Source: an uncultured archaeon (GTDB lineage Archaea; Aenigmatarchaeota; Aenigmatarchaeia; CG10238-14; SCSR01). From it: 64,000 nucleotides of DNA. How positions within the stretch are numbered: the first letter of the stretch is position 1; each line of letters begins with the position of its first letter. Below are positions 1 through 64,000 of this stretch, one piece after another. Location: assembly GCA_964373665.1 (NCBI GenBank), contig CAYJVM010000001.1, positions 9,546-73,545 on the forward strand. Reading direction: 5' to 3'. The position numbers and the translations under genes are program-made. Below the pieces are notes generated by a model. It had not been told where the DNA came from, searched no databases, and was given only the letters and a program-made list of their open reading frames with translations.

Positions 1-1520
1 CCATAATCTGCAAAGTTCCAATAGGCCTTAACTTTTGTTCCCATAGCCATGTTAGACTCTATAGGATATGTTCCAAATGGCGCATCTTTATGGTACATCC
101 ACATCCATATCTGTTTGACTCCCTTATTGTCTACATAGTCACACACATCTACATCACCGGCAAGAATTTGAAAATGGTCCGGTGGAGCTGGACCAGACTG
201 GCCCGCAGAACTCGGAACTTTCTTTAAGAATTCTTTTGTATCATAAATTGAATAGTCTAGATAGGCGACAGCATCAGCATTTTTATGTCCTTTGTATTTA
301 GTTCCTTTTTCAAGTGCAGCTATACCATTAGTTGTTATTGTATCTACCCACGTTCTTATTACAGAAATCTCGCAATTACTGCCGACACTGTTGAAAACAG
401 TGTTGCCCGAGCAACTCGTCCAAGTCTCTTGCGAATCAAGTTTTCCGTCACTGGTAAGGGGAAAGTATTTCAAAACAAGAACCTTAACCAGAATACCTAC
501 ACTAGGAACAGTTATACTAAAGCTTCTTGATGATTGCGAACCTATATTACCAGCAACATCACTCCCCCAAACAGTAACTACACACGTATTAGTACCAGCA
601 GTTCTGCAAGTACCTATCGAACCCATAGTTATTTTCAGTATAGAACTACACGTTCTTGTTTGCGCACTTATTTCCGTACCTGACCTACCTGTATCATCAA
701 CAGAATAAAAGCATGAAGACAGTCCAGAGTCTCCTGTGTCGATATCAGAAACTGTAATTTCAAAATCTATGCTCTGTGTAGAACTAGCTATAGGTGAAGT
801 TATCGAAGATGTAGGAGAATTTTTATCAACTTTAATTTCAGTTCCGGATGTTGTTGTGAATCTATTCCCGGCCTTATCTAAAATGCTATAGCAGAACCAT
901 TTATGACTATTAACAGTAATTGCTGTCGTATAAGCTGTGTAGGTTGTGGTTGAGAAAGTTGGGCATGAAGATGATGAAGAAAGATAATAATAATCTTGGT
1001 TATTATCACAACCAGATCCGACATCTGTACATGTTAATGTTATCGAAGCATCTGTGCTTTGCCAGTTTTTTGGACTACCAGTTAAACTTCCAGTAGGAAC
1101 GATTGTGTCATTAGGTGTTACTGTAAAGCTAGAACTCTTAGTTATTTCGATATTTCCAGTATTGTCGATTGAAAAGTATCTAACAAAACCAGTTCCAGAA
1201 ACAGAAAATGGTCCAGTATAAGCTATTGCTGGTGTACAGCTGTTAGTAATATCAATGCAATATTTCGTTTCCTTGCAACCTTCATTATCCGAACATGATA
1301 ACGTCACTGTAGAACCTAATAATGAAAATGATGTTATTGGTAGAGATAAGGTAACTGTTGGTTCGGTTGGTATAGTGGGGGATGGTTGAGGTTGTTCTTC
1401 TGGTTTTGTGGTATTATCAAGCTCAAGTTTTGGTTGTTCAGTTAATGTTAGGATTATATATGACGCAGCAATACTAACAGATAGTAATGCAACTATTGTA
1501 ATTAGAAACCCAGATACCAA
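1..1520 (-). CDS. Large secreted/cell-surface protein, N-terminal ~500 aa only; the gene continues past the window start. It has a signal-anchor helix, a Thr/Pro/Glu-rich linker, then at least 3 tandem Cys-containing beta-sandwich (Ig/PKD-like) repeats with a D-x-A-G-N motif.
   Basis: Hand translation of the reverse strand gives one open frame from a TTG at 1520-1518 (just after an in-frame TAA) to position 1 with no stop: LVSGFLITIVALLSVSIAASYIILTLTEQPKLELDNTTKPEEQPQPSPTIPTEPT... The repeats read ..FSIDNTGNIE.., ..SILDKAGNRF.., ..GSDVAGNIG... It is absent from the ORF track because no stop codon lies inside the window. Confidence 0.5.
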   Translation of the reverse strand, partial: MVSGFLITIVALLSVSIAASYIILTLTEQPKLELDNTTKPEEQPQPSPTIPTEPTVTLSLPITSFSLLGSTVTLSCSDNEGCKETKYCIDITNSCTPAIAYTGPFSVSGTGFVRYFSIDNTGNIEITKSSSFTVTPNDTIVPTGSLTGSPKNWQSTDASITLTCTDVGSGCDNNQDYYYLSSSSSCPTFSTTTYTAYTTAITVNSHKWFCYSILDKAGNRFTTTSGTEIKVDKNSPTSSITSPIASSTQSIDFEITVSDIDTGDSGLSSCFYSVDDTGRSGTEISAQTRTCSSILKITMGSIGTCRTAGTNTCVVTVWGSDVAGNIGSQSSRSFSITVPSVGILVKVLVLKYFPLTSDGKLDSQETWTSCSGNTVFNSVGSNCEISVIRTWVDTITTNGIAALEKGTKYKGHKNADAVAYLDYSIYDTKEFLKKVPSSAGQSGPAPPDHFQILAGDVDVCDYVDNKGVKQIWMWMYHKDAPFGTYPIESNMAMGTKVKAYWNFADY

Positions 1521-1565
1521 ATTCCCACTATTAATTTAAGTAACTTTAGATTATTAGATAATTAT

Positions 1566-1648
1566 GCTCGGGTGGCAGACCGGCGATGCGACCGCCTGCA
1601 GTTAAAGGCAGCCAGCGGTTTAAGCGAGTTCGACTCTCGTCCCGAGCT
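1566..1648 (+). tRNA. tRNA-Cys (anticodon GCA) with a ~12-nt intron at the canonical 37/38 position
   Basis: Acceptor stem GCTCGGG/CCCGAGC (7 bp). T-arm GCGAG-TTCGACT-CTCGT. Discriminator U73, the Cys identity element. Anticodon stem ACCGC/GCGGT encloses loop CU-GCA-G. The anticodon-containing CTGC pairs with a downstream GCAG, a BHB-like helix. The 83-nt length equals a 71-nt mature tRNA plus ~12 nt. Confidence 0.6.
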
Positions 1649-1703
1649 CATTTATTATTGCCGGCATGAAAAACTTAAATTCCAGGAAATACAGTTATTC
1701 CAA

Positions 1704-1910
1704 GTGGGACAATGGCCGGTGGACGACTTTGCTTTGCAAATAATCGAAAAAGAGCTTTCTAGACCAAAAACTTTCAAACAACTTTTAATATCAACCAAGC
1801 TTCCAGAAAGAACAGTAAGGTACAACTTATCTATCCTGAAGAAAAATGGCGAGGTTGTAGAAATACCTTACCTTATAGATTTGCGAAGCAAGATATTTTT
1901 AAAGAAATGA
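1704..1910 (+). CDS. Possible small winged-helix DNA-binding protein, trimmed from track ORF 1572..1910 whose 5' part is the tRNA-Cys gene
   Basis: In-frame GTG at 1704. The C-terminal segment TFKQLLISTKLPERTVRYNLSILKKNGEVVEI looks like a wHTH recognition helix plus wing. Whether it is coding is uncertain. Confidence 0.25.
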   Translation: MGQWPVDDFALQIIEKELSRPKTFKQLLISTKLPERTVRYNLSILKKNGEVVEIPYLIDLRSKIFLKK

Positions 1911-1924
1911 TTTGAAATGGTAAT

Positions 1925-3349
1925 ATGGCTCTCAAGTTATTCAACACAATGACAAAAAAGAAGGAAGTTTTCAAGCCCTTGAAGAATAAGCAAGTGAAGC
2001 TATTCGTTTGCGGTGTCACAGTCTATGACTATACGCATCTAGGCCATGCAAGAACATACGTCTTCTACGACACCCTAGTTAGGTTCCTGGAGCATCAAAA
2101 TTACAAAGTAAAGTACCTCCAGAATGTAACTGATGTCGGGCATTTGCTTGATACAGGTGAAGACAGAATTCTTAAAAAGGCAAAGCAGGAACAGAAAGAT
2201 CCATTGCAGATTGCCAACAACTATTTGATCCATTGGCTGGAGATGATGGAGAAGCTCCATATAAAAAAGCCTGATTTAATGCCGCGGGCAACCGAGCACA
2301 TAAATGAAATCATCACACAAGTTCAGCATATAATCAAAAACGGCTGCGCCTACATAGCAAACGGCTCTGTATATTTTGATGTCTCAAAGTTCAAAGATTA
2401 TGGAAAACTTTCAAAGAAAATTCCGCAGGAATTGAAGGCGGGTGCAAGGGCCGGTATCAATACAGACAAGACTGATCCGCATGATTTTGCTTTATGGATA
2501 CAGGCTGCGCCGGAGCATGTGCTGAGATGGGAGTCTCCATGGTCTGTCGGGTATCCTGGCTGGCATATAGAAGACACGGCCATAGCTGTGAAATGCTTTG
2601 GACCGCAATATGATATACACGGCGGGGCAATAGAGCTTGCATTTCCCCACCATGAAGCCGAGATAGCGCAGGCAGAATCTGCAACCGGAAAGAAACCTTA
2701 TGTAAGATACTGGGTTCATACTGGTTTGTTGACAATTGATGGGCAGAAGATGAGCAAGTCTTTGAAAAATTTTGTAACCATCCGAGAAGCTTTAGAGAAA
2801 CATTCTCCAGAGACATTAAGAATATGGGTGTCGTCTTCACACTACAGAAAACCAATAGACTATAAAGCGAATGACTTGGAATCAGCTAGAAATAAAGTCG
2901 AAAAAATCAGAGCCGTTTTGGAGAGAATAAGAGAAAGTTATGATAAAACAGGTAAAAAGTCTTACTTTTTGAAAAACAAGATTAAAATATTAAAAAATGA
3001 TTTCTTGAATGCACTGAATGATGATATGAATACGCCTTTAGGATTAACTAAATTCTTCCAGATTATTTCACTCGTCAACAAGTATATTGACAACAATAAA
3101 TTTTCAAAAGATGACTTGGAATTTGCTGAATACACCCTAAAAGAATTAGGCGATATACTGCAGATAATTCCTCCATTAAAGAAAAAAGAATTACCTAAAG
3201 AAGTTTTTGGGTTGATAAAGAAAAGAGAGGCTGCTCGAAAGATTGGCAACTTTGAGCTTGCGGATAAAATCAGAGACGAAATTAGAGAGAAGTACGGAAT
3301 AATTGTAGAAGACACAAAAGAAGGTTTCAAGTGGAAACCTGTCATCTAG
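1925..3349 (+). CDS. cysS: Cysteinyl-tRNA synthetase
   Basis: Class I aaRS with HLGH (HIGH) motif at CGVTVYDYTHLGHARTY and KMSKS at GQKMSKSLKN. Size is 474 aa. The gene lies immediately downstream of tRNA-Cys. Confidence 0.9.
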   Translation: MALKLFNTMTKKKEVFKPLKNKQVKLFVCGVTVYDYTHLGHARTYVFYDTLVRFLEHQNYKVKYLQNVTDVGHLLDTGEDRILKKAKQEQKDPLQIANNYLIHWLEMMEKLHIKKPDLMPRATEHINEIITQVQHIIKNGCAYIANGSVYFDVSKFKDYGKLSKKIPQELKAGARAGINTDKTDPHDFALWIQAAPEHVLRWESPWSVGYPGWHIEDTAIAVKCFGPQYDIHGGAIELAFPHHEAEIAQAESATGKKPYVRYWVHTGLLTIDGQKMSKSLKNFVTIREALEKHSPETLRIWVSSSHYRKPIDYKANDLESARNKVEKIRAVLERIRESYDKTGKKSYFLKNKIKILKNDFLNALNDDMNTPLGLTKFFQIISLVNKYIDNNKFSKDDLEFAEYTLKELGDILQIIPPLKKKELPKEVFGLIKKREAARKIGNFELADKIRDEIREKYGIIVEDTKEGFKWKPVI

Positions 3350-4130
3350 ATGAGCAATAACTCTTTATAAACTCAACTATGTCGGCAGCTGGTACAGCAA
3401 ACGCCATGGTTGCATCGTGCTGTGCTATTTTAGTGACCATGCCTACAAGGGCACCTTCGTGTAAAACAGGCGATCCGCTCATGCCATGTGACATATTAGG
3501 CCTAGTCCAATATTGTGTCATAAAGGATTTTTCGACAAATGTCGATGCAAATATCAACGGATGAATGCCATCCTTTTTTTCAGGATTTAACGTGGAAATG
3601 TTGCTTTGGCTTTCAGGTTCTTTGAATTCCAGTTGATTATCGAATTCTCTAGGAAAGGCTTTGACAAGCGCCAAGTCTTTGTAAAAGTCCTTGCTTACTA
3701 CACTCCCGTATCTTACACCTTCACTTTCCCCATCATATATAGACACAAAGAATTTTTGGTTGTTGTAAGGCGAAAATGGCAATTGAAATTTTGTTATCGA
3801 GTCTACATTATGATATGGCGTAAGCACTAGACCCCCACCCAGTTCATATCCTACGCCTGCATAAAGAATGCCTATAGGATCAGACCAATCGTCATTCATA
3901 GACTCTATAGCTGCAGTTTCCACCCTTACCATTCTTCGGTGAGAATTCTCAGTGGTATGTCTTTTGGAAAAAAAGTTAGATACAGGATGCGGTTTACTTA
4001 TTTTGCATACATTACCATTGTTGGAGAACGAAAGGACATAATTTGAGTTATAAGGCAGCGCAACGTATAAGGATGCCAACCCAATTAATGCCGCGGCACA
4101 AAAATTCAGAATCCCAAATTTGGGAATCAT
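3342..4130 (-). CDS. Secreted trypsin-like (S1 family) serine peptidase
   Basis: N-terminal hydrophobic signal/anchor. Active-site-like GMSGSPV (GDSGGP-type). His and Asp lie in plausible positions (TPYHNVD, DLALVK). Confidence 0.55.
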   Translation of the reverse strand: MIPKFGILNFCAAALIGLASLYVALPYNSNYVLSFSNNGNVCKISKPHPVSNFFSKRHTTENSHRRMVRVETAAIESMNDDWSDPIGILYAGVGYELGGGLVLTPYHNVDSITKFQLPFSPYNNQKFFVSIYDGESEGVRYGSVVSKDFYKDLALVKAFPREFDNQLEFKEPESQSNISTLNPEKKDGIHPLIFASTFVEKSFMTQYWTRPNMSHGMSGSPVLHEGALVGMVTKIAQHDATMAFAVPAADIVEFIKSYCSSR

Positions 4131-4187
4131 TCGAATACCACCAATCTAAAGTAGGCACTTGACGGATTTAAGCTTCTTCCTTCAATA

Positions 4188-5510
4188 TTGTTTCAAGAAG
4201 TCTTTACTTCTCAAGGCATTTCCATGGTCGACTTTAAGAAAGTTTGGGTATGGTATTCCCGCGAATCCGTCCAAAAAGCTCTTCTTGAGATATCAAAAGA
4301 CCGTGAAGTGATTTCTGTTTTTCAGGACGGGGGATTCGGCAGGCGACCGGACATACTACAATATCCCGCAGACATAACCCAGTCGGTGGCAAACGGCACA
4401 GTAGCATTCCACGGCTCGGTCGAAAGATGGACTAATCCCATGAATCTTGGAGTCGGATTGGGTAAGAAGGAACTTGACAACCTGAGAAAAGGATGGGACG
4501 TTATTATAGACCCAGACGTCAAGGATTTTGAAATCTCTAAAATAGTCGCCAAGTCAATAATCAATGGATTGGAGAAGCACAAGATCAAGAACTATTCCAT
4601 TAAATTCACAGGCGGCAAAGGGTTCCACATAGGAGTCGGCTTCGAGTCGTTTCCAGATATGATTAATCTGCAGAAAACGAGCGCTCGTTATCCGATGCTA
4701 TCGCATGCGATTATCGAATATCTAAAATGGTATTTGAAAGACGAGCTTAAGGAAAAGTTGCTTAGCCTCGATGACGCGGAAGATCTTGCAAAAAGGGCCG
4801 GCAAAACACTCCATGATGTGGTTACCGAAAATGAGTTTGATCCCTACAAGCTGGTTTCGATGGACCTTTTTGGATCGCGACATTTGTTCAGATTGCCGTT
4901 TTCGCTGCACGAGTCGACTCTGCTGGTAAGCCTGCCGATAAATCCTGAAAAGATAGACAGGTTCACAAAAGAGGATGCGACCATTGACAAAGCCAAAATT
5001 GAAGAAAAGTTTTTGATACCAAAAATTGAGGGGGATGGTGAAGGACTGGTAGTTGAAGCTCTTGACTGGGCGTCCAAATTCAAGGTGGAAGAAATGGTTG
5101 CAACGCCTCGCAAGTTCAACATCCAGGTAAAGGAAGTGCCTGAGGGTTTCTTTCCGCCGTGTATTAAGAACATACTTGATACTGGTTTGATGGAAGGCAG
5201 GAAGCGCGCCGTATTCATCCTGATAACCTTCCTCAGGAATATGGGTTGGAACGACGAAAAGATTGAGAAAAGGATATTCGAGTGGAACGAGAAAAATGTC
5301 CCTCCATTGAGAGCCAACTATTTACGATCGCAGCTGAGATGGCACTTTAGGCAGGAGAGGAATTTGCTGCCGCCCAACTGCGAGAACGATGTTTTCTACA
5401 GGCAGCTTGGGCTTTACGACATCTGTTGCAAAGAGATTGACCATTCTAATGTAAAGAATCCAGTCAACGTTCCTTTGCGCAGACTGAGGGAAGGGAGGAA
5501 GCACAAGTAA
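4188..5510 (+). CDS. priS: DNA primase catalytic subunit PriS fused to a C-terminal PriL-CTD-like 4-Cys (Fe-S) domain
   Basis: AEP primase motif I VIIDPD, motif II FTGGKGFHIGV, motif III FRLPFSLHES. The C-terminal ~140 aa carry FFPPCIKNIL...LPPNCEN...YDICCKE, resembling the PPCM-containing Fe-S domain of the primase large subunit. Confidence 0.7.
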   Translation: MFQEVFTSQGISMVDFKKVWVWYSRESVQKALLEISKDREVISVFQDGGFGRRPDILQYPADITQSVANGTVAFHGSVERWTNPMNLGVGLGKKELDNLRKGWDVIIDPDVKDFEISKIVAKSIINGLEKHKIKNYSIKFTGGKGFHIGVGFESFPDMINLQKTSARYPMLSHAIIEYLKWYLKDELKEKLLSLDDAEDLAKRAGKTLHDVVTENEFDPYKLVSMDLFGSRHLFRLPFSLHESTLLVSLPINPEKIDRFTKEDATIDKAKIEEKFLIPKIEGDGEGLVVEALDWASKFKVEEMVATPRKFNIQVKEVPEGFFPPCIKNILDTGLMEGRKRAVFILITFLRNMGWNDEKIEKRIFEWNEKNVPPLRANYLRSQLRWHFRQERNLLPPNCENDVFYRQLGLYDICCKEIDHSNVKNPVNVPLRRLREGRKHK

Positions 5511-5555
5511 CGCAAATCTATTAATGCTTTCATTTAACCTTATAATTACGATACA

Positions 5556-6065
5556 ATGCCTGAAGAGACAATCACTTTTGAACTGATAAGAAGGATACAT
5601 TTGGACGAACAAAGGACGCCTGGCCTGACCAAGCTGCCGCCGAACTTTTTCCAAGCCGTATCTGAATATATGGCACAGAAGAAACAGCTTGAGCTGGATG
5701 ACAGGAGGACTGTGCTTGAGGCGAGAAGCATAGAGAATATGGTGCAGAACATTTTTGACAGGAGGGAAAGGAAGATACTCAACCATGCCATAATTTCCGC
5801 AAGGACAGGCTTACCGCCTGAAAACATGGTCGATGAGGAAAAGCTCTTTTACAAATCTGTCTTGAACCTGATCAAGGCTAGAAGGGACATATTCAAGTCG
5901 CCCAAAGTTGAATCGAAGCCAGTTGTAATTTTTAAGGAAGATGTCCCGGAATTCTTGGGCTTGGATGAAAAAACATACGGACCGTTCAAGAAGGGCGACA
6001 CAGCGACACTGCCAGAGGAGAACATGAAAATTTTGCTTGAAAGGGAAGCCATAGAGGTAATGTGA
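5556..6065 (+). CDS. GINS subunit (Gins15/Gins51-like)
   Basis: C-terminal B-domain-like segment TYGPFKKGDTATLPEENMKILLEREAIE. The gene is adjacent to priS, the known priS-gins15 synteny in Crenarchaeota/TACK archaea. Size is 169 aa. Confidence 0.45.
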   Translation: MPEETITFELIRRIHLDEQRTPGLTKLPPNFFQAVSEYMAQKKQLELDDRRTVLEARSIENMVQNIFDRRERKILNHAIISARTGLPPENMVDEEKLFYKSVLNLIKARRDIFKSPKVESKPVVIFKEDVPEFLGLDEKTYGPFKKGDTATLPEENMKILLEREAIEVM

Positions 6066-6091
6066 ATAAACTTTTAAACTAGATGTCATAA

Positions 6092-6385
6092 TTGATTAAA
6101 ATGAAATTCCCCCAAAAAATGAAGACATTTTGCCCCAAGTGCAAAAAGCACACTTTGCACACAGTCGAGATTACAAAGAAGAAACCTAGGGGCGCTATGA
6201 AGCACGGGCAGAGAATTTTTATGCGCAAGATGAAAGGATATGGAAGCTTTCCTAGACCCCAGCCAGATCACGAGAAGAGCACAAAGAAGGTCGATCTTCG
6301 ATACAAGTGTTCCGAATGCGGCAAGAAGCATATGCGCGGAAGCGGCTGGAGGGCAAAGAAATTCGAGATTGTGAAGGTGGATTAG
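6092..6385 (+). CDS. rpl44e: Ribosomal protein L44e
   Basis: CPKCKKH...CSECGK zinc ribbon, basic 97-aa protein, followed by rps27e (conserved archaeal gene pair). Confidence 0.85.
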   Translation: MIKMKFPQKMKTFCPKCKKHTLHTVEITKKKPRGAMKHGQRIFMRKMKGYGSFPRPQPDHEKSTKKVDLRYKCSECGKKHMRGSGWRAKKFEIVKVD

Positions 6386-6574
6386 ATGAAAGATATAATA
6401 CAGATGCCGAAAAGCAGATTCCAGAGGGTGGCTTGCAGGAAATGCAGGAACGACCAGATAGTCTTCAACAAGGCGTCTACCCAGGTCAACTGCCTAAAGT
6501 GCGGCGCCGAGATGCTCATCCCGACAGGCGGCTCGGCCGAGATAAAGGGAAGGGCCGCGAGAACATTCACTTAA
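6386..6574 (+). CDS. rps27e: Ribosomal protein S27e
   Basis: C4 zinc finger VACRKCRNDQIVFNKASTQVNCLKCG, 62 aa. TAGATG junction with rpl44e. Confidence 0.85.
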   Translation: MKDIIQMPKSRFQRVACRKCRNDQIVFNKASTQVNCLKCGAEMLIPTGGSAEIKGRAARTFT

Positions 6575-6612
6575 CTATTAATTTTAAAAGAACCAATTAC
6601 TATTAAGAGTGT

Positions 6613-7170
6613 ATGTTTTGGAAATCAAGCAAGTGCAAAAATTGCGACACGAACATCAAGTTCGAATGGAAATGGTGCCCCAGTTGCGGGTTTAGCCTGA
6701 AAAAGCGCGATATTTTTGTCGATGTGGAAAGGGACATTCACCGCATGGAAAAGGAGTTGGACATGAAAATACCAACGTTTATGCTAAAACCAGGAATGCA
6801 TGCAAAGGGAATAGGCATCACAATTTCTTCCAACAACAACTCCCCGCCAAAAATTCAAGTCACGCCATTAGGAAACAGGCAGCATAAGCATATTCATGAA
6901 AAGCATGTGCACAGGCCTGTCAGGATAGCCAAGTACACCGAAGAACCCGAGGCTAGGATAGAGAAGAAAAACAATGTGCAGATAATCAACCTGAACCTTC
7001 CGGACGTCAAGAGCGTTGACGACATTGAGATAAGAAAGTTCTCGCAGAGCATAGAGGTCAGGGCGTTCGCAGGCGATAAGGGCTATTTCAAGCTCATACC
7101 GATTCCGTCAAACTCTACTATCAACAATGAGTTCAAAGACGGGGTTCTGAAGATTCAAGTCGCGAAATAG
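6613..7170 (+). CDS. Zn-ribbon protein with a C-terminal Hsp20/alpha-crystallin-like domain
   Basis: N-terminal CKNCDT...CPSCG ribbon. The C-terminal end EIRKFSQSIEVRAFAGDKGYFKLIPIPSNSTINNEFKDGVLKIQVAK resembles a small heat-shock protein C-terminus. Confidence 0.45.
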   Translation: MFWKSSKCKNCDTNIKFEWKWCPSCGFSLKKRDIFVDVERDIHRMEKELDMKIPTFMLKPGMHAKGIGITISSNNNSPPKIQVTPLGNRQHKHIHEKHVHRPVRIAKYTEEPEARIEKKNNVQIINLNLPDVKSVDDIEIRKFSQSIEVRAFAGDKGYFKLIPIPSNSTINNEFKDGVLKIQVAK

Positions 7171-7171
7171 G

Positions 7172-7870
7172 TTAGAATATCAGGTACACGAAAAGACCGA
7201 ACGTTATTATGGTGCCGAGATCCGCAAGAGGAGTCATCAATGGCATCACGAGGTTATTGGGATCCTCTTTTCTTCTATAGACATAAAAGACGGCCGACGA
7301 CGCCAGCAGCACGACGATGCTTGTCATCACGGCTGAAGTTAAGACAGAGACCGCTGTAACTTTCACTACAGTGCCAATAGTCAGAGGAAATCCTTTGAGA
7401 TAGGCTACAGCGGACGAAATCAGGCCAATGTAAAGCGAGGACATGATAGAAACCTGGGCTATAGTCATAATTATTTTTCTGACGTCCTTGTTTTGCCACC
7501 ATTTTCCGATAACATTCTTGGTGAACGCCAGGGTGGAGAGCCTCGATACCATTATCATGCCGTAATCTCCCATCATGTCATTCAATGCCGGAAACAGGAT
7601 CAGCAATGGCAGGAAGAATAAAAACTTGTCTTGCATTGCCTGCAGGCTTATGCCAGCTAGTGTTCCTATGACGAGAGCTACAACAAGGGCGAAAAGGCTC
7701 TCCCGCAATATCACTGATGCTATGTGTGACCTCGGGCCGTATTCCTTCATGTAGAAGATTGTTCTTTTCGAGATGCTTTGCTTGGCTGCTATTTTGTGTA
7801 TGATCGGGTGGTGCTCGTGCCTGCGTATTTTTCTCAACTGTCTCCTGATGGAAGCACTTGGCATTTTCAT
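7172..7870 (-). CDS. MgtE/SLC41-like divalent-cation transporter membrane-domain protein (half-size, member 2 of a pair)
   Basis: Multi-TM protein containing DPNNLVMPLMTPLADLG (DP..sgP.ittl.D..G pattern of MgtE TM domains). ATGA overlap with the upstream paralogue. Confidence 0.5.
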   Translation of the reverse strand: MKMPSASIRRQLRKIRRHEHHPIIHKIAAKQSISKRTIFYMKEYGPRSHIASVILRESLFALVVALVIGTLAGISLQAMQDKFLFFLPLLILFPALNDMMGDYGMIMVSRLSTLAFTKNVIGKWWQNKDVRKIIMTIAQVSIMSSLYIGLISSAVAYLKGFPLTIGTVVKVTAVSVLTSAVMTSIVVLLASSAVFYVYRRKEDPNNLVMPLMTPLADLGTIITFGLFVYLIF

Positions 7871-8409
7871 ATGATCACTACCGCAACCAACAGCGAGATT
7901 ATTGTAACAATGTCGCCCATCGTCGAGACGTACGGACCCATGATGTTGTTAGGGTCAAAGCCTTTCTTGAAAAGCCAGAAAGTCGCGATCACAGTCAAAG
8001 GCACCTCTGCGGCGTTTGCCATAACTGCTGCAAGAAGCGAAATAAGGATTATTTTCGGGTAGTTGACGTTGAAGACCGCATAGTTGACGGCGTATGCAAC
8101 CGCTCCGAAAAGCAGGCTCAGTATAACCGTCAGCAGGAATGCGGCCTTGATGTTTTCTCTAGTCACTCTACTGAAGATATTCCGCGGTTTGAGAACGCCC
8201 AAATGCAGGCCTGCACTCAGCCTTGCCGCAAGGCTCCCGCTGATGGTGCCCCTCATGTCCAAAAGGCCGGGAAGCAAAATGAAAAATCCTGGGATCAGGT
8301 AGATCTTGTCGAGATAAACCGCAAGCAATGCGCCTGCCGCGATGCCCCCGGTAACTGAAATTAGTTGCGTGTAGAAGATTTCCTTGAAATCCTTCGTGAA
8401 GAACCCCAT
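7867..8409 (-). CDS. MgtE/SLC41-like divalent-cation transporter membrane-domain protein (member 1 of a pair)
   Basis: PGLLDMRGTISGSLAARLS and DPNNIMGPYVSTMGDIVTII motifs. 5 predicted TM helices. Confidence 0.5.
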   Translation of the reverse strand: MGFFTKDFKEIFYTQLISVTGGIAAGALLAVYLDKIYLIPGFFILLPGLLDMRGTISGSLAARLSAGLHLGVLKPRNIFSRVTRENIKAAFLLTVILSLLFGAVAYAVNYAVFNVNYPKIILISLLAAVMANAAEVPLTVIATFWLFKKGFDPNNIMGPYVSTMGDIVTIISLLVAVVII

Positions 8410-8424
8410 AAAATATCTATGGGC

Positions 8425-9492
8425 TTAAGCGTTAAAATCGATTCCGTCGATTGAAACCAAATTGTTTTTTAAATCAACATCGAACTTGACTCCCAGAAGA
8501 TGCTCCACCACCGAAATGTTTGTCCTACAATGTTCTGTCATCTCCTCTATCTTTATTGTCGACTTGCCGCTGGCCAGTGCCAGGAAAGGCATTATCTGGT
8601 CTGACATGTGCTTGTCCAAGGGGAAGTTTAATGATCTGACAAGTTCATGCGAGGCTTCCTCTCCCACTTTCTCAGCGGGCTTGCCTATGGCTCCTATCCT
8701 GTCGGCACCGATCACGGTATTTTCACAATCTGCCCATAATGTTATTGATGTTCCGGGGGAAGCCGTGTCCGCGAGTTTCTTCTCAATTTGAGCGTTTGAA
8801 TATCCTGCATCAACCAAGACTTTATTTGCGCTGTTTGCCTGTCTTTTTGCTATATCCTCCGGCAGTGAGCCTGAAATAGAAATACCTCTTATACTTTCTA
8901 TCCCTCCCCTCTCAGTGAGCTCTATAGGATCCAATTTTTTAACTGGCTTGAAGACGACTTTCACTTCTCCCTGGCCTTTAGGATAAAACCCTTCCCTCAC
9001 AATGTCGACTTTTGGAAGCGGCATGCCTAGCCTGTTCAAAACAGGGAATGTAACATTCTGAACGTACTGGATCGTCGGGGCCCCCAGGCCAGCAGTGCCG
9101 CCTTTGATATCGAGAGTTATTTCACTGTCGGCGAAAACCATTAATGGAGTTAGTGTCTGCAGCAGAAGGCCTATGGAACCTGCAGTGCCGATGTCTATTT
9201 TCCTGCTCCTAACTTCACGCGACTTGGGGACGAACTCTATTTCCGTGGAATGCAATTCAAGTCCTTTAATTTGTGCATTTGCAAACTCTCCAGCAATTTT
9301 AACTCCTGTCAAATGTTGCATTTGCAGCCCGGGCTTGGGCCTATTCTTCCTAATGTTCGTAATTTTTACAGGCTCTAAGGTAAGCGCAGACAGCGCTATG
9401 CAAGTCCTTAGCACCTGGCCATAACCTAATGAGCCATCTATTGTTATCATAGATCTTGTTTGTTTTACAAGATAGAAAAGATTACTCATCAA
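8425..9492 (-). CDS. rtcA: RNA 3'-terminal phosphate cyclase
   Basis: N-terminus ITIDGSLGYGQVLRTCIALSALT...IRKNRPKPGLQMQHL matches the RtcA signature. Size is 355 aa. Confidence 0.8.
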   Translation of the reverse strand: MMSNLFYLVKQTRSMITIDGSLGYGQVLRTCIALSALTLEPVKITNIRKNRPKPGLQMQHLTGVKIAGEFANAQIKGLELHSTEIEFVPKSREVRSRKIDIGTAGSIGLLLQTLTPLMVFADSEITLDIKGGTAGLGAPTIQYVQNVTFPVLNRLGMPLPKVDIVREGFYPKGQGEVKVVFKPVKKLDPIELTERGGIESIRGISISGSLPEDIAKRQANSANKVLVDAGYSNAQIEKKLADTASPGTSITLWADCENTVIGADRIGAIGKPAEKVGEEASHELVRSLNFPLDKHMSDQIMPFLALASGKSTIKIEEMTEHCRTNISVVEHLLGVKFDVDLKNNLVSIDGIDFNA

Positions 9493-9548
9493 GAAATCTG
9501 GCGGCAGTGGAACAATTTTGGAAGAAAAACTAACCTGAGATTGGCAAG

Positions 9549-10190
9549 TTAGCCTAGGATATGCGACAATATTGCTATGTTGAATATTCCAAGGAAGCTG
9601 AATACGAAAGAGTAGAACAAAACCTTCCTGGTGTCAAACCTGGCTACAGCCCACATCGCCGACACCAAGAATTCAGTGGGCAAAGGCAACGATACTAGTA
9701 TGCCCGAGAGCGCTGGTATGGACGACTTGAGAATCTTGGAGTTCTGTATCTTCCTGTTGATCTTGTGCTCCAAGACAGTCCCATCCACCCCAAAGTCCTG
9801 CGCCAGGACATTTTTCACTTCCTCCAAAAGCCCGTGCTTCACAAACTTGTAAACCATGAAATTGCTAGCTGTAGCCGCAATCGCTCCAATTATTGCCACA
9901 GAAAACGGGTTCATGCTCTTAGACATGATGAAGAGAGCCGTCGCTGCAGGTATGGTGAAGCTCCCGAACGAGAACAGAAAACCGAGCGCAACCACGCTTA
10001 GGTATCCAAAGTTCGCCAGGGCCAGCGCAAGCTGGGACGATACCTGTGTCTTCAAAAGAAGGTAGGAGAAAACTATGCCCAATATAAAGAGGAACACATT
10101 CTGATGAGTCAGCTGGAACCTGGCGACAGCCCTGACAACCTTGCCAACCTTTTTCTTTTTCTCACTTTCCTCGTACGAATAGCGATTCAT
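9549..10190 (-). CDS. Integral membrane protein of unknown function
   Basis: 213 aa, about 5 hydrophobic helices, Lys-rich N-terminus. Confidence 0.4.
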   Translation of the reverse strand: MNRYSYEESEKKKKVGKVVRAVARFQLTHQNVFLFILGIVFSYLLLKTQVSSQLALALANFGYLSVVALGFLFSFGSFTIPAATALFIMSKSMNPFSVAIIGAIAATASNFMVYKFVKHGLLEEVKNVLAQDFGVDGTVLEHKINRKIQNSKILKSSIPALSGILVSLPLPTEFLVSAMWAVARFDTRKVLFYSFVFSFLGIFNIAILSHILG

Positions 10191-10223
10191 TATAATAAAT
10201 TGGTAAGCAAAGAAGAAAAAGTT

Positions 10224-11300
10224 CTACATATTTTCCTCTATCATGACCAGTTCATTCATCTTCTCTGTAGACGAGCCGTCGAAGGCAAACTTTGCAAATT
10301 CCGACCTAAGGCCCAATGCAAGGTGAGCAGGCAAACTGTCGTTGACGTTGTTGATGCACGACATGATCACCGCAATCTTGCTTTTCTTTGCTAGTTCAAT
10401 CAGTTCTACAAGGTCGTTAATCGTGCCAACTTCATGTGGTGTGACAACTATCCCGCTAGTCGACTTGAGGTCTATGCCTGTCTCCAGTCTATCCAAATCG
10501 TTCCCGTAAAGCCCGTTGCCCGCAACTATTCTCGACGGTATCCTCCGTGTCAATGTCGCCGGAAGAATATAATCTTCATCATGGAACGGATCCTCCACAT
10601 AGTCAACCGGATAATCCTTCAATATGTCCTGGACGAACAGCAGCTGCTCCTGAGTGCCCAAGTTTTCTTTTTCATAAACGTAAACCCCGTCCATCTTATC
10701 GTATCCGACGCCAAACCTCACCCCTATGGTCAAGTTCAATTGCGTGAATTTTGACAGAAGCTTTAATGCAGAGTGGACCGTCATGTGCTTCCCAGCTTCC
10801 AGATTGTGGTACACTGAGTTGAGCTTCATCAGCCCTTTAGTAAAGCCTCTTTTAGTAGGATGCATCATCATCTCGTCTACATCTATTCGTTGCCGCCTCT
10901 TCGTAAGCATTACTCCCATAGGCACGGGAATGTCAGACCTACGTTTCCCCACCATTTCGTATATCTCAACATTCTGTGACTTGGCAAGCGCCTTTAGCAG
11001 CGTAGCCGAAAGCGCATATGCCATACCTCCCCCGATCTTCTCGAACACTTTAGTAGGATCTATCTCCTTTATTGCATCATCAACTTCGTCCATGCTGTCG
11101 AACTGACTCTTTACAAAGTACCTCTTAACCTCGCCGAATTTCTCAATATAGCCGGTTGTATGTAAGTGATTGAATTTGTCCGATTTGAACGTAGGGACAG
11201 GCGTGCGGACTAGAAAATCTTGAGCTTTGACGCTGACTTCGACGGTCCTCCTAAAGTCCGCCGTAAAAATTTCCCTTATCGAGATGTCCTCTACTTTCAT
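10224..11300 (-). CDS. Enolase-superfamily protein with a degenerate active site (enolase-like paralogue)
   Basis: N-terminus MKVEDISIREIF..RRTVEVSV follows the enolase N-terminal pattern, and the C-terminal ...GTINDLVELIELAKKSKIAVIMSCINNVNDSLPAHLALGL... follows the pattern of the enolase TIM-barrel end. The canonical SGASTG and HRSGETED signatures are replaced. Confidence 0.5.
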   Translation of the reverse strand: MKVEDISIREIFTADFRRTVEVSVKAQDFLVRTPVPTFKSDKFNHLHTTGYIEKFGEVKRYFVKSQFDSMDEVDDAIKEIDPTKVFEKIGGGMAYALSATLLKALAKSQNVEIYEMVGKRRSDIPVPMGVMLTKRRQRIDVDEMMMHPTKRGFTKGLMKLNSVYHNLEAGKHMTVHSALKLLSKFTQLNLTIGVRFGVGYDKMDGVYVYEKENLGTQEQLLFVQDILKDYPVDYVEDPFHDEDYILPATLTRRIPSRIVAGNGLYGNDLDRLETGIDLKSTSGIVVTPHEVGTINDLVELIELAKKSKIAVIMSCINNVNDSLPAHLALGLRSEFAKFAFDGSSTEKMNELVMIEENM

Positions 11301-11369
11301 CTAACCTTAATTTCGGCTGGAAGTAGTTAAACTTAAATATCTTAACGGCAGTGGCTTTTAAGGATTCGC

Positions 11370-11981
11370 ATGGAAGTACAACATGAAAGAAAGGAGCCTT
11401 GGATATTAAGAACACTCCGTATTTTTCCTTCTGTTGACAATTACCTGGACAATCTGAAATATATTGATGAGTTGACTGGACTTTATCGGCAGAGATATTT
11501 CAATGATATTCTTCGAACCCAGTATGCTCAGACAGCCTCGTACAGAGAAGACAACCATAGGAGGCATAGGATAATTGTTCCAGACCTGTCTTTATTGTTC
11601 GGCGATTTGGATAACTTTCACCTCTTTAACAGGATGTATGGGCAATTGAGAGGAAATGAAGCGCTGCACAATGTCGGCGACACTATAAGACGCAACAAAC
11701 GTCCAGGCGACATTGCAGGAAGATTGGGTGGCGAGGAAATGGGTATTTTGCTGCCTAATACAGAACATCAAGAAGCACTTGTGGCCGCAGAAAAGTTTAG
11801 GCATCTAGTGGAGGCAGAATCAGAAGGTCTTGTAACAATGAGTTTCGGCGCAGCAACATTCACTCCAAGAAATCCTAATATGGCATCCTCCTTAGAACTT
11901 CACAACACTGCTGAGAATGCAATGAAATTAGCCAAAGTAACTGGTGGAAATAGGGTATGCGGAATGTACGAATTACTCTAA
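11370..11981 (+). CDS. Stand-alone GGDEF-domain protein (diguanylate-cyclase-like; GGEEM variant with RxxD I-site)
   Basis: DELTGLYRQRYF (D.LTGL.NRR.F); LLFGDLDNFHLFNRMYGQLRGNEAL (DiDhFK.iND.yGH.GD); RPGDIAGRLGGEEMGILLP (RxxD + GG[DE]EF); VTMSFGAA; AENAMKLAKVTGGNRV (AD.ALY.AK..GRNRV). Confidence 0.7.
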   Translation: MEVQHERKEPWILRTLRIFPSVDNYLDNLKYIDELTGLYRQRYFNDILRTQYAQTASYREDNHRRHRIIVPDLSLLFGDLDNFHLFNRMYGQLRGNEALHNVGDTIRRNKRPGDIAGRLGGEEMGILLPNTEHQEALVAAEKFRHLVEAESEGLVTMSFGAATFTPRNPNMASSLELHNTAENAMKLAKVTGGNRVCGMYELL

Positions 11982-12259
11982 TCCTTCTTCTCCTTCCAGA
12001 CAGCATTAGTTCCTCTAATAAGCAATCCCATCTCAGCGATCTCCTTCTCAGTATAAACCCTTTTAGTGACCTTGAACCCTTCAGGCGGCTTTAACACAGC
12101 TTCCGTTGGGCAGACAGGCACGCAACTCCAGTCATCGACGCACTTGTCTATAATCAGCTCTGCAATGTTGTCCTTATCCATCTCCAAAGCCTTGTAAGGA
12201 CAAACGGCAACGCATGCGCCGCAGCCTATGCACTTCTCCTGCACGATAATCGGCGGCAT
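11978..12259 (-). CDS. 4Fe-4S ferredoxin
   Basis: CIGCGACVAVCP and C...C..CVPVCP cluster motifs, 93 aa. Confidence 0.7.
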   Translation of the reverse strand: MPPIIVQEKCIGCGACVAVCPYKALEMDKDNIAELIIDKCVDDWSCVPVCPTEAVLKPPEGFKVTKRVYTEKEIAEMGLLIRGTNAVWKEKKD

Positions 12260-12323
12260 ATCACTTAATAACTATGTTATGTTTATATATTTTCGAACCG
12301 GTTCTAGCATAAGAGAAATTACC

Positions 12324-12599
12324 ATGTCTAGGGAATTCACAGTAGTAATAGAGCAAGGGGAAGATGGCTATTTTGTTTCAGAAGTAGTTGAACTGCCCGG
12401 ATGCCATACACAAGGCAAAACTATAGATGAGCTACTGGAAAGAACTAGAGAGGCCATTTCACTATACCTTGTGGTCGAGAAGGACATTGAACCTCAAACA
12501 TTCAATCATCCTGATGAAAAAATCGACAGAGGACTTTTGAATAAAATAATCAAGCATGATTTGGGGATGAGAAGAGAAGAATTTATGAGGTATTTGTAG
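12324..12599 (+). CDS. HicB-like antitoxin (UPF0150 / RNase-H-fold antitoxin family)
   Basis: Start moved to ATG 12324 because the track ORF start overlaps the ferredoxin gene. FTVVIEQGEDGYFVSEVVELPGCHTQGKTIDELLERTREAISLYL matches the HicB N-domain pattern. Confidence 0.55.
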   Translation: MSREFTVVIEQGEDGYFVSEVVELPGCHTQGKTIDELLERTREAISLYLVVEKDIEPQTFNHPDEKIDRGLLNKIIKHDLGMRREEFMRYL

Positions 12600-12778
12600 A
12601 ATGCCGGAAAAGTTTGTTGTATGCAGAGTGAACGAGAATTATCTGAAGAATGTCAAGAAGCAGATGAAAGAGCAGAAAATGCCTTTGCCGAAAGACGATG
12701 GAAACATAACGATAGCTCACAATCCAGTCGCAACTTTCTCGAGCGAGGATTTGTGCGACTGCAATGTTTGCAAAAAGA

Positions 12779-13096
12779 TCAGCGCGACGCTGTTATAGCT
12801 TCTTTATTGTATTTGGCATGCTTAATTCCGTCAACGTCATACAAGCCAAATATTAGCCAACTTAACGGATTCGAACAGCCCATTGCAAAGCCGATGTAAA
12901 ACAATGGTCCTCTTCCGTACCCCAACTCATTGGAGTAGCTTTTATATGCACATTCATTACCAAAGGTATATGGCCTTTCACGTGTTGCGTTGCCCCTTAC
13001 ACGCCTCTCTATTAAAGCGGCTGGAAGGTCAAGCCCAAATCCAAACCCGCTAGCAAAGTCAGAAGCAAGTATCTTAATCCTATAGTCTCCATTCAT
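12779..13096 (-). CDS. Hypothetical protein
   Basis: 105-aa ORF, 17-nt overlap with upstream ORF 13080..13352 (same strand, likely co-translated). Confidence 0.3.
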   Translation of the reverse strand: MNGDYRIKILASDFASGFGFGLDLPAALIERRVRGNATRERPYTFGNECAYKSYSNELGYGRGPLFYIGFAMGCSNPLSWLIFGLYDVDGIKHAKYNKEAITASR

Positions 13097-13352
13097 CCAA
13101 AATCTCTCTAAGCTGGTCAGTCAGCTTTCTAGACAAATTGATTTTGGCCTTTAAAAGTTTTTGTCTAGTTTCAGTGTCATTGCTAGTTCTTTCTACAGTG
13201 TTCAAAAACATCAATGCAGACCTCAGTTCAAGCCAGAAGAAAGCCCTTTCAGTAGCCTTTTTCACATTCTGTAAGTCATTCTCAGCGAGAGCCTTCTCCC
13301 TCCACATCTGGTAATTCTCATTGCATGTGGCTATCTGGGTCTCAGTTGACAT
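13080..13352 (-). CDS. Hypothetical helical protein
   Basis: 90-aa ORF, predicted helical, first gene of a 2-gene unit. Confidence 0.3.
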   Translation of the reverse strand: MSTETQIATCNENYQMWREKALAENDLQNVKKATERAFFWLELRSALMFLNTVERTSNDTETRQKLLKAKINLSRKLTDQLREILDEWRL

Positions 13353-13455
13353 ATGTCACTATATGGTAGTTACTTATATATAAGCTTTACTATTTAATAG
13401 TGATAACTTTATTAGGATTGCCATGAATATATTTAAGGGAGTATAGTGTTTAAAC

Positions 13456-13884
13456 ATGACAAGTCTAACATACCAATACCGACTATTGCGGCCAGAAGAT
13501 CCGGAGAGAATAAAGAGACTAGTGCTTGAACTAAATTGGGATAATCCGCTTTTCCAGTTGATTGAAGTAGACGGGACAGCTATAAGGGCAGCCAAACCTT
13601 TACCACACACTTTATATGAAGGTCTCTTTAGGCGAGGCTCGGTTACTTATATCGGCGCTTATCATGACGCACGAGATATTGCTTTGAACTTGCAGGAGAG
13701 AGGTGAAAACGCATTCCATGAAATAGAAAGATATTTTTTAACATACGGTTTTGAATACAGAAATGTACTGCACGAAGCAATAGATTGGCCGTATATCTTA
13801 AAGCGTCAAGGAAAGAGATTGCATGATAAGGCATGGCATTTAGTGCATCAAAGGCACATACAACCTACCATGAACCTTGATTAA
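13456..13884 (+). CDS. Hypothetical protein
   Basis: 142-aa ORF with an upstream AT-rich promoter-like region; no recognisable motif. Confidence 0.3.
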   Translation: MTSLTYQYRLLRPEDPERIKRLVLELNWDNPLFQLIEVDGTAIRAAKPLPHTLYEGLFRRGSVTYIGAYHDARDIALNLQERGENAFHEIERYFLTYGFEYRNVLHEAIDWPYILKRQGKRLHDKAWHLVHQRHIQPTMNLD

Positions 13885-13886
13885 AT

Positions 13887-15149
13887 TTAGAGCGTGAAAA
13901 TTCTGTCGTTCGCCACAGGCGCTATAGCATCATAGCCCTTCTCCTTTAATTCCAGAGCGAATTCCTCAGTGCTGTCTCCGTGGACACAGAATACCTTTTC
14001 AGGATTTAGCTTGCTGATGAATCCAAGCAGATCCTTCCTTCCTAAATGGCTGGAAAAGTCCAGCCTCCTAATATTCATCTTGACCTCTACGTCAATCTCA
14101 TCATGCACAAACCTTCCGGTCTCTAGAAGGAGCTTTCCCGAAGTTCCTTCCACCTGAAAGCCGCTGAGAACAAGGCTGCTATTCCGCCTGTCGAAAAGCT
14201 TGCTTATGTACCAGACTATGGGCCCGCCCGTCAGCATGCCGCTTGTGGAAAGGATTACCCCCGGCTTTTTTATCGCATTCTTCCTCATCCTGTGGTCGTT
14301 CACGTACTCAACCTTCTCCAAAGCCTTGTCCAGACTCTTCGGATCCTTTAGCAGCTTTTTCTGCTCGTTTATAATCGTTATAGCTTTCCTTGCCATACCG
14401 TCCACGTATACGGGATAATCAATCCCATAACTGTCCAGCACAAGCAACAGTTCGTCTATGCGTCCGACGGCGAATCCGGATAGCAATGCCATGCCGTCAT
14501 TGCTCAGAGTGTCCCTCACTATCCTGACAAGCTCCTTCTCCTGCGACGCCCTGTCGGGATGCTCCCTGTTGCAGTATGTGGTTTCTGTTATCAACGTGTC
14601 CACTCTCGGCAGGTCTGTGTCGGCGCCTTTCAGGAGCCTTGTGTCGTCCAGCTTGTAATCGCCAGTGTAAAGAATAGTCTTGCTTCCGGTGTCGATAAAT
14701 GGCATGCTGGAGCCGGGGATGTGTCCGGCGTCGAACAGTATGATTTTGCTCTTGTGCAGCTTTGCAGGCACGCGGAACTTGGTCGGCACGAAATTGGCCA
14801 GAGTCTTTTCCACGTTCTTCTTTGTGAACGGCAGATCATAGCCCTCCTCCTTGCTTATCTTTATCGAGTCCATCCACAGCAATCTGCACAGTTCCCTTGT
14901 AGCGTATCCTGCATACGTCGGGACGCTGTTGCCCTTGGCGGAAAATATGGATGCTCCGCCGCTGTGGTCAAGGTGGGCATGCGACAGCAGTAAAGCGTCT
15001 ATCTTGCCCTCAACAGGTATGGGAAACTTGGGAGGCATGTCCTGTATTTTCGTGCCATAGTCAAGAAGTATCTTTTCTATTCCAGTATCTACCAACGCGC
15101 CGCTCGAGCCCACAGAGCTCATGGCGCCTAGGAAGCTGAGCTGAACCAT
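13887..15149 (-). CDS. Metallo-beta-lactamase/beta-CASP family ribonuclease (aCPSF2 / RNase J-like)
   Basis: HAHLDHSG zinc-binding motif, DAGHIPGS, and C-terminal HGD/H motifs of the beta-CASP family (FCVHGDS). Size is 420 aa. Confidence 0.75.
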   Translation of the reverse strand: MVQLSFLGAMSSVGSSGALVDTGIEKILLDYGTKIQDMPPKFPIPVEGKIDALLLSHAHLDHSGGASIFSAKGNSVPTYAGYATRELCRLLWMDSIKISKEEGYDLPFTKKNVEKTLANFVPTKFRVPAKLHKSKIILFDAGHIPGSSMPFIDTGSKTILYTGDYKLDDTRLLKGADTDLPRVDTLITETTYCNREHPDRASQEKELVRIVRDTLSNDGMALLSGFAVGRIDELLLVLDSYGIDYPVYVDGMARKAITIINEQKKLLKDPKSLDKALEKVEYVNDHRMRKNAIKKPGVILSTSGMLTGGPIVWYISKLFDRRNSSLVLSGFQVEGTSGKLLLETGRFVHDEIDVEVKMNIRRLDFSSHLGRKDLLGFISKLNPEKVFCVHGDSTEEFALELKEKGYDAIAPVANDRIFTL

Positions 15150-15261
15150 TATGTTAATTTAATCGACAACACTATTATAATTAAGTTATGTTTAACAAAA
15201 ACTCATACTAAAATGACTGGTGAATATGGCCAAATACTGAGTCTCAACTAAGATCGGAGTA

Positions 15262-15345
15262 CGTTAAGAAGTTAAGGAAAATCGAAGAAGAGGGCACTTT
15301 CTGAAGAAGAGTTTGAAAGAAAGCTTAAAGTGAAAATAAGATAGA
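15262..15345 (+). pseudogene. Remnant of a relB-like antitoxin gene (3' ~80 bp, frameshifted), followed by the cassette-end motif
   Basis: gttaagaagttaaggaaaatcgaagaagagggcac-tttctgaagaagagtttgaaagaaagcttaaagtgaaa is ~85% identical to 16389-16466 of the intact relB gene, with a 2-nt indel. Confidence 0.6.
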
Positions 15346-15467
15346 CAGCTTTTCCCGTCCCACTATTTTATTAATCAATTGTACACAGTATTACACATCT
15401 TTATTGGAATTATATATTCCCAAAATCTTTATATATCTACCAAATTCATATAATTTTTGGTGATAGT

Positions 15468-15725
15468 ATGAAATATGGTGTTGTAGAAAGAGAGATAGAT
15501 CCTCAAGGTAGAGTTTTGCTGCCTAAGGGGTGGAGAGCTGAAATAAAAACTAAAAAAGTCATTTTGCTGCAGACGCCTGAGTATGTTAAAATTTTACCGA
15601 AGAAAAAAGTAGATCTAACCAAATATTCCAATTCGATAAAAGTTGATTTGAAAGCGCCTCTTACTGATTGGCATGCAGTTAAGGCAGAACTTCTAGCAAA
15701 AGCATACCTTCGTGATAAGAAATGA
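15468..15725 (+). CDS. vapB: VapB-type antitoxin (AbrB/SpoVT swapped-hairpin domain)
   Basis: EREIDPQGRVLLPKGWR motif. 4-nt ATGA overlap with the PIN gene. Confidence 0.7.
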   Translation: MKYGVVEREIDPQGRVLLPKGWRAEIKTKKVILLQTPEYVKILPKKKVDLTKYSNSIKVDLKAPLTDWHAVKAELLAKAYLRDKK

Positions 15726-16141
15726 TATTCTTAGATTCGAATGTTATAATTTACGACCAAATAAAAACAGAAAGAAAGTTAGACGAAAAGACACAGGAAA
15801 TTAAGAAAGCATCGCATCAAATTATGGAACGTATATCTAAGGGAGAAAAAGTAGTAACTACAGTTGTTCATATTTCAGAAACTGCAAATATCTTGGAAGA
15901 AATTGTTGGTATAGAAAACTCTTATAATTCCGTAGTAGATTTATTAAAATCTGAAAATATCCGTGTAGAGAATGTTGAAAAAAGTCTGTATACAGCTAGC
16001 CTAGATGAAGCTAAAGAATTTAAGATCGGTGTTAATGACGGGTTAGCTGTAGTCGTTATGAAAAATTCAGGAATCAATGAAATTTATAGCTTTGATGAGC
16101 ATTTTGACAGAATTGAGGGAATAAAAAGAATAACCAAGTGA
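15722..16141 (+). CDS. vapC: VapC PIN-domain toxin
   Basis: MIFLDSNVIIY...SFDEHFDRI (PIN acidic residues D5, E, D), 139 aa. Confidence 0.75.
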   Translation: MIFLDSNVIIYDQIKTERKLDEKTQEIKKASHQIMERISKGEKVVTTVVHISETANILEEIVGIENSYNSVVDLLKSENIRVENVEKSLYTASLDEAKEFKIGVNDGLAVVVMKNSGINEIYSFDEHFDRIEGIKRITK

Positions 16142-16234
16142 ATGGACAGCTTTTCCTATCCCCTATATTTGTAGGGATGCATACAGCAGAAACGTTTATA
16201 TACGAGATATATATTAAGTATATTAGGTGTATAT

Positions 16235-16471
16235 ATGCCAAAAGCCATGATACAAATATCAGATAAAGCTAACAGAGTGCTGAATATTTTGAAGGCAAAA
16301 TATGGTTTGAAGGATAAATCCCATGCTATCAATAAAATGGCTGAGGAATACAGTCAAACACTGCTAGAGCCTCAATTAAGGCCAGACTATATTAAAAAGT
16401 TAAGAAAAATCGAAGAAGAGGGCACGATTTCTGAAGAAGACTTTGAAAGAAGGCTCAAAGTGAAAGTATAA
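16235..16471 (+). CDS. relB: RelB/ParD-like antitoxin
   Basis: 78-aa ORF directly upstream of the RelE-like gene with a 1-nt (TAATG) overlap. Confidence 0.6.
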   Translation: MPKAMIQISDKANRVLNILKAKYGLKDKSHAINKMAEEYSQTLLEPQLRPDYIKKLRKIEEEGTISEEDFERRLKVKV

Positions 16472-16737
16472 TGTTCTCCGCGGAATTTTCCAAGGAACTT
16501 ACCAGAAAATTGGAGAAATCGCAGGCGAGGAACAAAGTTATGTTTGACGCCATCATCAACAAGATTAGGGAAATTAAGGAGAACCCCGAACATTACAAAC
16601 CACTAAGATATGACATGAAAGGCTTTAGAAGAGCGCACATCATGAAATCATTCGTTCTTATTTTCAGAATTGATTACGCGAATAGTAAAATAATCTTTGA
16701 AGACTTTGGGCATCATGACGACATTTACCAGCGTTAA
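16471..16737 (+). CDS. relE: RelE/ParE-family toxin
   Basis: KIREIKENPEHYKPLRYDMKGFRRAHIMKSFVLIFRIDYANSKIIFEDFGHHDDIY matches the RelE pattern (..G.rR.R.G.YRiiY.id.....i..igHR...Y). Confidence 0.7.
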   Translation: MFSAEFSKELTRKLEKSQARNKVMFDAIINKIREIKENPEHYKPLRYDMKGFRRAHIMKSFVLIFRIDYANSKIIFEDFGHHDDIYQR

Positions 16738-16835
16738 TAGACAGCTTTTCCTATCTGCCTGATTTATTAACATATCATTTCATACTAAAGTGAAGTGAGT
16801 GTGATGAACAACCAATTCAAGGTGAACAGTGGCCA

Positions 16836-17123
16836 ATGGGTGATGGATCGCCAATATCTAGCGATCTTTCCAGTCTAAAGAAAATCATACTCAAAGCGCT
16901 TAATCAAAACCAGATACTGCTTTTGAACGAGATTGAAAAGAATCCTTCTAAAACTATAACATCGATAATAAACAAAACTTCTAAAACATCAAAAGTACCT
17001 CTCTCTACGCTAAAGCTAAATGCACGTCTATTGAAAGAGTTGGAGCTGATAAAGTACTCTGTTTCTAAACCGGTTGAGTTAAGCAAGTCCGGCATGCTTG
17101 TAATGAATTTGGTCAGGCGATGA
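16836..17123 (+). CDS. Winged-helix transcriptional regulator
   Basis: ILKALNQNQILLLNEIEK...LSTLKLNARLLKELELIKY wHTH pattern. Stop overlaps the start of the racemase gene. Confidence 0.5.
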   Translation: MGDGSPISSDLSSLKKIILKALNQNQILLLNEIEKNPSKTITSIINKTSKTSKVPLSTLKLNARLLKELELIKYSVSKPVELSKSGMLVMNLVRR

Positions 17124-17124
17124 C

Positions 17125-17814
17125 ATGAAAGCTGTTGGAATTATAGGCGGTTTGGGGCCTGAAACAACTTCAGAGTTCTACATGAGCATAATAAAAAGGA
17201 ATTCTGAAAGAAGCAATAGCCATCCAAGGATTCTGGTACACAATGTACCAATGCCGTTCTCTTTAGAGGAAGATATAGTAAAGAATTCTAGAAATGAACA
17301 CAAATTGTTACCTCTACTGCTTGAAGGTTTGAACATACTGCAAGACAAAGTAGACTTTATCGTCATTCCATGCAATACAGCCCACATATTCATCGATGAC
17401 GTGAGAGTGCAATCGAAAATTCCAGTCCTGAGTATAATAGAAGAAGTTGTCGACAGAATTAAAAGTAAAAAAATAGGTCGTGTGGGGATATTGGCGACTT
17501 CAAAGACTATTGAAAGTAAATTATTCGACTCCAAATTGGTCTCAAATAACATCGGTTGCATTACACCAGATGCGAATGATCAAAGAAGGGTATCTGAAAT
17601 AATACATTTACTTCTCAAGGGAGTCAAGTCCAAGGAATTGAAGTCCGGACTAATGGGAATTGTAGACAAACTCAAAGATGACGGTGCAGAAGCAATAATT
17701 CTTGGATGCACAGATCTGCAACTTTTGCTGAAGCAGGAGGAATCTCCGATAGAGTTGATCGACACATTGGACGTGCTAGCCGATTCCGTTGTGAAAGGAA
17801 TTAATCCAGAGTGA
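17125..17814 (+). CDS. Aspartate/glutamate racemase family protein (aspartate racemase-like)
   Basis: GIIGGLGPETT, catalytic Cys motifs VIPCNTAH and ILGCTDL. Confidence 0.7.
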   Translation: MKAVGIIGGLGPETTSEFYMSIIKRNSERSNSHPRILVHNVPMPFSLEEDIVKNSRNEHKLLPLLLEGLNILQDKVDFIVIPCNTAHIFIDDVRVQSKIPVLSIIEEVVDRIKSKKIGRVGILATSKTIESKLFDSKLVSNNIGCITPDANDQRRVSEIIHLLLKGVKSKELKSGLMGIVDKLKDDGAEAIILGCTDLQLLLKQEESPIELIDTLDVLADSVVKGINPE

Positions 17815-17820
17815 TTCTAA

Positions 17821-18663
17821 ATGACTCGAGAAACACTTTTAGAATCCCTTCAGAGCGAACCACTTTTAACAGGCTTGACTGTAGGAAGCGATTTGAATGG
17901 CTCAACTGGTAATTATTTTGGAATAGGAATAGGAAATCGGCATGGTTTAACAGAGGATTTGCCTTTTGATGCTTTAGGTATGGTGTTAATTTCAGAATTG
18001 GTAAAAAGAGAGCTTGGATTAAATACCACTAAAGTTATAGTGGCTGATGAACACGCAAAATCGAATGGCTTCAATGAAGCAGATATTGATAGAATAGCCA
18101 AATCGCGCAGAGATTTTCTTGTAAATACATCAGACAGGCTTGGATTTGCTGGATGGAGAGTCGTCTTAGGTTCTGAGACAGCGAAAGACCCTCAATATTT
18201 AGAAGTTGTAGCTGGAATAAAAAAAGGAAACTACTACGAAAGAGCTCAATTAGCAGATATGGAACTTTGCAGAAAATTAGGAAATGGAATAAAAATAGGA
18301 TGGAAACATGGATACATGGAATTTGATGAGAGGCATTTCGATAGTCTTTACAATTCGATTTTTGGAGATGGGACGACTTTCGTTTACATGGAAGCAGGTA
18401 AAGCACTAGACGGGACGCCCCAAGCGCCGTACTTGGTCAATTCAGACAGATCAAGATTATTTCTAAGACAAGATGAGGATTTAGAGCGGATGGTTAGCCA
18501 GATGTCGAGAAGAGTTAGAGCCCATTTCAATAATATAGTCGATTTATACGAGAGAATATTATACGGCGCGATAAAAACAAACGATAGTCAGAATACACCG
18601 GAAAATCTTAGAATGCGATTAAGGGAGACATATGGTGTTATATTTGGGAGTAGATATATCTAA
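17821..18663 (+). CDS. Hypothetical protein (280 aa) between the racemase and tyrS
   Basis: Long ORF with tight spacing (6 nt after the racemase, 25 nt before tyrS); no motif recognised. Confidence 0.5.
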   Translation: MTRETLLESLQSEPLLTGLTVGSDLNGSTGNYFGIGIGNRHGLTEDLPFDALGMVLISELVKRELGLNTTKVIVADEHAKSNGFNEADIDRIAKSRRDFLVNTSDRLGFAGWRVVLGSETAKDPQYLEVVAGIKKGNYYERAQLADMELCRKLGNGIKIGWKHGYMEFDERHFDSLYNSIFGDGTTFVYMEAGKALDGTPQAPYLVNSDRSRLFLRQDEDLERMVSQMSRRVRAHFNNIVDLYERILYGAIKTNDSQNTPENLRMRLRETYGVIFGSRYI

Positions 18664-18688
18664 AAACTTTGAAATAGAATAGGATATT

Positions 18689-19777
18689 ATGGACTTGGAA
18701 TCGCGACTAGAGTTAGTCAAAGGGGTCGGTGAAGAAATAATAACCGAAAATGAACTTAGAGAACTCCTGGCTACTAAATTGCATCCGGTAGCTTACGATG
18801 GGTTTGAGCCTTCGGGTCTGGCACACCTTCCATTCGGAATTTACAGACCACTGCTGTTAAGAGATCTTACCAAGGCTGGGGTGCATTTCAAATTATACGT
18901 CGCCGACTGGTATGGTTGGTTGAACAACAAGATGGGCGGCGACCTGCAAAAAATAAGGAAAGTTGGCGAGTATTTTGTCGAGGTGTGGAAGGCTGGCGGT
19001 GTCGACACAAAAAAAGTCGAGTTTATATGGGCATCAGACGTGATGGCTGACAGAGAATACTGGAAAACGGTAATACACATAGCAAAGAATACAACTCTCA
19101 ACAGGGCGACGAGGATGCTTACTATAATGGGTCGAAAGGAAGGAGAACTGCAGGAAGTGGCACAGTATTTCTATCCTATGATGCAAACCGCGGATATTTT
19201 TGCCCTGAAAGCGGATATATGCCAGCTTGGTTTAGACCAAAAGAGAGCGAATATTTTGGCGAGAGAGGTTGGTCCTAAAATCGGTTTCTGGAAGCCTGTC
19301 GTAGTTTCGCACCACATGCTCATGGGCCTGGAAGGAATTAAGAAACCTGAAGGATTCGAAGAAAACAAAGAACTCGACGTAGAGATTTCATCGAAAATGA
19401 GCAAGTCCAAGCCGCAGACATCGATATTCGTCCACGATTCAATGGAAGAGATAAAAAAGAAAATAAATTCCGCATTTTGCCCGGCTAAAGTCATTGAAGG
19501 CAATCCCGTTCTTGAATATTCAAAGCATCTTGTGTTCAGAAAGTTCAAGTCCATGAAAATAGAGCGGGACAAAAAGTTCGGCGGCGATATAGAATTTGAC
19601 AACTATAATGAATTGGAAAGCATGTTCAGGGAAGGCAAGCTGCATCCGGCTGACTTGAAGAACACAGTTTCAGAGTATCTTGACGACATGATAGAGCCAA
19701 TCAGGACGCATTTCGAGAAGGACAGGAAGGCAAAGAAACTGTACGAGTTCGTGAAGAAGCAGCAGGTCACCAGATAA
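18689..19777 (+). CDS. tyrS: Tyrosyl-tRNA synthetase (archaeal type)
   Basis: AYDGFEPSGLAHL (HIGH region), YPMMQTADIFAL..GLDQKRANILAREV, KMSKSKP (KMSKS). Confidence 0.8.
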   Translation: MDLESRLELVKGVGEEIITENELRELLATKLHPVAYDGFEPSGLAHLPFGIYRPLLLRDLTKAGVHFKLYVADWYGWLNNKMGGDLQKIRKVGEYFVEVWKAGGVDTKKVEFIWASDVMADREYWKTVIHIAKNTTLNRATRMLTIMGRKEGELQEVAQYFYPMMQTADIFALKADICQLGLDQKRANILAREVGPKIGFWKPVVVSHHMLMGLEGIKKPEGFEENKELDVEISSKMSKSKPQTSIFVHDSMEEIKKKINSAFCPAKVIEGNPVLEYSKHLVFRKFKSMKIERDKKFGGDIEFDNYNELESMFREGKLHPADLKNTVSEYLDDMIEPIRTHFEKDRKAKKLYEFVKKQQVTR

Positions 19778-19814
19778 TGCGATGTCTTTTAAAATTTAAC
19801 ATCTAAATCAATGT

Positions 19815-20309
19815 ATGAAATTAGGGTTGTTTCTTGTGGTCCTGGCTGTCCTCATGGCTGGATGCACCAGCGGCGCTGTTGTTGATTTTATGGGAAAGGA
19901 CACGGTGGAGAAAGGGGATCATGTATACGTTGATTATACGGGAAAACTTGAGGATGGTTCTGTCTTCGATACTTCAGAAGGCAGGCAGCCGCTCGACTTT
20001 ACAGCAGGCTCCGGCCAGATGATTAAAGGCTTTGACAGCGCAGTCATAGGAATGAAAATCGGCGAAAAGAAGACGGTCACTATCCAGCCAGAGGACGCCT
20101 ATGGCATGCCGGATCCGGAGAATGTAATAGCTGTGCCTAGGAGCCAAGTGCCAGAAGACGTGAAGGAAGGAGATACTTTGTACGCTAACGGCCAGCCAAT
20201 AAAAGTGATCAAAGTTACGGACACGATGGTGACCATAGACGCCAATCATTTTCTTGCAGGAAAAACGCTGATATTCGACATCACTATAGTGAAGATAGAG
20301 AAGAGCTAA
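19815..20309 (+). CDS. FKBP-type peptidyl-prolyl cis-trans isomerase (SlyD-like), predicted lipoprotein
   Basis: Lipobox LMAGC after a signal peptide; VDYTGKLEDGSVFDTS...IPEDAYG...DANHFLAGKTLIFDI. Confidence 0.7.
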   Translation: MKLGLFLVVLAVLMAGCTSGAVVDFMGKDTVEKGDHVYVDYTGKLEDGSVFDTSEGRQPLDFTAGSGQMIKGFDSAVIGMKIGEKKTVTIQPEDAYGMPDPENVIAVPRSQVPEDVKEGDTLYANGQPIKVIKVTDTMVTIDANHFLAGKTLIFDITIVKIEKS

Positions 20310-20323
20310 CGCACAGCAATGAG

Positions 20324-20617
20324 TTAAAACTTGTGAAAATACACCTTGCCTATTCTCCCGTCATTTACATCAATACCATCCTTTCTCAAAAGCGCAATCT
20401 TCCCCTTCATACGACCTTTTCCTGAATAGTTGCCTATTCGACCATCATACTTCACAACCTTGTAGCACGGGCAGTTGACAGGGTCTTTATTGTATTTCAT
20501 TATCGTTCCAATAGCTCTTGGTGATGTTCTGCAAAATCTGGCCAATTCTTTATAAGAAACGACTTTACCCTTTGGGATCTTCTTCAACAATTCTAAAGCC
20601 GGATGCATGACTATCAT
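20324..20617 (-). CDS. MGMT-family protein (methylated-DNA-protein-cysteine methyltransferase DNA-binding domain, Cys retained)
   Basis: IPKGKVVSYKELARF...NCPCYKVV (PCHR-like) ...GNYSG...ALLRKDG. Confidence 0.6.
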   Translation of the reverse strand: MIVMHPALELLKKIPKGKVVSYKELARFCRTSPRAIGTIMKYNKDPVNCPCYKVVKYDGRIGNYSGKGRMKGKIALLRKDGIDVNDGRIGKVYFHKF

Positions 20618-20662
20618 TTATTCCTACAGCTTAAATCGCATACAAACATTTAATAGTCTGAA

Positions 20663-21010
20663 TTGCCTTTAATCAGATATGTCCGGGTGCATAATGTGTC
20701 CGAAATATTTCTAGTCTTGGGCGCTGCAGCAGCATTGGCTTACTTGGAACATGTTGCGATGAGCAGTGCTCAAGCATACAATGATAGGGAAGCGGAGCGA
20801 ATCATACGAAGACTGGACGCTGAATACATTGCAAATCCAAGTGTTTCGTACGGTGAGCTGGGAGAGGATGCTAAAATCGGTCTACGCGAATTTAACAATC
20901 TGAACGTAGATGGACGCTATACACCAAACGTGCCATTTCACTTGTCTCAGACTATGCAGAGATGGCGTGTAGAGTCCAGAAGACAACCATTTAAGATTTT
21001 GCAACCCTAA
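20663..21010 (+). CDS. Hypothetical protein (possible signal peptide)
   Basis: 115-aa ORF ending 9 nt before serS. Confidence 0.3.
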   Translation: MPLIRYVRVHNVSEIFLVLGAAAALAYLEHVAMSSAQAYNDREAERIIRRLDAEYIANPSVSYGELGEDAKIGLREFNNLNVDGRYTPNVPFHLSQTMQRWRVESRRQPFKILQP

Positions 21011-21018
21011 GAAATAAT

Positions 21019-22302
21019 ATGCTTGACATAAAGCTGTTGAGAGAAAATCCTTCCTTGGTCAAGGCAAACCTTAAAAAACGGAAGGACCCGGAGAAATTAA
21101 AGTTGCTTGACGAGCTGTTGAAGGTTGACGGTGAATGGAGGCAAGTCCAGACACAAACCAACGGTCTGAAGCAGAAAAGAAACCAGCTGAGCATCGAGAT
21201 AGGCAAGTTGAAGAAATCAGGCAAGGCCGCAAAGAAGCAGTTGAGTGAAGCAAAGAAAGTTGACGCTTCCATAACTAAAAACGAGGCAAAGTCAAGCGAA
21301 CTGGAAATAAGGGAAAAGTTCCTATTGATGGCAATACCGAACATGCTTCATGAGAGCGTGCCCTTTGGGAAGGACGAGAATGATAATGTCGAGGTAAGCA
21401 GACATGGGAAAGAGCCTGACTTTAATTTCGAGCCGAAAGGTCATCTGGAAATTTTGCAGAGCCTCGGCTTGATAGATGTGGAGCGCGGCGCAAAGGTTGC
21501 GGGCGAGAGGTTCTATTACATGAAAGGCGATCTGGTATTGCTTGACAAGGCCCTGCAGGGTTTCGCACTCGATGTCCTCAGAAAAAAGGGATTCACAATC
21601 ATCCAACCGCCACTGATGATAAGAAGAAAGCCGTACGAGGGTGTCATAGACCTTTCAGACTTTGAAATGGTCACTTACAAGATAGAGAATGAGGACGCAT
21701 ACATGATAGCGACGAGCGAGCATCCGATAGGAGCGATGTTCATGGACGAGATACTTGACGCGACAAAATTTCCATTGATGTTTGCTGGCATTTCACATTG
21801 CTTTCGAAAAGAAGTCGGTTCCCACAACAAGTACACGAAAGGACTATTTAGAATGCACCATTTCAACAAGGTCGAGCAGTTCGTTTTCAGCACTCCGGAA
21901 CAGTCATGGAAATTGCATGAAGAACTACAGAGGAATTCAGAGATTCTTTTGCAGGCACTAGGCATTCATTATCGCGTCGTTAATGTCTGCACAGGGGACA
22001 TAGGCAACATAGCCGCCAAAAAATACGACACCGAGTTCTGGATGGCTGATGGCCAGTTTAGAGAGATAGGGTCCAATTCCAACTGCACTGACTATCAGGC
22101 AAGAAGGCTAGGCATCCGCTACAGAGAGAGCGAGGGTAAGCCAGTGAAAGGTTTTGTCCACACTCTAAATAATACTGCGCTCGCCACAAGCAGAGTCATG
22201 ATCGCGATTATCGAGCAGTTCCAGCAGAAGGACGGAAGTGTCGTCATACCCAAAGTCCTTAGGCCGTACATGTACGGCATAGACAGCTTGGAAAAGAAGT
22301 AA
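21019..22302 (+). CDS. serS: Seryl-tRNA synthetase
   Basis: N-terminal coiled-coil MLDIKLLRENP...; class II motifs (FRKE, GDIGNIAAKKYD), 427 aa. Confidence 0.85.
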   Translation: MLDIKLLRENPSLVKANLKKRKDPEKLKLLDELLKVDGEWRQVQTQTNGLKQKRNQLSIEIGKLKKSGKAAKKQLSEAKKVDASITKNEAKSSELEIREKFLLMAIPNMLHESVPFGKDENDNVEVSRHGKEPDFNFEPKGHLEILQSLGLIDVERGAKVAGERFYYMKGDLVLLDKALQGFALDVLRKKGFTIIQPPLMIRRKPYEGVIDLSDFEMVTYKIENEDAYMIATSEHPIGAMFMDEILDATKFPLMFAGISHCFRKEVGSHNKYTKGLFRMHHFNKVEQFVFSTPEQSWKLHEELQRNSEILLQALGIHYRVVNVCTGDIGNIAAKKYDTEFWMADGQFREIGSNSNCTDYQARRLGIRYRESEGKPVKGFVHTLNNTALATSRVMIAIIEQFQQKDGSVVIPKVLRPYMYGIDSLEKK

Positions 22303-22552
22303 GTTTATGGACGCCGGACTTTATTTCACAATACTGTCACCAATGGTTTCCAGCATAGCGGTCATTTTCCAGAGCAATGCGGTAAAACTGTTGCATCCTT
22401 TAATTGTTGCAAACTTTGGTACGCTCATAGGTCCATTGACGCTGTTTATCATAATTCTAGTTTCACGCGAGAAGATAGATAGTAAAAAGATAAAAGCAAA
22501 CTCGCTAATTACTTCTTTCATGATAACGCGGGAGCATTTCAGCAAGGAGAAC

Positions 22553-23434
22553 TCAAACAAGGCTCATTAGGACAAAAATAATATCCCCGTATATGAGCGT
22601 AGCCAGCAAAGCCAATGGAAAAGCAGGCGCGAAAGGAACTCCGAGCTTGACATCGACATATCTTTTGCCCGACTTTTTCAACGCCTTTATCTGTTTCTCG
22701 GTGACGCCGACCAGCTTCTTTTCCGACATGAGCATGTCGCCGACCTTGAGTTTTGAGATGGGCACTCTTTCCTTAAAGCCGTATGTCTCTACAGCCTTGG
22801 CCAGTTTCCACAGTAGATAAAGCGTGGATGCTGCGACAATTGGATATATTGAGATTGAAAGGATCTTTCCCATGTCCAAATATCCGTAGATGCTTCCTGC
22901 AAGAATCACACCCGCAAGAACTGAAGACAGCACTATAGCGGCGAATATAGTCGCAATCGATCTCCTCGAATTCCCAATTTCTTTTTTAATGCCATTGATT
23001 ACAAACTTGTTTTTGAGAGTGAACAGCAGTCCGTACACGATGAGGTAAATTGCCCCGATGATGAACATGTTGACCATGTAGCTTATCGGGAACTTGAAGA
23101 ATGTCTGTGCAAAGACATTCGGCACTGACGGCAATAAGAAACCAATTGCTCCAAGAATCAGTCCGTCAGCGCCCCCCCATTGCCCTATGTAATACATGAA
23201 TGCTCCGAATGCAAGGAATGCCAGGCCGAATGCAATGCTGCCCAGCAATGGCTCAATTGTGCCAGTAATGATTGACTGGTATCCATAGAACAAAATCGCA
23301 ATAGCAATCATCGCATACGAAATCTGGTCCGGGACTTCTGTAGTCTTCACGTCCCATATCGCCGCAACACTAGTCCCTATGAATGCTGTTGCCAGCGGGA
23401 TGTAAGCGAAAACCATAATTATAAATAAATTCAT
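22553..23434 (-). CDS. Archaeal prepilin/preflagellin peptidase (A24 family, PibD/FlaK-like)
   Basis: First catalytic-Asp motif IWDVKTTEVPD; second GQWGGADGLILGAIG; polytopic membrane protein. Confidence 0.7.
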   Translation of the reverse strand: MNLFIIMVFAYIPLATAFIGTSVAAIWDVKTTEVPDQISYAMIAIAILFYGYQSIITGTIEPLLGSIAFGLAFLAFGAFMYYIGQWGGADGLILGAIGFLLPSVPNVFAQTFFKFPISYMVNMFIIGAIYLIVYGLLFTLKNKFVINGIKKEIGNSRRSIATIFAAIVLSSVLAGVILAGSIYGYLDMGKILSISIYPIVAASTLYLLWKLAKAVETYGFKERVPISKLKVGDMLMSEKKLVGVTEKQIKALKKSGKRYVDVKLGVPFAPAFPLALLATLIYGDIIFVLMSLV

Positions 23435-23785
23435 CCCATTAAATCTTTAACCGGTTTTATGTCTTTGCACGGAAGAAGGCAGATGAAGATGATGCTCGGA
23501 AGCGCGTCGCCTACAATGCGACTGAAATATAAATATGATTATGATTCTGATGAGGGATTTTTGCTGGTGGGTGTTTCGATAATGGGCAGACATTCGCCCC
23601 TTTCCTTCGAGATATTTCAACGGTATGGAGATCGCATAGAAAGATTGGCTATTATGCGACTAGAATGTTTTGAATCTGACCGCGGACGTAAGCCATGGAA
23701 TTTTATTTGATCCTCAAATCAAAAGTTACTGGGAAGCGGACAGGAAGGATTATTTTCCCGTTTAAGTTGCAACTAGAATAAGCAA

Positions 23786-23944
23786 TCATCCGTATTTCTT
23801 GAATCCTATGCTGGATGCGACTTCCCTGATGCAACGTCTGCAGTAAAACAGTCCATACTTCCTGATGACACCGCGGAAATTCTTGCATCTGCGGCACCTG
23901 CGCGTGCCCTTGCCAAACTTTTTCGGCAGCCTACCCACCCACAT
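23786..23944 (-). CDS. rps14: Ribosomal protein S14 (type Z, Zn-binding)
   Basis: Hand translation: [52 protein letters not shown]. It is under 60 aa, hence missing from the ORF track. It lies downstream of rpl5 as in archaeal spc operons. Confidence 0.8.
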
Positions 23945-24089
23945 TTCCAAGAATCTGCAGGACTTCCGGATTCTCCATGTACTCCAATTCTATCAGTTTC
24001 TCAAAGACTCGCGTATAAATTTTCATATAGTTGCCTTCCCACTCTGCCTGTCTGAATATCGAACCGCTGACTTCAAGCGCCATTTCCAT
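23931..24089 (-). CDS. Possible small acidic ORF (53 aa) between rpl5 and rps14
   Basis: [53 protein letters not shown]. It starts 5 nt after the rpl5 stop and overlaps the rps14 start by 14 nt. Confidence 0.25.
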
Positions 24090-24093
24090 CATT

Positions 24094-24609
24094 TCACTCA
24101 ACTTTAACACCTCTCTGCTGCAGCCAATTTATCGTGTCTTCTTTATAAATCTTGTGACTCTTCCCTATTATACTTTTTGACACCTTCCTCCTCTTCACCC
24201 TGTATCCAGGCCTCTCCAGCGTGACCGCAACATCCAGCCCCATCATGCCGATATCAGGAGAATATCTGACGTTTGGCATGTCTATGTACTCCTTGACTCC
24301 AAAGCTGATGTTACCGTCTTTGTCTATCTGCGACGCCTTTACGACATTGTCAACAGACTTGACGACAGAAGAGAACATGTCCTCGGCCTTTTTTCCCCTT
24401 AGCGTGGTCTTGACGCCCAGAGGTCTGCCCTTCGGGACGCCGAATGTCGACCTCTTCTTCGATTTTGTTGCAACAGACTTGTTTGCAGTAAGCATTTCCA
24501 CAAGATTCTTCGCCCTTTCTATTTTCAGCTTGTCGTCGCCGCACCCGATATTCAGGGTCACCTTTTCTATTCTAATGCCCCTCATGGGATTTTCCGCCAT
24601 AAGAATCAA
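24094..24609 (-). CDS. rpl5: Ribosomal protein L5 (uL5)
   Basis: Gene order and sequence (GIRIEKVTLNIGCG...). Confidence 0.85.
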   Translation of the reverse strand: MILMAENPMRGIRIEKVTLNIGCGDDKLKIERAKNLVEMLTANKSVATKSKKRSTFGVPKGRPLGVKTTLRGKKAEDMFSSVVKSVDNVVKASQIDKDGNISFGVKEYIDMPNVRYSPDIGMMGLDVAVTLERPGYRVKRRKVSKSIIGKSHKIYKEDTINWLQQRGVKVE

Positions 24610-25304
24610 CTCATTTTAACCAACGGGCTGTTTTCACCGACAATGAAAATATTATCCTTCGTCAAAGTCTTGATTTGTTCACCTATGCTGCAAACGATCT
24701 TTAGTCCTTCTTTCCGTCCACCCTTTGATATATCATTGACAGTCGCGATTTTTCCTGCGGCCGCACCTTTGAGCACTACTCCAATGTTGCCGCTTTTCAA
24801 AGGCACATGCTTTACAATCTTCACTTTCGGCAGTTCAACCAGCAGCGAATCCCCCATGCTGTAATTTCCATTCTCGACCAGGACATTCCTCCCGTCGTGA
24901 AGGTTCAATTGGGTCTTACCCTTCCTGTTTATAGTCTTGCCAATTATCTTGCACAATTTCATCTTTGCATCGCCGTCGCCTATCTCAACAACCTCCAGCC
25001 CCTTCCTACCCGGCACTATCCTATAGTTTTTCTTCATGGCCGGAAGAGAAAAAACGTCAAACAGTCCCAGCGGATGACTGTACTCCTTCCTTCTAACACC
25101 GTCGACAAATACCTCTCCTCTCCTTATTATCTTCTTTGCCTCGGAAGTGGTTTCAGCAACCTTTAAGATCGAAGTAAGCGCTATCGACATTGGTATCGAA
25201 TTGGCTTTCGGATGCGGGCCGGCTCTAGGCGTGACGACCCACTTGCTTGCTTTCTTCGCCACCTTCCAGAAGGACGGCGCCGACAGTCTTTTCAAATGTG
25301 GCAT
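24606..25304 (-). CDS. rps4e: Ribosomal protein S4e
   Basis: MPHLKRLSAPSFWKV N-terminus. Confidence 0.85.
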   Translation of the reverse strand: MPHLKRLSAPSFWKVAKKASKWVVTPRAGPHPKANSIPMSIALTSILKVAETTSEAKKIIRRGEVFVDGVRRKEYSHPLGLFDVFSLPAMKKNYRIVPGRKGLEVVEIGDGDAKMKLCKIIGKTINRKGKTQLNLHDGRNVLVENGNYSMGDSLLVELPKVKIVKHVPLKSGNIGVVLKGAAAGKIATVNDISKGGRKEGLKIVCSIGEQIKTLTKDNIFIVGENSPLVKMS

Positions 25305-25371
25305 ACTCTCAGAATTTAGTTCAAATGCTTATATAACTTTCCATCAATTCACAAATGAGATATTTTGCCTA

Positions 25372-25770
25372 TCAAGTCGGTGCAGATGACTGAACTTCCA
25401 CCTTGACACCCTTGCGCTCCAAAACCTTCTGCCTTTTCTTATCATCCACGTTCAAGTTTGTTATCTTCAGCTTGCTGGGATGTATGCCAACTTGCGCCTC
25501 TGTACCCACAGTCCTCTTTCTCGTGACACCATCAATATAAACCCGGTATTTTTTGTAATTGACCTTCGCCACCTTCCCCGTCCTTCCCTTGAACTTGCCC
25601 TGCATGATATGCACCTCGTCGCCCTTCCTAAGCGGCATGGCCCTTCTCTTGTATTTTTCCCTCAACTCCTTTGAAAGATGGGATGAAAAAATCTTCCTCT
25701 TTGTGTGCAGAAATGCCTCGTGCATGAATTTTCTCTGCTTGCCGGGCCTCTTTGATTCTGGTCTTTTCAT
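25372..25770 (-). CDS. rpl24: Ribosomal protein L24 (uL24)
   Basis: KOW motif LRKGDEVHIMQGKFKGRTGKV. Confidence 0.8.
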   Translation of the reverse strand: MKRPESKRPGKQRKFMHEAFLHTKRKIFSSHLSKELREKYKRRAMPLRKGDEVHIMQGKFKGRTGKVAKVNYKKYRVYIDGVTRKRTVGTEAQVGIHPSKLKITNLNVDDKKRQKVLERKGVKVEVQSSAPT

Positions 25771-26169
25771 TCACACCACTATCGTCGCTATCTTCCCGAT
25801 TGTCGAAAACCTTTCAACAACTTCCTTCGCAACAGGTCCCTTGATCTCTGTGCCTTTTGGCACCCCATCCTCGTCCGTAAGCACCGCAGCATTGTCCGAA
25901 AAACTGACTCGCATCCCGTCCAATCTTCTGTATTCTTGTCTCTGCCTGATTATGACGGCATTGAACATCTGCTTCCTCATCTTCGGGTCGCCTTGTTTCA
26001 CCGTAATCTTGATCATTGACGCCACGCCCGCGGCGGGCACCCTCTTCCTCTTGCCCTTGTACCCGGATACAGATATCATTCTCAGCATCTTGGCGCCGCT
26101 GTTGTCCGCGCACGTAAGATAACTTCCTACATTAAGTCCCCGTGTAACAGAAGCCTTTACACCTTTCAT
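25771..26169 (-). CDS. rpl14: Ribosomal protein L14 (uL14)
   Basis: [27 protein letters not shown]. Start moved to ATG 26169 (ATGA overlap with the rps17 stop); the track ORF begins further upstream inside rps17. Confidence 0.8.
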
Positions 26170-26495
26170 AATTTCACCTTCTCGACGATGACAAAGCTCT
26201 TTGTCTTGCTCAGCGGTCTGCATTCGGCTATCGTGACGGTATCCCCTTCCTTGGCGTCTATGCACGTCGGGTTGTATGCAGTGATCTTCGACGTCCTCCT
26301 TTCATACCTTTCATACTTGGGCAAAAAGTGCACAAAGTCCCTCTTTATGACCGCGGTCTTTTGGGCCTTGGATGAAACGACCTTGCCGCTCAATACACTG
26401 CCCCTTACAGGTATCTTCCCGTGCCACGCGCACTTGGGGTCCGAGCATTCGCTCTTCGGCGGACTGATATCAATGCCAATGTTCCTAGCCTTCAT
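26166..26495 (-). CDS. rps17: Ribosomal protein S17 (uS17)
   Basis: OB-fold r-protein with N-terminal Zn-binding extension (CSDPKC); operon position. Confidence 0.75.
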
Positions 26496-26536
26496 AAATC
26501 CACTCTATTAATTAACAAAAGATATGTTTTTATTGG

Positions 26537-26926
26537 TTATCTTTCTACGTCTGCTTCAACCTTTTCAGCCAGCTCTTGTATCGCAGGAGCAAGTGCTCTT
26601 AAATATGTTCCTATTTGCAGCATATTTGCTCCTTGATTATATTCTAATTTTACATCCTCTACTTCACGAGTTCTACTGCCAGAACTTAGACTACGTCCAT
26701 ACGTCAAATAATTGAATCGAGGATAGTCCCATCTCCTTAGGCGAATAAGCTGGTGTTCTTCCACAACTCCCAAAGCTGTAATTGAGTCTTCAAATAACCA
26801 ATCAACATCTTCGATAGGCTCAGCCAAATATAATCTTAGGAAATACCACTCCCGAGAAGGCCCATTAAAAAAATTAGGAACAAGTTCCTTGCGTTGTAGC
26901 TTATACCCCAATTGTCGCACCGCCAT
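26537..26926 (-). CDS. Uncharacterised acidic protein embedded in the r-protein operon
   Basis: 129-aa ORF packed 4 nt after the rnp1 stop and 41 nt before the rps17 start; no r-protein signature. Confidence 0.45.
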   Translation of the reverse strand: MAVRQLGYKLQRKELVPNFFNGPSREWYFLRLYLAEPIEDVDWLFEDSITALGVVEEHQLIRLRRWDYPRFNYLTYGRSLSSGSRTREVEDVKLEYNQGANMLQIGTYLRALAPAIQELAEKVEADVER

Positions 26927-26930
26927 GATA

Positions 26931-27212
26931 TTACCATTTAGGGAACTTTTTCTTAATCCTATCTTCAGACCTAGCTATAATAAGCTTTCCATCAATCTGG
27001 ACCCTTCTCTTGTCCGGAAGGGTGAAGACAAAGACGCAGTTTCCTTTCATCACAGTTTTTTCCTTATCCCCATCATCGATTTTAAGAGTATTGTAAGTTT
27101 CATCAATCACAGTTCCTCTCACCCCTTTCTGTGTTGGGTCGGTCGAGTTCTCCACCTTAATCTTTAATCCTATAAGTTCGTGTCTGACAATGTTGTGTGG
27201 TGTTATTGACAT
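26931..27212 (-). CDS. rnp1: RNase P protein component 1 (Rpp29/Pop4)
   Basis: HELIGLKIKV...GTVIDETYNTLKI...; canonical position next to rps17 in archaea. Confidence 0.75.
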   Translation of the reverse strand: MSITPHNIVRHELIGLKIKVENSTDPTQKGVRGTVIDETYNTLKIDDGDKEKTVMKGNCVFVFTLPDKRRVQIDGKLIIARSEDRIKKKFPKW

Positions 27213-27329
27213 TAAACCATAATTGTGAGTTGAATAAATTATCTGTTAGGAACTGTGCAGTTAATGCAAGGCTCGACCTCCAAGTTCAAGAAAATATAAT
27301 TGCGACTATTACTGGGAGGCATGGTAAGC

Positions 27330-27920
27330 CTACAAATGATCCGTGCTGTTCAGCAAGTGAAATGAAATCACTCCATCGATAATCTCAACAATGTTCACGG
27401 AAGTGTTCTCCAAGTTCATTCCCACAGACTCCTCCAAAGTCTTTTTCAAAAGGATTCCCAGAAGCACCTGTATGAACCACCTGTGCGATGATATCAAAAT
27501 TGTCTCTTTCATGTAATCTGCCTTGAGCTTTTCAAGAAACATTGCAGCCCTTTGCATGAGCTCTCTGAAACTCTCCCCGCCTTCAGGCTTGAATTCACCG
27601 AACGGCAGGCCGCTTTCCACATCAGCCTTTTTTATCTCTGTTTTCGGTCTGCCTTCAAAAATACCTTGCGCCCTTTCTCTTATTTCCGGCGTATAATAGA
27701 CAGGAACAGATTCATGATATTTGACTATCTCAGCAGTCGTGTCCACCGCCCTTTTGGAATCGCTGGAAAATATGACATCTATTTTCTCGTCCTTCAGCCT
27801 TGCGCCAAGTCTTTTTGCCTGTTCCACTCCTCTCCCTGTTAGCATCCCAGGACGTTGTCCTTGAGTAATCCCGTTTACATTATCCACACTTTCACCATGC
27901 CTTACCATTACCAGTTTCAT
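27330..27920 (-). CDS. Histidine phosphatase superfamily protein (phosphoglycerate-mutase-like)
   Basis: VRHGESVDN (RHG catalytic motif), 196 aa. Confidence 0.65.
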   Translation of the reverse strand: MKLVMVRHGESVDNVNGITQGQRPGMLTGRGVEQAKRLGARLKDEKIDVIFSSDSKRAVDTTAEIVKYHESVPVYYTPEIRERAQGIFEGRPKTEIKKADVESGLPFGEFKPEGGESFRELMQRAAMFLEKLKADYMKETILISSHRWFIQVLLGILLKKTLEESVGMNLENTSVNIVEIIDGVISFHLLNSTDHL

Positions 27921-27944
27921 AAATGAACAAGTATCTTTAACAGA

Positions 27945-28277
27945 CTAACTGATTTCAATTTGCCCTTCAGAATAACCCAGCTTTACCAGTATAGGCTTTA
28001 TCCTGTCCTTGTGGTTCCCCTGCAGTTCAATATGCCCTTCCTTGAAAGTGCCGCCGCATGCAAGCTTGGACTTGAGCTGCTTGGAGACTTGCTTGGCATT
28101 TTCCGTTATGCCCGCGACGATGGTTATAGGCTTGTTGAACCTCCTCATTTCGGTGGTGACGCGGATTTTCTCTGCTTCGCGCTCTATGGCGACGCACACA
28201 CACAGTTCAAAAGGCAGTCCACATCTAGAGCAGTTGTTCAAAGTCGCTTGAGCGCCGCATTTAGGACAAACAGCCAT
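27945..28277 (-). CDS. Translation initiation factor SUI1 (aSUI1/eIF1) with N-terminal Zn ribbon
   Basis: CPKCG...CSRCG; ITIVAGI...LACGGTFKEGHIELQGNHKDRI. Confidence 0.75.
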   Translation of the reverse strand: MAVCPKCGAQATLNNCSRCGLPFELCVCVAIEREAEKIRVTTEMRRFNKPITIVAGITENAKQVSKQLKSKLACGGTFKEGHIELQGNHKDRIKPILVKLGYSEGQIEIS

Positions 28278-28477
28278 TACTTCTTTCCCTCGCCCAGTCT
28301 TTTAACAGTAAGAATCCTTGCTATGTCCCGCCTGAGAACTCGAATCTTGCCCGGATTTTTAGTCGGCCTCCCGCGCTTGACATTTCCAATTTCTTTCATC
28401 AGTTCCAATCTGAGCTCGGACAACCTGCCGTCCAAATCTTTCTTGCTCATCTTCCGAACTTCTTTTATTCTCAACAA
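28277..28477 (-). CDS. rpl29: Ribosomal protein L29 (uL29)
   Basis: KKDLDGRLSELRLELMK pattern, 66 aa. Confidence 0.75.
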   Translation of the reverse strand: MLRIKEVRKMSKKDLDGRLSELRLELMKEIGNVKRGRPTKNPGKIRVLRRDIARILTVKRLGEGKK

Positions 28478-28512
28478 ATCCCTTTTATTTGTTATTTGTT
28501 AAAATATAAATA

Positions 28513-29103
28513 TTAAACTTCGTGGATAACGACTTCCTTGGGCATACTCTTCATTATCCTCACCTTAATCCCGATTATCCCAGCCTTTATTATGGCCTGG
28601 GTGTAGCCCTTGTCAACCAACCTTTCAGCATACTCGCCGGAATGCGCGACGAAACCTTTTTTGAACTTTTGCTGACGAGAGCGCTCCACGCCACCAATCT
28701 TACCAGCGATTTCTAAATGCACGCCAACTGCCCCAGCTTCCATGACCCTTTCCAAATAATAATTAGCCACTTTCTTGTAATGAGTCCCCTTTTCTATCGA
28801 GCCAGCAATTCTCCTTGAAACTATATTGGCGTCAAGCAGAGGGTTCTCCACTTCCCTGACGTCAAGCAGAGGGTTCTCCAAGTTGAACTTGTTCTTTACA
28901 TCCTCTGTAATTTCATTTATTCTCCTGCCGCTCCGTCCTATGACCAGGCCCGGTTTGTTTACATGCACAATTATCCTGGTTCCCAGAGGCGTCCTCTGGA
29001 TTTCTGTATGGCTGTAGCCTGCCCGTTCGAACCTCTTTTTCAGAAACTCCTCGACTTCGGACTCTTTTATTCCTTCCTTCACGAATAATTTCTCAATCGC
29101 CAT
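28513..29103 (-). CDS. rps3: Ribosomal protein S3 (uS3); contains an in-frame 30-bp tandem duplication
   Basis: KH domain (GLVIGRSGRRI). The repeat NPLLDVREVENPLLDANIV is encoded by tandem copies of cgtcaagcagagggttctcca at 28831-28883. Confidence 0.8.
   Translation of the reverse strand: MAIEKLFVKEGIKESEVEEFLKKRFERAGYSHTEIQRTPLGTRIIVHVNKPGLVIGRSGRRINEITEDVKNKFNLENPLLDVREVENPLLDANIVSRRIAGSIEKGTHYKKVANYYLERVMEAGAVGVHLEIAGKIGGVERSRQQKFKKGFVAHSGEYAERLVDKGYTQAIIKAGIIGIKVRIMKSMPKEVVIHEV
28831..28883. repeat. 30-bp-period tandem duplication inside rps3
   Basis: gcgtcaagcagagggttctccacttccctgacgtcaagcagagggttctccaa; 23/23 identical cores 30 nt apart. Confidence 0.7.
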
Positions 29104-29422
29104 TCTTCACCTTTATCATTTCTCGTTTATTAGGATTTTTATCCGCAATCGAGTCTTCAAGCCACTCTAGAAAGCCCCTATAAATTTCAGACTTGCTGTA
29201 AACTTTAGGCCGGAACCTGATCGCAAGGACATCGCTAATGCTACGGTTTGTATAAACATGCAAAGGCACAGTGCCGGATCTGATCGGGGTTTTCCCGGCA
29301 AATCTGCCAACTGGCGCATTGACCGTGAGGACGGAGTATCCGTTTGAAGTCTCGGTTCTTGAATAGTCCCCTCCATTAAACGTTACAGCCTCCAGCAAGC
29401 TATTCAATATTGAAGCATCCAT
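29093..29422 (-). CDS. Uncharacterised protein embedded between rpl22 and rps3
   Basis: 109-aa ORF filling an otherwise ~400-nt gap inside the operon; overlaps the rps3 start by 11 nt. Confidence 0.4.
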   Translation of the reverse strand: MDASILNSLLEAVTFNGGDYSRTETSNGYSVLTVNAPVGRFAGKTPIRSGTVPLHVYTNRSISDVLAIRFRPKVYSKSEIYRGFLEWLEDSIADKNPNKREMIKVKNGD

Positions 29423-29499
29423 CCAAGAATCATAATGAAAGCTCTCGCCATAGCTTCTTCTGGGAGTTTTTGTGATAATGTATGTTCGCCTTGAAATAA

Positions 29500-29859
29500 T
29501 TACCTCTCCTCTAGGACAATCTCAATGTGCGCGCCTTTTGCCACTCTCCCTCTCATAAAAACTCTGCTTTTCGGCAACTGCCTTTTCGGAGACATGTTGG
29601 CAACGGCCTTTTTGATGAACAGTTTTTCTGTATTCATCGTCTTGTTTTTCGCATTCGCCTCTGCGGACTCGATTATGTCCAAAAGCTTTTTTGCAGATTT
29701 TGTATAATGCTTTCCGTCCAAACTTCTTTTTTCATCTATCAAATCATTCAGCAGTCTCTTGGCCTTGTCCGTCTTCTTGTTCTTTATTTCACCAAGAAGA
29801 ACCCTTGTGGATTTGAGCGATACGCGGGCGCCAGTTTCTTTACCAACTGCAACAGCCAT
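29500..29859 (-). CDS. rpl22: Ribosomal protein L22 (uL22)
   Basis: Operon position and basic composition, 119 aa. Confidence 0.75.
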   Translation of the reverse strand: MAVAVGKETGARVSLKSTRVLLGEIKNKKTDKAKRLLNDLIDEKRSLDGKHYTKSAKKLLDIIESAEANAKNKTMNTEKLFIKKAVANMSPKRQLPKSRVFMRGRVAKGAHIEIVLEER

Positions 29860-29867
29860 TGAATCAC

Positions 29868-30281
29868 TTAGGTTGTCCTCATGTTGGAGTGCTTGGTCGA
29901 CCTAGATGCCCCGATGCCTGGCGCAGAATGCTGCACTCTTTTGACAGGAATGGAAAAATCACCCAGCCTGAATCCAATCATCTCCGGCCTTATCTCCACC
30001 GTCACCCATTTGGTGGACTTGTCTCCCGCGGCCGCGCCGCCTTTGTAAACGCCGAATTTTTTCCCAACCATGTCCGGAAAAATTATCATGTCTCTCAGGT
30101 GGGTCTTGTGGAACTTTTCAGGCTTTTTCCTGACCTTTTCCAACAGTTTCTTGTGCTGGTCTCCTAAACCTCGTTTGAAAGTTCTCCGTTCCCTAGCAGT
30201 AAGCAACTTTACAAACTCATCAACGCCCATTTTCTTAATTTCATCCCAACTTTTTCCTCTCAATCTGAATTCGCGAGCCAT
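29868..30281 (-). CDS. rps19: Ribosomal protein S19 (uS19)
   Basis: ...THLRDMIIFPDMVGKKFGVYKG... Confidence 0.8.
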   Translation of the reverse strand: MAREFRLRGKSWDEIKKMGVDEFVKLLTARERRTFKRGLGDQHKKLLEKVRKKPEKFHKTHLRDMIIFPDMVGKKFGVYKGGAAAGDKSTKWVTVEIRPEMIGFRLGDFSIPVKRVQHSAPGIGASRSTKHSNMRTT

Positions 30282-30314
30282 ATTAACAATAACACCTGCA
30301 TTGTATTTAAAACG

Positions 30315-31013
30315 TTACTTTCTGTACCCTGTCCTTCTTGCCGATATACTACCTATCTTCCTTCCCGGAGGCGCATGCCTGGATATAGTCTTGAACTTGA
30401 CAGATTTTTTCCTGCCTCCATAAGGATGGTCTGTCGGAGTCATTGCAACGCCAGCAGTCCTGGGGAACAGTTTTCCGCGCGCCATCATAGCATGCCACTT
30501 TTGGCCCACTTTATAATAAGGTTTCTCCAATCTTCCTCCGCCTGCCGGCACTCCTATAGTTGCCCTGCATCTACCATCCATAATTTTCTCTTTTCCGGAA
30601 GTGAATTTAACGGTAATCTTGGTGCCGCTTATGCCAGACACTAGAGCATAAGTGCCTGAGCTCCTGCAAAGCTTGGGGCCCGATCCTGGCCAAGTTTCCA
30701 GTCCAAATACCCTAGTGCCCACAGGAACTTTTGAAAGCTCGACAACATTTCCTGCACTAGTCTCCGCGCCCCCATAATTTATCATGTCTCCTACCTGCAC
30801 GCCTTCAGGCGCTATCTGCAAAATCTTCTTGCCGTCCCCGGTCTTTAAAACCATTATCGGTGCAAGGTGAGTCGCATCGCTCACAAGGTCGACAATCTTT
30901 GCCGTATAATTGCCTGAAGGCAGATAACCAATTCTACCCAAGTATCTGTGCGACGGGATTCTATACCTAGGCCCGCCTTTCCCCCTTGCCTGTACGATAA
31001 GTCTTTTTCCCAT
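30315..31013 (-). CDS. rpl2: Ribosomal protein L2 (uL2)
   Basis: MGKRLIVQARGKGG...; GAMMARG..FPRT..V.MNPTDHPYGG-like C-terminus. Confidence 0.85.
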   Translation of the reverse strand: MGKRLIVQARGKGGPRYRIPSHRYLGRIGYLPSGNYTAKIVDLVSDATHLAPIMVLKTGDGKKILQIAPEGVQVGDMINYGGAETSAGNVVELSKVPVGTRVFGLETWPGSGPKLCRSSGTYALVSGISGTKITVKFTSGKEKIMDGRCRATIGVPAGGGRLEKPYYKVGQKWHAMMARGKLFPRTAGVAMTPTDHPYGGRKKSVKFKTISRHAPPGRKIGSISARRTGYRK

Positions 31014-31105
31014 AACATCACACCGCGCTTTTATACAGTGCAGGATTCCTTCCGAATCACATACAACACTCCTGGGAAATTTCTAACATAAGCCATGCGA
31101 ACACC

Positions 31106-31366
31106 TTATACTGTCAACCCCAATTTTGTGGCAATGTCTATAGCCTTGAACTCCGGCTTTAATTTCACAAGCGCCTTCTTTTCCCCGCCTTTTATTTGTG
31201 TGTTAACTTTGGCGACCTTGACCTCGAACGCCTTTTCAATCGCCTCTTTTATCTCCTTCTTATTCGAAGTCCTGCTTACAATAAAAACTAATTCATTCTT
31301 GCTCTCCATCACAGACACAGATTTTTCGGTCAAATACGGGTAACGTATGACTTTGTACGGATCCAT
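31106..31366 (-). CDS. rpl23: Ribosomal protein L23 (uL23)
   Basis: YPYLTEKS...[16 protein letters not shown]. Confidence 0.8.
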
Positions 31367-31370
31367 AACA

Positions 31371-32156
31371 TCACTTTAGCTTTTCTATCGCTCCTTTGGT
31401 AAATATGGTCAGCCTGCCTGCAGAAGCTCCAGGCGCCAGATGCTCTGCTGATAAATCTTCAACTCGGCAGACACTGCATCCCGCAATATTACCAACGGCT
31501 TTTGACAGGCCATTCTGAGCCACAACAAACAGTGGTCCAACCTTGGTTTTATATCTCCTGCCTCTCATCTTGCCTTTTCCTGCCCTTACTTTCCTTTCGC
31601 TTATCCTCTCAAGCTCTTTTTCCAATCCTATCTTCTTCAAAAATTCGACAACATCCTTCGACTTTTTCAGTTCCTGCAGCTTGTCTTCGACTATGATAGG
31701 AATTTGGACATCGACTATTCTGTGTCCTCTTTTGAGGACGAGTTCTTTCACAGCAGTTGCTGCAAGAGCGCTTGCTACAGCTTTTCTCCTCTCCTTCTTG
31801 TTTATCTTCTGCTCCCAAACCTTTTCCGTTAGCGGCGGATGCGCCCTTCTGCCCTTTACAGCATGCGGAACAAACCTCGCAGTCAGCGCCAGAAACGGAA
31901 CGGTCTTGCCGTGCAACCTTGGAGCACGGGCCATCTCCCTGTTCATCATCGAGTATCTCTGTCTTCTTGTTCCATGATAGTGCGCGGATGTCCTTTTACC
32001 AGCCATCTCGTTCGGCGAGTACGGCTGTCTCCTTTTGCTTTGCTGAGCAAGAACTGCCCTTCTGATCAGGTCCTCCCTTACAGGCTCTTCGAAAATCTTC
32101 GGCAGGTCTATCGTCCCAACTGGTTTGCCATTGATATCCAAAACATCTGCTTTCAT
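31371..32156 (-). CDS. rpl4: Ribosomal protein L4 (uL4)
   Basis: Operon position; 261 aa. Confidence 0.8.
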
Positions 32157-32160
32157 AACA

Positions 32161-32412
32161 TCACGCCTCGGGCATCACCAAATCTGACAATCCATACAAC
32201 ATTGTTACAAAATAGCGATAGTCACCTTTATTATCAAACATGGTATAAATATCTTGATATGGTCCACGAGGCGCCGTACTAGGCAACAGCATACCCACCC
32301 ATCTTTTATCTAGTTGACAGATTCTTGTCATTCCATCGTCTTCTAGAGTTAACACATATTTCTCTGGCGTTCGCATCAGGTGCACTGTACGATTAAATAC
32401 CATAAAAATCAC
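32161..32412 (-). CDS. Uncharacterised 83-aa protein embedded between rpl3 and rpl4
   Basis: ATGA start/stop overlap with rpl3 and a 4-nt gap to rpl4. Confidence 0.4.
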   Translation of the reverse strand: MIFMVFNRTVHLMRTPEKYVLTLEDDGMTRICQLDKRWVGMLLPSTAPRGPYQDIYTMFDNKGDYRYFVTMLYGLSDLVMPEA

Positions 32413-33392
32413 TTGACGATCTCCCTGACTTCCGGCAAGAAAAATTTCAACTTGCTCGGTCTTATGGCAGGCCTCAGCATTATCAGTCTTTTTTCCGTGC
32501 CCGGGACAGAGCCGTGAATAAGCATGTAATCGCCTTTAACAACGCCATAGTTGACAAAACCACTGCTTGGAGTCACGTCACCGTTACCGATCTTCAAGAC
32601 CCTCTTGTTTATTTCTGTCCGTCTTTGCATGCCCATCTGCCCAGCTTGCGCGACTGTATGCCTGACTTTACCCGGCCTCTCCTGACCAAGGCTGCCGACG
32701 TGTCTCAATTTCTTTTTGGCATGCCTGTTCTGGATCTTTACACCGAACCTCTTTACAGGTCCTTGAGTTCCCTTTCCGGTTGTAATTGAAATAACGTCAA
32801 CAAGTTCGCCTTCCTTTACAAAGTCCTTGGCGGCAATATTCTTGTTCAGCAGACCTTTTGCATACTCTAGATTTTCCTTGACATCCTTCCCGCCGACTTC
32901 GAGCTCGAAAACTTCTGGCGTCTTCTTCCCAAAACCTGATAGCCTAGGCTGCGTGACAGCAATTAATCTGATTTTGGAAACTTTGGCGATATTTTTTTCA
33001 ATACCAGCAAGTTTTTCCTCGGTTTTAAAATTACCAACCTTGATTTTCCTTGATATGTCTTTTGGCAGGTCTTTGACAATGGCTTCTGAAATTACTTTTA
33101 GGCCGTTAACAGAATCCTGATAGGCTCTTATGCCGGCAACCTTCAGCGGCGGGCAGTCCAAAACTGTGATTGGGACGGAAACTTCCTGGCCGTATGTCAA
33201 GGAACCTTTCCGGTTGTCGAAGACTATGGCATGCAGCATCCCTGCCTTGTACGCAGCAAAGCCCATGATTTTTGCTTTATCGGATGCTGGGTATGATGTT
33301 ATATCTGGATATATTCTCTTCGCCCTTTTCCTAGGCCAAAATCCCTTAGAACCCTTTCTGGATTTCTTCACTTCTGGCATCCGATCACTCAA
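32409..33392 (-). CDS. rpl3: Ribosomal protein L3 (uL3)
   Basis: First gene of the cluster; ...FAAYKAGMLH..., 327 aa. Confidence 0.85.
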   Translation of the reverse strand: MSDRMPEVKKSRKGSKGFWPRKRAKRIYPDITSYPASDKAKIMGFAAYKAGMLHAIVFDNRKGSLTYGQEVSVPITVLDCPPLKVAGIRAYQDSVNGLKVISEAIVKDLPKDISRKIKVGNFKTEEKLAGIEKNIAKVSKIRLIAVTQPRLSGFGKKTPEVFELEVGGKDVKENLEYAKGLLNKNIAAKDFVKEGELVDVISITTGKGTQGPVKRFGVKIQNRHAKKKLRHVGSLGQERPGKVRHTVAQAGQMGMQRRTEINKRVLKIGNGDVTPSSGFVNYGVVKGDYMLIHGSVPGTEKRLIMLRPAIRPSKLKFFLPEVREIVK

Positions 33393-33494
33393 ACTTTATT
33401 GTTAAGATATGTTTAAAATACTTCGGTTGGCTTGCAATGCCGAACTTAATCGCGTAGCTCAAGCATATTAGACAGGATTAACATATAATTAAAT

Positions 33495-33911
33495 ATGTCT
33501 CAGTTGATAGAGGTCGGCGACAAGGATCTGGAGAAAGTAGACAATCTTGTAAAGCGGGGGGTGTTCCTTAGCAGGGAACACGTAGTAAAAGCCGGTTTGG
33601 AATCATTGTTGGAGCTACCAGAAGAAGAAATTGAGAAAATGAAATTGGCGCAGGTTAAAGTCAGCGGCTATTGCGACTCGCATCTCGGAAACATGCTGGG
33701 AGGCGGCGTTCCTGCACGGGTTCTCGTCAACGGCAAAGAATATTTCAAAGTACCTGTGAAGGGAGAATATAAGAGCGATATTTACACTTATGGTCATTTG
33801 TTCGTTGATGCCGATACATTCGCCATAGATGAGCGTTTGTCTGATTCTCCGAAGAAAATACACAGCACAGCATTAGAGTTAACCGGTGAAAATGAGAGTC
33901 CCTTGCTATAA
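33495..33911 (+). CDS. Ribbon-helix-helix (CopG/Arc-like) N-terminal domain protein with an unknown ~90-aa C-terminal domain
   Basis: QLIEVGDKDLEKVDNLVKRGVFLSREHVVKAGLESLL has the beta-strand and two-helix RHH pattern; compare the ..SRSE.iReAir..l consensus. Confidence 0.45.
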   Translation: MSQLIEVGDKDLEKVDNLVKRGVFLSREHVVKAGLESLLELPEEEIEKMKLAQVKVSGYCDSHLGNMLGGGVPARVLVNGKEYFKVPVKGEYKSDIYTYGHLFVDADTFAIDERLSDSPKKIHSTALELTGENESPLL

Positions 33912-34329
33912 ACAGGAACTTTGGTTTAGCTGTTTCGCCACCTGCGTTAGAATGATTTTAGAGCATTATGGTGTTGCCAAGTCTGAACGGGATTTGAGGA
34001 TCTTGCTGAAAACAACGCCCAGCTTCGGAACTATTTGGGATGAGGCACAGCGTGAGATAAAGCGGATTGGATTCGAGCTTGTTTGGAGGAAGCAATGGGG
34101 TATTGGTGAAATAAAGGAATTAGTTGACAGTTCTACGCCTGTGATAGTTGGACTGAAACGCGAAGGCGAGGTGCACGGACATGCTGTTGTTGCGGTTGAG
34201 CTTTCGGAAAATGTCTCAGTTGCTGATCCGCAAGTAGGAGGGATCGTCGTGTTGGAAGAAGATGAATTTATGAGATTGTGGAGTGGGAGGGAGAGGATAG
34301 CTGGTTTTCTAAGGAAGATTAAAGAATAG
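33886..34329 (+). CDS. Stand-alone C39-like papain-fold cysteine peptidase domain protein
   Basis: YKQELWFSCFATCVRMILEHYG carries the Gln and Cys of the C39 Q...C..aclamil.yyG motif. It is followed by STPVIVGL...VHGHAVVAVE (His) and VADPQVGG (Asp) ...EFMRLWSG. 26-nt overlap with the upstream gene. Confidence 0.55.
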   Translation: MKMRVPCYKQELWFSCFATCVRMILEHYGVAKSERDLRILLKTTPSFGTIWDEAQREIKRIGFELVWRKQWGIGEIKELVDSSTPVIVGLKREGEVHGHAVVAVELSENVSVADPQVGGIVVLEEDEFMRLWSGRERIAGFLRKIKE

Positions 34330-34396
34330 GAAAGTAACTACTAATATGTAGTTAAGAGTAGAAAAGCTTAAATATCAGCGTTTGCAATAAACGGGT

Positions 34397-34795
34397 ATGC
34401 CAAAGCTAACAAATATAGGATATGGAATATCCTTGGCACTTGCACTCGCCTTGTCAGGAGCACCTAGAAATGTCTATTGTCAATCAAACCGATCCACGGA
34501 AGGCACAGTGGTTGCGGTGGAAAGAGGAGGTTACGTAGGAATTCCTGCAAAGGAAAATAGGGTTGATACTTACGAAATAGGTAATCGTGTAACAAAGGAA
34601 GGTTGGCTAGGTAAAGGCTGGATAGAATACTTGCTCAAGGGACCTGATACAAATGAAAATCGAGGAACAGGTAACCATTACAGATTTTACAAAAGCGAAA
34701 TTGACTCTGAAGGATTGGAAACGATGGATCCGGATAGATTTGAAGTGGGGGACAGAGTAGTTTACAATGAAAGTTGCGGCTGGAAATTAAAATGA
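34397..34795 (+). CDS. Small secreted protein (signal peptide, two Cys)
   Basis: GYGISLALALALSGA hydrophobic N-terminus; 132 aa. Confidence 0.45.
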   Translation: MPKLTNIGYGISLALALALSGAPRNVYCQSNRSTEGTVVAVERGGYVGIPAKENRVDTYEIGNRVTKEGWLGKGWIEYLLKGPDTNENRGTGNHYRFYKSEIDSEGLETMDPDRFEVGDRVVYNESCGWKLK

Positions 34796-34801
34796 GAAAT
34801 T

Positions 34802-35245
34802 ATGCTTAAGAATGCATACAGAGCTATTGTGCAAGCCGTCGGAGGTGCTTCAAGATCAGAATCTTCGCCAAGGCTAGTGTCTGTTGGAAGCAAAAATTTA
34901 GGCGATTACGCTATCCCAGAAGATAGGGATATGTATATGGGCAGAGACTCCGAGAATGATATTGTTTTACCTTATGGCACACATTCACGAAGGCACGCAA
35001 GAATTATCTCGTTTGGATATGGACACGGTGTCCAAGATTTGGGTAGTATGTTCGGAACATATTTGAACGGACAAGATATAGGCGAATTAGGCGGATTTAA
35101 TAAACGTACCTTACCTGAAGACAAGTCACAATTTACCAACGACGATTGGAAAGAGTTTCACCGGGGGTACACTGGCCTTAAAAACGGAGATGTAATATCT
35201 TTTGGGAGTCCGAACAGTGCATACAAGCTGAGATATCGAGAATGA
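34802..35245 (+). CDS. FHA (forkhead-associated) domain protein
   Basis: MGRDSENDIVLPYGTHSRRHARI...GHGVQDLGSMFGTYLNGQDI...LKNGDVISFG matches the FHA GR..SR.H...DL.S.NGT..NG...GD.i.fG pattern. Confidence 0.6.
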   Translation: MLKNAYRAIVQAVGGASRSESSPRLVSVGSKNLGDYAIPEDRDMYMGRDSENDIVLPYGTHSRRHARIISFGYGHGVQDLGSMFGTYLNGQDIGELGGFNKRTLPEDKSQFTNDDWKEFHRGYTGLKNGDVISFGSPNSAYKLRYRE

Positions 35246-35277
35246 GTCAATTGCTTGTTCGCAGAAATCCAACCAAC

Positions 35278-35679
35278 TTACAATAACCTTAATCCATCGA
35301 TTTTCTCAAAGTCTTTTTTATTGTTGGTGAAAAGCTTGAATGAGTTGGTCAGGCATATAGATCCGATAAACAAGTCCCTCAAAGCAATCATTTTGCTTTT
35401 CTTCTCCAAATCTGCAATAATTTTTGCGGCCATTTCCATCGAGTCTTCACTTGTGCTGACGAGAAAAACCGTGTTCAGCAACCCCTTTACAGCAGCCAGT
35501 TCTTTTTCTTGGTGTCGACTTTTGTACACACCTAAATAAAGCTCAAATGCATTTATGTCAGTTGTTCCTAGCTCATTTTCTTCTTTGAGCTCTCTTATTT
35601 TTTCCACAACTTTTGGATCATTCTTCAAAAAGTCTATCATCACATCCGAGTCTAAGATTATCTTTTCCATGATTTCCAC
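35278..35679 (-). CDS. vapC: VapC PIN-domain toxin
   Basis: ILDSDVMIDFL...TNNKKDFEKI PIN acidic residues; 133 aa. Confidence 0.65.
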   Translation of the reverse strand: MEIMEKIILDSDVMIDFLKNDPKVVEKIRELKEENELGTTDINAFELYLGVYKSRHQEKELAAVKGLLNTVFLVSTSEDSMEMAAKIIADLEKKSKMIALRDLFIGSICLTNSFKLFTNNKKDFEKIDGLRLL

Positions 35680-35951
35680 AAGTCCGAAATTCCCTTTTTC
35701 ATTTTTTCAGCTTCTTTATCGGTCATAGTCCATGTGCCAGCAAAAGACATGATATCCCCTCTTTTCTCAGTTTTCAAAAGTTCAGAAATGGCATCGTTCA
35801 TTGAAACAGGCCTCCTTTCTTTAACCCTGAGCATGCCCACGTACCTATTCAATCTGTTGTACAGTTCTTCCTTGACTTTAATTGATTTTTCCACTTTTTC
35901 CACCAAGTAGTATTGGTATACTTGATATTTATACTTTACCACACTAATCAT
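35658..35951 (-). CDS. vapB: Cognate antitoxin (RHH-like N-terminus, C-terminal toxin-binding tail)
   Basis: SIKVKEELYNRLNRYVG strand-helix; C-terminal MSFAGTWTMTDKEAEKM; 22-nt overlap with the PIN gene. Start codon uncertain. Confidence 0.5.
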   Translation of the reverse strand: MISVVKYKYQVYQYYLVEKVEKSIKVKEELYNRLNRYVGMLRVKERRPVSMNDAISELLKTEKRGDIMSFAGTWTMTDKEAEKMKKGISDLWKSWKR

Positions 35952-35955
35952 TTTT

Positions 35956-36462
35956 ATGGATCAGAAATGCATCTTCTGCGCTATAGTCGCAAAACAGATT
36001 CCTTCTTTAGGCGTTTACGAGGACGACAATTTTATAGCATTCCTCGACATACGACCTTTAACAAAAGGCCATACACTAGTCATCCCTAAGAAGCACCACC
36101 GCTGGGTGCAGGAAGTCGAAGATTTTGGACGATACTGGGAAGTAGCAAAGAAAATAAGTTCTTCTGCTATAGCATCATTATCACCGAAATTCATAGAGTT
36201 CATCACAGCTGGCCTTGAAGTGCCGCATGCACACATACATATAGTTCCCCGTTATGAAAACGATGGTCATCCAGAATTGCCTGACCTAGCCAACAGGCAG
36301 CAGATTGCAGAACAGGAGATGAAAGAAATCGCCGAAAATCTGAAGAAGAACCTGCCGCCTGAGAAAAGAATACAAGAAGAACCAGAGCCCTACGTAGAGA
36401 ATGTCCAAAAATGGAGCGAAGAAGAAATCGCGCTAATCAAAAGGGAGCTGCAAAAGACTTGA
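35956..36462 (+). CDS. HIT-family (histidine triad) hydrolase
   Basis: CIFC...; histidine triad HAHIHIVPR. Confidence 0.75.
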   Translation: MDQKCIFCAIVAKQIPSLGVYEDDNFIAFLDIRPLTKGHTLVIPKKHHRWVQEVEDFGRYWEVAKKISSSAIASLSPKFIEFITAGLEVPHAHIHIVPRYENDGHPELPDLANRQQIAEQEMKEIAENLKKNLPPEKRIQEEPEPYVENVQKWSEEEIALIKRELQKT

Positions 36463-36488
36463 TATCCTTTGCATCCGATATTAAACCC

Positions 36489-37031
36489 ATGGGAAACAAT
36501 TGGTACGTCGTCACTGGCGGACCGAATTCCGGCAAGACGACTCTGATAAACAAGCTGGCAAGCATGGGCTATTTGACAAGCCAGGAATACTCGAGGTTCT
36601 TCATCGACAGGGAGCTCAAGAAAGGAAGGGTATTGGACGAGATAAGGAAGGACAGCCTCAAGTTCCAGAATGACATAATAAAGGTCAAGCTAAAGCTGGA
36701 GCATGATGCCCAGAAAGACAAGACGGTCTTTTTCGACAGGGGCCTGCCGGATTCCATCGCATATTATAAGGTGTTGAAGATACAGATGCCGAAAGGTCTG
36801 ATTGAGCTGTGCAGGAACAGGTACAGGAAGATCTTCCTTTTGGACATGTTGCCGTACAGGCAGGATTACGCAAGGAATGAGTCCAAGAAGCAGGCCTACA
36901 GGATCCACAGGACTATAAGAAAGGTGTATGAAATGCTGGGTTACAGAATCGTAAGGGTTCCTGTCATCTCTGTGGAGGAACGGGCTAGAATGGTTATAGA
37001 GAATCTAGCCAAAGACCAGCCTAAATCTTGA
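36489..37031 (+). CDS. P-loop NTPase / predicted kinase (AAA_28, NadR-like ATPase family)
   Basis: Walker A VTGGPNSGKTTL. Start moved to ATG 36489 so it does not overlap the HIT gene. Confidence 0.5.
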   Translation: MGNNWYVVTGGPNSGKTTLINKLASMGYLTSQEYSRFFIDRELKKGRVLDEIRKDSLKFQNDIIKVKLKLEHDAQKDKTVFFDRGLPDSIAYYKVLKIQMPKGLIELCRNRYRKIFLLDMLPYRQDYARNESKKQAYRIHRTIRKVYEMLGYRIVRVPVISVEERARMVIENLAKDQPKS

Positions 37032-37340
37032 CCTGTCTGGTCTCCATCCAGCGCTCATCATAGACCTTAGCTTGTACTCGCTCCAATTCCTATGCTGTAT
37101 ATGCCCTAATTCATGGTCAAGGACAAACGGATCGTTGTATCTCAGCCAAACGCGGTTAATACCGTCGGTCATTCCCAGCACATGCTCTTCCAAATAGGCG
37201 CCAACCTTGACGAAAATGTATCGTGCGCGTTCCGCATAGCTGGGCCTTTCGTATTTGTACGTTGGCTCGTGTTCGCTGTCATCCTTCGGTAGAGCCAAAA
37301 ACTCGTCATAAAGACGTTTAAGGTATTCGACAAGGCTCAT
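37005..37340 (-). CDS. Small HExxH-motif protein (possible minimal metallopeptidase-like)
   Basis: DHELGHIQH; 111 aa; ATGA overlap with the upstream 49-aa ORF. Confidence 0.35.
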   Translation of the reverse strand: MSLVEYLKRLYDEFLALPKDDSEHEPTYKYERPSYAERARYIFVKVGAYLEEHVLGMTDGINRVWLRYNDPFVLDHELGHIQHRNWSEYKLRSMMSAGWRPDRSRFRLVFG

Positions 37341-37486
37341 AACTTCTTTCTTTTCTTCAAAGTTTTTATCCTCGTCTCCTCTCCGGACAGCGGAATCAGT
37401 TCCCTTTCAAGCTGCTTGTCGTCAAGCCCAGGATGCATACTTTTGAATTTCTTGAGCCTTTTCCTTATCAGCTCGTCATCTGACAT
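37337..37486 (-). CDS. Small Lys-rich protein (49 aa), co-translated with the HExxH gene
   Basis: MSDDELIRKRLKKFKSMHPGLDDKQLERELIPLSGEETRIKTLKKRKKL, found by hand translation (below the track threshold). Confidence 0.3.
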   Translation of the reverse strand: MSDDELIRKRLKKFKSMHPGLDDKQLERELIPLSGEETRIKTLKKRKKL

Positions 37487-37497
37487 AATTTAAAATG
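37486..37497 (+). promoter_or_regulatory. Putative archaeal TATA box for tRNA-Gly
   Basis: aatttaaaatg centred ~-28 from the tRNA 5' end. Confidence 0.3.
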
Positions 37498-37523
37498 TTA
37501 TGCCTAATATAAATTAACAACAT

Positions 37524-37608
37524 GCGCCGATAGTCTAGTCTGGTAGGACATCAAACTTTGTGTAAGCCTTCCAAGCTGAACGCATGGGTTCAAATCCCGT
37601 TCGGCGCA
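37524..37608 (+). tRNA. tRNA-Gly (anticodon TCC) with a ~12-nt non-canonical intron near positions 26-30
   Basis: Acceptor GCGCCGA/TCGGCGC. D-arm GTCT-AGTCTGGTA-GGAC. T-arm ATGGG-TTCAAAT-CCCGT. Anticodon arm TAAGC-CUUCCAA-GCTGA (the typical Gly-UCC loop). 12 extra nt (TCAAACTTTGTG) lie between the D-arm and anticodon stem. Confidence 0.6.
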
Positions 37609-37670
37609 CTAGAACTTTAAAGAAATAGAGAAAAATTAAAGAAAAACTCAAAAATTAGCGATGGATTGTC

Positions 37671-37826
37671 TCATTGCTTTCCAGCTAATTTCTTGCTTTT
37701 TACGAAAGCCCAAATCCTCTTTGTCATTTCGCTAGGTGCGATATTTCCAGAGCCGAAAACCTGTTCAACGGTTTCCTTTCTTCCCTTGAAGCTGATGGTA
37801 TATCCACCGAATGCTTTCTTTGCCAT
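37671..37826 (-). CDS. Small basic protein (51 aa) with a strong Shine-Dalgarno site
   Basis: MAKKAFGGYTISFKGRKETVEQVFGSGNIAPSEMTKRIWAFVKSKKLAGKQ; AAGGAGGT lies 6 nt upstream of the ATG. It is missing from the track (<60 aa). Confidence 0.45.
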   Translation of the reverse strand: MAKKAFGGYTISFKGRKETVEQVFGSGNIAPSEMTKRIWAFVKSKKLAGKQ

Positions 37827-37908
37827 TTAACTACCTCCTTAATTTAAATGGAGATTTTGGCTTAAATACTATTTTGTCTTGATCCCCCTTATCGAGAAAC
37901 TGAATTCA

Positions 37909-38301
37909 CTAACTTTTCCACACAAAAGAATATTTCATTGGCATGAAAGCTTCCAAATCGCTTTGATATCCGCATCCTGTACAACTATAGCCGATTGTAA
38001 CATCCCTATCCAACAAGTTCTTTACTCGCAATGGTTCTATTTCAGAATGACATATAGGACAGTTGATTATTTTCTGCAGCTTCAAAGCCTTCTTCGTCTT
38101 CGCCTTTACCTCCACTTCAGGTATCTCCAAGGCCGCTCTTTTCACCCTAGTGGGTGAGACGACATAATTCTTGTTTTCCTGCCTCAATCTCTTGGAAACC
38201 AGTCTTGCCAATTCCTCCTGCGAGCTGACCTTCAAATGAGACGATAAAACAGCCTTGACAATGTCCTGCAATTTGTGCTTTGAAGGAATCCTTTTATCCA
38301 T
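37909..38301 (-). CDS. Zn-ribbon protein (C-terminal CPIC...CTGC), possible nucleic-acid-binding factor
   Basis: Start moved to Met-41 (MDKRIPS..) because the longer track ORF overlaps tRNA-Ser. CPICHSE..CTGCGY ribbon. Confidence 0.4.
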   Translation of the reverse strand: MDKRIPSKHKLQDIVKAVLSSHLKVSSQEELARLVSKRLRQENKNYVVSPTRVKRAALEIPEVEVKAKTKKALKLQKIINCPICHSEIEPLRVKNLLDRDVTIGYSCTGCGYQSDLEAFMPMKYSFVWKS

Positions 38302-38339
38302 AATAAGAATATAGACTTTGTAATTAATGTTATGCTTAT

Positions 38340-38436
38340 GCTGAGGTCGCCTAACCTGGTATAATTTCGGGAAATGGCGCCAGCCTGGAAAGCTGGTTGG
38401 CTTCGGCCTGTATGGGTTCAAATCCCATCCTCAGCG
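38340..38436 (+). tRNA. tRNA-Ser (anticodon GGA), class II, with a ~13-nt intron inside the D-loop
   Basis: Acceptor GCTGAGG/CCTCAGC, discriminator G. Anticodon arm CCAGC-CUGGAAA-GCTGG. Long variable arm TTGGCTTCGGCCTGT. T-arm ATGGG-TTCAAAT-CCCAT. The D region is 24 nt (TAACCTGGTATAATTTCGGGAAAT) between GCC and GGC, about 13 nt too long. Confidence 0.6.
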
Positions 38437-38489
38437 CTTTGGCATAACTAATGTCATCTACGTAGTAGAATTAAAAATTCATCCAGCAT

Positions 38490-39185
38490 TCATTTATCCA
38501 TATAAAACATTTTCTTCTTCTCAGGAAACCTCTCGATCGCATATCTTAATGCAGTCCTAGGCATCGTTTTATAGTGCTTCCTAAGAAATCCCTCTTCGGC
38601 GTTAATATCAACCTTTCCAACCTCCCTCAGCATCCACCCAACGGCCTTGTGTATGAGATCGTGCTTGTCCTCCATAAGCATCTGGGAAACAGCAAAAGTG
38701 TCTTCGAACTTTCCATTCCTTATGGAATGCATAGTAGCGATTATGGCTATCCTTCTCTCCCACAGGTTTCCTGATTTAGCAAGTCTGTATATAACAGACC
38801 TGCCGCCGTTCTCTATGAACGGACCCACTATTCTGTGCGCGCTAAGGTCTACCAAATCCCAGTTGTTAACTTTTTTCGCATTTCTTATGTAGAAATCAAA
38901 TATTCGTTTCTTGACCGCTTCATCGCCGTCATCAAACTTTTTCACAAGAATCAAGAGTGCTGCAAGCCTGTGCTCGTGTACCTCGCTGTCGAGAAGTTTC
39001 TCCACATCGTCCAAGCTCATCATGGGATACTTGTGTGCTATAGTCCTTACATCAGGAACTTGTATACCCAAAAACTTGTCTCCCTCACCATACTCACCCT
39101 TGCCGGTTTTGAAAAACCCCGAAAGTATCTCAGCCTTCTTCCTATCCCTCATCTTTTCCATGTCGGCTACAAGCCTTTTCAACAT
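38490..39185 (-). CDS. DNA alkylation repair protein (AlkD/AlkC-like HEAT-repeat glycosylase family)
   Basis: 231 aa; NWDLVDLSAH and helical-repeat pattern of the PF08713 family. Confidence 0.55.
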   Translation of the reverse strand: MLKRLVADMEKMRDRKKAEILSGFFKTGKGEYGEGDKFLGIQVPDVRTIAHKYPMMSLDDVEKLLDSEVHEHRLAALLILVKKFDDGDEAVKKRIFDFYIRNAKKVNNWDLVDLSAHRIVGPFIENGGRSVIYRLAKSGNLWERRIAIIATMHSIRNGKFEDTFAVSQMLMEDKHDLIHKAVGWMLREVGKVDINAEEGFLRKHYKTMPRTALRYAIERFPEKKKMFYMDK

Positions 39186-39191
39186 AAGCGC

Positions 39192-39662
39192 TCAGTCCAG
39201 CAATGCCTTGATAAGATCCGACCGTGAAACAATACCAACTAATTTCCCGACCTCTATGACAGGCAGCCTGTCTATCTCATACTTGTCCATTGTGTTTGCC
39301 GCTTCCAATATACTCACATCTGGGGCAACTGATATGACACCCTTGGTCATAAAGTCTTTGACCTTGAATTTCGACAGTCTTTCAATCTCCCTTTTTAAAT
39401 CAATCTCCCCCTTCAATAGAGTGAGCAAAACAATGCTGATAGAATGCGGCTCTGCTGCCAGGGCGGCGTTGTTCTTCGACAAATCGATTTTCATGAATTT
39501 TATTATATCGGCCTCGGTGATCATACCTATGACCTTATTGCCGCGCACAACTGGCATGCCGGACAGATGGTATTTGGACATGATTTCCGCGGCCTTGAAT
39601 ATGGAATAACTAGGTCGTGTTTTCTTAACCTTCTTTTTCATATAGTCCTTTACAAGCTTCAT
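39192..39662 (-). CDS. Tandem CBS-domain protein
   Basis: Two CBS repeats (..MTKGVISVAPD..SILEAANTM.. / ..MSKYHLSGMPVV..). Confidence 0.7.
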   Translation of the reverse strand: MKLVKDYMKKKVKKTRPSYSIFKAAEIMSKYHLSGMPVVRGNKVIGMITEADIIKFMKIDLSKNNAALAAEPHSISIVLLTLLKGEIDLKREIERLSKFKVKDFMTKGVISVAPDVSILEAANTMDKYEIDRLPVIEVGKLVGIVSRSDLIKALLD

Positions 39663-39699
39663 CGCGACTAGTATTATTTCGCTTTGAATCGTTATGAAC

Positions 39700-40026
39700 T
39701 TATCTGATTCTGCTGCCTAGTTCTATGTCCTTGATAGGCTGCAGCAACACAACAGTTCCTTTTCCGTCATCTGCCGCAAGTATCATGCATTGGCTTTCCT
39801 CGCCCATGAAGTTCTTTCTCTCGAGGTTAAGAACGAAAATGAATTTGTTTCCTATAAGTTCCTCCTTTGAATAATAGTTCTGCAGTCCTGCAACAGCTTG
39901 TCTTTGCTCGTCTCCAAAGTCCACAATGAGCTTTATCAAGTTCTTCGAACCTTCGATATCTTGGACATCCTTCACTAATCCTACTCTAATGTCCAGCTTC
40001 TTGAAATCCTCGAAAGGAACTTCCAT
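39700..40026 (-). CDS. Stand-alone tRNA-binding domain protein (Trbp111/CsaA/MetRS-C-terminal-like OB fold)
   Basis: LDIRVGLVKDVQDIEGSKNLIKLIVDFGDEQRQAVAGL. Start moved to Met-19. Confidence 0.6.
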   Translation of the reverse strand: MEVPFEDFKKLDIRVGLVKDVQDIEGSKNLIKLIVDFGDEQRQAVAGLQNYYSKEELIGNKFIFVLNLERKNFMGEESQCMILAADDGKGTVVLLQPIKDIELGSRIR

Positions 40027-40078
40027 AAGGAAATTTACTTCGCCAAAGTTTATATAAACGGTGTGACAGGTATGAAGC

Positions 40079-41164
40079 ATGGATAGAATTATAATGCATA
40101 TAGACTTGGATGCATTCTACGCCGCTGTTGAGGAAAGGGAGAATCCTGAACTGAAAGGCAAGTCGGTGATAATTGGTGCGGATCCTAAGAATGGGCTCGG
40201 TAGGGGGGTTGTAGCTACATGCAATTATTCGGCAAGGGAATTCGGAGTACGTTCGGCCATGCCGATATCAACGGCCTGGAAGCTTTGTCCTGATGGGGTG
40301 TATCTGAGGCCAAACTTTCCCCTTTACGCCGAAGCTTCGCACAAAACAATGGAAATAATTAGAAAGTATGCAGACAAGTTCCAGCAGCTGAGCATAGACG
40401 AAGCATTCATAGACGTGACGGATAAAGTTAATGGTTTTGAGGACGCTGTCAAGTTGGGTGAGAAATTAAAGAGGGAAATTATGGACAAGGAGAAGATAAG
40501 TTCGTCTGTTGGAATTGGTTCCAATAAACTAATTGCCAAACTCGCGTCGGATTACAAAAAGCCGTATGGACTTACGGTCGTAAAGCCGGAAGATGTGGTA
40601 AAATTCCTCAATCCTATGACAGTAAGGAAATTGATAGGCGTCGGACCGAAAACAGAGGCTGCGCTTAAAGAGATGGGAATTGAGAGAGTGGAGCAACTTT
40701 CCAGAGTCAACGTCGCAAAATTAACCCATGTTTTTGGCAAGTTCGGCTACAGATTGAATGAGATGTCACGAGGCATAGACACGAGCCAAGTCTTGGAAGA
40801 AGGCCAGGTCAAGTCGATAGGCAAGGAGGTCACATTTGAGGATGACGTAAAAGAAGCAGAACTGATATTCAAGGCAATAGAATATTTAGTTGATGAATTC
40901 CACTCTGAAATAATCTCAGGCGGCATCCAGTTCAAGACTGTGAATCTTAAGGTGAGATATGAAGGATTCGAAACACATACCCGCGCAAAGACATTGGATT
41001 ACACAAACAGAAAGGACATCATTATAAAAACGGCAAATGGCTTGGTCAAGCCATTCCTCAATGGGAAAAAGAAAATAAGGCTAATAGGCGTAAGAGTTTC
41101 GGGCATCAAATTCATGGGTAAGGAAAACCTGCGCCATCTGGTATCCCGTTATATACGGCAATAA
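40079..41164 (+). CDS. dbh: Y-family DNA polymerase IV (Dbh/Dpo4)
   Basis: HIDLDAFYAAVEE...; SIDEAFIDVT; 361 aa. Confidence 0.85.
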   Translation: MDRIIMHIDLDAFYAAVEERENPELKGKSVIIGADPKNGLGRGVVATCNYSAREFGVRSAMPISTAWKLCPDGVYLRPNFPLYAEASHKTMEIIRKYADKFQQLSIDEAFIDVTDKVNGFEDAVKLGEKLKREIMDKEKISSSVGIGSNKLIAKLASDYKKPYGLTVVKPEDVVKFLNPMTVRKLIGVGPKTEAALKEMGIERVEQLSRVNVAKLTHVFGKFGYRLNEMSRGIDTSQVLEEGQVKSIGKEVTFEDDVKEAELIFKAIEYLVDEFHSEIISGGIQFKTVNLKVRYEGFETHTRAKTLDYTNRKDIIIKTANGLVKPFLNGKKKIRLIGVRVSGIKFMGKENLRHLVSRYIRQ

Positions 41165-41284
41165 ATTCCGTAAAGCGATTCAATTCATTCGGATCCTTGT
41201 TCAAAATAACGTTGTGCGCCCTCACATAAGGCGAGTCTGGTGAATTCACATAGTTGGATTTATATATACCGATACAATCTTCGA

Positions 41285-41293
41285 TTTTTTTTT
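41285..41293 (+). terminator. Oligo-T tract in the convergent dbh/metG intergenic region
   Basis: tttttttt run; archaeal terminators are oligo-T. Confidence 0.25.
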
Positions 41294-41400
41294 CGCGTCT
41301 AAACTTTCGCAAAGGTATGGAGCATTGGAACTTGTCTACGCGGTTTGCGTGACTAGGATTGTAGATCCGGCGACACGAAAAGTATATCCGTGAAATAAAC

Positions 41401-42879
41401 TCAAATCTTTATGTCAACCTTTTTGAACAGGTACTCGCCTTTTTTAACCTTTCCAACGAACTTGCCGAATTTACAATCTTCCAGAGATCCAGGCTTGACT
41501 CCAAACTGTCTGTTTATTTTCTCCGCAGTCTCTGGCATGAAAGGAGAAATCAAGATTCCTATAATCCGACATGACTCCAGCAGGTTATAAAGCACATTGC
41601 CCAAATCTTCACCTTCAAGTTTCCAAGGCTCCTTCTGATTTATGTACTTGTTTGTAGCCCTGATAAATTCCCAGATTGTCTCGACTGCCCTGTGCAGTTC
41701 TAGGTTCTCCATATAGTGTTCGATCTCATCAAGATGGAGATGCTGGTTCAATTCAGGCTGTCCATCAATCTTTCCCTTGAATTTCTCTACCATAGTGAGC
41801 ACTCTATAAAGAAGATTGCCAAGATCATCCGCTAGCTCTCCATTGATTTTATGAATAAATTCATGCTCAGAAAAGTTCCCGTCTTCACCGAAAGGAAATT
41901 CCCTAATTAAATAGTATCTGACCGCGTCCACCGAATATTCTTCAGAAAGCTTTACCGGATCCACCACATTGCCTAACGTCTTGCTCATCTTCTGCCCGTC
42001 TATTGTGAAGTAGCCATGTGCGAAGAACTTTTTCGGCGCCTTTAATCCTATAGCAAGCAGTTGGGCGGGCCAGATTGTTGCATGGACTCTAAGAATGTCC
42101 TTACCTATCAAATGCAAATCAGCCGGCCAATACTTTTCAAATCTTTTGTTCGGCCATCCTATACCTGTAACGTAATTAAGGAATGCATCAATCCAAACAT
42201 ACGTAGTCTGAGTCTCATCCCATGGTATCTTTATACCCCACTTGACTTTTGCGCGGGATATAGAAATGTCTTCCAACTTGTTGTTTTCAAGAAAAGACAG
42301 TATTTCATTCTTTCTTGCATCTGGCTTGATAATAATGTCATCATGGTTTATCTTCTGGTACAAAATGTTGTGGAATTTGGAAAGGCTGAAAAAGTATGAT
42401 TCCTCATTCCTAAGCTCGGGTTTTTTCAGATGGTCCGGGCATTTACCGTCAACAAGCTCGGATTCTGTTCTGTATCGTTCGCATCCTACACAGTAAAGTC
42501 CCTGGTAAGTTCCTTTATAGATATACCCCATATCACGAAGGGTTTTGAGCATCTTTTCAACTGCTTTGACATGGTACTCATCTGTTGTCCTAATGAAATG
42601 ATCATAGCTAATGTTCAGAACTTTCCACGAGTCTTTGAACTTTTTTGAAATCTCGTCGCAGAACTTCTTCGGCGGTTTTCCGGCAGCCTGTGCAGTTTGC
42701 TCTATTTTTTCACCATGCTCGTCAGTTCCGGTAAGGAAAAATACATCTTCATCCTTCAGTCTGTGCCAACGGGCAATTACATCCGCGGCTATCGTCGTGT
42801 AAGCCGTGCCGATATGAGGCTCTGAATTAACGTAATATATTGGGGTTGTAATAAAGAATTTTTTCTTTACGATAATCAC
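41401..42879 (-). CDS. metG: Methionyl-tRNA synthetase (catalytic core + anticodon-binding domain, no C-terminal tRNA-binding domain)
   Basis: PIYYVNSEPHIGTAY (HIGH), Zn knuckle CVGCERY..CPDH, KMSKTLGN (KMSKS). Confidence 0.85.
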   Translation of the reverse strand: MIIVKKKFFITTPIYYVNSEPHIGTAYTTIAADVIARWHRLKDEDVFFLTGTDEHGEKIEQTAQAAGKPPKKFCDEISKKFKDSWKVLNISYDHFIRTTDEYHVKAVEKMLKTLRDMGYIYKGTYQGLYCVGCERYRTESELVDGKCPDHLKKPELRNEESYFFSLSKFHNILYQKINHDDIIIKPDARKNEILSFLENNKLEDISISRAKVKWGIKIPWDETQTTYVWIDAFLNYVTGIGWPNKRFEKYWPADLHLIGKDILRVHATIWPAQLLAIGLKAPKKFFAHGYFTIDGQKMSKTLGNVVDPVKLSEEYSVDAVRYYLIREFPFGEDGNFSEHEFIHKINGELADDLGNLLYRVLTMVEKFKGKIDGQPELNQHLHLDEIEHYMENLELHRAVETIWEFIRATNKYINQKEPWKLEGEDLGNVLYNLLESCRIIGILISPFMPETAEKINRQFGVKPGSLEDCKFGKFVGKVKKGEYLFKKVDIKI

Positions 42880-43010
42880 CTTATTAGATAACGTGAAGAG
42901 TATTTTATTAAGCTAACTGGCCTATATCCTTTCTGAATTGCATACCTTCAAAATAAATTCTCGGCAGAATTTCTTCAGAGTTAAATAGTTTTTCACCAAT
43001 AACAATCTTA

Positions 43011-44165
43011 ATGGTATTAAGATATTCTGATTTTGTTGATTACTCCAAGCTAGATCCTGTTAAAAGAATGGCGTTGGAGATTTTTGAGCCAACTTTGGTT
43101 TATCCTGAAAGATTGGGAATAAGAATTGTGCCAGAAACACTTGGACAGACTGCTGTTGGCTATGATTTCAGTGGTGTCGAAGATTTAGATTTCATCTTAA
43201 CAGGCAACATAGAAGGGCTCGGAACTAAGAACCGAGTGGCAGATGCAATGTACGCTTTTATGCTTCTGGAAAAGAAGAGGATAGCTGACCGGATGAATGC
43301 ACCAAATCTATACAGAGGTCTAGGAAAAGATACAGTTGCAATGTCTGTCAACGATCAAATTCCTCTTGGTGCAGATGTCTTTACCTACCATGATATAATC
43401 TCTTGTGGAAATTCTTCATGGTTTTCAGCGGATGAAGAAAGAATCACGCAATTGTTACTGGGTTATAGAGACGCCGCAGATGAAGGACAATTCGCAATAC
43501 CGCAAGGAGAGACACCAGAGCTAAGAGATGTTGTGAACCCAGAATCTCTCGATCTTGCAGGATTTTCAAATGGTCTGATAAAGCCCCGAAGCAGATTAGT
43601 TACTGGAAGCAGAATACAAGCAGGAGATATTATTTATGGTTTGGAAAGTAGCGGAATACACGCAAATGGACTCACTAAAGCCAGACGAATGGCGGAGAAA
43701 TTACCCAATGATTACTTTACTGATCTAGGAAACGGTCAAGTGTTAGGAGAAGCATTGCTTGTCCCAACTAGGTTGTATTCCCGCCCGGTTATACGTATGT
43801 TCGAATTGGGCGCAGACATACATTATTTGCAGCCGATAACAGGTCATGGGTGGGAAAAGATTGCAAGAGCGAAGGGCCAGTTTGATTACGTGGTTGAAAT
43901 GGTGCCTGAGCCTCCATTTATATTTCAAAAATTGGTCGAATGGAGCAATCATGAATTTGATGTGTCCAACAAGGAAAATTACTTTGTTTGGAACATGGGA
44001 ATAGGCTTCGTGGTTATTGCCCCTGAGAAAGACGAAGCAACCATAAGAAAATCCGCGGAAGAATACGGAATCAGAGCCCATAAAATGGGTTATGTGGATA
44101 ATGGATCAAGAAGAGTTCTGATGCCATTTAATCAAGACGGCAAGCAAGTTGTTTACACTCCATAA
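43011..44165 (+). CDS. purM: Phosphoribosylformylglycinamidine cyclo-ligase (AIR synthetase)
   Basis: GLGTKNRVA N-domain, GLESSGIHANGL C-domain; 384 aa. Confidence 0.7.
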   Translation: MVLRYSDFVDYSKLDPVKRMALEIFEPTLVYPERLGIRIVPETLGQTAVGYDFSGVEDLDFILTGNIEGLGTKNRVADAMYAFMLLEKKRIADRMNAPNLYRGLGKDTVAMSVNDQIPLGADVFTYHDIISCGNSSWFSADEERITQLLLGYRDAADEGQFAIPQGETPELRDVVNPESLDLAGFSNGLIKPRSRLVTGSRIQAGDIIYGLESSGIHANGLTKARRMAEKLPNDYFTDLGNGQVLGEALLVPTRLYSRPVIRMFELGADIHYLQPITGHGWEKIARAKGQFDYVVEMVPEPPFIFQKLVEWSNHEFDVSNKENYFVWNMGIGFVVIAPEKDEATIRKSAEEYGIRAHKMGYVDNGSRRVLMPFNQDGKQVVYTP

Positions 44166-44240
44166 AAACAAAACTTAAAAGCTTTCCTTAGACAGTTTTA
44201 ATTTAAATCCTTTCAAATCGAGTAAAGAATTATAGATTCG

Positions 44241-45098
44241 ATGAGACCTATAAACTTTTCTAACACAATAACACAAACCGATTTATCACACCCTATATAC
44301 AGAAGAGGAAAAGTAAGGGACACGTACGACTTGGGTGATAGGCTTTTGATGGTTTCGACAGATAGAATATCTGCATTTGATGTCGTCCTTCCAACAGGAA
44401 TTCCCTACAAAGGCGAAGTATTGAATACTCTTTCGCTCTGGTGGTTTGACAAGACAAAAGGCATCATGCCAAATCATCTAGTGCGGCAGGTCGACGAAAG
44501 AAGTGTGCTTGTTGACAGGGCATATGTGTTACCAATCGAATGGGTTGTTCGAGGTTACCTGTACGGATCTCTTTGGGCCGATTATAAGGCGGGCAATGAT
44601 TCTTACGGGCTTAAACTTCCGGCTGGCATGAAAGAGGCTGACAAGTTGCCCCGTCCGATATTGACACCGACTACAAAAGCCCTAACAGGTCATGACGAAG
44701 CTTTGTTGCCAGAGCAAGCCGCAGAGATGGTTGGCAGGACACTTTATAGGCAAGTAGAATCGAAACTATTAGAACTATACCAGTTTGCAGAAGAAGAGGC
44801 AGCACATCGCGGAATTATTATTGCAGACACCAAATTCGAGGTAGGGCTGCTGGAAGATCTTCCAATACTGGTTGACGAATTGCTTACTCCAGACTCTTCA
44901 AGATTTTGGCCTATGGATCAGTACGAGCCAGGAAGATCACAGCCAAGCTACGACAAGCAGTATGTGAGAGACTGGCTGGACAGAGATGTTGGATGGAACA
45001 AGGAGCCACCTGCGCCTCCACTGCCTCCAACAATTGTCATAAACACTAGCCAAATATATCAGGAAGCATACGAAAGACTAATAGGCAATGTGTTTTAA
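44241..45098 (+). CDS. purC: SAICAR synthetase
   Basis: RGKVRDTYDLGDRLLMVSTDRISAFD signature. Confidence 0.8.
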   Translation: MRPINFSNTITQTDLSHPIYRRGKVRDTYDLGDRLLMVSTDRISAFDVVLPTGIPYKGEVLNTLSLWWFDKTKGIMPNHLVRQVDERSVLVDRAYVLPIEWVVRGYLYGSLWADYKAGNDSYGLKLPAGMKEADKLPRPILTPTTKALTGHDEALLPEQAAEMVGRTLYRQVESKLLELYQFAEEEAAHRGIIIADTKFEVGLLEDLPILVDELLTPDSSRFWPMDQYEPGRSQPSYDKQYVRDWLDRDVGWNKEPPAPPLPPTIVINTSQIYQEAYERLIGNVF

Positions 45099-45123
45099 TA
45101 AATTCAAGTTCAAATAACTTCTA

Positions 45124-46236
45124 ATGAAAGATTTTATCCAGATGACAGAAAATCTTGCAAAGATTGTAAGCGAACTTGAGAACCAAAGAAGGCAGGTGGG
45201 TCAGTTCCTTAGAGACATGAATTCTTTTACAAATCTTTCCTTAACAAACGAAATTCTGGAAGACAAAATAATCATACCCGTTGAAAAGTCCGAATTGAAC
45301 AACATCAGGATCGCGGGCATAGATGGCGGGATGGTGAAGAAATCCTTTCATGGTCTCGACATGCTCTTAATCCGAGCGATAGGCGTCGTCTTCAACTATG
45401 AAAACAACAAGCTTGCATCGACGGAATATTATCCAGATTCAATACCAATACCGGAACCGAAGACGGTCTTCGACCCCTTCAACGACTTGGAGTTCGAGAT
45501 TAATTCCAACATCGAGCGACAGCTGAAGGAGATCATTACTGCGAAAGAGACAATAGAGAAACATCACCCAGACATTCTCTTCCTTCACGGTTCTATAATA
45601 CCCCAATGCATCGGCCAGTACACGCTGGTACCCAAGGGTTCCATGCTCTATACCAGTTATCAGAGACTGATTGATGCATACAGACAATTGTTCGAAACAG
45701 TGAAAAGCAGCAAAACCGTCCTCGCGGGTGTCATCGAAGATTCGAGGGGTACAAGGTTCTGCGAGGTGCTGAACAGCTTACTTGTCACTCATTTCAATCC
45801 GCACATGACGCAGACGGCGAAGGTGGCCCTGCTCAAGTCGAAGGACTCAAACCTGTTGACATATGCTTTGAACCATGGGGAGAGGAGCTTTGTGTTTCCC
45901 TATTCAGCAAACCCGAAGAAGCACACGGTGCTGAAGGAGTTCCAGGACAGGGACAAGGTGCTGGTGTTTTATGTAAAGACAGCCGAGTTCGACAGGCCTT
46001 TAAGAGTGGAATTGTTTGCGGACAAGGGTGCTGCCGAGAAGGTCAACCTTGTATCATCATCCTTGCTTTCTCTTGCCGGTCATTCCAACTATGGCATACC
46101 GTCTGTCATTATAGAGGCGGACCAGAGGGCCAAGCTTCAGGAGAGCGATCTGGAGATGTTTTATCATGACATTATCAACAAGGCCGGAAATCTTGCAAGC
46201 TTGATGGAACAGAGGAGGAGCCAAAGACCATTCTAA
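45124..46236 (+). CDS. nurA: NurA 5'-3' nuclease
   Basis: IAGIDGG motif and RNase-H-like layout; 370 aa. Confidence 0.65.
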   Translation: MKDFIQMTENLAKIVSELENQRRQVGQFLRDMNSFTNLSLTNEILEDKIIIPVEKSELNNIRIAGIDGGMVKKSFHGLDMLLIRAIGVVFNYENNKLASTEYYPDSIPIPEPKTVFDPFNDLEFEINSNIERQLKEIITAKETIEKHHPDILFLHGSIIPQCIGQYTLVPKGSMLYTSYQRLIDAYRQLFETVKSSKTVLAGVIEDSRGTRFCEVLNSLLVTHFNPHMTQTAKVALLKSKDSNLLTYALNHGERSFVFPYSANPKKHTVLKEFQDRDKVLVFYVKTAEFDRPLRVELFADKGAAEKVNLVSSSLLSLAGHSNYGIPSVIIEADQRAKLQESDLEMFYHDIINKAGNLASLMEQRRSQRPF

Positions 46237-46471
46237 GTTAATGTTCCCGATTTGTTCGCATCTCTATATAATTCTTTGTAAGCTTTACTTCTCCAGTTTC
46301 TTCATTTATACTAACGCACTCCGAGAAAACTGACAACTTTAGTTGACAAATGAATCGAGTGAACCCTTTGTTCTTCAGGCTTTGTTACTTTTAAGATACC
46401 GCACCCTTTAGGGTGAATGTAGTTCATTTGCCTCTATAAACCAGAATTTAGAATTAAATTTATTAAACATA

Positions 46472-46876
46472 TCAGCGAGTTAATACAGGTTCGCGAGCTT
46501 CTGCAACTATCCGCTCCGCTTGTGCAATTACACTCGGCATTTCTATATATGACGGTGCTTCGGTACGTGTTACCCTTTCAAACAAATATTCGACTAGTTC
46601 AGTATCAGAAATTTCTTCTTGGTCCCAATCGCGTATAAACTGATTAAGATGCGACAATGTAGAGAACACAGTAGTAAGGGCACCTCTTAAAGGGTATGCG
46701 GATTGAACCGGACACTTTGGTCCAGGAATCGGCACATTTAGAAGTATATAATTAAACGGAAACAATACATTATATTTACCTCGAATCCACGGATTTCTTT
46801 CCCTATACCCGAGCATTTTGTAAACTTGTTTATCGCTTAGCGTGTCAAGTTCCTCCCTAACTGAGTAAGATATCAT
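46472..46876 (-). CDS. Hypothetical protein, co-transcribed with the SepF-like gene
   Basis: 134 aa; 1-nt overlap with the upstream gene. Confidence 0.4.
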   Translation of the reverse strand: MISYSVREELDTLSDKQVYKMLGYRERNPWIRGKYNVLFPFNYILLNVPIPGPKCPVQSAYPLRGALTTVFSTLSHLNQFIRDWDQEEISDTELVEYLFERVTRTEAPSYIEMPSVIAQAERIVAEAREPVLTR

Positions 46877-47226
46877 TAATATTCCCCAGGTCTTTCTATT
46901 CTGACGTAATTAGGTGTGGCAACCAGATAACCTTCAGGCAGCGCAACCAAGTCCCAGTTGAATTGCGTGCACATCCTCTTCATCTTCTGCACGGTGGTCT
47001 GAAACAACCCAACGTCGTTCCTCTGCAGATCCTTAACCTTCACAAGAATTACATGCCCCTGCTTCAAGTAGGAAGCAACCCTGTCCAAGTCCGTCAGGTT
47101 GTTGACAGTCTCTACCCGTATCTTCATCCTTTCCTGCACTACTTCTCCTTCAGGAAATTCTACAGAATCTCCGGCAGGCTCTCTAGAAACTTTTCTCTTG
47201 AATATATCTGCCAGACCCACACTCAC
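46876..47226 (-). CDS. sepF: SepF-like cell-division protein (DUF552)
   Basis: ...LKQGHVILVKVKDL...DLVALPEGYLVATPNYVRIE pattern. Confidence 0.5.
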   Translation of the reverse strand: MSVGLADIFKRKVSREPAGDSVEFPEGEVVQERMKIRVETVNNLTDLDRVASYLKQGHVILVKVKDLQRNDVGLFQTTVQKMKRMCTQFNWDLVALPEGYLVATPNYVRIERPGEY

Positions 47227-47264
47227 ACCTATGAAATTATATTGTCCATATAAATTTAAATAGG

Positions 47265-47483
47265 CTATACGGGTGAAGCGTAGACTATGGTGTCACCACG
47301 CACAAGAACATTGCCGAGCCTTATCTTCACATCGTTTTTCTGTATCTCCGCCTCGTCTATCCAAAGGTTCAAATGCAGGTCAAGCGCCTTTAGAATTCCG
47401 GTGACTTCCTCACCGTTCTTCAACTTTACCATTATCTTCTTTCCCTTGGCCCGGTCCAAAACATCAATCGGTCTGTCAGTCAT
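47265..47483 (-). CDS. Sm-like archaeal protein (LSm)
   Basis: IDVLDRAKGKKIMVKLKNGEEVTGILKALDLHLNLWIDEAE..VRGDTIVY. Confidence 0.8.
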   Translation of the reverse strand: MTDRPIDVLDRAKGKKIMVKLKNGEEVTGILKALDLHLNLWIDEAEIQKNDVKIRLGNVLVRGDTIVYASPV

Positions 47484-47579
47484 TACGTTCTGTTGTTATT
47501 TGACACTATAAATATAAAGCTTTATGCTTTCACAGTAGTTCGAGAAGTAGGTTTAAAAGTTGAAAATTAATCTCATTTT

Positions 47580-47747
47580 ATGTTACAAGATCGCCCTTTA
47601 ACATGTGATAAATGTGGTCAATCAAGCAATTATCCCAAAAATGAAGCATATAAAGACGGTGTGACATGCAAAAATTGCAATAAGGAGATAGATACGACTA
47701 AACTAAAAGTTCTCGACGTGGTAAAAGCATTTAGAGAAGAAGACTAG
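47580..47747 (+). CDS. Small Zn-ribbon protein (55 aa)
   Basis: MLQDRPLTCDKCGQ...VTCKNCNKEI; below the track threshold; abuts the transposase gene. Confidence 0.3.
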   Translation: MLQDRPLTCDKCGQSSNYPKNEAYKDGVTCKNCNKEIDTTKLKVLDVVKAFREED

Positions 47748-49315
47748 GTATGAACAATCTCATAAAGAGATTTCAAGAATAGCTTAAAGGTAACTACCCT
47801 TTTTGCAGCGTCCTTTATTCCAAGTTCTAACATTACAAGTAGGTTGATTAATGTCCATAAATTGTATAGTGCAACCGAAAACAGAAAATAGAATAATCTT
47901 ATTGAATAATTGTTAGATGTTGTCTTAACTAAACCTTCTCTTTTCTTAACACGGTATCCAGTTTCTATTCCCCATCTCTTACCATACATTCTAGGCAGGT
48001 TTTCAATCAAATCCACATCGTGACTGTTAATTGGAATGTTGGTTGCTATCTTCATCAGACCTTTAGTTCCTTCAACCAGAACAAGGTTCTTTATGATAGC
48101 GTTGCCTCTCTTATAGTTATGAATAACAAATGGTGGTGATACAGTTTCTATAACTTTCTTAACGCCTCTGTCATCAGGCAGTGGTACCACATAATTCAAT
48201 TTCATTGACTGCAACAGGTTGAATATTTTCTCGTTAGCGAATCCTCTATCCATGTAAATCTTGTTGATCTTGATTTTCTTCTGAGTATATTCTAACAACT
48301 CTTTAACTAAATCAGCTTCTCTATCGAAGATGAAAACAGGGAAAGCACATAACGTAAACCTAGTACCGTTTTCTACAATATCAAGAGTAATGTACTTGAA
48401 GTATCTGATAGTACCGTGATCATATTTGCTGTTGACGATGTTGGGATGGTTAGGATCTCCATAATAATGTTGGAAAGTATAGTCAACTGCAACATCAAAC
48501 TTTCTCTTATTAAATTTTCCAGACCTTTTAGCTATCCTAAACAACTCATCCGAAACTTTGGTAAATATGGCCTTGGTAGATTTAGGGTCGTGCTTCTTCA
48601 GATGATAAAGAATTGTGTTGGAAGCTGGTGAAATGGAGCCATTCTTCTTGTAGGACAATGCTCCACCATTCGTGAAACTACCTTCCAATGCCGAATGTAC
48701 TAGAACATCTAATATAGTGTTTTTAGTGTATTTTGCGTTATGCTTTATGTCAAGTTTTATCTTAGGATATATTATCTGTCTTAATCTTTTGGAGAGTTCG
48801 CTTAATTTCTGCTCCTTTTGATATTGTACATTGGTTTCTTTAACTGGCTCTATTTTTTCTTCTATTTTCGGAATTTCTGTGTCGAAACTCAGATCGAATT
48901 TCTCGGATATTTCCCTAATTTTTTTGACTATCAGTTCTATAATTTCCTTTTCTTCCTGAATGAGCTTGTGAACAAGAAAATAGGAAAAGCTCCTTTGGTC
49001 AGGTACCATTAATGTGTTGGTTTCGTCTTTGTCAAAACCTAGATTAAGTGCGTCGTTTTCGTTTGACTTTAGATAATCCGATAGATTTTTGGAGGATTTA
49101 ATTCCTTTCAATTGTTTGTAAATCAAGGCTCTTATCAACGATAATTTGGAGAATCTTATCATTTCTTCATCTGGTATTATGTGACCTATCTCCAGTTTAG
49201 ATAGAAATTCAGATAACTTGATAGAGCTAACATTCTTTAAACTAACAAAATTCTTATATACAGTCTTTTCAATTTTACTAATGGGGATTGTTGCTGTCAT
49301 AGGTAACATCTCCAC
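47744..49315 (-). CDS. DDE transposase, IS4-superfamily (IS1634/ISH3-like size)
   Basis: 523 aa; C-terminal KRWGIETGYRVKKRE (Y..RW.IE....K signature of IS4-type DDE transposases). Confidence 0.7.
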   Translation of the reverse strand: MEMLPMTATIPISKIEKTVYKNFVSLKNVSSIKLSEFLSKLEIGHIIPDEEMIRFSKLSLIRALIYKQLKGIKSSKNLSDYLKSNENDALNLGFDKDETNTLMVPDQRSFSYFLVHKLIQEEKEIIELIVKKIREISEKFDLSFDTEIPKIEEKIEPVKETNVQYQKEQKLSELSKRLRQIIYPKIKLDIKHNAKYTKNTILDVLVHSALEGSFTNGGALSYKKNGSISPASNTILYHLKKHDPKSTKAIFTKVSDELFRIAKRSGKFNKRKFDVAVDYTFQHYYGDPNHPNIVNSKYDHGTIRYFKYITLDIVENGTRFTLCAFPVFIFDREADLVKELLEYTQKKIKINKIYMDRGFANEKIFNLLQSMKLNYVVPLPDDRGVKKVIETVSPPFVIHNYKRGNAIIKNLVLVEGTKGLMKIATNIPINSHDVDLIENLPRMYGKRWGIETGYRVKKREGLVKTTSNNYSIRLFYFLFSVALYNLWTLINLLVMLELGIKDAAKRVVTFKLFLKSLYEIVHT

Positions 49316-49496
49316 CAGAGGAGTCAGTTCACAAGGCTAGCTCCTCTGGCTTACTTATCCAATGGGATAAGATTATTAGTCCTTATCCATAGTCTTATCC
49401 ATAGGTATAATATATATGTACTAGTATTTAAGCTTATCGGTATGGCTATCGGTAGAAAGTATTTAAATATAATAAACGAATTACTTTTAGATTAAT

Positions 49497-49700
49497 ATGG
49501 AAGACGAAATATCCAAGAAAATTGTCAGTACCATTAAATCTTCAGACGAACCAATCGAAACAAAAGAGATAGAACAAAAAATCAAAGGTGTGTCTAGAGA
49601 TAAGATATTGTACAGATTGTTTAATTTGAGAGGTGAAGGAGTAATTAAAGGAAAACAAGTAGGCTCAGGTAAAGGTACTTGGATATGGTGGAAAAAGTAA
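49497..49700 (+). CDS. Small winged-helix protein upstream of the R-M gene (candidate controller/regulator)
   Basis: IETKEIEQKIKGVSRDKILYRLFNLRGEGVIKGKQ. Confidence 0.45.
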   Translation: MEDEISKKIVSTIKSSDEPIETKEIEQKIKGVSRDKILYRLFNLRGEGVIKGKQVGSGKGTWIWWKK

Positions 49701-49718
49701 ACTGCATCAGGAGATAAT

Positions 49719-52700
49719 ATGGTAGAAAAACCAGACTTTGTAGATTCCGTCTTGAACTCTTTTAAGAATATATTAGGAGAGGTAGAGAAAGGCTCATCTG
49801 AACACGATATCAGATACAAGTTTGTCAAGTATTTTCTCGAGGATGTACTAGGTTACGAACCAAGACTGATCAAATGGGAAAAGAAGAGAGCTGACTTGAC
49901 CATCATAGACGATAACAATTTTTCTGTAATAATGATAGAAACGAAAAGACCCCAAGAGGACATAGAGAAAGCATCGATAGAAGAACAGGCTTTCAAGTAT
50001 GAGGAGGGAACTACAAAATACATAGGACTGACTAATTTTTCTCGGTTCAAATTATGGGAAACTAAGGATTCTAAAAGAGAACTGAAGGCGGACATAGACT
50101 TTTCGAGACTAATAGAAAGAAAAAGTGAACTATCGACTGAGGATAAAGGTAATATACTATTTCTGAATAATCTCACCAAAGATCAAATTTTTGATGCAAG
50201 AAAATACGAGAAATTCGACGAAACATATGCTAAAATCGATATAACGAAAGACGTTGGATTTAGAAAATTGTTGGAGAAGCTTAATTTCATTGCCAATAAT
50301 CTTTTGCTGGGATATACGCTGAAAGCATTTGGAGAATACAAAGAAGGTTATGGTAGATACCTGGAAGAATTGAAGCAAGTCGAGAAAGTGTCTAATAATT
50401 CGCATAAAGAAATTAATCATGGTGTGGCCAAGTTCAAGCAAAAGCTAGAGGAAAAATATGAAAAATACAGGACATTTTCTGGCTATTATTTATGGAAGGA
50501 GTATTCGGGAAAAGAGAACATTACAGATGATGAGATAAAGGAAGTTTTCTGCAAAGAAACAATTTACGTATTCCTTAACAAGTTGCTCTTCCTAAGAATA
50601 TGCGAAGATAAGGGATTGCTTGAGAAGAATATTTCAAACGGTGGAATCGAAGAGTTAAGAGCTGTCCTCAAAAAGAGATTTGAAAAAGATATCTTAAACA
50701 AAGAAATACTAAAGCTGGCTTTTGAGAGTGCGAAAGGTCTGTACTCCCATTTTTACGAGACGGGTATCTTGGATTGGTTTAGAACTGGAGATGGTGAACT
50801 AAACGAGTTGTTGAACAGAGTGCTGTGGATAATGAATTCGTTCAACTTTAGACATGTTGACAGGGATATACTAGGCAACCTTTATGAAAAATACCTTCCC
50901 AGTAACGAAAGAAAAAGATTGGGGGAATTTTACACACCAGTTGAGGTTATAGACTACATTTTAACGTCTGTTGGATATACTTACAGCTATGATATTGAAA
51001 CTAAAGATTTGTTAGATCCAGCGTGTGGTTCAGGCGGTTTCTTAGTTAGAGGTACAAGAAGATTAATTAGCAGGTATTTGATGAAATTTGGTAAATCTGA
51101 CAAGAAAGAATTGAGAGATCCTAAAAATTGGAAGGAGATTGTTAGTAGATTGTCACCTGACGAAGCAAAAATAATTCTTGAATCTATTAAAGAACATATT
51201 TATGGTCTTGATGTCAATCCTTTTGCCTGCCACATTGCTGAGATGAACCTTCTTTTTCAAGTAGTAGATTTGTATCAGAAAGCTAGAGAAAAATATAGAG
51301 ATTACAAGTTAGGAAGATTCAAAATATATAGAACAGATTCTTTGGAAAAACCTAGTCAAAAACAGATTTTTGATTACACCCATTCGACATTCTTGGAAGA
51401 GCAGGAAGAGATCGATAAGATTAAGAGCAAGAAGTTTGATTTTGTTACGGGTAACCCACCATATATCCGCGTACAAATGTTGGATGAGAGAGTGAAGAAG
51501 TATATTACCGAGAATTACAAAACGGCTTATAGCAACTTTGATTTATATGTTATTTTTATTGAGCGTGGTCTGAATTGGCTTAAGGATAATGGGAATTTTG
51601 GATACATTACGTCCAATCAATTCATAAATAGAGAATATGGTAAAAAATTAAGAAAATATATTTTGGAAAATTCCAAAATCATAAGCATAATAGATTTCGG
51701 TGATTCTGGAGTATTCAAGGATGCTACAAATTATCCAATGATACTGATTTTTAAAAGGGGCACACAAAAATCTAATAGGTTCAAATTTATAAAAGTAAAG
51801 CAATCGAAAGATAATTTAATTGGAGATATTTTTTCCAAGTTTAAGGAAAAAGAATATAATGGTCCTTATTTTGATATTTTTGAAATTGAACAGAATAAAC
51901 TTTCCGAAGAAACATGGCAACTATTTTCAGGTACAATAATTAAAATTCTAGAAAAGCTAGAAAAGAATATTAAACTGAAGGATCTGTGTAGAGAAAATGG
52001 TGTAGTAGTTGGTGTACAAACAGGATTAAATGATGTTTATGTTGTAAATAAAGACACTATTAACAAATACAAATTAGAAAGCAGTTTAATCAAAAAGTTG
52101 TTAGACAGTAGAGATGTAAGACGATGGAAAATAAATCATAGTGGACTGTATTTAATATACCCTTATTACGAAAGGGGTGGAAAAACAATCTTGATTGATG
52201 AAAAGACATTGAAGTCTGATTTTTCGAACGTTTATTCATATTTACTTGAAAATAAAAATAAACTTATAAAACGATGGGGTGTGAAAAACTGTTGGTATGA
52301 ATTGCCAACCGCAAGAACTCTAAATTTCTTTGAACAGAAAAAAATTTTAACTCCGACCATAAGTAATTTTAACAACTTTGCCTTAGATACAAATGGACTT
52401 TTCTTTGCGAAAGGAGCAGGAGGAAGCTATGGAATTATATTAAAAAATGATAGCAAAGATAACTATCTTTACATTTTGGGTCTGATAAATTCCAGATTGT
52501 TAGAATTCTACTTAAAGCAATTTCTTCCTGTAAAAGCCGGTGGATGGTATGAATATATAGCAGCATATCTGGAAAAACTCCCTATCAAACTTCCAGAAAC
52601 TGCAGAGGAAAAGAAAATTACCAATCAGATAATCAAGAAAGTAGACGAAATTTTAGAATTGCATAAATCTGGAATTGTGGATATAGACACTGCACTTGAA

Positions 52701-53096
52701 AATGTAGAAACAGAGAAACTATGCAATTTACCAAAAATAACATTCAATATAAAAGATGATGCTAAATTTGAGAAAGTTAAAACAGAAGGAAACAAAATTT
52801 ACATCAATTCTCAGGATTTCATAGAGGTCAAAGACAAGAAACTTAAGGACTTTGTTGAAATGTATCTCAACTTTAACAGTGAAAAGTTATCTAAAGATAT
52901 CAAAAGTATGCTTATCAACATTCCTATTCCAAAATCCGATGAAATTCTAAAAGATGTAATAGCTAAAGGCGGTATCGATTATTCACAGATTAAAGAAGAA
53001 ATTAGAAAACTAGAGCAGGAAATTAACGATTTGGTTTATCAAATTTATGGAATAACTAAAGAAGAACAACATGTTATAGATAATAGTATTAAATAA
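49719..53096 (+). CDS. Type IIG restriction-modification enzyme (fused PD-(D/E)xK endonuclease, gamma-class N6-adenine methyltransferase and target-recognition domain; Eco57I/MmeI-like)
   Basis: N-terminal D..E.K (ADLTIIDD..VIMIETKRP); MTase motif I LDPACGSGGFLV and motif IV FDFVTGNPPYIRV; 1125 aa. Confidence 0.8.
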   Translation: MVEKPDFVDSVLNSFKNILGEVEKGSSEHDIRYKFVKYFLEDVLGYEPRLIKWEKKRADLTIIDDNNFSVIMIETKRPQEDIEKASIEEQAFKYEEGTTKYIGLTNFSRFKLWETKDSKRELKADIDFSRLIERKSELSTEDKGNILFLNNLTKDQIFDARKYEKFDETYAKIDITKDVGFRKLLEKLNFIANNLLLGYTLKAFGEYKEGYGRYLEELKQVEKVSNNSHKEINHGVAKFKQKLEEKYEKYRTFSGYYLWKEYSGKENITDDEIKEVFCKETIYVFLNKLLFLRICEDKGLLEKNISNGGIEELRAVLKKRFEKDILNKEILKLAFESAKGLYSHFYETGILDWFRTGDGELNELLNRVLWIMNSFNFRHVDRDILGNLYEKYLPSNERKRLGEFYTPVEVIDYILTSVGYTYSYDIETKDLLDPACGSGGFLVRGTRRLISRYLMKFGKSDKKELRDPKNWKEIVSRLSPDEAKIILESIKEHIYGLDVNPFACHIAEMNLLFQVVDLYQKAREKYRDYKLGRFKIYRTDSLEKPSQKQIFDYTHSTFLEEQEEIDKIKSKKFDFVTGNPPYIRVQMLDERVKKYITENYKTAYSNFDLYVIFIERGLNWLKDNGNFGYITSNQFINREYGKKLRKYILENSKIISIIDFGDSGVFKDATNYPMILIFKRGTQKSNRFKFIKVKQSKDNLIGDIFSKFKEKEYNGPYFDIFEIEQNKLSEETWQLFSGTIIKILEKLEKNIKLKDLCRENGVVVGVQTGLNDVYVVNKDTINKYKLESSLIKKLLDSRDVRRWKINHSGLYLIYPYYERGGKTILIDEKTLKSDFSNVYSYLLENKNKLIKRWGVKNCWYELPTARTLNFFEQKKILTPTISNFNNFALDTNGLFFAKGAGGSYGIILKNDSKDNYLYILGLINSRLLEFYLKQFLPVKAGGWYEYIAAYLEKLPIKLPETAEEKKITNQIIKKVDEILELHKSGIVDIDTALENVETEKLCNLPKITFNIKDDAKFEKVKTEGNKIYINSQDFIEVKDKKLKDFVEMYLNFNSEKLSKDIKSMLINIPIPKSDEILKDVIAKGGIDYSQIKEEIRKLEQEINDLVYQIYGITKEEQHVIDNSIK

Positions 53097-53102
53097 TATA
53101 AC

Positions 53103-53594
53103 TTATTTTGGAATATACTTAATTACTTTTACCAAACCCTTCCATTGTTTCACGGGAATCTTAACAAACTTATTAGATGCAATATAAGATTCTATACTTT
53201 TAGAACTTAGAGACTTTGATACAGATGTGCCTTTTAAAATTAGTGTAAATGTACCTAAATCACCTAAACTTGTAAATCTACAAATTTTCTTATCATAGTA
53301 CTGTCCCGCATACATAGAACATACTTCGTTGCGTATTTCTGAGTCCAAATTAAGAGTTAATATTTCATGAATTACACCATTAGCTATTACATCTCCTTCA
53401 CCACTGACACAAACCTCATAGTTTTCCATAGTAAACTCAGGAGGACATACAATCAAATCATCAAGTTGTGCTAATGCATTTTCAACAGCCGGTAGTGTAG
53501 CATCTATAACTTGATCTGCAACCCACATTTGAAAGAGAAATACAATTAGAGCTGTTATACTAATGCCACCTATTATCGGTATACCCCCTTTCAT
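53103..53594 (-). CDS. Membrane-anchored/secreted protein with four Cys
   Basis: N-terminal TM GGIPIIGGISITALIVFLF; last gene of a minus-strand string. Confidence 0.4.
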   Translation of the reverse strand: MKGGIPIIGGISITALIVFLFQMWVADQVIDATLPAVENALAQLDDLIVCPPEFTMENYEVCVSGEGDVIANGVIHEILTLNLDSEIRNEVCSMYAGQYYDKKICRFTSLGDLGTFTLILKGTSVSKSLSSKSIESYIASNKFVKIPVKQWKGLVKVIKYIPK

Positions 53595-53905
53595 TAAATC
53601 ATCTTTAATAAACTAGTCTAATTCCAACTTCAGCCTCTTTTATAGCATTATTTTCAACGAGTTTGGATAATCCCCACATCAACAAAAAGAAACCACAAAT
53701 GCTTGCTAGAGTGTATGTTGAACTATCATTCCGATATTCTTGCTGATAATAGTTCACGAGTTCACCTCCTGTAGCTCTGCATATTTTCTATGCCTTTTAG
53801 AAAAAGGAAGATGCATCATATTGTACGCATAATTCCATTGCTTTTCCGTCATGGATTTGAAACCTTTATTACAAATATTACAAACTCTTTTTGATTTCAT
53901 AACAT

Positions 53906-54310
53906 TCAACCTCTAGGTGTCCAAATTTCATTTGCGGATATTCCAAGTTGACGAAGTCTTTCCTTAACTGACTCTCTGCTAGAACTAGTATTACACGTTT
54001 TTGGGACAACTATATGGAATTCACTTCCAGTAGTTCTTGATCTGTTGTAAAAGGCAGTCCATTGTCTTTCTGTATGTTGATCAAATATAGAACTACATGT
54101 TTCAGCTTCTAAAATAATAAGACTTCTATTAACACCATTTTTATAACAAGTTAAATCTGGTATATAACCATTAATGGAATCCGGCCTAGAGTAACCGTCC
54201 AAATCAGCTTTGATATCTGTACACCCAAGACTTTTAAAATGATTTGCCATCATTTCAATAAGTTGTATATGTTCTTTACTCTCTGCTGAGGTTCTAGTCA
54301 TAAAAATCAT
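53906..54310 (-). CDS. Hjc-like PD-(D/E)xK-fold protein, paralogue 2 (E-x-E-T variant)
   Basis: IQLIEMMANHFKSLGCTDIKADLDGY...PDLTCYKNGVNRSLIILEAET aligns to Hjc ERELv.lLek.GfaVvRsAGS...vDliA.ngk..l.IEvK; catalytic-position Lys replaced by Glu. Confidence 0.45.
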   Translation of the reverse strand: MIFMTRTSAESKEHIQLIEMMANHFKSLGCTDIKADLDGYSRPDSINGYIPDLTCYKNGVNRSLIILEAETCSSIFDQHTERQWTAFYNRSRTTGSEFHIVVPKTCNTSSSRESVKERLRQLGISANEIWTPRG

Positions 54311-54600
54311 CTCATACGTCTAACCCTAACCTCTGTATTTGGTCTATTTTTGGCATATTTCCTAAGGAGTCTCCTCTGATTAATATCTCTCCTGAAAGAA
54401 GTTGGGGTCTCAACTTCGACTATTCTAGTCTTCTTCCCTTTTTTTGCAATTATATCGGGTCTTACTGAATGACTGTGTACTCTAAGTGTTCTAGGTTTAT
54501 CGAATCCAGAAACATCTGCATGTACTCTCCAACCATAACTTTCTAACGCAGCAGCTCTTCTAATTACAGATTTATCGTGCTTCGAGATTTTACGGCTCAT
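54307..54600 (-). CDS. Hjc-like PD-(D/E)xK-fold protein, paralogue 1 (E-x-E-T variant)
   Basis: RRAAALESYGWRVHADVSGF...RPDIIAKKGKKTRIVEVET; same pattern as its neighbour; ATGA overlap. Confidence 0.45.
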   Translation of the reverse strand: MSRKISKHDKSVIRRAAALESYGWRVHADVSGFDKPRTLRVHSHSVRPDIIAKKGKKTRIVEVETPTSFRRDINQRRLLRKYAKNRPNTEVRVRRMR

Positions 54601-54723
54601 TTTCTTTCAATATTAATTATAAGCTAACACTTAAATACTTTGTTTTTGCATGTAGTTTGCGTATACTAGGTATAATATGGGGAAAGAACATACTGATATA
54701 AGGCTATAAAAGAAAATAATAAT

Positions 54724-55101
54724 ATGGTTGTACGATATGTATCTAAATTTATTACTGATGTGCAACCAGAAAAACTAAAATCAGAAAGTAAGATCTTTGA
54801 CATCTCAGATAAAATATTTCATCCCCTCAGAATGTTAATACTTTTTGATTTGGCTAAACACAAAGAAGCTTCTTTTCAGGAACTTAAAACTGCAACCCGT
54901 ACGACAGACGGTAATCTTGCAAGCCATCTAAGAGCTTTGGAGGAGAACGGTTTTGTTCGATATAAAAAGGAAATTAATGGAAAGCGTGTTATAACTTTTT
55001 ACCAACTAACAGAGTCTGGAAAAGACGAATTAAATAAACTAATCGAAGTGTTAACCCAACATCTCGAAAAACTTAAAGGTGATTCAGATGACAGATATTA
55101 A
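54724..55101 (+). CDS. Winged-helix (ArsR/TrmB-like) transcriptional regulator
   Basis: LRMLILFDLAKHKEASFQELKTATRTTDGNLASHLRALEENGFVRYKK..GKRVITFYQLTESG. Confidence 0.55.
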   Translation: MVVRYVSKFITDVQPEKLKSESKIFDISDKIFHPLRMLILFDLAKHKEASFQELKTATRTTDGNLASHLRALEENGFVRYKKEINGKRVITFYQLTESGKDELNKLIEVLTQHLEKLKGDSDDRY

Positions 55102-55552
55102 AAAAATATTAGCATGTTTAAACTATTTAGGAGTTTCATCTAATTTGAATTATTTTGCAAAGAGAATGCAAATACAAAAACTTATTTATTTAATACAAAT
55201 TTTTGGTGTAGATTTAGATTATAAATTTAATTGGTATCTTCACGGACCTTATAGTTCACCTTTGACTAAAATATTATTTGAGAATAAAAATATACCACGC
55301 GATTCGAGTAGTCTTACTCAAGGTGAAACTGAAAAATTAAGTAAGTTGAAAGAATTTCTAGGCGAAGATTTGCAATCGTCACATAATTTAGAAATCATAG
55401 TTTCCCTGCATTTTCTATTAATGGTAGGCAAATACCATCATAAAAGCGATAAAGAAATGATCGAACTTTTAAAAGAAAAGAAACCTTTCATTCCTCCAGA
55501 AAAAATAGAGAAATACTATGAAAAGATCAAGAAATTAATAGAAGAAAAATAA
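55079..55552 (+). CDS. Panacea-domain (DUF4065, SocA/PanA-like antitoxin domain) protein
   Basis: IQKLIYLIQIFGVDLDYKFNWYLHGPYSSPL matches the KLqKLLY...W..GPv signature; 23-nt overlap with the upstream wHTH gene. Confidence 0.5.
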   Translation: MIQMTDIKKILACLNYLGVSSNLNYFAKRMQIQKLIYLIQIFGVDLDYKFNWYLHGPYSSPLTKILFENKNIPRDSSSLTQGETEKLSKLKEFLGEDLQSSHNLEIIVSLHFLLMVGKYHHKSDKEMIELLKEKKPFIPPEKIEKYYEKIKKLIEEK

Positions 55553-55586
55553 ACAGTTGACTTTTACTAAAACATACCATTTTAAT

Positions 55587-55718
55587 CTGAAATAAAGTTG
55601 TCGTCTTTTATCCTTATATTTACGTTACTCCGTTTTTCTCTAGCTTTTAATCTTACACCAAACATTTCTGATAAATAGTTCAATTCCTGATACGATGTAG
55701 CCTTCTTTTTCATTAATG
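55587..55718 (-). pseudogene. Duplicated 3'-terminal fragment (~40 codons) of the double-HTH gene at 56598..57242
   Basis: The fragment translates as MKKKATSYQELNYLSEMFGVRLKAREKRSNVNIRIKDDNFISD. The intact C-terminus reads KKKTTSYQELNYLSQVFGIKLKAVEKRNTVNTTIKEISQVSKV. DNA identity is ~80% over ~130 bp. Confidence 0.6.
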
Positions 55719-55749
55719 ATATTTATTTGGATTTAATCAACTTCTATAA

Positions 55750-56403
55750 ATGATTGTAGGCATCGATAGTGCTAATAATTTGACATGCACAGGTATAATA
55801 TCTGGCAACGAATTGGAGATAACCGATTTTTACGAAGAACTTAGAACAATCTTTGCAAAAAGGAAAGTATATCCGCCATTCAAATGGGGCAATCTCACGG
55901 AAAATACTAGAAACTCATGTAAAAATGAGATAGAAGAATTGTTCAATAACCACGATTCCAAACTGAAATTCAACGTATTGTTCCATAAAAAGCCTCTTTC
56001 CATATCCAAAAAGGAAGTTTTGTTTGACATATTGCCAACATCCATTTCGGAAAATCTGGCAGAATGGATTAAAAACATTTCAGGATTTGTTATATTCGAA
56101 ATAGACAATGATTATAATATCAAAAACAAAAATACGCATGATTTCATTGAGAGCTTATTCAAGAGAATTATACCTACTCTTACGGACAAAATAATAACGA
56201 TCAGACGAGAACATGGTGTGCATAAGGTCACTATTAAGAAAAAAGTTGGTCCTAAAGACAGAAGCACAATTCATTTGGCAGGACGGGTTTCCAATGTCAA
56301 AGATTCGAGATCCATTCAGATAATAGACGTAATTCTAGGATATGTATTGAACAGAAAATGCAAATTTAGAAAAGATAAGCTGTATATTAGAACAATTTGT
56401 TGA
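55750..56403 (+). CDS. Hypothetical protein flanked by direct repeats (candidate toxin/effector; possible RNase-H-like fold)
   Basis: MIVGIDSANN.., ..IFEIDNDY.., ..IQIIDVILG resemble D/E/D of RuvC-like folds. This reading is speculative. Confidence 0.35.
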   Translation: MIVGIDSANNLTCTGIISGNELEITDFYEELRTIFAKRKVYPPFKWGNLTENTRNSCKNEIEELFNNHDSKLKFNVLFHKKPLSISKKEVLFDILPTSISENLAEWIKNISGFVIFEIDNDYNIKNKNTHDFIESLFKRIIPTLTDKIITIRREHGVHKVTIKKKVGPKDRSTIHLAGRVSNVKDSRSIQIIDVILGYVLNRKCKFRKDKLYIRTIC

Positions 56404-56597
56404 AAAAATTAAGATTGCTCCTCGCCTGTCGGCAAAGGAGTGAGTTTGTAGGCATTCCCAAGTCAACGCCCATAGGGGTCATAACTTGAGAACTGAAACT
56501 CTAATTATTAATACGGTACAGTAATATATAAAAGCACATCATTCGAAGCCTTTTAAGCTTTTCTGGTAAGCTACTTAAACATTCTAATTTGAGACAG

Positions 56598-57242
56598 TTA
56601 AACTTTTGAAACTTGGCTAATCTCTTTTATTGTGGTGTTAACAGTATTTCTCTTCTCTACAGCCTTTAATTTTATACCAAATACCTGTGATAAGTAATTC
56701 AGTTCTTGATAAGACGTAGTCTTCTTTTTCATCAACTTTAAAACTTCCTTCAACGCTTCTCCATTTTTATCTTGTAAAAAACAAACAGTCACACAAAACT
56801 TGCCCTTAAACAACCTAACCCTCCTGATGTTCAATTGGCTAGTCAAACTTCTTACAGCTCTAAGGTACGAATGTTTTTTCTTAGGCACTATAAAATACCC
56901 TTTATCAGTCAGTTCAGACAACACTTCCATGATAGGAGTACTACCAAACCTTCTGACAGAACCTCTGAGGTCATATGTCAGTAGATAGACAGTCTGTCTG
57001 TGAATCCCGAACATTTTAGCCAGTTCCAGAATATCAGTACCTTCATTAAAGAGTTTCCTTATCTCTTCCTTCTCTTCTGTGGTTAGTCTTCTAATCTGTC
57101 GTGGCAAGTCATCTGTATACCGTAAAACTTGCCATTTTTGGACACCTAGCTTTCTAGATATTTCCAATAGCTTGAAACCTCTTTTGTAGAGTTCTCTGAT
57201 CTGGTTAATGGTCTCGGCAGATAACTGTGATTTTCTAGGCAT
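56598..57242 (-). CDS. Double helix-turn-helix protein (transposase N-terminal-domain-like; no catalytic domain)
   Basis: Two resolvase/Tc1-type HTH repeats: INQIRELYKRGFKLLEISRKLGVQKWQVLRY and KEEIRKLFNEGTDILELAKMFGIHRQTVYLLTY. Confidence 0.45.
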   Translation of the reverse strand: MPRKSQLSAETINQIRELYKRGFKLLEISRKLGVQKWQVLRYTDDLPRQIRRLTTEEKEEIRKLFNEGTDILELAKMFGIHRQTVYLLTYDLRGSVRRFGSTPIMEVLSELTDKGYFIVPKKKHSYLRAVRSLTSQLNIRRVRLFKGKFCVTVCFLQDKNGEALKEVLKLMKKKTTSYQELNYLSQVFGIKLKAVEKRNTVNTTIKEISQVSKV

Positions 57243-57433
57243 GAGAAGAGCTTCTGTAATGCCTTTAAAAGCGATTTCTATACTCCATTATGATTTGGTA
57301 AAATTCGAGCAGAAAAATACTTTATTCTTGAACTCGGAATTTTCAAATTCTGCGTCTATTCGCCCTAAATCTCAAGAATTTGAGCTAGATTGGTAAATAA
57401 TTACTTATAGATCTACTGTTTCATGTTGATTTC

Positions 57434-57988
57434 ATGGCATACTCTTACAGAATGTTAAGGAAACTGATATTGGACAAGATAGCTCCAAATCACGACGCTG
57501 TCATCGAAGGCGGTATAGGAAACAATTTCCAAAGATTCCACTATTTCCGGCAATATGGATACAGAGGCTTGTATTTTGGAGTGGATGTGAAAAGGCCAAA
57601 TGAAGAGATACCAGAAGGCTTGACCTACCTGCAGGCAGACTGTTTCGACGAGGATTCTATGATAAATTACATGCTTGGCTTTAGGGTGAAGAATCCTTTC
57701 TTTGTCACAAATGCGGCTCTGGTCGACTGCCTACTTAACGGTTCCAATAGTTACAGAATGGTTGATGTTGTGGATGCCATGACTTTAATTTGCGGAGCAC
57801 AGATGCATCTGAAACCATTGAAAAACTTTTCGCCGAGAGAATTAAGGAAGTATGCGAGAACCGGTAGTCACACTGAAGATTATAGAAAGTTGGCGGAATT
57901 CCTGGAAGAAAGCAAAAGGGCCGGTTGGGAATATTATATCGAAGGCGGTATAGTCCTGCTCAATAAAAACAACTCTTTTCCAGACTGA
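57434..57988 (+). CDS. Hypothetical protein, possible small Rossmann/SAM-MTase-like fold
   Basis: VIEGGIGNN (G-rich loop) then FGVDV; weak. Confidence 0.3.
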   Translation: MAYSYRMLRKLILDKIAPNHDAVIEGGIGNNFQRFHYFRQYGYRGLYFGVDVKRPNEEIPEGLTYLQADCFDEDSMINYMLGFRVKNPFFVTNAALVDCLLNGSNSYRMVDVVDAMTLICGAQMHLKPLKNFSPRELRKYARTGSHTEDYRKLAEFLEESKRAGWEYYIEGGIVLLNKNNSFPD

Positions 57989-58146
57989 ACGTATAAAAGG
58001 TTTTGCTGCGTTATAGCAATGTAGAATCCATTTAAGCTTTTCCATAGAAACGGCAATACCCCAAAATTTTCTATAGGAAATATAATTGCCTATGAGAATT
58101 TCGTGTAAATTTATAAACTCACAACTACCATAGTTTTTAGATTGTC

Positions 58147-58527
58147 ATGGTGATATGGCACGGTGAATCCGGGAAGAAACCTTCGGGCGGGAAGATAAAG
58201 CTTGTCCGCAAGAAGAGGAAATACGAGCTTGGTGGCTTTCCTGTACACACGCGACTGGGTGAGGAACGCAGGATAAAGACCCGCACAAAAGGCGGGGGTT
58301 CCAAAGTAAAGCTTGTCTCATTATCGTTCGTTAACGTGGTAGATGCGAAGACCAAATCGTCGAAGAAAGTCAAGGTCACGGATGTTGTATCGAACCCCGC
58401 GAATCCTGATTTGGCAAGGAGAAAAGTCGTGACAAAAGGCGCTATTGTGAATACTGAAATAGGCAAGGTAAGAATAACTTCTCGGCCCAGCCAGCACGGC
58501 GTGGCGAACGGAGTGCTGGTAGAGTAA
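58147..58527 (+). CDS. rps8e: Ribosomal protein S8e
   Basis: HGESGKKPSGGKIKLVRKKRKYELGG...TKGAIVNTEIGKVRITSRPSQHGVANGVLVE. Confidence 0.85.
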   Translation: MVIWHGESGKKPSGGKIKLVRKKRKYELGGFPVHTRLGEERRIKTRTKGGGSKVKLVSLSFVNVVDAKTKSSKKVKVTDVVSNPANPDLARRKVVTKGAIVNTEIGKVRITSRPSQHGVANGVLVE

Positions 58528-59178
58528 CTATCTCCTCAATTTTCTCTTGTACGTTTTTGCTTCCTGCGCAACGGCATCTTTAAGGCCTAGTCCAAGAGCC
58601 AGTGCAACTCCCAAACCGACTGTTCCAGTCGCAATCAGCAAAAGGTTCTGCAATAGCAAAGTCTCTATTCCAATCAAAGGCAGGGCCATTATAAAAGATA
58701 TGTAAATGACAAGAAAGAACACAACATTCGCCATAACTTTTGAATATGTGAGCCTTGAATGCTCCATGTGGTGCTTGCTGAATGACGCAATTGCATATCC
58801 GGCCGACACTACAATAACTGCCTTGACGATCTCAGGAAGGACGCCTATCAATTCGCTTGCCGCCATGCTCAAAGGCGGTATTCCCAGCACCTCGATGGCG
58901 GCCTTGATGAAAACTATGTAAATCGACCACGCGGCAATTGTAGACACAAGACTGCTCATCTTGAACGTAGGTTTTTCTATGAACAGCCTCTCCTCTATCT
59001 TGTACCTGGTGATTATGTTCCTCAAAAAGTTTTTGATGAGATGGCCGAACAGCGCCCCTATCGACATGAGAATAAATGCGCCTAGAAGACGCGGCAGGAA
59101 TATCAGAAAAGTGTTCCAATATCCCGCAAGCAACGCTATCAGCGTATCAGATATGCTCTCAAAAGCCATTAGCCTCAA
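58528..59178 (-). CDS. Integral membrane protein of unknown function
   Basis: 216 aa, ~5 TM helices, basic C-terminus. Confidence 0.4.
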   Translation of the reverse strand: MRLMAFESISDTLIALLAGYWNTFLIFLPRLLGAFILMSIGALFGHLIKNFLRNIITRYKIEERLFIEKPTFKMSSLVSTIAAWSIYIVFIKAAIEVLGIPPLSMAASELIGVLPEIVKAVIVVSAGYAIASFSKHHMEHSRLTYSKVMANVVFFLVIYISFIMALPLIGIETLLLQNLLLIATGTVGLGVALALGLGLKDAVAQEAKTYKRKLRR

Positions 59179-59211
59179 ATTAAATTGCGGTTCCGGCTCT
59201 TAAATATGTTC

Positions 59212-60183
59212 TTAAAAGATTGGGATTGTAAGCTTTCCAAGCGTAACCCCGAAGCTGAGAAGCAGAAATGCGATGTAAAGCGACACCAGAAGAACACCTT
59301 CCGGCCTTTCTAATCTTTCCCTGCCTACGAAAATCCACAGAAGCAGGCTGACGCCGAGTAGGTAAACTGCAACGGTGGAGTACGCAGAAAAGTCGAGCAC
59401 AACGGACGGTGATAAAAGGAAAACCGATCCCAATATCAAAGTTATTCCTGTCAAGTTGGATCCAAGCACGCTCCCTATCCCAAGGTTCGTATGTCGACTC
59501 AACGCGCTTCTTATGACAATCATCAATTCAGGGAGGTTGGTCGCAACTGCGAAAATGCTGGAGCCGATTATCAGCTGGGACATTCCAAATATTTCAGCCA
59601 AGTTTATCGCAGACCTAACAGCCACGGAAGCGCTTGCCATGACCACTACCATGCTTATCAGCAACCCCACAACCCACATCTTCTTTAACTTCTGCTTCCG
59701 TTTACCTTTTCCACTTTCCCTGAGTTTCAGCTTTCCTTTTACTGAAGTCCAAATAAACCACGCGTAGAATACAATAAGCATCGCACCGAGAATTTTCAGT
59801 GGCCAATCCGCAATTATAACAAGAAGAGAAATTCCGGCCACGTAGAACAGCATTTTCGACATTTGTTTTAGCGCTTCCTTCCTTATTGCTACCGTCGCGA
59901 TTATCGCCATCAGGCCTATTGAAAATGTCGTATTGTAAACATTCCCCCCCACCAAGTTTCCTATGCTTACGTTCTGGCTGCCTGTTATGATTCCATTCGC
60001 AGCCAAGGTGAATTCCGGGAGATTAGTGAGCAATGAAAGGACTATAAATCCGAAAGCCATCTCACCGATTTTCGTGGCGTTCGCAATGTCTAGTGAATAT
60101 TTCAAAACGAACCTTGATGCGAATGCCATAACTAGCAGGGAACCTGTCAGCAGCACAACCTCCGTAATTGCCTCCATAAACAT
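59212..60183 (-). CDS. CaCA-family cation/Ca2+ exchanger (YrbG-like)
   Basis: Two alpha-repeat motifs: TNLPEFTLAANGIITGSQNVSIGNLVGGNVYNTTFSIG and TNLPELMIVIRSALSRHTNLGIGSVLGSNLTGITLILG. Confidence 0.7.
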   Translation of the reverse strand: MFMEAITEVVLLTGSLLVMAFASRFVLKYSLDIANATKIGEMAFGFIVLSLLTNLPEFTLAANGIITGSQNVSIGNLVGGNVYNTTFSIGLMAIIATVAIRKEALKQMSKMLFYVAGISLLVIIADWPLKILGAMLIVFYAWFIWTSVKGKLKLRESGKGKRKQKLKKMWVVGLLISMVVVMASASVAVRSAINLAEIFGMSQLIIGSSIFAVATNLPELMIVIRSALSRHTNLGIGSVLGSNLTGITLILGSVFLLSPSVVLDFSAYSTVAVYLLGVSLLLWIFVGRERLERPEGVLLVSLYIAFLLLSFGVTLGKLTIPIF

Positions 60184-60244
60184 ATTTGGTTTACAATTAA
60201 TTTAACAACTTGTTTATATCATCAAATGCTCTTTATTAATTCTT

Positions 60245-61966
60245 ATGGTGTTTTTACAAGGTTCCGAATATAAGAAAATAGACAAAGAAATCCGTAAGGA
60301 TTTGAACTATTCTATTGCAGATGGGATGGGAGCATCGATAATGAGTGCTCTAACTTCTGGTGTTTTCCTTGCAGGTTTTGCTATTCTATTGGGTGCAACC
60401 CCCTTGCAGATTGGTATACTATCGTCACTTCCTTTGTTCGCAAACGCATTCCAGATAATAGGCTCTTACTTCATAGAGACAGGCACTAGTAGGAAGTTCG
60501 TCACTGTCACAGGCTCTTTAATAGCAAGACTTCTTTGGGTGTTGATAATGCTAGTGCCGGTTTTTATGTTTCAGAGTAAAATAGCAGTTTGGCTGATAAT
60601 AGCAGTATTTACAATATCTAGCATATGCAGCTCCGCAAGTGGAGTTGCATGGCTTTATTGGACTTCCGACATTGTTCCAAAAAATCTATTAGGCAGGTTT
60701 TTCAGCAGAAGAAATATTTATCTTGGTGTTGGAGGAATTGCAGCAAGTCTGCTTGCAGGATTATTCCTCGATATATGGAAAATCAATCATCCGCCATTGA
60801 GCGGCTTCCTTATACTTTATTCAGTAGCAATTGTTTTTGGCTTGCTTAGTGTCCTATTTTTAGGTTTGATAAAAGACGTCCGAATAAAAGGCAAGCCAGT
60901 CAGCCATAATGTTTTCACAGACTTGGTACAAAGACCTTATAGGGACAGTAATTTCAGGAAACTTGTAAGGTTCGGAATTTTCTGGGGATTTGCCGTTGGT
61001 CTAGCTGGACCGTTCTTTATTGTGTATATGTTAAAGGTGATCAACCTGGATTATTTGGTTGTTGTAGCATTGGAAACTCTTTTCGGTGTAAGCGGTTTGC
61101 TATCATTGAAAATTTGGGGCAAGGTTGTTGACAAGTATGGAGCCAAACCAGTTCTTGTAATCTGCACTTTTCTAATAGCACTTTACCCGCTCTTTTACAT
61201 TTTCCTTAGAAAGTCAGATTACCTTTTATTGTTTCCTATTAACGCCGTGGTAGGAGTCGCATGGGCTGGAACAGATTTCACGACAACACAGTTGCTTTTG
61301 AGAATCTCTCCACGTGAGAATAAATCAGTTTACATGTCATCGTTTGCCGCTGCAACAGGCCTTGCTTTTGCGGCTGCAGCCATAATTGGTGGCATACTCG
61401 CAACTTACGTAATTAATTTGTCGTATACAATAAGTTTCGTCACATTGTACGGGTTACATATCTTATTTCTGGTTGCAGCAATTTTACGGCTTTGGAGCAG
61501 CACTTTAATTAAAAGTGTAAAAGAACCTATGTCTGGTAATGTCAGATCTGTAATTTCACATTTGAAACAGGACAGAGTAATGAACATTTTCATAAACTTC
61601 TACCAGTTTAGTCAGCTGTCATTCAGCCTTATCACTTTGCCGTTGATTTATAGTGCAAAAGCCTTCCAAGAAGGTCAAAAGGTTTTGAATCAATTGCGCC
61701 GGCGAACTCGTAGAGCTTTAAGGGATTTGGACAGTATTATGAAATCGCCATGGATATATAAGAATAAAGAATTGAATAGACTCGCTTCAAGCTTGAAAGT
61801 TGTAGGAAAGGAAATCGGAAGATTAGAAGAAGATATAGAATATGCCTCCGATGAAACTGTTTTAGGGACTATAAGGTCTGAAACTGAAAAATCAATTAAA
61901 CATGTGGCAAAGATAGAGAAAATGCTCAACGCAATAAGAAAGCGTAAAAGGAAAGTTGGCAAGTAG
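60245..61966 (+). CDS. MFS transporter with a C-terminal coiled-coil extension
   Basis: 12 predicted TM helices followed by a ~100-aa charged helical tail. Confidence 0.6.
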   Translation: MVFLQGSEYKKIDKEIRKDLNYSIADGMGASIMSALTSGVFLAGFAILLGATPLQIGILSSLPLFANAFQIIGSYFIETGTSRKFVTVTGSLIARLLWVLIMLVPVFMFQSKIAVWLIIAVFTISSICSSASGVAWLYWTSDIVPKNLLGRFFSRRNIYLGVGGIAASLLAGLFLDIWKINHPPLSGFLILYSVAIVFGLLSVLFLGLIKDVRIKGKPVSHNVFTDLVQRPYRDSNFRKLVRFGIFWGFAVGLAGPFFIVYMLKVINLDYLVVVALETLFGVSGLLSLKIWGKVVDKYGAKPVLVICTFLIALYPLFYIFLRKSDYLLLFPINAVVGVAWAGTDFTTTQLLLRISPRENKSVYMSSFAAATGLAFAAAAIIGGILATYVINLSYTISFVTLYGLHILFLVAAILRLWSSTLIKSVKEPMSGNVRSVISHLKQDRVMNIFINFYQFSQLSFSLITLPLIYSAKAFQEGQKVLNQLRRRTRRALRDLDSIMKSPWIYKNKELNRLASSLKVVGKEIGRLEEDIEYASDETVLGTIRSETEKSIKHVAKIEKMLNAIRKRKRKVGK

Positions 61967-61995
61967 TTTTAATTTGTTTAAATTAAATTGAGTTT

Positions 61996-62757
61996 ATGAT
62001 TGATAGTCACTGCCACCTTGAGCAAAAAGAATATTTTAATGATTTGGACGGTGTTATTCAGTCGTGCAAGAAAGGAGGGTTGAAAGCTGTTGTGACCAGC
62101 TGTCCTGACCCGAGGGATTTTGATAGGTCTTTGGAAATTGTCAATGCGCATCCAGAATATGTCTTCCTATGCTCGTCAATACACCCGCAATTTATCAAAG
62201 AGTTCACAGCCAAGCAGGTTGATGAATATTTTGACAGGTTGAAAGCGAACAAGAGCAAGTTAGTTGCTGTAGGAGAGTGTGGTTTGGACTTTTTTTGGAT
62301 AAAGGAAGAAGAGTGGAGAGAAAAGCAGAAAGATCTATTTATTCAGCACATTGAATTGTCTAGGAAATTGAAACTACCCCTAGTGATTCATTCGAGGGAT
62401 GCTTGGGAAGACGTCTTGAAAATTTTGGAACAGGAAGACACCAGAAAGGTACTGCTCCACTTCTGGGGAGGCAAAGAATTCACGCATCGTGTTATAGAAA
62501 ACAATTATTCCATAACGATAGGACCGGTAATAGCGAAGAGCAAAAGCTATAAGAAAATCGCCTGCGATTTTCCCATTGAAAATATTTTGCTTGAAACAGA
62601 TTCTCCGTGGTTTGGAGCAAACGGTGAAAGAGGTATACCGACCAACATAAGAGTGCCATGTGAGGAAATAGCCGAGGTTAAGAAATTGGAATTCAAAGAA
62701 GTTTGGGAGAAGTGTGGTAACAATGCGGAGAAGTTTTTCAATTTGGATTTAAAGTAA
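61996..62757 (+). CDS. tatD: TatD-family metal-dependent hydrolase (DNase)
   Basis: MIDSHCHLE...GECGLD...HSR...; 253 aa. Confidence 0.75.
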   Translation: MIDSHCHLEQKEYFNDLDGVIQSCKKGGLKAVVTSCPDPRDFDRSLEIVNAHPEYVFLCSSIHPQFIKEFTAKQVDEYFDRLKANKSKLVAVGECGLDFFWIKEEEWREKQKDLFIQHIELSRKLKLPLVIHSRDAWEDVLKILEQEDTRKVLLHFWGGKEFTHRVIENNYSITIGPVIAKSKSYKKIACDFPIENILLETDSPWFGANGERGIPTNIRVPCEEIAEVKKLEFKEVWEKCGNNAEKFFNLDLK

Positions 62758-62758
62758 T

Positions 62759-63301
62759 TTATTTCGACATTTTCAAGATTGATTCCAACACAACAGGCAA
62801 TTCTGTTACACCGTGGTCACCAGCGAAATGCTTCAAGCTGTGCTGCACAGTCACGGTTGCATTTAACTTTTCCTTGAAAATATCACCATAGTGCATCGAA
62901 ACATATGGGTCGTCATCAGAATGGATTGCAATGAAGTTTTTACAATGCGACTTTATTTTCTTCCACTCAATAGGCTTTCTAAAAAAACTTTTGATTTCAT
63001 CATATCCTAAATCAGATGCGAATCCAGCTACAAGGACGGCCCCTTTAATTTTCTGGCCTTCTTTTAATGATTCCAGATATCGCAAGATAGTCATGCATCC
63101 GAGGCTGTGTCCAACTAAATAGCATTCTTTGTCGGGAATTATCGTATTCTTCAAACATCCTAACCATTTGTCCATTTTAGGGTGCTTTGAATCTGGAAGT
63201 TTAGGAACAATAACTTTGAAACCTCTATTCTCAAGTTCGTTCTTTAGCCATGGCATCCAATCTCTTTCCGGCGAACCTTCCCACCCGTGTATTATGTACA
63301 C
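62759..63301 (-). CDS. RBBP9/YdeN-family alpha/beta serine hydrolase
   Basis: YIIHGWEGSPERDWMPWL and nucleophile elbow GHSLG. Start moved to GTG 63301 so it does not overlap the aRF1 gene. Confidence 0.6.
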   Translation of the reverse strand: MYIIHGWEGSPERDWMPWLKNELENRGFKVIVPKLPDSKHPKMDKWLGCLKNTIIPDKECYLVGHSLGCMTILRYLESLKEGQKIKGAVLVAGFASDLGYDEIKSFFRKPIEWKKIKSHCKNFIAIHSDDDPYVSMHYGDIFKEKLNATVTVQHSLKHFAGDHGVTELPVVLESILKMSK

Positions 63302-63314
63302 TCTCTTAATATTA

Positions 63315-64000
63315 TCACCTGATTCTATACCTGAGAAAAGCTCCGACGCCTCCAAGTTTCTTGAATTGCATTCCTTCATTAGTTTCCGTGGAGATGATCT
63401 CCACTTTGGTCCCAAAGTTCGCTGCCTTTTCTGAAAGTAGTTCTCCTATATCATCCTTGTCAATCACTTTCATAGGCTGACCGCAGATGTCACACGTTTG
63501 ATTCTGCATTTCGCTTTTTGGCAGGTCTCTTTCCGCTTCATGCGAGCTGTCGCATTTGAGCTTTGTTCTTACCCAGTCAAGCTCTTCCGATACAAGAAGT
63601 GTCTCCACAGCCCCGAGATTCAGCGCTTCTATAGTCTGGGTATAACCATAAACGACATTGCCGCTTTTCTGCAACTCTGTCAAGAATTTTTCTATGAGCT
63701 GCCTTTCCTTCATCACGGAAGCTTCCTTCAGCAAGTCCTCAGATCTGTGCACAAGCTCTTCAAATCCGTGTTCACCCGTATATCCGATGTCCTTCACACC
63801 GATAACCTTGTCTCGGATCTGATAATTGAGATGTTCTTCCTTCACAAACTGGTCCTTTATCGGACCTGGTCCACCTACAACCACACCTTTCAGATCCTTC
63901 TGCTTCATGAACAGATCAGATGCAATCTCAGCTACTTTCTTGAAGTATTCGTTAATAGCTTCTTCCCTGATTCTGTCATACCTGCGCTGACTCATCCCGC
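63315..64000 (-). CDS. prf1: Peptide chain release factor aRF1 (eRF1/Pelota family domains 2-3), C-terminal part; gene continues past the window end
   Basis: VVGGPGPIKDQF (domain 2), C-terminal GGVGAFLRYRI; the frame stays open to position 64000. Confidence 0.55.
   Translation of the reverse strand, partial: GMSQRRYDRIREEAINEYFKKVAEIASDLFMKQKDLKGVVVGGPGPIKDQFVKEEHLNYQIRDKVIGVKDIGYTGEHGFEELVHRSEDLLKEASVMKERQLIEKFLTELQKSGNVVYGYTQTIEALNLGAVETLLVSEELDWVRTKLKCDSSHEAERDLPKSEMQNQTCDICGQPMKVIDKDDIGELLSEKAANFGTKVEIISTETNEGMQFKKLGGVGAFLRYRIR

Follow-up and report, generated by a model that had tools for sequence, protein, structure and literature searches.

A free-standing C39-family cysteine peptidase and its overlapping upstream partner in an uncultured archaeon of the Aenigmatarchaeota: a candidate toxin-antitoxin-like gene cassette

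Peptidase domains of family C39 are known from the bacteriocin and competence ABC exporters PCAT1, ComA and LahT. Intracellular peptidase toxins with the C39 fold, each neutralised by a small co-encoded protein, occur in StbD-CT/StbI (CDI) and Cpe1/Cpi1 (T6SS); in both systems the toxin forms the C-terminal domain of a large secreted effector and is followed by its immunity gene (bioRxiv 10.64898/2026.05.07.723447; PMC12136450). Further systems to be counted among the closest known ones are the type II toxin-antitoxin modules with a ribbon-helix-helix (RHH) antitoxin (ParD/ParE, CopG-type, VapB/VapC), the cystatin and PepSY inhibitor/chaperone domains, and the staphostatin-staphopain pair. Stand-alone C39-like proteins of archaea are already on record (PMC4158269, PMC6393860, PMC13642728), and the claim of an earlier sequence-only reading that a free-standing archaeal C39 domain had not been described was thus overstated. 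What appears to be undescribed so far is the conserved pair of a partner protein and a C39 peptidase reported here, for which no paper was found in the literature.

The analysed stretch of DNA, hereafter called the window, comprises 64,000 nucleotides of a contig from an uncultured archaeon of the Aenigmatarchaeota. The features of the locus are as follows.

33495..33911, plus strand: ORF1, partner protein of 138 aa with an RHH-like N-terminal domain and a conserved C-terminal domain
33892..33911, plus strand: out-of-frame overlap of 20 nt between ORF1 and the C39 gene, read from the sequence
33892..34329, plus strand: free-standing C39-family cysteine peptidase, 145 aa from ATG 33892
33913-33915, 33931-33933, 34180-34182 and 34225-34227, plus strand: codons of the catalytic Gln, Cys, His and Asp, respectively, of the C39 gene
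34330..34396, plus strand: intergenic gap of 67 nt between the C39 gene and ORF3, read from the sequence
34397..34795, plus strand: ORF3, orphan protein of 132 aa without a Pfam or NCBIfam match
34802..35245, plus strand: FHA-domain protein of 147 aa (PF00498)
35278..35951, minus strand: VapBC pair, convergent with the FHA gene
35278-35679, minus strand: PIN toxin gene of the VapBC pair (PF01850, E=1e-11)
35658-35951, minus strand: VapB gene of the VapBC pair (VAPB_antitox PF02697, E=1.5e-6)

The four plus-strand open reading frames were located exactly as first described, divergent from rpl3 (32409-33392, minus strand), with an overlap of 26 nt and gaps of 67 nt and 6 nt, and each was coding-like in its own frame alone under a codon model trained on 20 genes of the window. 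The overlap of 26 nt refers to the C39 gene as originally listed, with a GTG start (33886-34329, 147 aa). Judging from the comparison of loci, the start is almost certainly ATG 33892 and not GTG 33886, because the former yields the 20-nt overlap that is found in most homologous loci. Public gene calls begin at Met23 (125 aa, P0001) and therefore leave out the catalytic Cys; as a consequence of this truncation, automated surveys will under-call the peptidase.

The assignment of the second gene to family C39 is solid. Its product matched Peptidase_C39 (PF03412) with 37.9 bits (cut-off 22), the same domain was present in all 19 homologues, and a residue-by-residue alignment placed its Cys, His and Asp and the Gln of the oxyanion hole on the corresponding residues of PCAT1; Q10, C16, H99 and D114 were invariant among 20 homologues. 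The AF2 model (pLDDT 90.4) was compared using Foldseek and superimposed on PCAT1, ComA, LahT and PeiR with TM-scores of 0.76-0.78, with E-values for the peptidase domains of ComA, PCAT1 and LahT between 2e-8 and 3e-7; StbD-CT and Cpe1 were also among the structural matches. The papain-type fold with a Cys/His pair proposed from the sequence alone is thereby borne out. Despite the common Pfam family, fold and catalytic set, the protein differs from PCAT1, ComA and LahT in that it is free-standing (145 aa) and predicted to be cytoplasmic, has a conserved partner encoded upstream, and is neither fused to nor near an ABC exporter. No such exporter adjoins the pair, either here or among the related loci for which neighbouring genes were inspected, and a motif scan of the window's open reading frames revealed no convincing double-glycine-leader peptides nearby. 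In one related locus (L024) the ABC-type ATPase of a SUF operon lies in the vicinity of the pair.

Regarding ORF1, the RHH-like domain covers about residues 3-40. The call of an RHH domain is weaker than those of the C39 and FHA domains: the protein of the window scored 17.8 bits against RHH_8, below the Pfam cut-off of 25.4, and its model shows helices that fit the RHH pattern and lacks the N-terminal strand. Within the family, however, nine of 12 members matched RHH_8 at E<=0.01 (best 7e-6). A weak match to the ParD antitoxin family TIGR02606 (E=0.064) was also obtained. The C-terminal domain (about residues 43-130) is modelled as a helix, a four-stranded antiparallel sheet and a further helix, a cystatin/PepSY-like arrangement of moderate and generic likeness; it belongs to no known family, and Foldseek yielded no significant match in the PDB. 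StbI, like the model of this domain, has a curved antiparallel sheet with helices, and no homology was detected between the partner and the immunity proteins StbI and Cpi1. ORF1 was also considered as a substrate cut at a double-glycine site; this reading was not adopted, as its 'LGGGVP' loop and 'ELTG(G)' tail are not kept as Gly-Gly. An inverted-repeat search and a comparison by eye of the regions upstream of ORF1 in 11 loci revealed no shared operator palindrome; these regions are merely A/T-rich, and the promoters are probably leaderless.

All four proteins of the window were compared using phmmer with the open reading frames of 24 fetched loci; about 20 loci from other archaeal MAGs (including Aenigmatarchaeota) and metagenomes contain the pair. 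ORF1 and the C39 gene occurred together in every archaeal locus in which both positions are visible (the window, L001/6, L002, L005, L007, L009-L017 and L022-L024); the family is very small, with 16 representatives among 1.84 billion proteins. By listed starts the overlap measures 20 nt in five of nine other archaeal pairs, as it does in the window when counted from the ATG, and its bases are read twice, as '...ESPLL' plus stop codon in ORF1 and as 'MRVPCYK' in the C39 protein. Pairwise identities of the partner C-domain correlated with those of the C39 protein (r=0.80, 45 locus pairs). The C39 gene has decayed in three loci (24 aa left in L009, frameshifts in copy 1 of L015 and in L023), and ORF1 was intact wherever its full length lies on the contig; the decayed copies could be assembly errors, and a count of three versus zero is statistically not strong.

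The pairing extends to five distant bacterial C39 relatives (L008 from Gemmataceae, and L018-L021), each with an overlapping upstream partner of about 110 aa. These bacterial partners form one family without an RHH domain, and three of the four with a readable C-terminus end in 'SPL', the fourth (L020) in 'PAL'. By sequence, the bacterial partners are only weakly linked to the archaeal ones (hhalign E=0.005, probability 7%). As the bacterial partners lack the RHH domain, what stays constant in the partner is the non-DNA-binding domain, which is as expected for a module that binds the peptidase.

The location of the pair varies, with at least eight different insertion contexts. The gene upstream of which the cassette lies is rpl3 in the window, rpS8 in three loci (L005, L010, L022) and nurA in three others (L007, L014, L015); in L002 the cassette separates sodN from sodX, and in L016 it follows a tRNA at a distance of 33 nt. 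Presence and absence were observed at two of these sites: sodN-sodX is uninterrupted in L022, and nurA of the window, 63% identical to that of L015, is without the cassette. The gene arrangement of the metagenomic locus L015 is in common with that of the Aenigmatarchaeota locus L007. From these positions we infer that the cassette is mobile and shifts between sites even among relatives. Other toxin-antitoxin genes are frequent neighbours of the pair and comprise VapBC (window), a ParE-like gene (L001), MazEF (L009), PIN genes (L005, L015) and MNT/HEPN (L023). PADLOC returned no match for the pair, viral contigs contained no relatives of it, and plasmids yielded no relevant match, only the C39 domain of one Bacillus ABC exporter. 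Within a single archaeal clade, insertions inside or next to operons of ribosomal proteins recur. This recurrence hints that the cassette acts on translation or that such operons are favoured for insertion; alternatively, it may reflect a housekeeping role.

Compared with type II toxin-antitoxin modules with an RHH antitoxin, the pair has in common the overlap of two small genes, of which the first encodes the putatively DNA-binding partner, the modular make-up of that partner from an RHH-like and a second domain, a patchy distribution with variable location and toxin-antitoxin neighbours, and a putative toxin gene that decays while its partner is kept. It differs from these modules in that the second domain of the partner is predicted to be a folded cystatin-like domain, not a short disordered tail, and no characterised type II toxin was found in the literature to be a C39 peptidase. 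In contrast to StbD-CT/StbI and Cpe1/Cpi1, the peptidase stands alone and its partner is encoded upstream, overlaps it and carries an RHH-like domain. Our favoured reading, which we put slightly short of an even chance, is that ORF1 and the C39 gene constitute a mobile, self-regulated peptidase-partner cassette resembling a type II toxin-antitoxin module. The conserved 20-nt overlap would couple the translation of the two genes, and the C39 protein would act as a cytoplasmic Cys/His/Asp peptidase held in check by the binding of the cystatin/PepSY-like domain of ORF1. In archaea, a dimer of the N-terminal RHH domain would also repress the cassette's own promoter. Upon loss or degradation of ORF1 the peptidase would be released and attack cellular targets; like other C39 enzymes, it would plausibly cleave behind small residues, for instance Gly-Gly. 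The cassette as a whole would move from site to site. A broader claim, which we advance as possible but rather doubtful, is that the pair represents an undescribed toxin-antitoxin-like family of Archaea and Bacteria, with a free-standing Gly-Gly-type C39 peptidase as toxin and a cystatin/PepSY-like domain, fused to an RHH domain in archaea, as antitoxin; the short overlap would then be older than the divergence of the domain versions.

The same gene order, with a putative repressor gene first and a protease gene overlapping it, together with the RHH-like domain of ORF1, would also suit a switch of the ImmR/ImmA kind, in which the peptidase cleaves the repressor ORF1 on a signal and de-represses target genes, without any toxin. 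In some partners the last helix is followed by 'ELTGG', similar to a double-glycine site, but no Gly-Gly is strictly conserved in the partner: the loop 'LG(G/A)G.P' is variable, and so is 'TG(G)' at the C-terminus. Furthermore, the pairing persists in bacteria and with several short archaeal partners of 95-105 aa although these partners have no DNA-binding domain, so that DNA binding does not form the conserved core of the system. We consider such a switch unlikely.

Another reading without toxicity regards ORF1 as a substrate, chaperone or activator of the peptidase, for example with an acidic C-terminal tail that is removed, or with a part in folding or targeting, maybe in connection with the operons of ribosomal proteins in which the pair is often located. 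Neither the Aenigmatarchaeota loci nor the bacterial ones, however, show a ribosomal association, and the decay of the C39 gene with retention of ORF1 is unexpected if ORF1 merely serves the peptidase, which leaves this reading with a rather low probability.

The sequence-only reading had regarded all four genes as one operon that serves to mature a secreted peptide, to signal or to activate a toxin. The tight spacing on one strand in this genome speaks for it, and both the C39 and the FHA domain are real, the latter with 51.5 bits against PF00498 (cut-off 20.7) and the phosphothreonine-binding motifs GR, SxxH and NG in the translation ('MGRD', 'SRRH', 'LNGQ'), as had been proposed. Co-conservation fails, however: neither ORF3 nor the FHA gene had a phmmer match in any of the 24 related loci, and ORF3, an orphan with a hydrophobic N-terminus (by eye), matched only itself among 5.8 billion proteins. 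The GC3 values of ORF3 (0.32) and the FHA gene (0.37) also differ from those of ORF1 (0.49) and the C39 gene (0.45). The gap before ORF3 contains the palindrome AACTAC-taatat-GTAGTT (34336-34353) and a TATA-like element, TTAAATAT (34368-34375), 26 nt upstream of the ATG of ORF3. This element points to a transcription unit distinct from that of the cassette; the gap may hold a separate promoter, and ORF3 and the FHA gene are probably expressed from a promoter of their own. By their distribution these two genes are lineage-specific neighbours outside the conserved cassette. Regex motif scans of the 64 kb revealed no convincing kinase motif and no convincing double-glycine-leader open reading frame, and an exporter was likewise absent; the secreted-peptide idea is further unsupported because both conserved proteins lack a signal peptide and one of them has a putative DNA-binding domain. 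A functional four-gene unit is therefore highly improbable. A role in the cell wall or in lysis, as endoisopeptidase or endolysin in the manner of PeiR/PeiW, is barely credible. PeiR, a pseudomurein endoisopeptidase, was matched by the C39 model in Foldseek (E=6e-8) and a PHROG endolysin was matched weakly (E=6e-4), but the protein has neither a signal peptide nor a wall-binding domain, its partner bears a putative DNA-binding domain, relatives on viral contigs were not found and the sequence profiles favour PF03412.

If the toxin-antitoxin-like reading of the two-gene cassette is correct, with a peptidase toxin and a fold-specific inhibitor, a proteolytic class of toxins would be added to the type II-like modules. 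The C39 effector toxins discovered recently in bacterial warfare would be linked to an intracellular, self-regulated form in archaea with small genomes. C39 enzymes serve as tools for the removal of leader peptides, and the partner would represent a new family of inhibitors for these enzymes.

The ORF listing contains four plus-strand ORFs at the coordinates and spacings of the sequence-only reading: the first two overlap by 26 nt, 67 nt separate the second from the third, and 6 nt the third from the fourth. Upstream of them, on the minus strand, are rpl3 and the remaining genes of a ribosomal-protein operon.

32409-33392, minus strand: rpl3
33495-33911, plus strand: ORF1
33886-34329 as listed (GTG start), plus strand: C39 peptidase gene
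34397-34795, plus strand: ORF3 (132 aa)
34802-35245, plus strand: FHA-domain gene

With a codon model for which 20 confident genes of the window served as the training set, each of the four ORFs had a positive score in the frame it is read in and negative scores in all others. The C39 protein matched Pfam Peptidase_C39 with 37.9 bits (cut-off 22), in agreement with its fold and catalytic residues, and the FHA protein matched FHA with 51.5 bits (cut-off 20.7), the phosphothreonine-binding motifs GR, SxxH and NG all being visible in its translation; both assignments were thereby borne out. Regarding the ribbon-helix-helix (RHH) domain proposed for ORF1, nine of 12 family members scanned one by one matched RHH_8 (best E=7e-6), but the window protein itself stayed below threshold (17.8 bits, cut-off 25.4). 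ORF3 yielded no domain matches in the profile scan.

Loci from other genomes and metagenomes were gathered by exact-protein look-ups, one genome scan and one metagenome scan, and their six-frame ORFs were searched with all four window proteins. Every archaeal locus that offered sufficient sequence (L001/L006, L002, L005, L007, L009-L017 and L022-L024) had both ORF1 and the C39 gene, in that order. ORF3 and the FHA gene were found, among the fetched loci, only in L003 and L004, both of which are copies of the contig that the window comes from; no ORF3 homologue besides ORF3 itself was found among 5.8 billion proteins. Co-conservation of the four-gene neighborhood is thus not seen, and the conserved unit very probably consists of two genes. 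GC3 is 0.32 in ORF3 and 0.37 in the FHA gene, versus 0.49 in ORF1 and 0.45 in the C39 gene. The string TTAAATAT at 34368-34375, read within the 67-nt gap 26 nt before the ORF3 ATG, is a TATA-box-like candidate for a leaderless ORF3 transcript; this distance to the ATG is the spacing expected of the TATA box of an archaeal leaderless transcript.

Profile, fold and catalytic residues all place the window peptidase in family C39. It aligned lengthwise with the PCAT1 peptidase domain in phmmer (Cys on the catalytic Cys, 'GHAVV' on 'AHFVV', 'VADP' on 'VADP'), and the catalytic residues picked out from the sequence held up in an alignment of 20 homologues, where Q10, C16, H99 and D114 are invariant. 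An AlphaFold2 model built from this alignment (pLDDT 90.4) matched PCAT1, ComA and LahT in Foldseek (E 2e-8 to 3e-7, TM 0.76-0.78), with further matches to the pseudomurein endoisopeptidase PeiR, the C39-type toxins Cpe1 (9l5u) and StbD-CT (8ssm), and staphopain. Canonical C39 peptidases occur in the context of ABC exporters, whereas the window peptidase has no such context. The likeliest start codon of the gene is ATG 33892, not GTG 33886, because all homologues begin with 'M(K)VPxYKQE'; a conserved 20-nt overlap with ORF1 also supports this start. Public calls begin at internal Met residues (P0001; L003, L022, L023; 125-137 aa), apparently chosen to avoid the ORF1 overlap, so that the annotated proteins lack the oxyanion Gln and the catalytic Cys; P0001 (125 aa), for example, starts at Met23 and omits the Cys.

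The two genes overlap out of frame, the ORF1 end '...E S P L L stop' and the peptidase start 'M R V P C Y K' sharing bases; the overlap is 20 nt in five of nine other archaeal pairs examined (listed starts), as in the window with the ATG start. Identities of the ORF1 (partner) C-domain and of the peptidase correlate across 45 locus pairs (r=0.80, phylogeny ignored). The partner family has very few members, with 16 representatives when 1.84 billion proteins are clustered at 50% identity. The AlphaFold2 model of ORF1 (pLDDT 80 overall, 84-95 in the C-domain) has helices at 9-20, 27-39 and 43-63, four antiparallel strands at 68-105 and a helix at 119-130. Foldseek found no significant PDB match for it; the C-domain has no Pfam family, and a profile search of PDB sequences was empty. 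The modeled, putatively cystatin-like fold would suit a domain that binds or inhibits a hydrolase, but it is too generic to prove such a role. Short-form partners (95-105 aa) lack the N-terminal domain and long forms (210-218 aa) have a duplicated C-domain. The long forms (L007 5373-6026, L015 4364-5020, P0035 and P0036) show one putative RHH domain followed by two cystatin-like C-domains, and in L015 short-form and long-form cassettes stand in tandem. After the last amphipathic helix of the partner, at 33855-33911 (alignment columns 141-158), come 'ELTG(G)' and an acidic tail, an arrangement that resembles a double-glycine leader and might serve as a pseudo-substrate in the peptidase groove.

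Five distant bacterial C39 relatives, one in a Gemmataceae MAG (L008) and four in soil metagenomes (L018-L021), each have an overlapping partner of about 110 aa upstream. These partners form one family (two-sequence profile, E 1e-28 to 1e-70), none has an RHH domain, and three of four readable C-termini end in '...RSPL' (the fourth, in L020, in 'RPAL'). By sequence they resemble the archaeal C-domain weakly (hhalign E=0.005, probability 7%). Position, overlap and element order (helix, 'G..P', 'W.VPV', 'G.L.VD..TG', helix) are nevertheless the same, so that the non-DNA-binding domain is the partner's constant feature across Archaea and Bacteria. At the single locus L008 (5484-9088) the pair adjoins gyrB and dnaN, convergent with gyrB, a curious neighbor given that known C39-type toxins cleave GyrB.

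The sites of the archaeal cassette (ORF1 plus C39 gene) differ even between related genomes.

Window, 32409-33495: divergent from rpl3
L005 (950-2227), L010 and L022 (29-1351): 38-62 nt upstream of rpS8, same strand
L002, 2843-4514: between sodN and the maturation peptidase gene sodX, in the S5-L30 gap
L007, L014 and L015: directly upstream of nurA
L016: 33 nt after a tRNA gene
L024: beside an HTH/SUF cluster

L022 has sodN-sodX in the S5-L30 gap without a cassette, and the window nurA (63% identical to that of L015) has purC directly upstream and no cassette. Within the clade nearest the window, the cassette occupies three sites inside or next to the ribosomal-protein superoperon (ahead of rpl3, ahead of rpS8, and in the S5-L30 gap), which may reflect a hotspot for insertion or else a functional connection with translation. 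Two related archaeal contigs carry sodN (nickel superoxide dismutase) and an S26-type maturation peptidase inside the spc operon between rpS5 and rpL30 (L002 2843-4514, split by the cassette; L022 4362-5193). Toxin-antitoxin (TA) genes are often near the cassette: VapBC (window), ParE-like (L001), MazEF (L009), PIN (L005, L015) and MNT/HEPN (L023). Three loci have a decayed C39 gene: in L009 only 24 codons are left, and frameshifts interrupt copy 1 of L015 and, ahead of the catalytic Asp, the gene of L023, although these frameshifts may stem from assembly errors. ORF1 is intact on every contig that spans it completely.

Several other features of the window were recorded. From rpl3 to tRNA-His only accessory-looking genes occur (cassette, ORF3-FHA, VapBC, HIT, an AAA_28 ATPase and two small ORFs); the tRNA-His (37524-37609) has 86 nt, about 12 over the usual length, which suggests an intron or insertion. 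The S10-type operon has an unusual insert, a 109-aa ORF without Pfam match (29093-29422, minus strand), which separates rpl22 from rps3 and overlaps the rps3 start; L003 has a gene call for it too. Genes rpl4 and rpl3 are normally adjacent; here a 252-nt spacer (32157-32408) holds one doubtful 83-aa ORF and has no Rfam match at the gathering threshold. At 48000-57000 GC falls to 0.31-0.35 (about 0.43 elsewhere); this low-GC island, which holds a 1125-aa ORF (49719-53096) besides several small ones, may have come by horizontal transfer or be a defense island. Two small overlapping or abutting gene pairs (15468-16141, 16235-16737) look by eye like AbrB/VapB+PIN and antitoxin+RelE/ParE; if so, the window has several TA-like pairs.

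Most economically, though at slightly less than even odds, the pair is read as a self-contained, mobile type II TA-like cassette. A cytoplasmic C39 peptidase would be made in fixed ratio with its partner, whose conserved cystatin-like domain would bind and restrain it; in Archaea the putative RHH domain may also bind DNA and autoregulate the cassette. The whole would act as a mobile TA-like element, and the peptidase would be toxic toward some target. The C39-fold toxins StbD-CT and Cpe1 are a precedent, being cytoplasmic, cutting GyrB and ParE, and neutralized by small co-encoded proteins (bioRxiv 10.64898/2026.05.07.723447; PMC12136450); StbD-CT cleaves at a Gly-Gly motif (bioRxiv 10.64898/2026.05.07.723447). 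Gene order would fit a switch of the ImmR/ImmA type, with ORF1 as a repressor that the peptidase cleaves, but this leaves partners without a DNA-binding domain unexplained, and the partner has no conserved Gly-Gly. A partner acting as chaperone or substrate, or a housekeeping role of the pair, would agree with the repeated ribosomal-protein operon association, but less well with the cassettes at non-ribosomal sites and with the way the C39 gene decays. A lysin-like role would draw on two matches, that to PeiR and a weak one in PHROG. The secreted-peptide maturation or signaling system first proposed finds no support, with no exporter, GG-leader ORF or kinase motif within 64 kb and no signal peptide in ORF1 or the C39 protein.

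The cassette had no match in PADLOC, viral contigs or plasmids. Free-standing C39-like proteins, taken at first as undescribed in archaea, are already on record (PMC4158269, PMC6393860, PMC13642728), whereas neither the partner family nor its conserved pairing with C39 was found described in the literature. The pair is tentatively classed with peptidase toxin/inhibitor or type II TA-like modules; the partner family and the pairing, rather than the free-standing archaeal C39 peptidase, would be the new part.

Follow-up and report, generated by a model that had tools for sequence, protein, structure and literature searches.

A tandem pair of E-x-E-T proteins from a large Hjc-like PD-(D/E)xK family in an archaeal low-GC island: candidate structure-specific nucleases

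The DNA analysed here (the window) is a 64-kb stretch that encodes the archaeal host markers Ribosomal_S4e, L24P/L26, NurA and SepF and contains an island of reduced GC content. Two small genes, designated orfA and orfB, lie in tandem within this island (Table 1). The first-pass annotation had described two adjacent, ATGA-coupled reading frames of 97 and 134 aa, situated in an island with an IS element and a type IIG enzyme and followed by three small reading frames on the same strand. All of these features were recovered, including the DDE transposase and the type IIG gene, and the island shows a drop in GC content; the pair is on the minus strand, which the annotation had omitted. The motif [LV]E[AV]ET that had been reported for both proteins was read directly as VEVET in OrfA and LEAET in OrfB.

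Table 1. Positions, within the window, of the features of the orfA-orfB locus and its surroundings.
Feature	Position	Strand	Description
Low-GC island	47744..58000		GC 0.334 vs 0.431 and 0.418 in flanks
DDE transposase (IS)	47744-49315		In island
Type IIG restriction-methyltransferase	49719-53096	+	PADLOC 1e-75
Three tightly packed ORFs 3' of orfB (51 aa, 50 aa, 163 aa)	53103..53909	-	Overlapping or near-abutting ends
orfB	53906..54310	-	134 aa; long-form paralogue with additional C-terminal alpha-beta unit
L-E-A-E-T codons, orfB residues 67-71	54098..54112	-	beta3 strand
P51-D52 codons, orfB	54155..54160	-	beta2 start
orfA/orfB ATGA stop/start overlap	54307..54310	-	Sequence reading; junction ATG-AGA-TGA with orfB ATG embedded
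orfA	54307..54600	-	97 aa; short-form AHJR-like PD-(D/E)xK protein
V-E-V-E-T codons, orfA residues 61-65	54406..54420	-	beta3 strand
P48-D49 codons, orfA	54454..54459	-	beta2 start
A+T-rich intergenic region 5' of orfA	54601..54723	-	Common to divergent winged-helix regulator gene
Winged-helix regulator	54724-55101	+	Divergent from orfA; HTH_34, 5.5e-19
DarG-C-terminal-like ORF	55079-55552	+	157 aa; overlaps winged-helix regulator gene
HTH_7/Cbp1-like ORF	56598..57242	-	214 aa; in island

The intergenic region 5' of orfA contains the TATA-like stretches TATTTAAG and CTTATAATT, located 15-40 nt ahead of the orfA ATG, and is the putative orfA promoter; a sigma-70 scan of this region is not applicable to archaea, and the promoter call was made by reading the sequence. 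The ATGA overlap suggests that translation of orfA and orfB is coupled. In the subfamily alignment the N-termini of the OrfB homologues align at about OrfB residue 3-4, and the second ATG (54299-54301, minus strand) may be the true start of orfB, in which case the overlap would give way to a 5-nt spacer. The spacing of the two genes is tight whichever start is used. The three downstream ORFs are probably co-transcribed with orfA-orfB. The 51-aa product has a CxxC motif and very weak zinc-finger matches (E about 0.1), and the 50-aa and 163-aa products each have one hydrophobic stretch, which in the latter is an N-terminal anchor. None of the three was present beside family homologues at the other loci fetched.

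On the opposite side of the pair, residues 12-68 of the 157-aa product match DarG antitoxin models near positions 172-228 (PADLOC, 1.8e-9; NCBIfam, 8.6e-7, far below its cut-off), and together with the winged-helix regulator this ORF may form an antitoxin- or adaptor-like module. For a genuine hjc gene, the 64-kb window was searched with Hjc fragments and the family profile described below, and nothing besides orfA and orfB was found.

Several other features of the window were recorded. A direct repeat of 113 nt (73% identity) occurs at 55604-55716 and 56623-56735, about 1 kb apart, its copies flanking a 217-aa ORF (55750..56403); it looks like the remnant of a duplication or cassette insertion. 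A 43-aa ORF (55582..55713, minus strand) repeats the C-terminal stretch of the 214-aa HTH_7/Cbp1-like ORF, from about residue 170 (MKKKTTSYQELNYLS...). In the type IIG enzyme, the N-terminal region (...ADLTIIDDNNFSVIMIETKRP) has a canonical D...E-x-K motif, whereas OrfA and OrfB, encoded 1-2 kb away, have E-x-E-T. The only tRNA gene in the window, for tRNA-His (37524-37609, plus strand), is unusually long at 86 nt (ARAGORN) and scored 47.5 bits in Rfam.

Homologues of each protein were sought in an index of 5.8 billion proteins. OrfB had 22 homologues (E-values of 2e-44 to about 1e-10; 38-58% identity) and OrfA had nine (2e-30 to 1e-5), several of which carried a precomputed match to the Pfam model PF18743. 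Subfamily alignments revealed that the P-D and E-x-E-T motifs were invariant inside the OrfA family and inside the OrfB family. When the two families were compared profile to profile with hhalign, they matched with a probability of 99.1% (E = 1e-18) over 95 columns, although the identity of OrfA to OrfB is only about 20%. Since each protein has strong homologues and the families match each other, the shared motif is not a chance resemblance. Judged from the strength of the profile match and the low identity, OrfA and OrfB are true but ancient paralogues of one large family, in which a short form of about 97-100 aa can be distinguished from a long form of about 125-137 aa that has an extra C-terminal helix and strand. 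Three cysteines of OrfB (C55, C72 and C106) are conserved across the long-form subclade (alignment A1). C55 is invariant, and C72 and C106 are lost jointly in two members, P0008 (A/V) and P0019 (V/Y); this joint loss suggests a paired role for the latter two residues, either in a disulfide or as a shared ligand.

The merged alignment served as query for an exhaustive HMMER search, which recovered at least 1361 representatives, one per 50%-identity cluster, with E-values of 1e-3 or better; of these, 590 remained at 1e-10. The family signature can be written H..AD..PD..ExET..(H/R)xxxQxxxF, and its conservation was counted in 184 aligned sampled family sequences. The alpha1 His was present in 175/184 and, at the end of beta1, Ala in 173 and the less conserved Asp in 161. 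Both residues of P-D were found in 182 of the 184; within ExET, the first Glu was found in 179, the second Glu in 179 and the Thr in 178. At the start of alpha2, the residue four before the Gln was His in 122 and Arg in 24, and the Gln and Phe of Q-x3-F were each present in 172. Every core signature residue is kept in OrfA (H8, A28-D29, P48-D49, E62-V-E64-T65, R71 and Q75) and in OrfB (H14, A35-D36, P51-D52, E68-A-E70-T71, H79-T80, Q83 and F87), R71 and H79 occupying the H/R position. The first-pass annotation had called for a check of the conservation of the EAET motif in other genomes; the second Glu was found in 179/184 sampled sequences, and by this measure the lysine-less ExET is a trait of the family and not a peculiarity of the orfA-orfB pair.

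Existing models cover this family in part. Among 150 family representatives, 26 matched PF18743 (best E-value 6e-12) and seven matched PF01870 (best 2e-4). All ten short-form representatives matched PF18743 and carried EVET, and seven of them scored above the gathering cut-off (27-35.6 bits), so PF18743 already includes lysine-less members. OrfA aligned with PF18743 over 74 residues at 15.6 bits (E = 0.012), below the gathering cut-off of 26.1 bits, and OrfB gave no match to it. Neither protein matched PF01870 at an E-value of 1 or better; the one score seen for that model, from the family member P0116, was 19.6 bits, under its cut-off of 21.1 bits. For OrfB and the long form, none of the models in Pfam, NCBIfam, PHROGs and PADLOC gave a match. 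From these scores, OrfA is best placed as a divergent outlier of PF18743 and OrfB in a sister group that has no model. A literature search found no functional study or biochemical data for PF18743, the AHJR-like proteins or any family member.

AlphaFold2 models were obtained with high confidence for both OrfB (pLDDT 93.2, pTM 0.87) and OrfA (pLDDT 89.5, pTM 0.81). Each model has the order alpha-beta-beta-beta-alpha-beta, with the mixed four-stranded sheet of the superfamily core, and on these predicted structures the PD-(D/E)xK fold of the two proteins is certain. By structure alone, Hjc was one among many equally good matches, and both subunits of R.BspD6I were among the best.

Sequence profiles were more discriminating. 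Single-sequence searches of the PDB with OrfA and OrfB returned only noise, and the OrfB-family profile alone gave no match there. A profile of 150 family representatives (A4) found Hjc chains and nothing else in the PDB, namely Sulfolobus tokodaii ST1444 (2eo0, E = 0.0071) and S. solfataricus Hjc (4tkd, 1hh1 and 4tkk, E about 0.06-0.09). In these alignments PD fell on PD, and ilEvET fell on LIEVKS or LIEMKS. Against Acidianus Hjc, hhalign gave a probability of 95.6% (E = 1.3e-8) with the same register and with the alpha2 Gln matched too, in a comparison of the family profile with a single sequence, since the search with the Hjc fragment had yielded one protein only. The separate subfamily profiles matched Hjc at lower probability (67% and 34%) and in an identical register. 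These profile results upheld the similarity to the Hjc core that had been claimed, and in no profile alignment did a shift of register bring a Lys into the site.

Further support for this register came from two relatives that have Lys at the second-Glu position, P0148 (VEAKT) and the first domain of P0107 (VEIKR), with the remaining signature intact; because of these proteins, the equivalence of the Glu and Lys positions is supported independently of the Hjc alignments. As aligned, the second Glu of ExET thus occupies the position of the canonical catalytic Lys of Hjc. The superfamily hallmark of (P)D at the N-terminus of beta2 plus an acid on beta3 is present as P48-D49/E62 in OrfA and P51-D52/E68 in OrfB. 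The Lys of (D/E)-x-K is absent, its place being taken by Glu in OrfA, in OrfB and in 179/184 relatives, with Lys in 2. With respect to the catalytic tetrad of Hjc, the beta2 Asp and the first beta3 Glu are retained and Lys has become Glu. The alpha1 Glu corresponds, by spacing from a conserved Gly, to Val12 in OrfA and Ile18 in OrfB, with His at i-4, an assignment that is less secure since the region aligned by hhalign does not reach the N-terminal part of alpha1. Of the four catalytic residues of Hjc, two are accordingly changed. Lysines that might have migrated into the site were considered, in particular the beta1 Lys of IKAD and that of A-x-K after PD, and were rejected as unconserved across the family or as lying off the catalytic end of the sheet. 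The first-pass reading of a PD-(D/E)xK fold is thus supported with one refinement: the lysine-less motif belongs to a large family, and the tandem alone is unusual.

In PD-(D/E)xK enzymes the Mg2+ ligands are the beta2 Asp and the beta3 acid, and the role of the Lys is to position the water for attack. Some enzymes have an acidic residue in place of the catalytic Lys, BamHI (E111/E113) being an example, and in others the Lys has moved to alpha2, the second core helix (PMC1189080; PMC3424549). By analogy, an all-acidic D/E/E cluster in OrfA and OrfB could coordinate the metal ions as well as the water for attack in the manner of the BamHI E-x-E. The alpha1 His would serve as an additional metal ligand, as in the His-containing cap-snatching endonucleases, and the alpha2 His/Arg would possibly provide the positive charge that is normally given by Lys.

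Because both the alpha1 Glu and the Lys of Hjc are changed, activity of OrfA and OrfB is not guaranteed. The absence of these two residues, the precedent of inactive PD-(D/E)xK homologues (PMC3424549) and the adjoining, divergent winged-helix regulator gene would all fit proteins that have lost nuclease activity and act as DNA- or metal-binding regulators or adaptors on a resolvase scaffold. This is nevertheless unlikely, since five to seven polar residues at catalytic positions are near-invariant at about 30% identity, whereas decayed sites drift; in addition, the BamHI E-x-E is catalytically competent (PMC1189080), and the occasional reversion to E-x-K suggests that the site is still in use.

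To determine if the tandem is conserved, 29 other loci from metagenomes, genomes and viral contigs (L001-L029) were compared. Exactly one family gene was present at 29/29 loci, including those of the closest relatives (OrfA-like, 65% and 60% identity; OrfB-like, 58%), and no orfB-like reading frame follows the stop codon of the closest orfA homologue. The tandem arrangement is unique to this window among the loci compared. Since all of the other loci are single-copy, each subfamily appears to work without the other. Hjc-type enzymes are homodimers, and the single copies elsewhere, together with an identity between OrfA and OrfB that is too low for a recent duplication, would be compatible with two independent homodimeric nucleases that are chance neighbours in one island and have no functional pairing. 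We consider such an arrangement a strong but less likely alternative, because the overlap or 5-nt spacing within a tight operon favours co-expression and because a natural fusion indicates that two family domains can function in one unit. This fusion, P0107 (225 aa), is the only one of the 150 best representatives to have two family domains and joins two short-form units, the first with VEIKR (E-x-K) and the second with VEIET.

No neighbouring gene was conserved across unrelated loci among the 29, and thus none points to a pathway. The surroundings of true ExET members were diverse. They included a plasmid- or virus-like element with an AEP primase (L002), a Shedu-type SduA_C protein (L003), a serine resolvase close by (L001), nearby IS elements (L004 and L005), a neighbour with a Multiubiquitin domain (L013) and, on a Bathyarchaeota chromosome, ordinary transporters around the family gene (L011). 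A short-form member in a prophage-like contig (L025, 4932-5276; L028, IMG/VR UViG_3300037714_000454) is located directly 3' of portal and major-capsid genes and 5' of genes for an N6_N4 methyltransferase and a ScaI-family restriction endonuclease. IMG/VR yielded two short-form loci and zero long-form loci. Searches by tblastn gave no plasmid match to OrfA or OrfB and, among phages, one weak match to OrfB in Myxococcus phage Mx1 (27% identity). The hosts comprise Zixibacteria, Actinomycetota, Deltaproteobacteria, Acidobacteriota and Bathyarchaeota, a range that points to horizontal spread of the family.

One further set of loci (L014-L020) belongs to a Flavobacteriia clade that keeps G-Y-[TS]-x-I-K-A-D and P-D-I-V and has (D/E)-x3-K-S on beta3 (FELGIKS, FDLSLKS). 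Its members lie between proB/proA and a sigma-70 gene in three Winogradskyella species (e.g. L018, 8010-8390). A housekeeping role based on this proB-proA-X-rpoD synteny was considered and rejected, as the clade is a divergent sister without ExET; with (D/E)-x3-K-S in place of that motif, its synteny is unusable for the function of ExET proteins.

The setting of the pair also brings to mind a toxin/antidote or defence module, in which a toxic nuclease would be neutralised or regulated by a catalytically compromised copy. The island is of a defence type, with the type IIG enzyme and the DarG-like ORF alongside, and the two-gene overlap is typical of toxin-antitoxin loci; at L022, moreover, a 52-aa ORF that appears AbrB-like by eye, with no Pfam match, precedes the orfB homologue. 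We regard this arrangement as very unlikely, given that both proteins carry the full signature and neither looks inactive, that the homologues are solitary with no recurrent partner, and that OrfA and OrfB had no meaningful match in PADLOC. PHROG likewise gave no match.

The reading that we favour, with a probability of roughly 55%, is that OrfA and OrfB are active, metal-dependent, structure-specific DNA nucleases on mobile or defence DNA, probably heterodimeric. The proteins are of minimal size and have no recognition domain, methylase or immunity partner, and their homologues are solitary genes of prophages, plasmid-like elements, IS-rich regions and defence islands; for these reasons a structure-specific nuclease is preferred to a restriction enzyme. 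The substrate would be branched or junction DNA, and the nuclease would serve mobile DNA or travel with it. The two genes would be co-transcribed and translationally coupled, and their products would probably pair as a heterodimer whose two active sites differ, two homodimers being the alternative; the heterodimer is plausible given the coupling of the genes, the P0107 fusion and the structural likeness to the subunits of R.BspD6I. A further proposal, taken in its entirety, appears improbable: that the ExET family consists of widespread lysine-less, His-assisted metal nucleases, or of proteins that are no DNA nucleases at all, and that in this island two subfamilies have become an obligate asymmetric heterodimer, its two active sites differing as in R.BspD6I, which acts as an effector of a mobile element or of defence with the three small downstream proteins.

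The pair leads to a large family of minimal restriction-fold proteins in Bacteria and Archaea (1361 or more clusters at 50% identity), in which the textbook Lys is systematically Glu and the helix Glu is replaced by His. Short forms fall in or close to PF18743, and the long form lies outside curated models. If the proteins are active, the E-x-E chemistry of the BamHI type would extend to a resolvase-like clade, and the known gene content of mobile elements and defence islands would gain a common small nuclease. The orfA-orfB pair and the P0107 fusion offer a simple system for asking whether minimal nucleases form heterodimers. For annotation, the motif alone does not justify the label 'Hjc' or the label 'inactive'.

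Compared with known systems, the window proteins are closest in sequence to Hjc/Hje (PF01870; PDB 1hh1, 2eo0, 1gef and 1ob8) and differ from them at several points. Lys is replaced by Glu, the catalytic alpha1 Glu is replaced by Val or Ile with a His four residues earlier, and D-x-x-G-x-x-x-P stands after beta1 where Hjc has its S-G-S phosphate-binding loop. The window proteins miss the PF01870 threshold, and junction cleavage, a feature of Hjc, is for them a candidate activity only. As for PF18743 (REase_AHJR-like), the above-cut-off short-form relatives of OrfA carry the same H-D..AD..PD..EVET signature; that model leaves undetected OrfB and the long-form subfamily with its C-terminal alpha-beta extension, and OrfA itself is sub-threshold.

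The remaining likenesses are structural or analogical. R.BspD6I, with a large nicking subunit (2ewf) and a small subunit (2p14), is heterodimeric and matches the window proteins in structure; unlike them it has a large subunit with a DNA-recognition domain and belongs to a system with a methylase, and no sequence similarity to them was found. The cap-snatching endonucleases of bunya-, arena- and orthomyxoviruses are His-containing (H..D/E..PD..(D/E)xK), a likeness that is structural and analogical only, and differ in that they keep a Lys, on beta3 or in the next helix, have RNA as their substrate and form part of large polymerases as domains. BamHI (E77, D94, E111 and E113) is larger and sequence-specific, has a cognate methylase and shows no detected sequence relationship to the window proteins, and its helix residue is Glu where they have His; it is nonetheless a fully active PD-(D/E)xK enzyme with Glu in place of the Lys of E-x-K (PMC1189080; PMC3424549).

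Follow-up and report, generated by a model that had tools for sequence, protein, structure and literature searches.

Which of its neighbours does a small protein with an antitoxin-like motif act upon, when its gene overlaps that of a winged-helix (wHTH) DNA-binding protein and is followed at some distance by an ORF of no recognized family? This question is raised by three plus-strand ORFs of an archaeal contig, which were analysed together with the 64 kb of DNA that surround them (the window). In a preliminary description of the locus, the second ORF (ORF2) had been called a Panacea-domain (DUF4065, PF13274) antitoxin and the third (ORF3) its toxin. The positions of all three ORFs were reproduced, and so was the 23-nt overlap between the wHTH gene and ORF2, which applies to a GTG start of ORF2; in the public protein P0001 translation begins at the ATG at 55088, leaving an overlap of 14 nt. 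The wHTH assignment was confirmed as well. The protein scored 68.5 bits against HTH_34 (PF13601), for which the curated cut-off is 27 bits, and gave weaker matches to HxlR, ArsR and MarR profiles. The features of the locus are collected in Table 1.

Table 1. Features of the wHTH–ORF2 locus and its surroundings (positions in the window)
Feature	Position	Strand	Remarks
Type IIG restriction-modification gene	49719..53096		PADLOC 9.8e-76
Divergent small ORF, distal	53906..54310	-	PD-(D/E)xK nuclease-like by eye
Divergent small ORF, proximal	54307..54600	-	PD-(D/E)xK nuclease-like by eye
Intergenic region	54601..54723		between divergent gene pair (54307–54600, -) and wHTH gene; sequence read
Winged-helix (HTH_34 / ArsR-MarR-like) DNA-binding protein, 125 aa	54724..55101	+	Pfam HTH_34 5.5e-19; first cassette gene
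ORF2, stand-alone YwgA-like protein, 154 aa (157 aa from GTG 55079)	55088..55552	+	second cassette gene
43-aa ORF	55582..55713	-	coding content of upstream repeat copy; called as gene in public contig
Repeat, upstream copy, 113 nt, direct	55604..55716		repeat search and alignment
ORF3, 217 aa, orphan gene	55750..56403	+	no family match; self-match only
Tandem HTH_7/HTH_38 protein, 214 aa	56598..57242	-	convergent with ORF3; repeat source; Pfam HTH_7 3.5e-10
Repeat, downstream copy	56623..56735		inside 3' end of HTH gene 56598–57242

The GC content around the locus is 0.31–0.37, compared with 0.42–0.47 elsewhere, and this low-GC stretch, which spans 47.7–58.1 kb, contains a weakly DDE-transposase-like gene besides the Type IIG restriction-modification gene. 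Genes for ribosomal protein S8e, an LSM protein and NurA are found nearby. Together with the origin of the nearest ORF2 relatives (see below), these genes suggest that the host is an archaeon, probably a member of the Nitrososphaeria or of a related group. No structured RNA was detected between 47 and 59 kb in a search against Rfam at E ≤ 1. Scanning of 54.3–57.5 kb yielded no terminator-like sites, sigma-70 and terminator scans being uninformative for an archaeon. The intergenic region in front of the wHTH gene is presumed to hold the promoter and operator of the wHTH–ORF2 operon.

A QKLxY…W.HGP motif, on which the Panacea call was based, is present in ORF2 ('…RMQIQKLIYLIQ…NWYLHGPYSS…'), and its core residues Q30, K31, W49, Y50, G53, P54 and Y55 were invariant or nearly so among 88 relatives. 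The AlphaFold model of the ORF2 monomer was confident (pLDDT 86.5) and shows a helix carrying QKLIY (residues 26–41), followed by a beta-hairpin carrying HGPY (residues 51–58). The Panacea fold is described as a central helix followed by a small beta-sheet with a conserved GPV motif (PMC8832971). The profile search with PF13274 that had been proposed as a check of the call returned no match to ORF2 even at E ≤ 10, and 0 of the 88 family members matched at E ≤ 1. These searches rule out membership of ORF2 in PF13274. In fold, the ORF2 model resembled a viral Panacea protein only weakly (E 1.1, probability 0.60, TM 0.37–0.44).

A profile built from four sequences retrieved 2880 representative clusters at E ≤ 1e-3, many members of which carry the JGI name "uncharacterized protein YwgA". 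These YwgA-like proteins are mostly stand-alone and 150–170 aa long. A Pfam domain was found on none of 120 proteins among the matches listed, and among ten longer family members there was neither an N-terminal HTH fusion nor a fused wHTH–YwgA protein. ORF2 matches the YwgA-like profile over its full length, including the invariant pattern R…QK…WY.GPY…E…S…KP. Comparison of the ORF2 model with solved structures gave a single outstanding match, the C-terminal domain of DarG from M. tuberculosis as seen in complex with DarT. A profile of the 88 sequences reached DarG at the sequence level (7yk3_B, E 3.7e-4) with co-linear QKLxY…GPYS and ELLAS blocks, whereas the four-sequence profile returned only antibody noise from the PDB. 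Both the NCBIfam (8.6e-7) and the PADLOC (1.8e-9) model of DarG were matched by ORF2 in their C-terminal part, and that part of the NCBIfam model was matched by 74 of the 88 family members.

Of the features that define DarG, the C-terminal DarT-binding helical domain is thus present in ORF2. On the other hand, the match to this domain covers all 154 residues, no Macro domain was found, and the score against the NCBIfam DarG equivalog was 28.5 bits, far under its cut-off of 250 bits. Nor was any PADLOC DarT match obtained among the neighbouring genes (the wHTH gene, the 43-aa ORF, ORF3 and the HTH_7 gene). Because the macrodomain and a darT gene are both absent, ORF2 is not a DarG. According to a paper of 2026 (PMC13621843), DUF4065 proteins and the DarG C-terminal domain share homology, and on that basis a label such as "Panacea-like superfamily" can be defended for ORF2. 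The label "Panacea/PF13274 member" is not defensible as judged from the profile comparisons. ORF2 is better placed in the YwgA-like family, and the defensible description is a YwgA-like protein clearly homologous to the C-terminal domain of DarG, with no more than a distant superfamily relationship to Panacea. This identity and the operon structure, taken together, are held with high confidence. Of the antitoxin-type reading, the helical binding domain with its QKLxY and GP(Y/V) elements and the overlapping wHTH gene remain; the PF13274 membership and the partnership with ORF3 do not.

That partnership had been proposed with ORF2 as a PanA-type antitoxin and ORF3 as its cognate toxin, possibly a RuvC-like nuclease. 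ORF3 is the next gene on the same strand, and as a long ORF in AT-rich DNA it is taken to be a real gene. Panacea-type antitoxins swap partners, many of which are unannotated (PMC8832971), and ORF3 gave a marginal match to the PADLOC candidate PDC-M04A (E 0.0025), both of which would suit a toxin. The remaining evidence argues against this model. ORF3 found only itself in a database of 5.8 billion proteins, has no relatives in viral contigs and occurs in 0 of 56 homologous loci; downstream of the ORF2 homologues with the highest identity (41–51%) there are unrelated genes or none. The putative D/E/D site was not supported by any profile match to a nuclease in Pfam, NCBIfam, PHROGs or PADLOC, the first three of which gave no match at all, and the single-sequence AlphaFold model of the ORF3 monomer (pLDDT 41.8) was too poor for a fold search. 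PanAT loci have been delimited by a spacing of at most 100 nt and by conservation in at least two species (PMC8832971). ORF2 and ORF3 fall outside both limits, as the gap between them is 197 nt and contains the conserved opposite-strand 43-aa ORF, and the pair recurs in no related locus. The two findings named beforehand as speaking against the call, the lack of a DUF4065 match and the absence of ORF3 from homologous loci, were both obtained. A role of ORF3 as the cognate toxin of ORF2 is thus very unlikely; ORF3 is an unrelated orphan that lies downstream by chance and is not a conserved partner of ORF2.

ORF3 had further been described as a repeat-flanked cassette. The direct repeat is real, its two 113-nt copies on either side of ORF3 being 73% identical, but it does not mark a cassette boundary. 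The 43-aa ORF within the upstream copy is a paralogue of the C-terminal 44 residues of the convergent HTH_7 protein (62–64% identity by tblastn). Comparison of the two copies gave a pN of 0.185 and a pS of 0.83, the latter saturated, which indicates that both have long been maintained as coding sequence. By this measure the repeat is an old paralogous coding sequence that purifying selection has preserved. Ends of a recent att-like element or cassette were considered and rejected, given saturation at synonymous sites together with conservation of the protein. The HTH_7 protein also matched the NCBIfam Cbp1 model, under its cut-off (5.6e-9); the gene has no homologue in the related loci and no relatives in viral contigs.

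The neighbourhoods of other family members offer a view of the partner genes. Neighbouring genes were clustered in 57 loci encoding YwgA-like proteins, and two arrangements that do not overlap were dominant. In 30 of the 57 loci, mostly bacterial with a few archaeal ones, the YwgA-like gene is paired with a gene for an HD + HD_assoc_2 protein of 410–530 aa, which almost always lies immediately downstream, frequently with a 20-nt overlap. This protein is dGTPase/SAMHD1-like by its motif and by weak PADLOC dGTPase matches. In B. subtilis, ywgA adjoins the HD-domain gene ywfO; no functional account of YwgA or YwfO was found in the literature. The second arrangement has a homologue of the wHTH gene directly in front of the YwgA-like gene, at distances of −23 to +20 nt. 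It was seen in 14–15 loci of Nitrososphaeria, Bathyarchaeia and Methanomethylicia, Nitrosopumilus chromosomes included; the first two of these groups also hold the nearest relatives of ORF2. The pairwise distances of the wHTH and YwgA-like proteins co-vary (Mantel r 0.76, p 2e-4), indicating that the pair is inherited as a unit, and no third conserved gene was found in the wHTH-linked loci. Thus, the functional unit is the operon formed by the HTH_34 wHTH gene and the overlapping YwgA-like gene, which is conserved and whose members co-vary. Residues R26, Q30, K31, G53-P54-Y55, E102, S106 and K132 are conserved throughout the family and unchanged across the partner types. Their role may be one common to the whole family, such as the recruitment of a ligand or of a protease as in SocA, rather than partner binding.

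The HD partner also bears on ORF3. With HD partner proteins as queries, tblastn gave two weak matches inside ORF3 (E 0.17 and 1.1), in frame, co-linear and resembling the tail of the HD protein. The idea that ORF3 is a degenerate HD-associated domain was rejected when an HMM built from 26 HD-family sequences scored it at noise (0.6 bits, rank 9 of 364 ORFs).

In a neighbour-joining tree, the wHTH-linked members form one archaeal clade that groups among the HD-linked members, suggesting that an HD partner was lost. This leads to the main rival of the reading preferred below, namely that the cassette is an orphan antitoxin acting in trans. The pair would be a split HTH–Panacea-type antitoxin whose cis-encoded toxin has disappeared and which neutralises an unlinked or incoming toxin, for instance a viral or plasmid-borne HD dNTPase-like or DarT-like protein, as a form of anti-addiction or anti-defence immunity, the wHTH protein serving only for autoregulation. 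Besides the position of the clade in the tree, it agrees with the HD-domain enzyme being the partner of most family members, with the variable, island-like contexts of the cassette and with HTH–Panacea fusions being common antitoxin architectures; a count of 343 Panacea antitoxins with a fused HTH domain has been published (PMC8832971). However, no HD-family gene is present in the 64-kb window or in the flanks of about 10 kb of any wHTH-linked locus, and an intact cassette kept without a toxin across several archaeal classes requires a selective explanation. An orphan antitoxin is considered rather unlikely.

The best explanation overall, held with a little less than even confidence, is a two-gene operon of a wHTH protein and a DarG-tail-like protein, in which the latter modulates DNA binding by the former. 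Proteins of the DarG-tail fold would act by binding and masking a partner encoded in the same operon, as DarG does with DarT, and for most YwgA-like proteins the masked partner is probably the HD-domain dNTPase-like enzyme. By the same neighbourhood logic the wHTH protein, as the only conserved partner in the archaeal clade, is the most likely binding partner there. The YwgA-like protein of this clade would then modulate DNA binding of the wHTH protein as a co-repressor or anti-repressor switch, and the wHTH protein would control its own operon and perhaps the divergent neighbouring genes too. That ORF2 binds and tunes the wHTH protein in this specific way is proposed tentatively, by analogy with DarTG. 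Conservation of the operon would be expected just as much if the wHTH protein were a transcriptional regulator only and the target of the YwgA-like protein were unlinked. With respect to its setting, the locus is best read as a self-contained regulatory or neutraliser cassette, made up of the wHTH and DarG-tail-like genes, in a low-GC defence island.

According to Deep et al. (2023), as cited in PMC13621843, the C-terminal domain of DarG blocks DarT by binding to it in the manner of ssDNA (ssDNA mimicry). Such mimicry is also compatible with the pair being toxin-antitoxin-like in itself: the wHTH protein could inhibit growth as a promiscuous repressor or nucleoid binder, with the YwgA-like protein as a DNA-mimic antitoxin. 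The neighbourhood logic used for Panacea, which predicts a toxin in the conserved gene found within 100 nt, would here point to the wHTH protein. Yet winged helices of the HTH_34/ArsR type are ordinary regulators, and the wHTH-first gene order is that of an antitoxin or regulator, so that a toxic wHTH protein appears unlikely.

The two small ORFs that diverge from the operon were considered as real partners, controlled or neutralised by the cassette, since the 123-nt intergenic region is common to them and the wHTH gene. They gave a weak match to an AHJR-like restriction-endonuclease fold (E 0.012), and the divergent neighbours are likewise of a conflict type (E2/JAB/E1 class) in 6 of 15 related loci. 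However, the nuclease assignment is below threshold, and the small ORFs are not conserved in any of the related loci. The two ORFs were also compared with each other as possible paralogues, a relation that was discarded as no mutual similarity was detectable. A partnership of these ORFs with the cassette is the least probable of the explanations weighed here.

Beyond this locus, a DarG-tail-like lineage with HD and wHTH partners is a more interesting lead than the single operon. In its widest form, which at present is speculative and rather improbable, the YwgA-like family would be a second, hitherto undescribed lineage of neutralisers that promiscuously mask their partners, with Panacea and the DarG tail as its sisters, and would have changed its partner from an HD effector in bacteria to a wHTH protein in the archaeal clade. 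In bacteria, a YwgA-like protein would restrain an HD-domain dNTPase-like effector, which would amount to a new toxin-antitoxin or defence family. In the archaeal clade, with the partner switched to a winged-helix regulator, it might act as a nucleic-acid-mimic anti-repressor, and the switch might govern neighbouring conflict genes, namely ubiquitin-like conjugation operons in several relatives and the small nuclease-like genes here. If so, the toxin-binding tail of DarG would not be peculiar to DarTG and would be the visible part of an extensive family of stand-alone proteins that comprises thousands of clusters, lacks a Pfam model and swaps partners in the manner of Panacea. Bacterial pairs of the YwgA/YwfO type would then provide a testable idea, an HD dNTPase-like enzyme checked by a neutraliser, and the archaeal variant would have a transcription factor as partner. 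For annotation, the locus illustrates that motif-based Panacea calls can fall on the neighbouring YwgA-like family, and that the rule by which the next gene downstream is the toxin fails for ORF2 and ORF3.

Compared with known systems, ORF2 shares the QKLxY, GPYS and ELLAS motifs with the DarG C-terminal domain (PDB ID: 7YK3), but it consists of this domain alone without the macrodomain, and its partner gene encodes a wHTH protein. Its modelled topology is compatible with that of the Panacea proteins PanA and SocA, a small helical domain in which a QKLxY helix is followed by a beta-hairpin with GP(V/Y), but it has GPYS in place of GPV and no conserved toxin neighbour. Frequent association with HTH domains and the swapping of partners between different genes are likewise common to Panacea and the YwgA-like family. 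ORF2 agrees with that family in length, motifs and stand-alone architecture, whereas its own clade differs from most members in the wHTH gene that precedes it and in the absence of an HD gene nearby. Some toxin-antitoxin systems comprise three genes, one of them a separate regulator, for example paaR–paaA–parE (PMC8832971). The wHTH–ORF2 operon lacks their conserved toxin gene, but it resembles them in that the DNA-binding regulator is a separate gene beside that of the neutralising protein. Taken as a pair, the wHTH protein and ORF2 reproduce the domain pairing of HTH–Panacea antitoxins, divided over two genes.

The wHTH gene, the YwgA-like gene ORF2 and the orphan gene ORF3 lie within a stretch of lowered GC content (window 47700–58100), where values of 0.31–0.37 were found compared with 0.42–0.47 in the flanks. 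Core genes border this stretch, with LSM and NurA on one side and ribosomal protein S8e on the other. A gene for a Type IIG restriction-methyltransferase and a weak DDE-transposase-like gene are found inside it, and the region at about 47700–58100 has the appearance of an island that is mobile or serves defence.

Positions of genes in the window and in related loci encoding YwgA-like proteins
Feature	Location	Positions	Strand
DDE-transposase-like gene (weak)	window	47744–49315	
Type IIG restriction-methyltransferase, 1125 aa	window	49719–53096	
Small ORF, first of pair	window	53906–54310	−
Small ORF, second of pair	window	54307–54600	−
43-aa ORF	window	55582–55713	−
HTH_7/HTH_38 tandem protein, 214 aa	window	56598–57242	−
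Neighbours with Prok-E2_E	L002	49–456	
Neighbours with Prok-E2_E, ThiF (E1) and Multi_ubiq	L057	3321–5405	
Weak JAB-like gene and 142–147 aa protein	L004	2851–3772	
Same	L008	3178–4081	
Same	L015	3157–4054	
JAB-like match only	L009	2531–2914	
AbiEii-like nucleotidyltransferase (Pfam 1.5e-5)	L009	5468–5986	−
Conserved 129-aa protein	L021	2595–2984	
Same	L022	5406–5795	
HD and HD_assoc_2 protein (example)	L020	5407–6843	
Same	L014	5509–6738	

Divergent to the wHTH gene is a pair of small ORFs that overlap each other by 4 nt. By eye, both contain a PD…E.E-type motif, and one of them gave a weak match to an AHJR-like restriction-endonuclease fold (E 0.012). The two ORFs are not similar in sequence, and the related loci contain homologues of neither.

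The last 44 residues of the tandem-HTH protein (window 56598–56735, minus strand) have a paralogue in the 43-aa ORF. Protein identity between the two is 62–64%, with a pN of 0.185 and a pS of 0.83, at which synonymous sites are saturated. Judged from these sequences, the ORF seems to be a maintained mini-gene that codes solely for the C-terminal module of the tandem-HTH protein. The match of the tandem-HTH protein to the CRISPR repeat-binding protein Cbp1 is sub-threshold (NCBIfam 5.6e-9, 36 bits against a cut-off of 140 bits). The spacer between ORF3 and the tandem-HTH gene (window 56404–56597) has a GC content visibly above its surroundings and contains a short stem, CTCCT…AGGAG. Rfam gave no match for it, and a terminator scan, uninformative for an archaeon, detected no site in it.

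Among the related loci, parts of a ubiquitin-like conjugation system are the divergent upstream neighbours in 6 of the 15 in which a wHTH gene directly precedes the YwgA-like gene. The 142–147 aa protein found in three of these is E2-like by eye alone and lacks a Pfam match. The window contains no ubiquitin-like conjugation genes. In L009, the AbiEii-like gene lies directly downstream of the wHTH–YwgA-like pair in convergent orientation; it is of toxin type but is not conserved across the other loci. The gene for the 129-aa protein comes after the YwgA-like gene in two loci of ANME/Syntrophoarchaeum type; this protein has no Pfam match and may represent a third partner type.

In 30 loci (L012–L052) a gene for a protein with HD and HD_assoc_2 domains comes after the YwgA-like gene, with a recurrent overlap of 20 nt, and PADLOC returned weak dGTPase matches for the HD protein. 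The pair has the look of a two-gene module not described before, which may be of a toxin-antitoxin or defence-like nature, and its arrangement corresponds to the ywgA/ywfO neighbourhood of B. subtilis.

Follow-up and report, generated by a model that had tools for sequence, protein, structure and literature searches.

Within the window, the whole 64-kb stretch of archaeal DNA that was analyzed, the 3′ end of a gene encoding a double-HTH protein is found twice, on either side of other coding DNA. How did the second copy of this gene end arise, and how did the DNA between the copies come to be there? A repeat search aligned positions 55604–55716 with 56623–56735 over 113 nt at 73% identity, ungapped and with a spacing of 1019 nt, and a blastn search of the whole window with each copy as query returned an 83-nt local match (55636–55716 versus 56653–56735) at 79.5% identity with one gap (E = 3e-15). 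The figure depends on the span, ~80% belonging to the best 83 nt and ~73% to the full length; the preliminary description of the locus had given ~80%, and both measured values exceed the ~70% that it set as the floor for its call. Widespread low-complexity sequence, the alternative that it named, was checked by self-BLASTN of the window: there are two copies only, the next-best matches have E ≥ 0.03 and the sequence is not low-complexity.

Coordinates and reading frames bear out the earlier placement of both copies on the minus strand, in the same orientation. The right copy (56598..56735, −) comprises the last 45 codons of the intact double-HTH gene (56598..57242, −), as had been described. 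The left copy (55582..55716, −), previously read as a 43-aa C-terminal fragment, is a relic of the gene's 3′ end with an intact 43-codon ORF (55582..55713), and the peptides of the two copies are 64% identical (tblastn E = 1e-14). Similarity sets in sharply at ATGAAAAAGAAG, a short 12-nt identical run at the 5′ edge of the repeat, and then reaches the stop codons, with identity declining toward them; counted from the common ATG, 81 of 111 nt are identical (73%). Differences between the copies are distributed 7/6/17 over the three codon positions and amount to 12 synonymous and 11 non-synonymous codon changes. This third-position excess indicates that the copies diverged as coding sequence in separate lineages and not by local decay. 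Between them lie two genes, where only one complete gene had been recognized: ORF217 (55750..56403, +) and a structured RNA gene (~56406–56512).

The double-HTH protein (214 aa) matches Pfam HTH_7 (3.5e-10) and HTH_38 (2e-7) and consists of two three-helix HTH domains at the N-terminus followed by a conserved C-terminal half; it also has a weak Cbp1-like match. The AF2 model is confident for residues 9–89 only. A domain border was considered as the explanation for the start of the repeat at Met171 and rejected, as the model puts residue 171 within a helix, in the low-confidence C-terminal half. Six homologues were found, and the gene adjoins that of ribosomal protein S8e in all four lineages with enough flanking DNA, with different cargo 3′ of the HTH stop codon in each of four lineages. 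In the window, the gene end forms the right edge of a variable island, low in GC (0.29–0.35 versus ~0.44), that extends between the LSM and S8e genes (47500..57300). The island contains a DDE transposase (47744–49315), an MmeI-like type IIG restriction-modification (RM) gene (49719–53096) and, by Pfam, PADLOC and NCBIfam, small ORFs, a winged-HTH gene and a DarG-like 157-aa ORF. No convincing terminal inverted repeats surround the island transposase. Three relatives (L001, L003 and L006) have the same island flanks with other cargo, and in them the HTH gene is present while the ORF217 module and the relic are both absent; among the lineages compared, relic and module occur in the window lineage only. 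The comparison with relatives that the preliminary description proposed thus yielded genomes free of cassette and relic, whereas the exact empty junction cannot be reconstructed because the relatives' cargo after the HTH gene differs.

The two gene ends were then compared with those of the homologues. The window HTH reading frame is intact at 214 aa, with a C-terminal tail that exceeds those of the other five homologues by 5–7 aa. The relic ends in ...NVNIRIKDD, where homologues end in ...NVNIMIKDNT or NVDIKIKDM, and matches the family at 16 of the 17 invariant positions of that segment. Against L001, the closest relative used as reference, identity is 57% for the distal 54 nt of the intact gene, 72% for the distal half of the relic and 82% for the HTH gene body. 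Informative sites favor the relic by 11 to 3 in the distal half and are split 4 (relic) to 6 (intact gene) in the proximal half; over the whole tail, the count of 15 versus 9 is not significant and the signal emerges only after the tail is halved, so that the assignment of native and imported ends depends on 14 informative sites (exact two-sided p ~0.06). Between the window and L001, amino-acid identity falls from 0.88 in the body to 0.65 in the tail, whereas in distant HTH pairs it rises from 0.62–0.64 in the body to 0.70–0.78 in the tail, and this discordance indicates that 3′ ends of the HTH gene have been exchanged. On these sequence comparisons, the distal half of the relic looks native and the distal tail of the intact gene looks imported. 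The difference between 72% and 57% fits a crossover inside the repeat, and the informative sites place the switch within nt 0–57, which is as finely as they can resolve it.

The protein-coding gene between the repeats encodes a stand-alone, single-domain protein of 217 aa, which can be described as a divergent DUF3800-type RNase H-fold protein. ORF217 has no Pfam match at E ≤ 0.1, nor at E ≤ 1, and PF12686 (DUF3800) is matched weakly by 10 of 41 ORF217 relatives (best E 2.5e-5). Its AF2 model (pLDDT 95) adopts an RNase H2-like fold, with RNases H2/H3 as the best structural matches. DUF3800 domains combine an RNase H2-like fold with two motifs, DE on the N-terminal and QxxD on the C-terminal side (PMC7736814). 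In ORF217, the N-terminal motif is D6-S7 and not D-E, while Q190xxD193 is present; D6 and D193 are invariant in the family, as is a third acidic residue, D121. A plasmid or virus origin was considered and rejected, as tblastn gave no match in PLSDB plasmids or INPHARED phages and none was found in the viral contigs scanned with the RNA pattern. The ORF217 family appears to be archaeal.

The second gene in the interval lies on the minus strand (56406..56512), convergent with ORF217 and abutting its stop codon, and specifies an RNA of ~90 nt, predicted to run from ~56502 to ~56410, with three covarying helices, a terminal hairpin (56418–56440) and a T-run. This RNA is kept downstream of every close ORF217 family member examined. 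Fourteen of 21 pairs change on both sides, 88% of cells are paired compared to at most 53% in shifted controls, and the loci matched by the covariance model include some left out of model building, with 31–72 bits. Read on the plus strand, the alignment contains 14 A-C versus 3 G-U cells, an excess that assigns the RNA to the minus strand. A TATA-like box, TTTATATA (56525..56532, −), lies ~20 nt upstream of the RNA motif, and all 10 loci have a box of the TTTAAATA/TTTATAAA type 19–22 nt away from the end of the motif. The box is a putative promoter for the RNA, and the hairpin plus T-run form the terminator. Searched with Rfam 15 at gathering thresholds, the whole window gave a tRNA only, and at E ≤ 10 the region 55400–57400 gave only a spurious snoRNA match (E = 5.9); a known RNA family, including Rfam DUF3800-I to XI, was rejected on these grounds. 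The RNA pattern was not found in viral contigs. An integron cassette (ORF plus attC) was also considered and set aside, as the structured element trails one protein family only, has a TATA-like box and terminator and is accompanied by no integrase.

Structured RNAs have been described beside DUF3800 (PF12686) genes as DUF3800-I to XI (Weinberg et al. 2017, PMC5737381). The pair in the window resembles these in that an RNase H-like protein gene lies beside a conserved, covarying RNA that is encoded on the opposite strand and carries a terminator hairpin (PMC5737381). It differs in that ORF217 falls below the Pfam model, the RNA lies outside all Rfam 15 families and, as far as the literature shows, repeat-bounded insertion has not been described for such pairs. 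DUF3800 domains are also part of type VII retrons and of TPR-DUF3800 proteins associated with Cas12a2 (PMC7736814, PMC10910872), with which ORF217 has in common the RNase H2-like fold, an acidic N-terminal motif (D6-S7 in ORF217), the C-terminal QxxD motif, a non-coding nucleic acid partner and a defence-type locus. Unlike these, it has no reverse transcriptase, CRISPR array or Cas gene nearby and comes with its own dedicated RNA. Most likely, the cargo would work as a nuclease-plus-RNA pair, either as a ribonucleoprotein or as a nuclease restrained by its own RNA. Such a pair would fit a role in defence or addiction, given the type IIG restriction enzyme in the same island.

The protein and RNA recur together in at least nine unrelated archaeal genomic contexts that have nothing else in common. 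An all-against-all tblastx comparison of eight module loci returned gene and RNA as the only common content, which marks the module as a portable unit. At the L015 locus, it resides in a 1.7-kb low-GC insert (0.31–0.35 versus flanks of 0.52–0.58) that is bounded by tRNA-Val and a 31-nt duplicate (94%) of the tRNA 3′ end, and no integrase gene was found in the insert. The L011 contig, 996 nt in length, carries the module with an identical 22 nt at both termini. Flanking direct repeats are absent at four further module loci (L009, L018, L021 and L022).

From the repeat spacing, the sharp onset of similarity and the absence of such a unit from L001, L003 and L006, the putative inserted cassette can be delimited tentatively to 55717..56735, 1019 bp or one repeat period. 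It would comprise ORF217 with its promoter stub, the RNA gene, the replacement gene end and a spacer of 85 nt. Most likely, ~1 kb of foreign DNA entered an archaeal gene for a DNA-binding protein by recombination within its last 45 codons. That this was an integration or Campbell-type recombination that brought a replacement gene end is the explanation we favor, and on the sequence evidence it is probable though not secure. The incoming DNA, small and either circular or linear, would have carried the RNase H-like DUF3800-type gene, the convergent small RNA gene and a ~135-bp HTH-family 3′ end derived from an HTH-family gene of another lineage. Campbell-style recombination with the resident HTH gene, at its 3′ end, would have occurred within the highly conserved first ~57 nt of the common segment (codons MKKKxTSYQELNYLSQ), and a crossover there would keep the resident gene whole, now ending in the imported tail, and move the original tail 1019 bp downstream, where it would persist as the 43-codon relic. 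The agent may have been a site-specific recombinase acting in trans or host homologous recombination via the short homology; the direction of the event, the circular intermediate and the enzyme are what we infer. The suggestion of the preliminary description, that a cassette was inserted or recombined at the 3′ end of the double-HTH gene, is supported by the relatives, the recurrence of the module, the L015 insert, the codon-position bias and the tail comparison. At 73–80% identity, the repeats offer poor homology for classical homologous recombination, which counts against integration, as do the lack of a recombinase gene in cassette and island, the lack of an exact empty site in the relatives, the small number of informative sites, the shortness of the identical run and the four module loci with no flanking repeats.

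Prophages e14 and 21 integrate in the 3′ end of Escherichia coli icd, and the displaced icd 3′ fragment, ‘icdC’, remains. The window resembles these cases in that recombination would have taken place in the 3′ coding end of a protein gene, with a diverged replacement end that keeps the gene intact. The displaced original end would be the direct repeat at the far junction, whose divergence is mostly synonymous. However, e14 and phage 21 are prophages of 15–40 kb with their own tyrosine integrase, whereas the window unit is 1 kb, integrase-free and archaeal and carries a nuclease and an RNA. Features expected of an integrative element are found in the same-orientation direct repeats from the target end with a displaced partial copy, and in the preserved frame with one xenologous end (214-aa ORF, 7/6/17 bias and tail/body discordance). 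An element-encoded site-specific recombinase was not found: searches with Pfam, NCBIfam and PADLOC gave no tyrosine or serine recombinase, integrase or resolvase catalytic domain in the cassette or island ORFs. Elements and islands that target tRNA genes likewise leave an intact target gene, an insert and a partial 3′ copy, and L015 at tRNA-Val shows the identical topology. In the window, by contrast, the target is a lineage-specific protein gene and the repeats are 135 nt at ~75% identity, not a short near-identical core; no tRNA fragment that could serve as an att site lies near the repeat, and an integrase gene is lacking from both the window cassette and the 1.7-kb L015 insert.

Among the other explanations considered, the one that survives best is island replacement with an illegitimate junction, although it is unlikely. 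In that scenario, the RNA/ORF217 module would be an old native neighbor of the HTH gene, and the low-GC RM island (49.7–55.7 kb) would have been imported from a donor along with a donor HTH gene end, joined homologously in the transposase/LSM flank and illegitimately inside the donor HTH gene, so that its last 43 codons remained. The HTH–LSM interval is indeed a cargo-swap hotspot with conserved flanks, the transposase is syntenic (67.6% nt identity to L001) and accompanied by a conserved 58-nt block, and coding-type divergence of the copies suits any xenologous origin. Island replacement, however, predicts that the intact tail is the one orthologous to L001, which is at odds with a distal half at 57% identity, below both the relic (72%) and the body (82%). 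It also requires a junction exactly on the Met codon as a coincidence, and in the parallel tRNA-bounded insert of L015, the module is inside the repeats and not outside.

Another possibility, which we regard as improbable, is that the cassette is self-mobile, with ORF217 and the structured RNA forming a new small recombinase or transposase that inserts a ~1-kb unit into gene 3′ ends. The unit would then represent a new minimal class of archaeal RNA-assisted recombinase or transposon that targets gene 3′ ends and supplies a replacement end, its targets being the protein gene in the window and tRNA-Val in L015. ORF217 resembles DDE/RuvC-type recombinases in its RNase H/RuvC-like fold and its three invariant acidic residues; its RNA partner is obligatory; repeat-bounded units of 0.97–1.7 kb occur at three loci with no integrase in any of them; and several Logan contigs of 0.9–1.0 kb hold nothing but the unit. 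Against self-mobility, four loci have no flanking repeats, the orientation of the module relative to the target is not the same in the window and L015, and the closest structural matches are RNases H2/H3 and not transposases. DUF3800 domains elsewhere go with retrons and Cas12a2 as presumed effectors (PMC7736814, PMC10910872). Moreover, the RNA loops are invariant across loci whose flanking repeats are unrelated, and complementarity between RNA and repeats is no better than chance. Guiding in the manner of a bridge RNA was rejected because the longest exact matches between RNA and repeats in the window, L011 and L015 were within the range of shuffled controls. IS110/IS1111 are small elements that combine an RNase H/RuvC-fold enzyme with a structured bridge RNA and insert at specific sequences. 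The window unit is likewise small, with an RNase H/RuvC-fold protein and a structured RNA, but ORF217 lacks the second (Tnp, serine) domain, and its RNA has invariant loops that show no complementarity to the flanking repeats. It is therefore not a member of IS110/IS1111, and there is no sign of bridge-RNA-like working. If it were a mobile unit after all, this would account for DUF3800 genes everywhere being accompanied by enigmatic structured RNAs.

Equally improbable is a local duplication or tandem-paralogue remnant in which the 43-aa peptide has been kept as the product of a useful micro-gene that might, for instance, partner or compete with the full-length protein. The relic begins with ATG, has no internal stop or frameshift, retains all but one of the invariant segment residues, follows an AT-rich TATA-like stretch and is called as a gene in public assemblies. 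However, no relative has a second copy or stand-alone version, the family-invariant Q186 is replaced by E in the relic, residue 171 falls inside a predicted helix and not at a domain border (the model being of low confidence there) and the aberrant tail of the intact gene is left unexplained. Chance or compositional resemblance in AT-rich DNA, to which the island GC of 29–35% might lend itself, has next to no probability and was rejected on the self-BLAST result (E = 3e-15, two copies only), the in-frame match across 42 codons and the 72–76% amino-acid identity of the relic to HTH genes of other genomes.

On the favored reading of integration, the footprint is ordinary and the cargo is new. 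The repeat identifies a hotspot of recombination at the 3′ end of a lineage-specific HTH gene, where archaeal lineages swap cargo and even the final codons of the gene itself. The RNA is a further DUF3800-type motif outside Rfam, coupled to a protein family barely detected by Pfam, and gives a first hint that DUF3800-type protein–RNA pairs move as repeat-bounded mini-cassettes. RNAs associated with DUF3800 have been unexplained since 2017. This archaeal nuclease and RNA form a compact pair with very strong covariation support, a clear strand call, a putative promoter and a terminator, which allows a direct test of whether they act as a nuclease within a ribonucleoprotein, as a toxin neutralized by its RNA or as a mobility factor.

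A repeat search across 53-60 kb of the window, which carries archaeal housekeeping genes (including those for ribosomal protein S8e and an LSM protein) at ~0.44 GC, returned a single long direct repeat, 55604-55716 versus 56623-56735 (113 nt, 73% ungapped identity, 1019 nt apart), in a low-GC stretch (0.29-0.35) at ~47.5-57.3 kb. When each copy was compared with the whole 64-kb window by blastn, the other copy was recovered (79.5% over 83 nt, E 3e-15) and no third was found, the remaining matches being no better than E 0.03. The repeat noted in the preliminary description is thus real and neither low-complexity nor dispersed, and the ~80% identity given there holds for the best 83 nt and not for the full length (~73%). 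The right copy comprises the last 45 codons of the 214-aa double-helix-turn-helix (HTH) gene (56598..57242, minus strand). The left copy lies on the same strand and, as had been proposed, still codes, being an intact 43-codon open reading frame (ORF; 55582..55713) whose protein is 64% identical to the right copy (tblastn E 1e-14). Similarity starts abruptly at a common ATGAAAAAGAAG, Met171 of the full HTH protein, and falls off toward both stop codons. Differences between the copies number 7/6/17 at codon positions 1/2/3; 12 of the codon changes are synonymous and 11 non-synonymous. This pattern indicates that the copies diverged in separate lineages, each within a working gene, and rules out decay after a local duplication.

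Several independent lines of evidence indicate that the interval between the copies is an insertion. Where one complete gene had been counted there are two, ORF217 (55750..56403, plus strand) and a structured RNA gene, and the suggested comparison with related genomes found the HTH gene with neither this module nor the 43-codon relic at the loci of three relatives (L001, L003 and L006). All-against-all tblastx of eight module loci showed only the gene and its RNA to be common to them; the module is portable. L015 is an independent example of the same topology: on this contig of ~0.55 GC, a tRNA-Val gene (6133-6206, minus strand) is followed by a 1.72-kb insert (4411-6131) with a GC of 0.31-0.35 between flanks of 0.52-0.58. 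The insert contains the module, a 75-aa ORF and no integrase gene, and is bounded at its far end by a 31-nt copy (94% identity) of the tRNA-Val 3' end (4380-4410 versus 6132-6162) that is not itself a tRNA. The L011 contig (996 nt, module only) has the same 22 nt, GGTATGAAAAAGAAAAAGGTAA, at both ends (1-22 and 975-996). Within them is ATGAAAAAGAA, the 11-mer with which the window repeat starts, though with respect to the module it points the other way. These ends would fit flanking direct repeats or a circle, although not decisively, and may be a coincidence. With the portable module, the module- and relic-free relatives, the L015 parallel and the coding-type divergence in its favor, the idea that a cassette recombined into the 3' end of the HTH gene was supported, and we consider this specific geometry moderately likely.

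Upstream of the ORF217-like gene, a ~27-nt motif (AGTTCTGTGTAACTAACGGTTGATTTT and variants, with a ATCAACNGTT core) was seen in L015 (5823-5848), with related copies in L008 (30-80). It recurs in direct and inverted form downstream of the L015 RNA (4907-4932, 4778-4804 and 4818-4830) and is absent from the window copy. The motif could be a regulator binding site or mark element ends.

The target gene encodes a protein that has two HTH_7/HTH_38-type domains and weakly resembles Cbp1, a multi-HTH protein, and the gene is rare, with only six clusters among 5.8 billion proteins searched. Wherever flanking DNA suffices, it directly adjoins the S8e gene and marks one border of a variable segment, the far end of which is the LSM gene in the window, L001 and L003; the L006 contig stops short of LSM. 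The cargo comprises a type IIG restriction enzyme and small ORFs in the window and L002 (same genome), a methyltransferase, YcaO, a nitroreductase and a radical-SAM enzyme in L001 (84% amino-acid identity), Band7/NfeD in L003, and a hydrolase with ThiF/YcaO in L006. None of the three relatives (0/3) has a second copy of the HTH gene end. Given its constant position and the lineage-specific cargo, the double-HTH gene belongs to the fixed part of the chromosome, and a hotspot of cargo exchange adjoins its 3' end.

Other features of the region were recorded. A DDE (IS4-like) transposase gene adjoins the LSM gene in synteny (window 47744-49315, minus strand; L001 17284-18921; 67.6% nucleotide identity) with no convincing terminal inverted repeats around it, and a ~58-nt conserved block (83%) lies past its 5' end at the inner cargo border (window 49633-49690; L001 17025-17077); these may represent a domesticated or old insertion sequence, or the hotspot's second border for recombination. 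The main low-GC cargo is a 1125-aa MmeI-like type IIG restriction-modification enzyme (49719-53096, plus strand; PADLOC REase_MTase_IIG, 9.8e-76), the identical protein in L002 matching Pfam MmeI_Mtase, Eco57I and TaqI_C. A 157-aa ORF (55079-55552, plus strand) matches the antitoxin DarG over a short internal stretch only (PADLOC 1.8e-9; NCBIfam 8.6e-7, far below cutoff), with no DarT-like toxin seen. The end of a winged-HTH (HTH_34/ArsR-like) gene (54724-55101, plus strand) runs into this ORF, and the two may form a small regulator/antitoxin-like pair. Between the HTH and S8e genes, a 184-aa ORF, not conserved in the relatives, where other small ORFs take its place, contains a perfect 16-nt direct repeat, ATCGAAGGCGGTATAG (57503-57518 and 57938-57953).

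Which gene end is native was assessed against L001, the closest relative, to which the HTH gene body is 82% identical. Across the full 111-nt tail, L001 agrees with the relic at 15 sites and with the intact copy at nine, which is not significant. In the proximal 57 nt, four sites favor the relic and six the intact copy (79% and 82% identity, respectively), whereas in the distal 54 nt 11 favor the relic and three the intact copy (72% versus 57%). Interpolation from other pairs gives ~71% for an orthologous distal tail, with which the relic agrees and the intact copy does not. On the simplest reading, the crossover took place within the proximal, conserved portion of the shared stretch, the intact HTH gene is now finished by an imported tail, and the relic bears the original distal end. 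Such an outcome would be expected of Campbell-type recombination with incoming DNA that brings a homologous 135-bp gene end. This direction is probable rather than proven, as the statistics are modest (11 versus 3, exact p ~0.06). Between distant HTH pairs, no part of the protein is better conserved than the tail (amino-acid identity 0.70-0.78 versus 0.62-0.64 for the body), whereas the two closest genomes reverse the order (0.65 versus 0.88). This mismatch of tail and body histories among the window, L001, L003 and L006 suggests that the gene end has been replaced repeatedly at the hotspot.

ORF217 has no assignment of its own in Pfam, NCBIfam or PADLOC. An exhaustive HMMER search placed it in a small family (57 representatives, ~210 aa) in which D6, D121 and D193 are invariant and H45, H79, P96 and G197 nearly so. 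Weak Pfam DUF3800 matches were obtained for ten of 41 family members (best E 2.5e-5), and the C-terminal Q190xxD193 fits the QxxD motif described for DUF3800 (PMC7736814). The AlphaFold model is very confident (pLDDT 95.4). By predicted structure ORF217 is a DUF3800 protein, and it probably works like one, but it falls below the Pfam model.

Directly after the ORF217 stop codon lies a GC-richer patch. Alignable sequence occupies the same place in the closest homologue, P0008 (56% identity; L008), where one 8-bp stem has undergone three fully compensatory changes, and the same element lies 3' of the gene in L009/L010, L011, L012, L014 and L015. A covariance model built from seven sequences of this set found just one copy in the window (56406-56512, minus strand) and matched beyond its training loci in L021 (71.6 bits), L018-L020 (61.5 bits) and L022-L024 (31.3 bits); every match abuts the stop codon (L008 784-890, L009 6644-6750, L011 781-891, L012 6630-6739, L014 11282-11390, L015 5003-5110, L018 5643-5749, L021 1104-1210 and L022 2480-2581). 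Across ten distinct sequences, 14 of 21 pairs changed on both sides, 88% of cells were paired versus ≤53% with slid partners, and the observed covariation was reached by none of 500 shuffles. If the helices are read on the strand of ORF217, 14 cells are A-C and only three G-U (one doubtful invariant pair excluded), which argues that the opposite strand folds. On that strand, a TATA-like box (TTTAAATA or TTTATAAA) lies 19-22 nt upstream of the motif at every locus, and in most loci a hairpin and then a T-run stand at its other end, beside the ORF stop codon. The predicted window RNA would be ~90 nt, minus strand, from ~56502 to 56410, convergent with ORF217. Rfam 15 gave no matching family, even at E ≤ 10. 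Eleven unrelated structured RNAs of unknown function have been described as companions of DUF3800 genes, on both flanks and in both orientations, often with terminators (Weinberg et al., PMC5737381); the RNA here looks like a further, archaeal example, belonging to none of the curated DUF3800 RNA families.

Neither the cassette nor any other part of the island encodes a tyrosine or serine recombinase, so an integrase in trans, host homologous recombination or the cassette's RNase H-fold protein must have acted. An integrase could have been supplied in trans, or the host machinery could have used the short, imperfect homology. That the RNase H-fold protein moves its own cassette, which would be a novel case, has a low probability: RNA-to-repeat complementarity is no greater than in shuffled controls in the window, L011 and L015, the RNA loops are invariant although the three repeat pairs are unrelated in sequence, the module is oriented differently toward its target in the window than in L015, and flanking repeats were undetected at four module loci (L009, L018, L021 and L022). 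The window cassette is neither an IS110 bridge-RNA element nor an integron cassette, as the defining features of each were sought and not found.

The common form of 3'-end integration is the tRNA-targeting island; among protein genes, the best-known cases are e14 and phage 21 in Escherichia coli icd. Like such elements with a replacement end, the window has same-orientation repeats, a preserved reading frame and a xenologous end; unlike them, its cassette lacks an element-encoded integrase. The footprint itself is ordinary. What is new is the cargo, in which a DUF3800-like RNase H-fold protein is paired with a new antisense small RNA that has strong support, a variant of the DUF3800-RNA pairing that recurs in archaeal genomes as a compact, sometimes repeat-bounded unit. 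Presumed nuclease effectors with DUF3800 domains are found alongside type VII retrons and a branch of Cas12a2 (PMC7736814, PMC10910872), and the island also holds an MmeI-like type IIG restriction enzyme and a DarG-like fragment. The most economical guess is that the cargo would have a defense or addiction role, as a nuclease that its RNA either controls or is loaded onto, and it is this cargo, rather than the footprint, that is worth pursuing.
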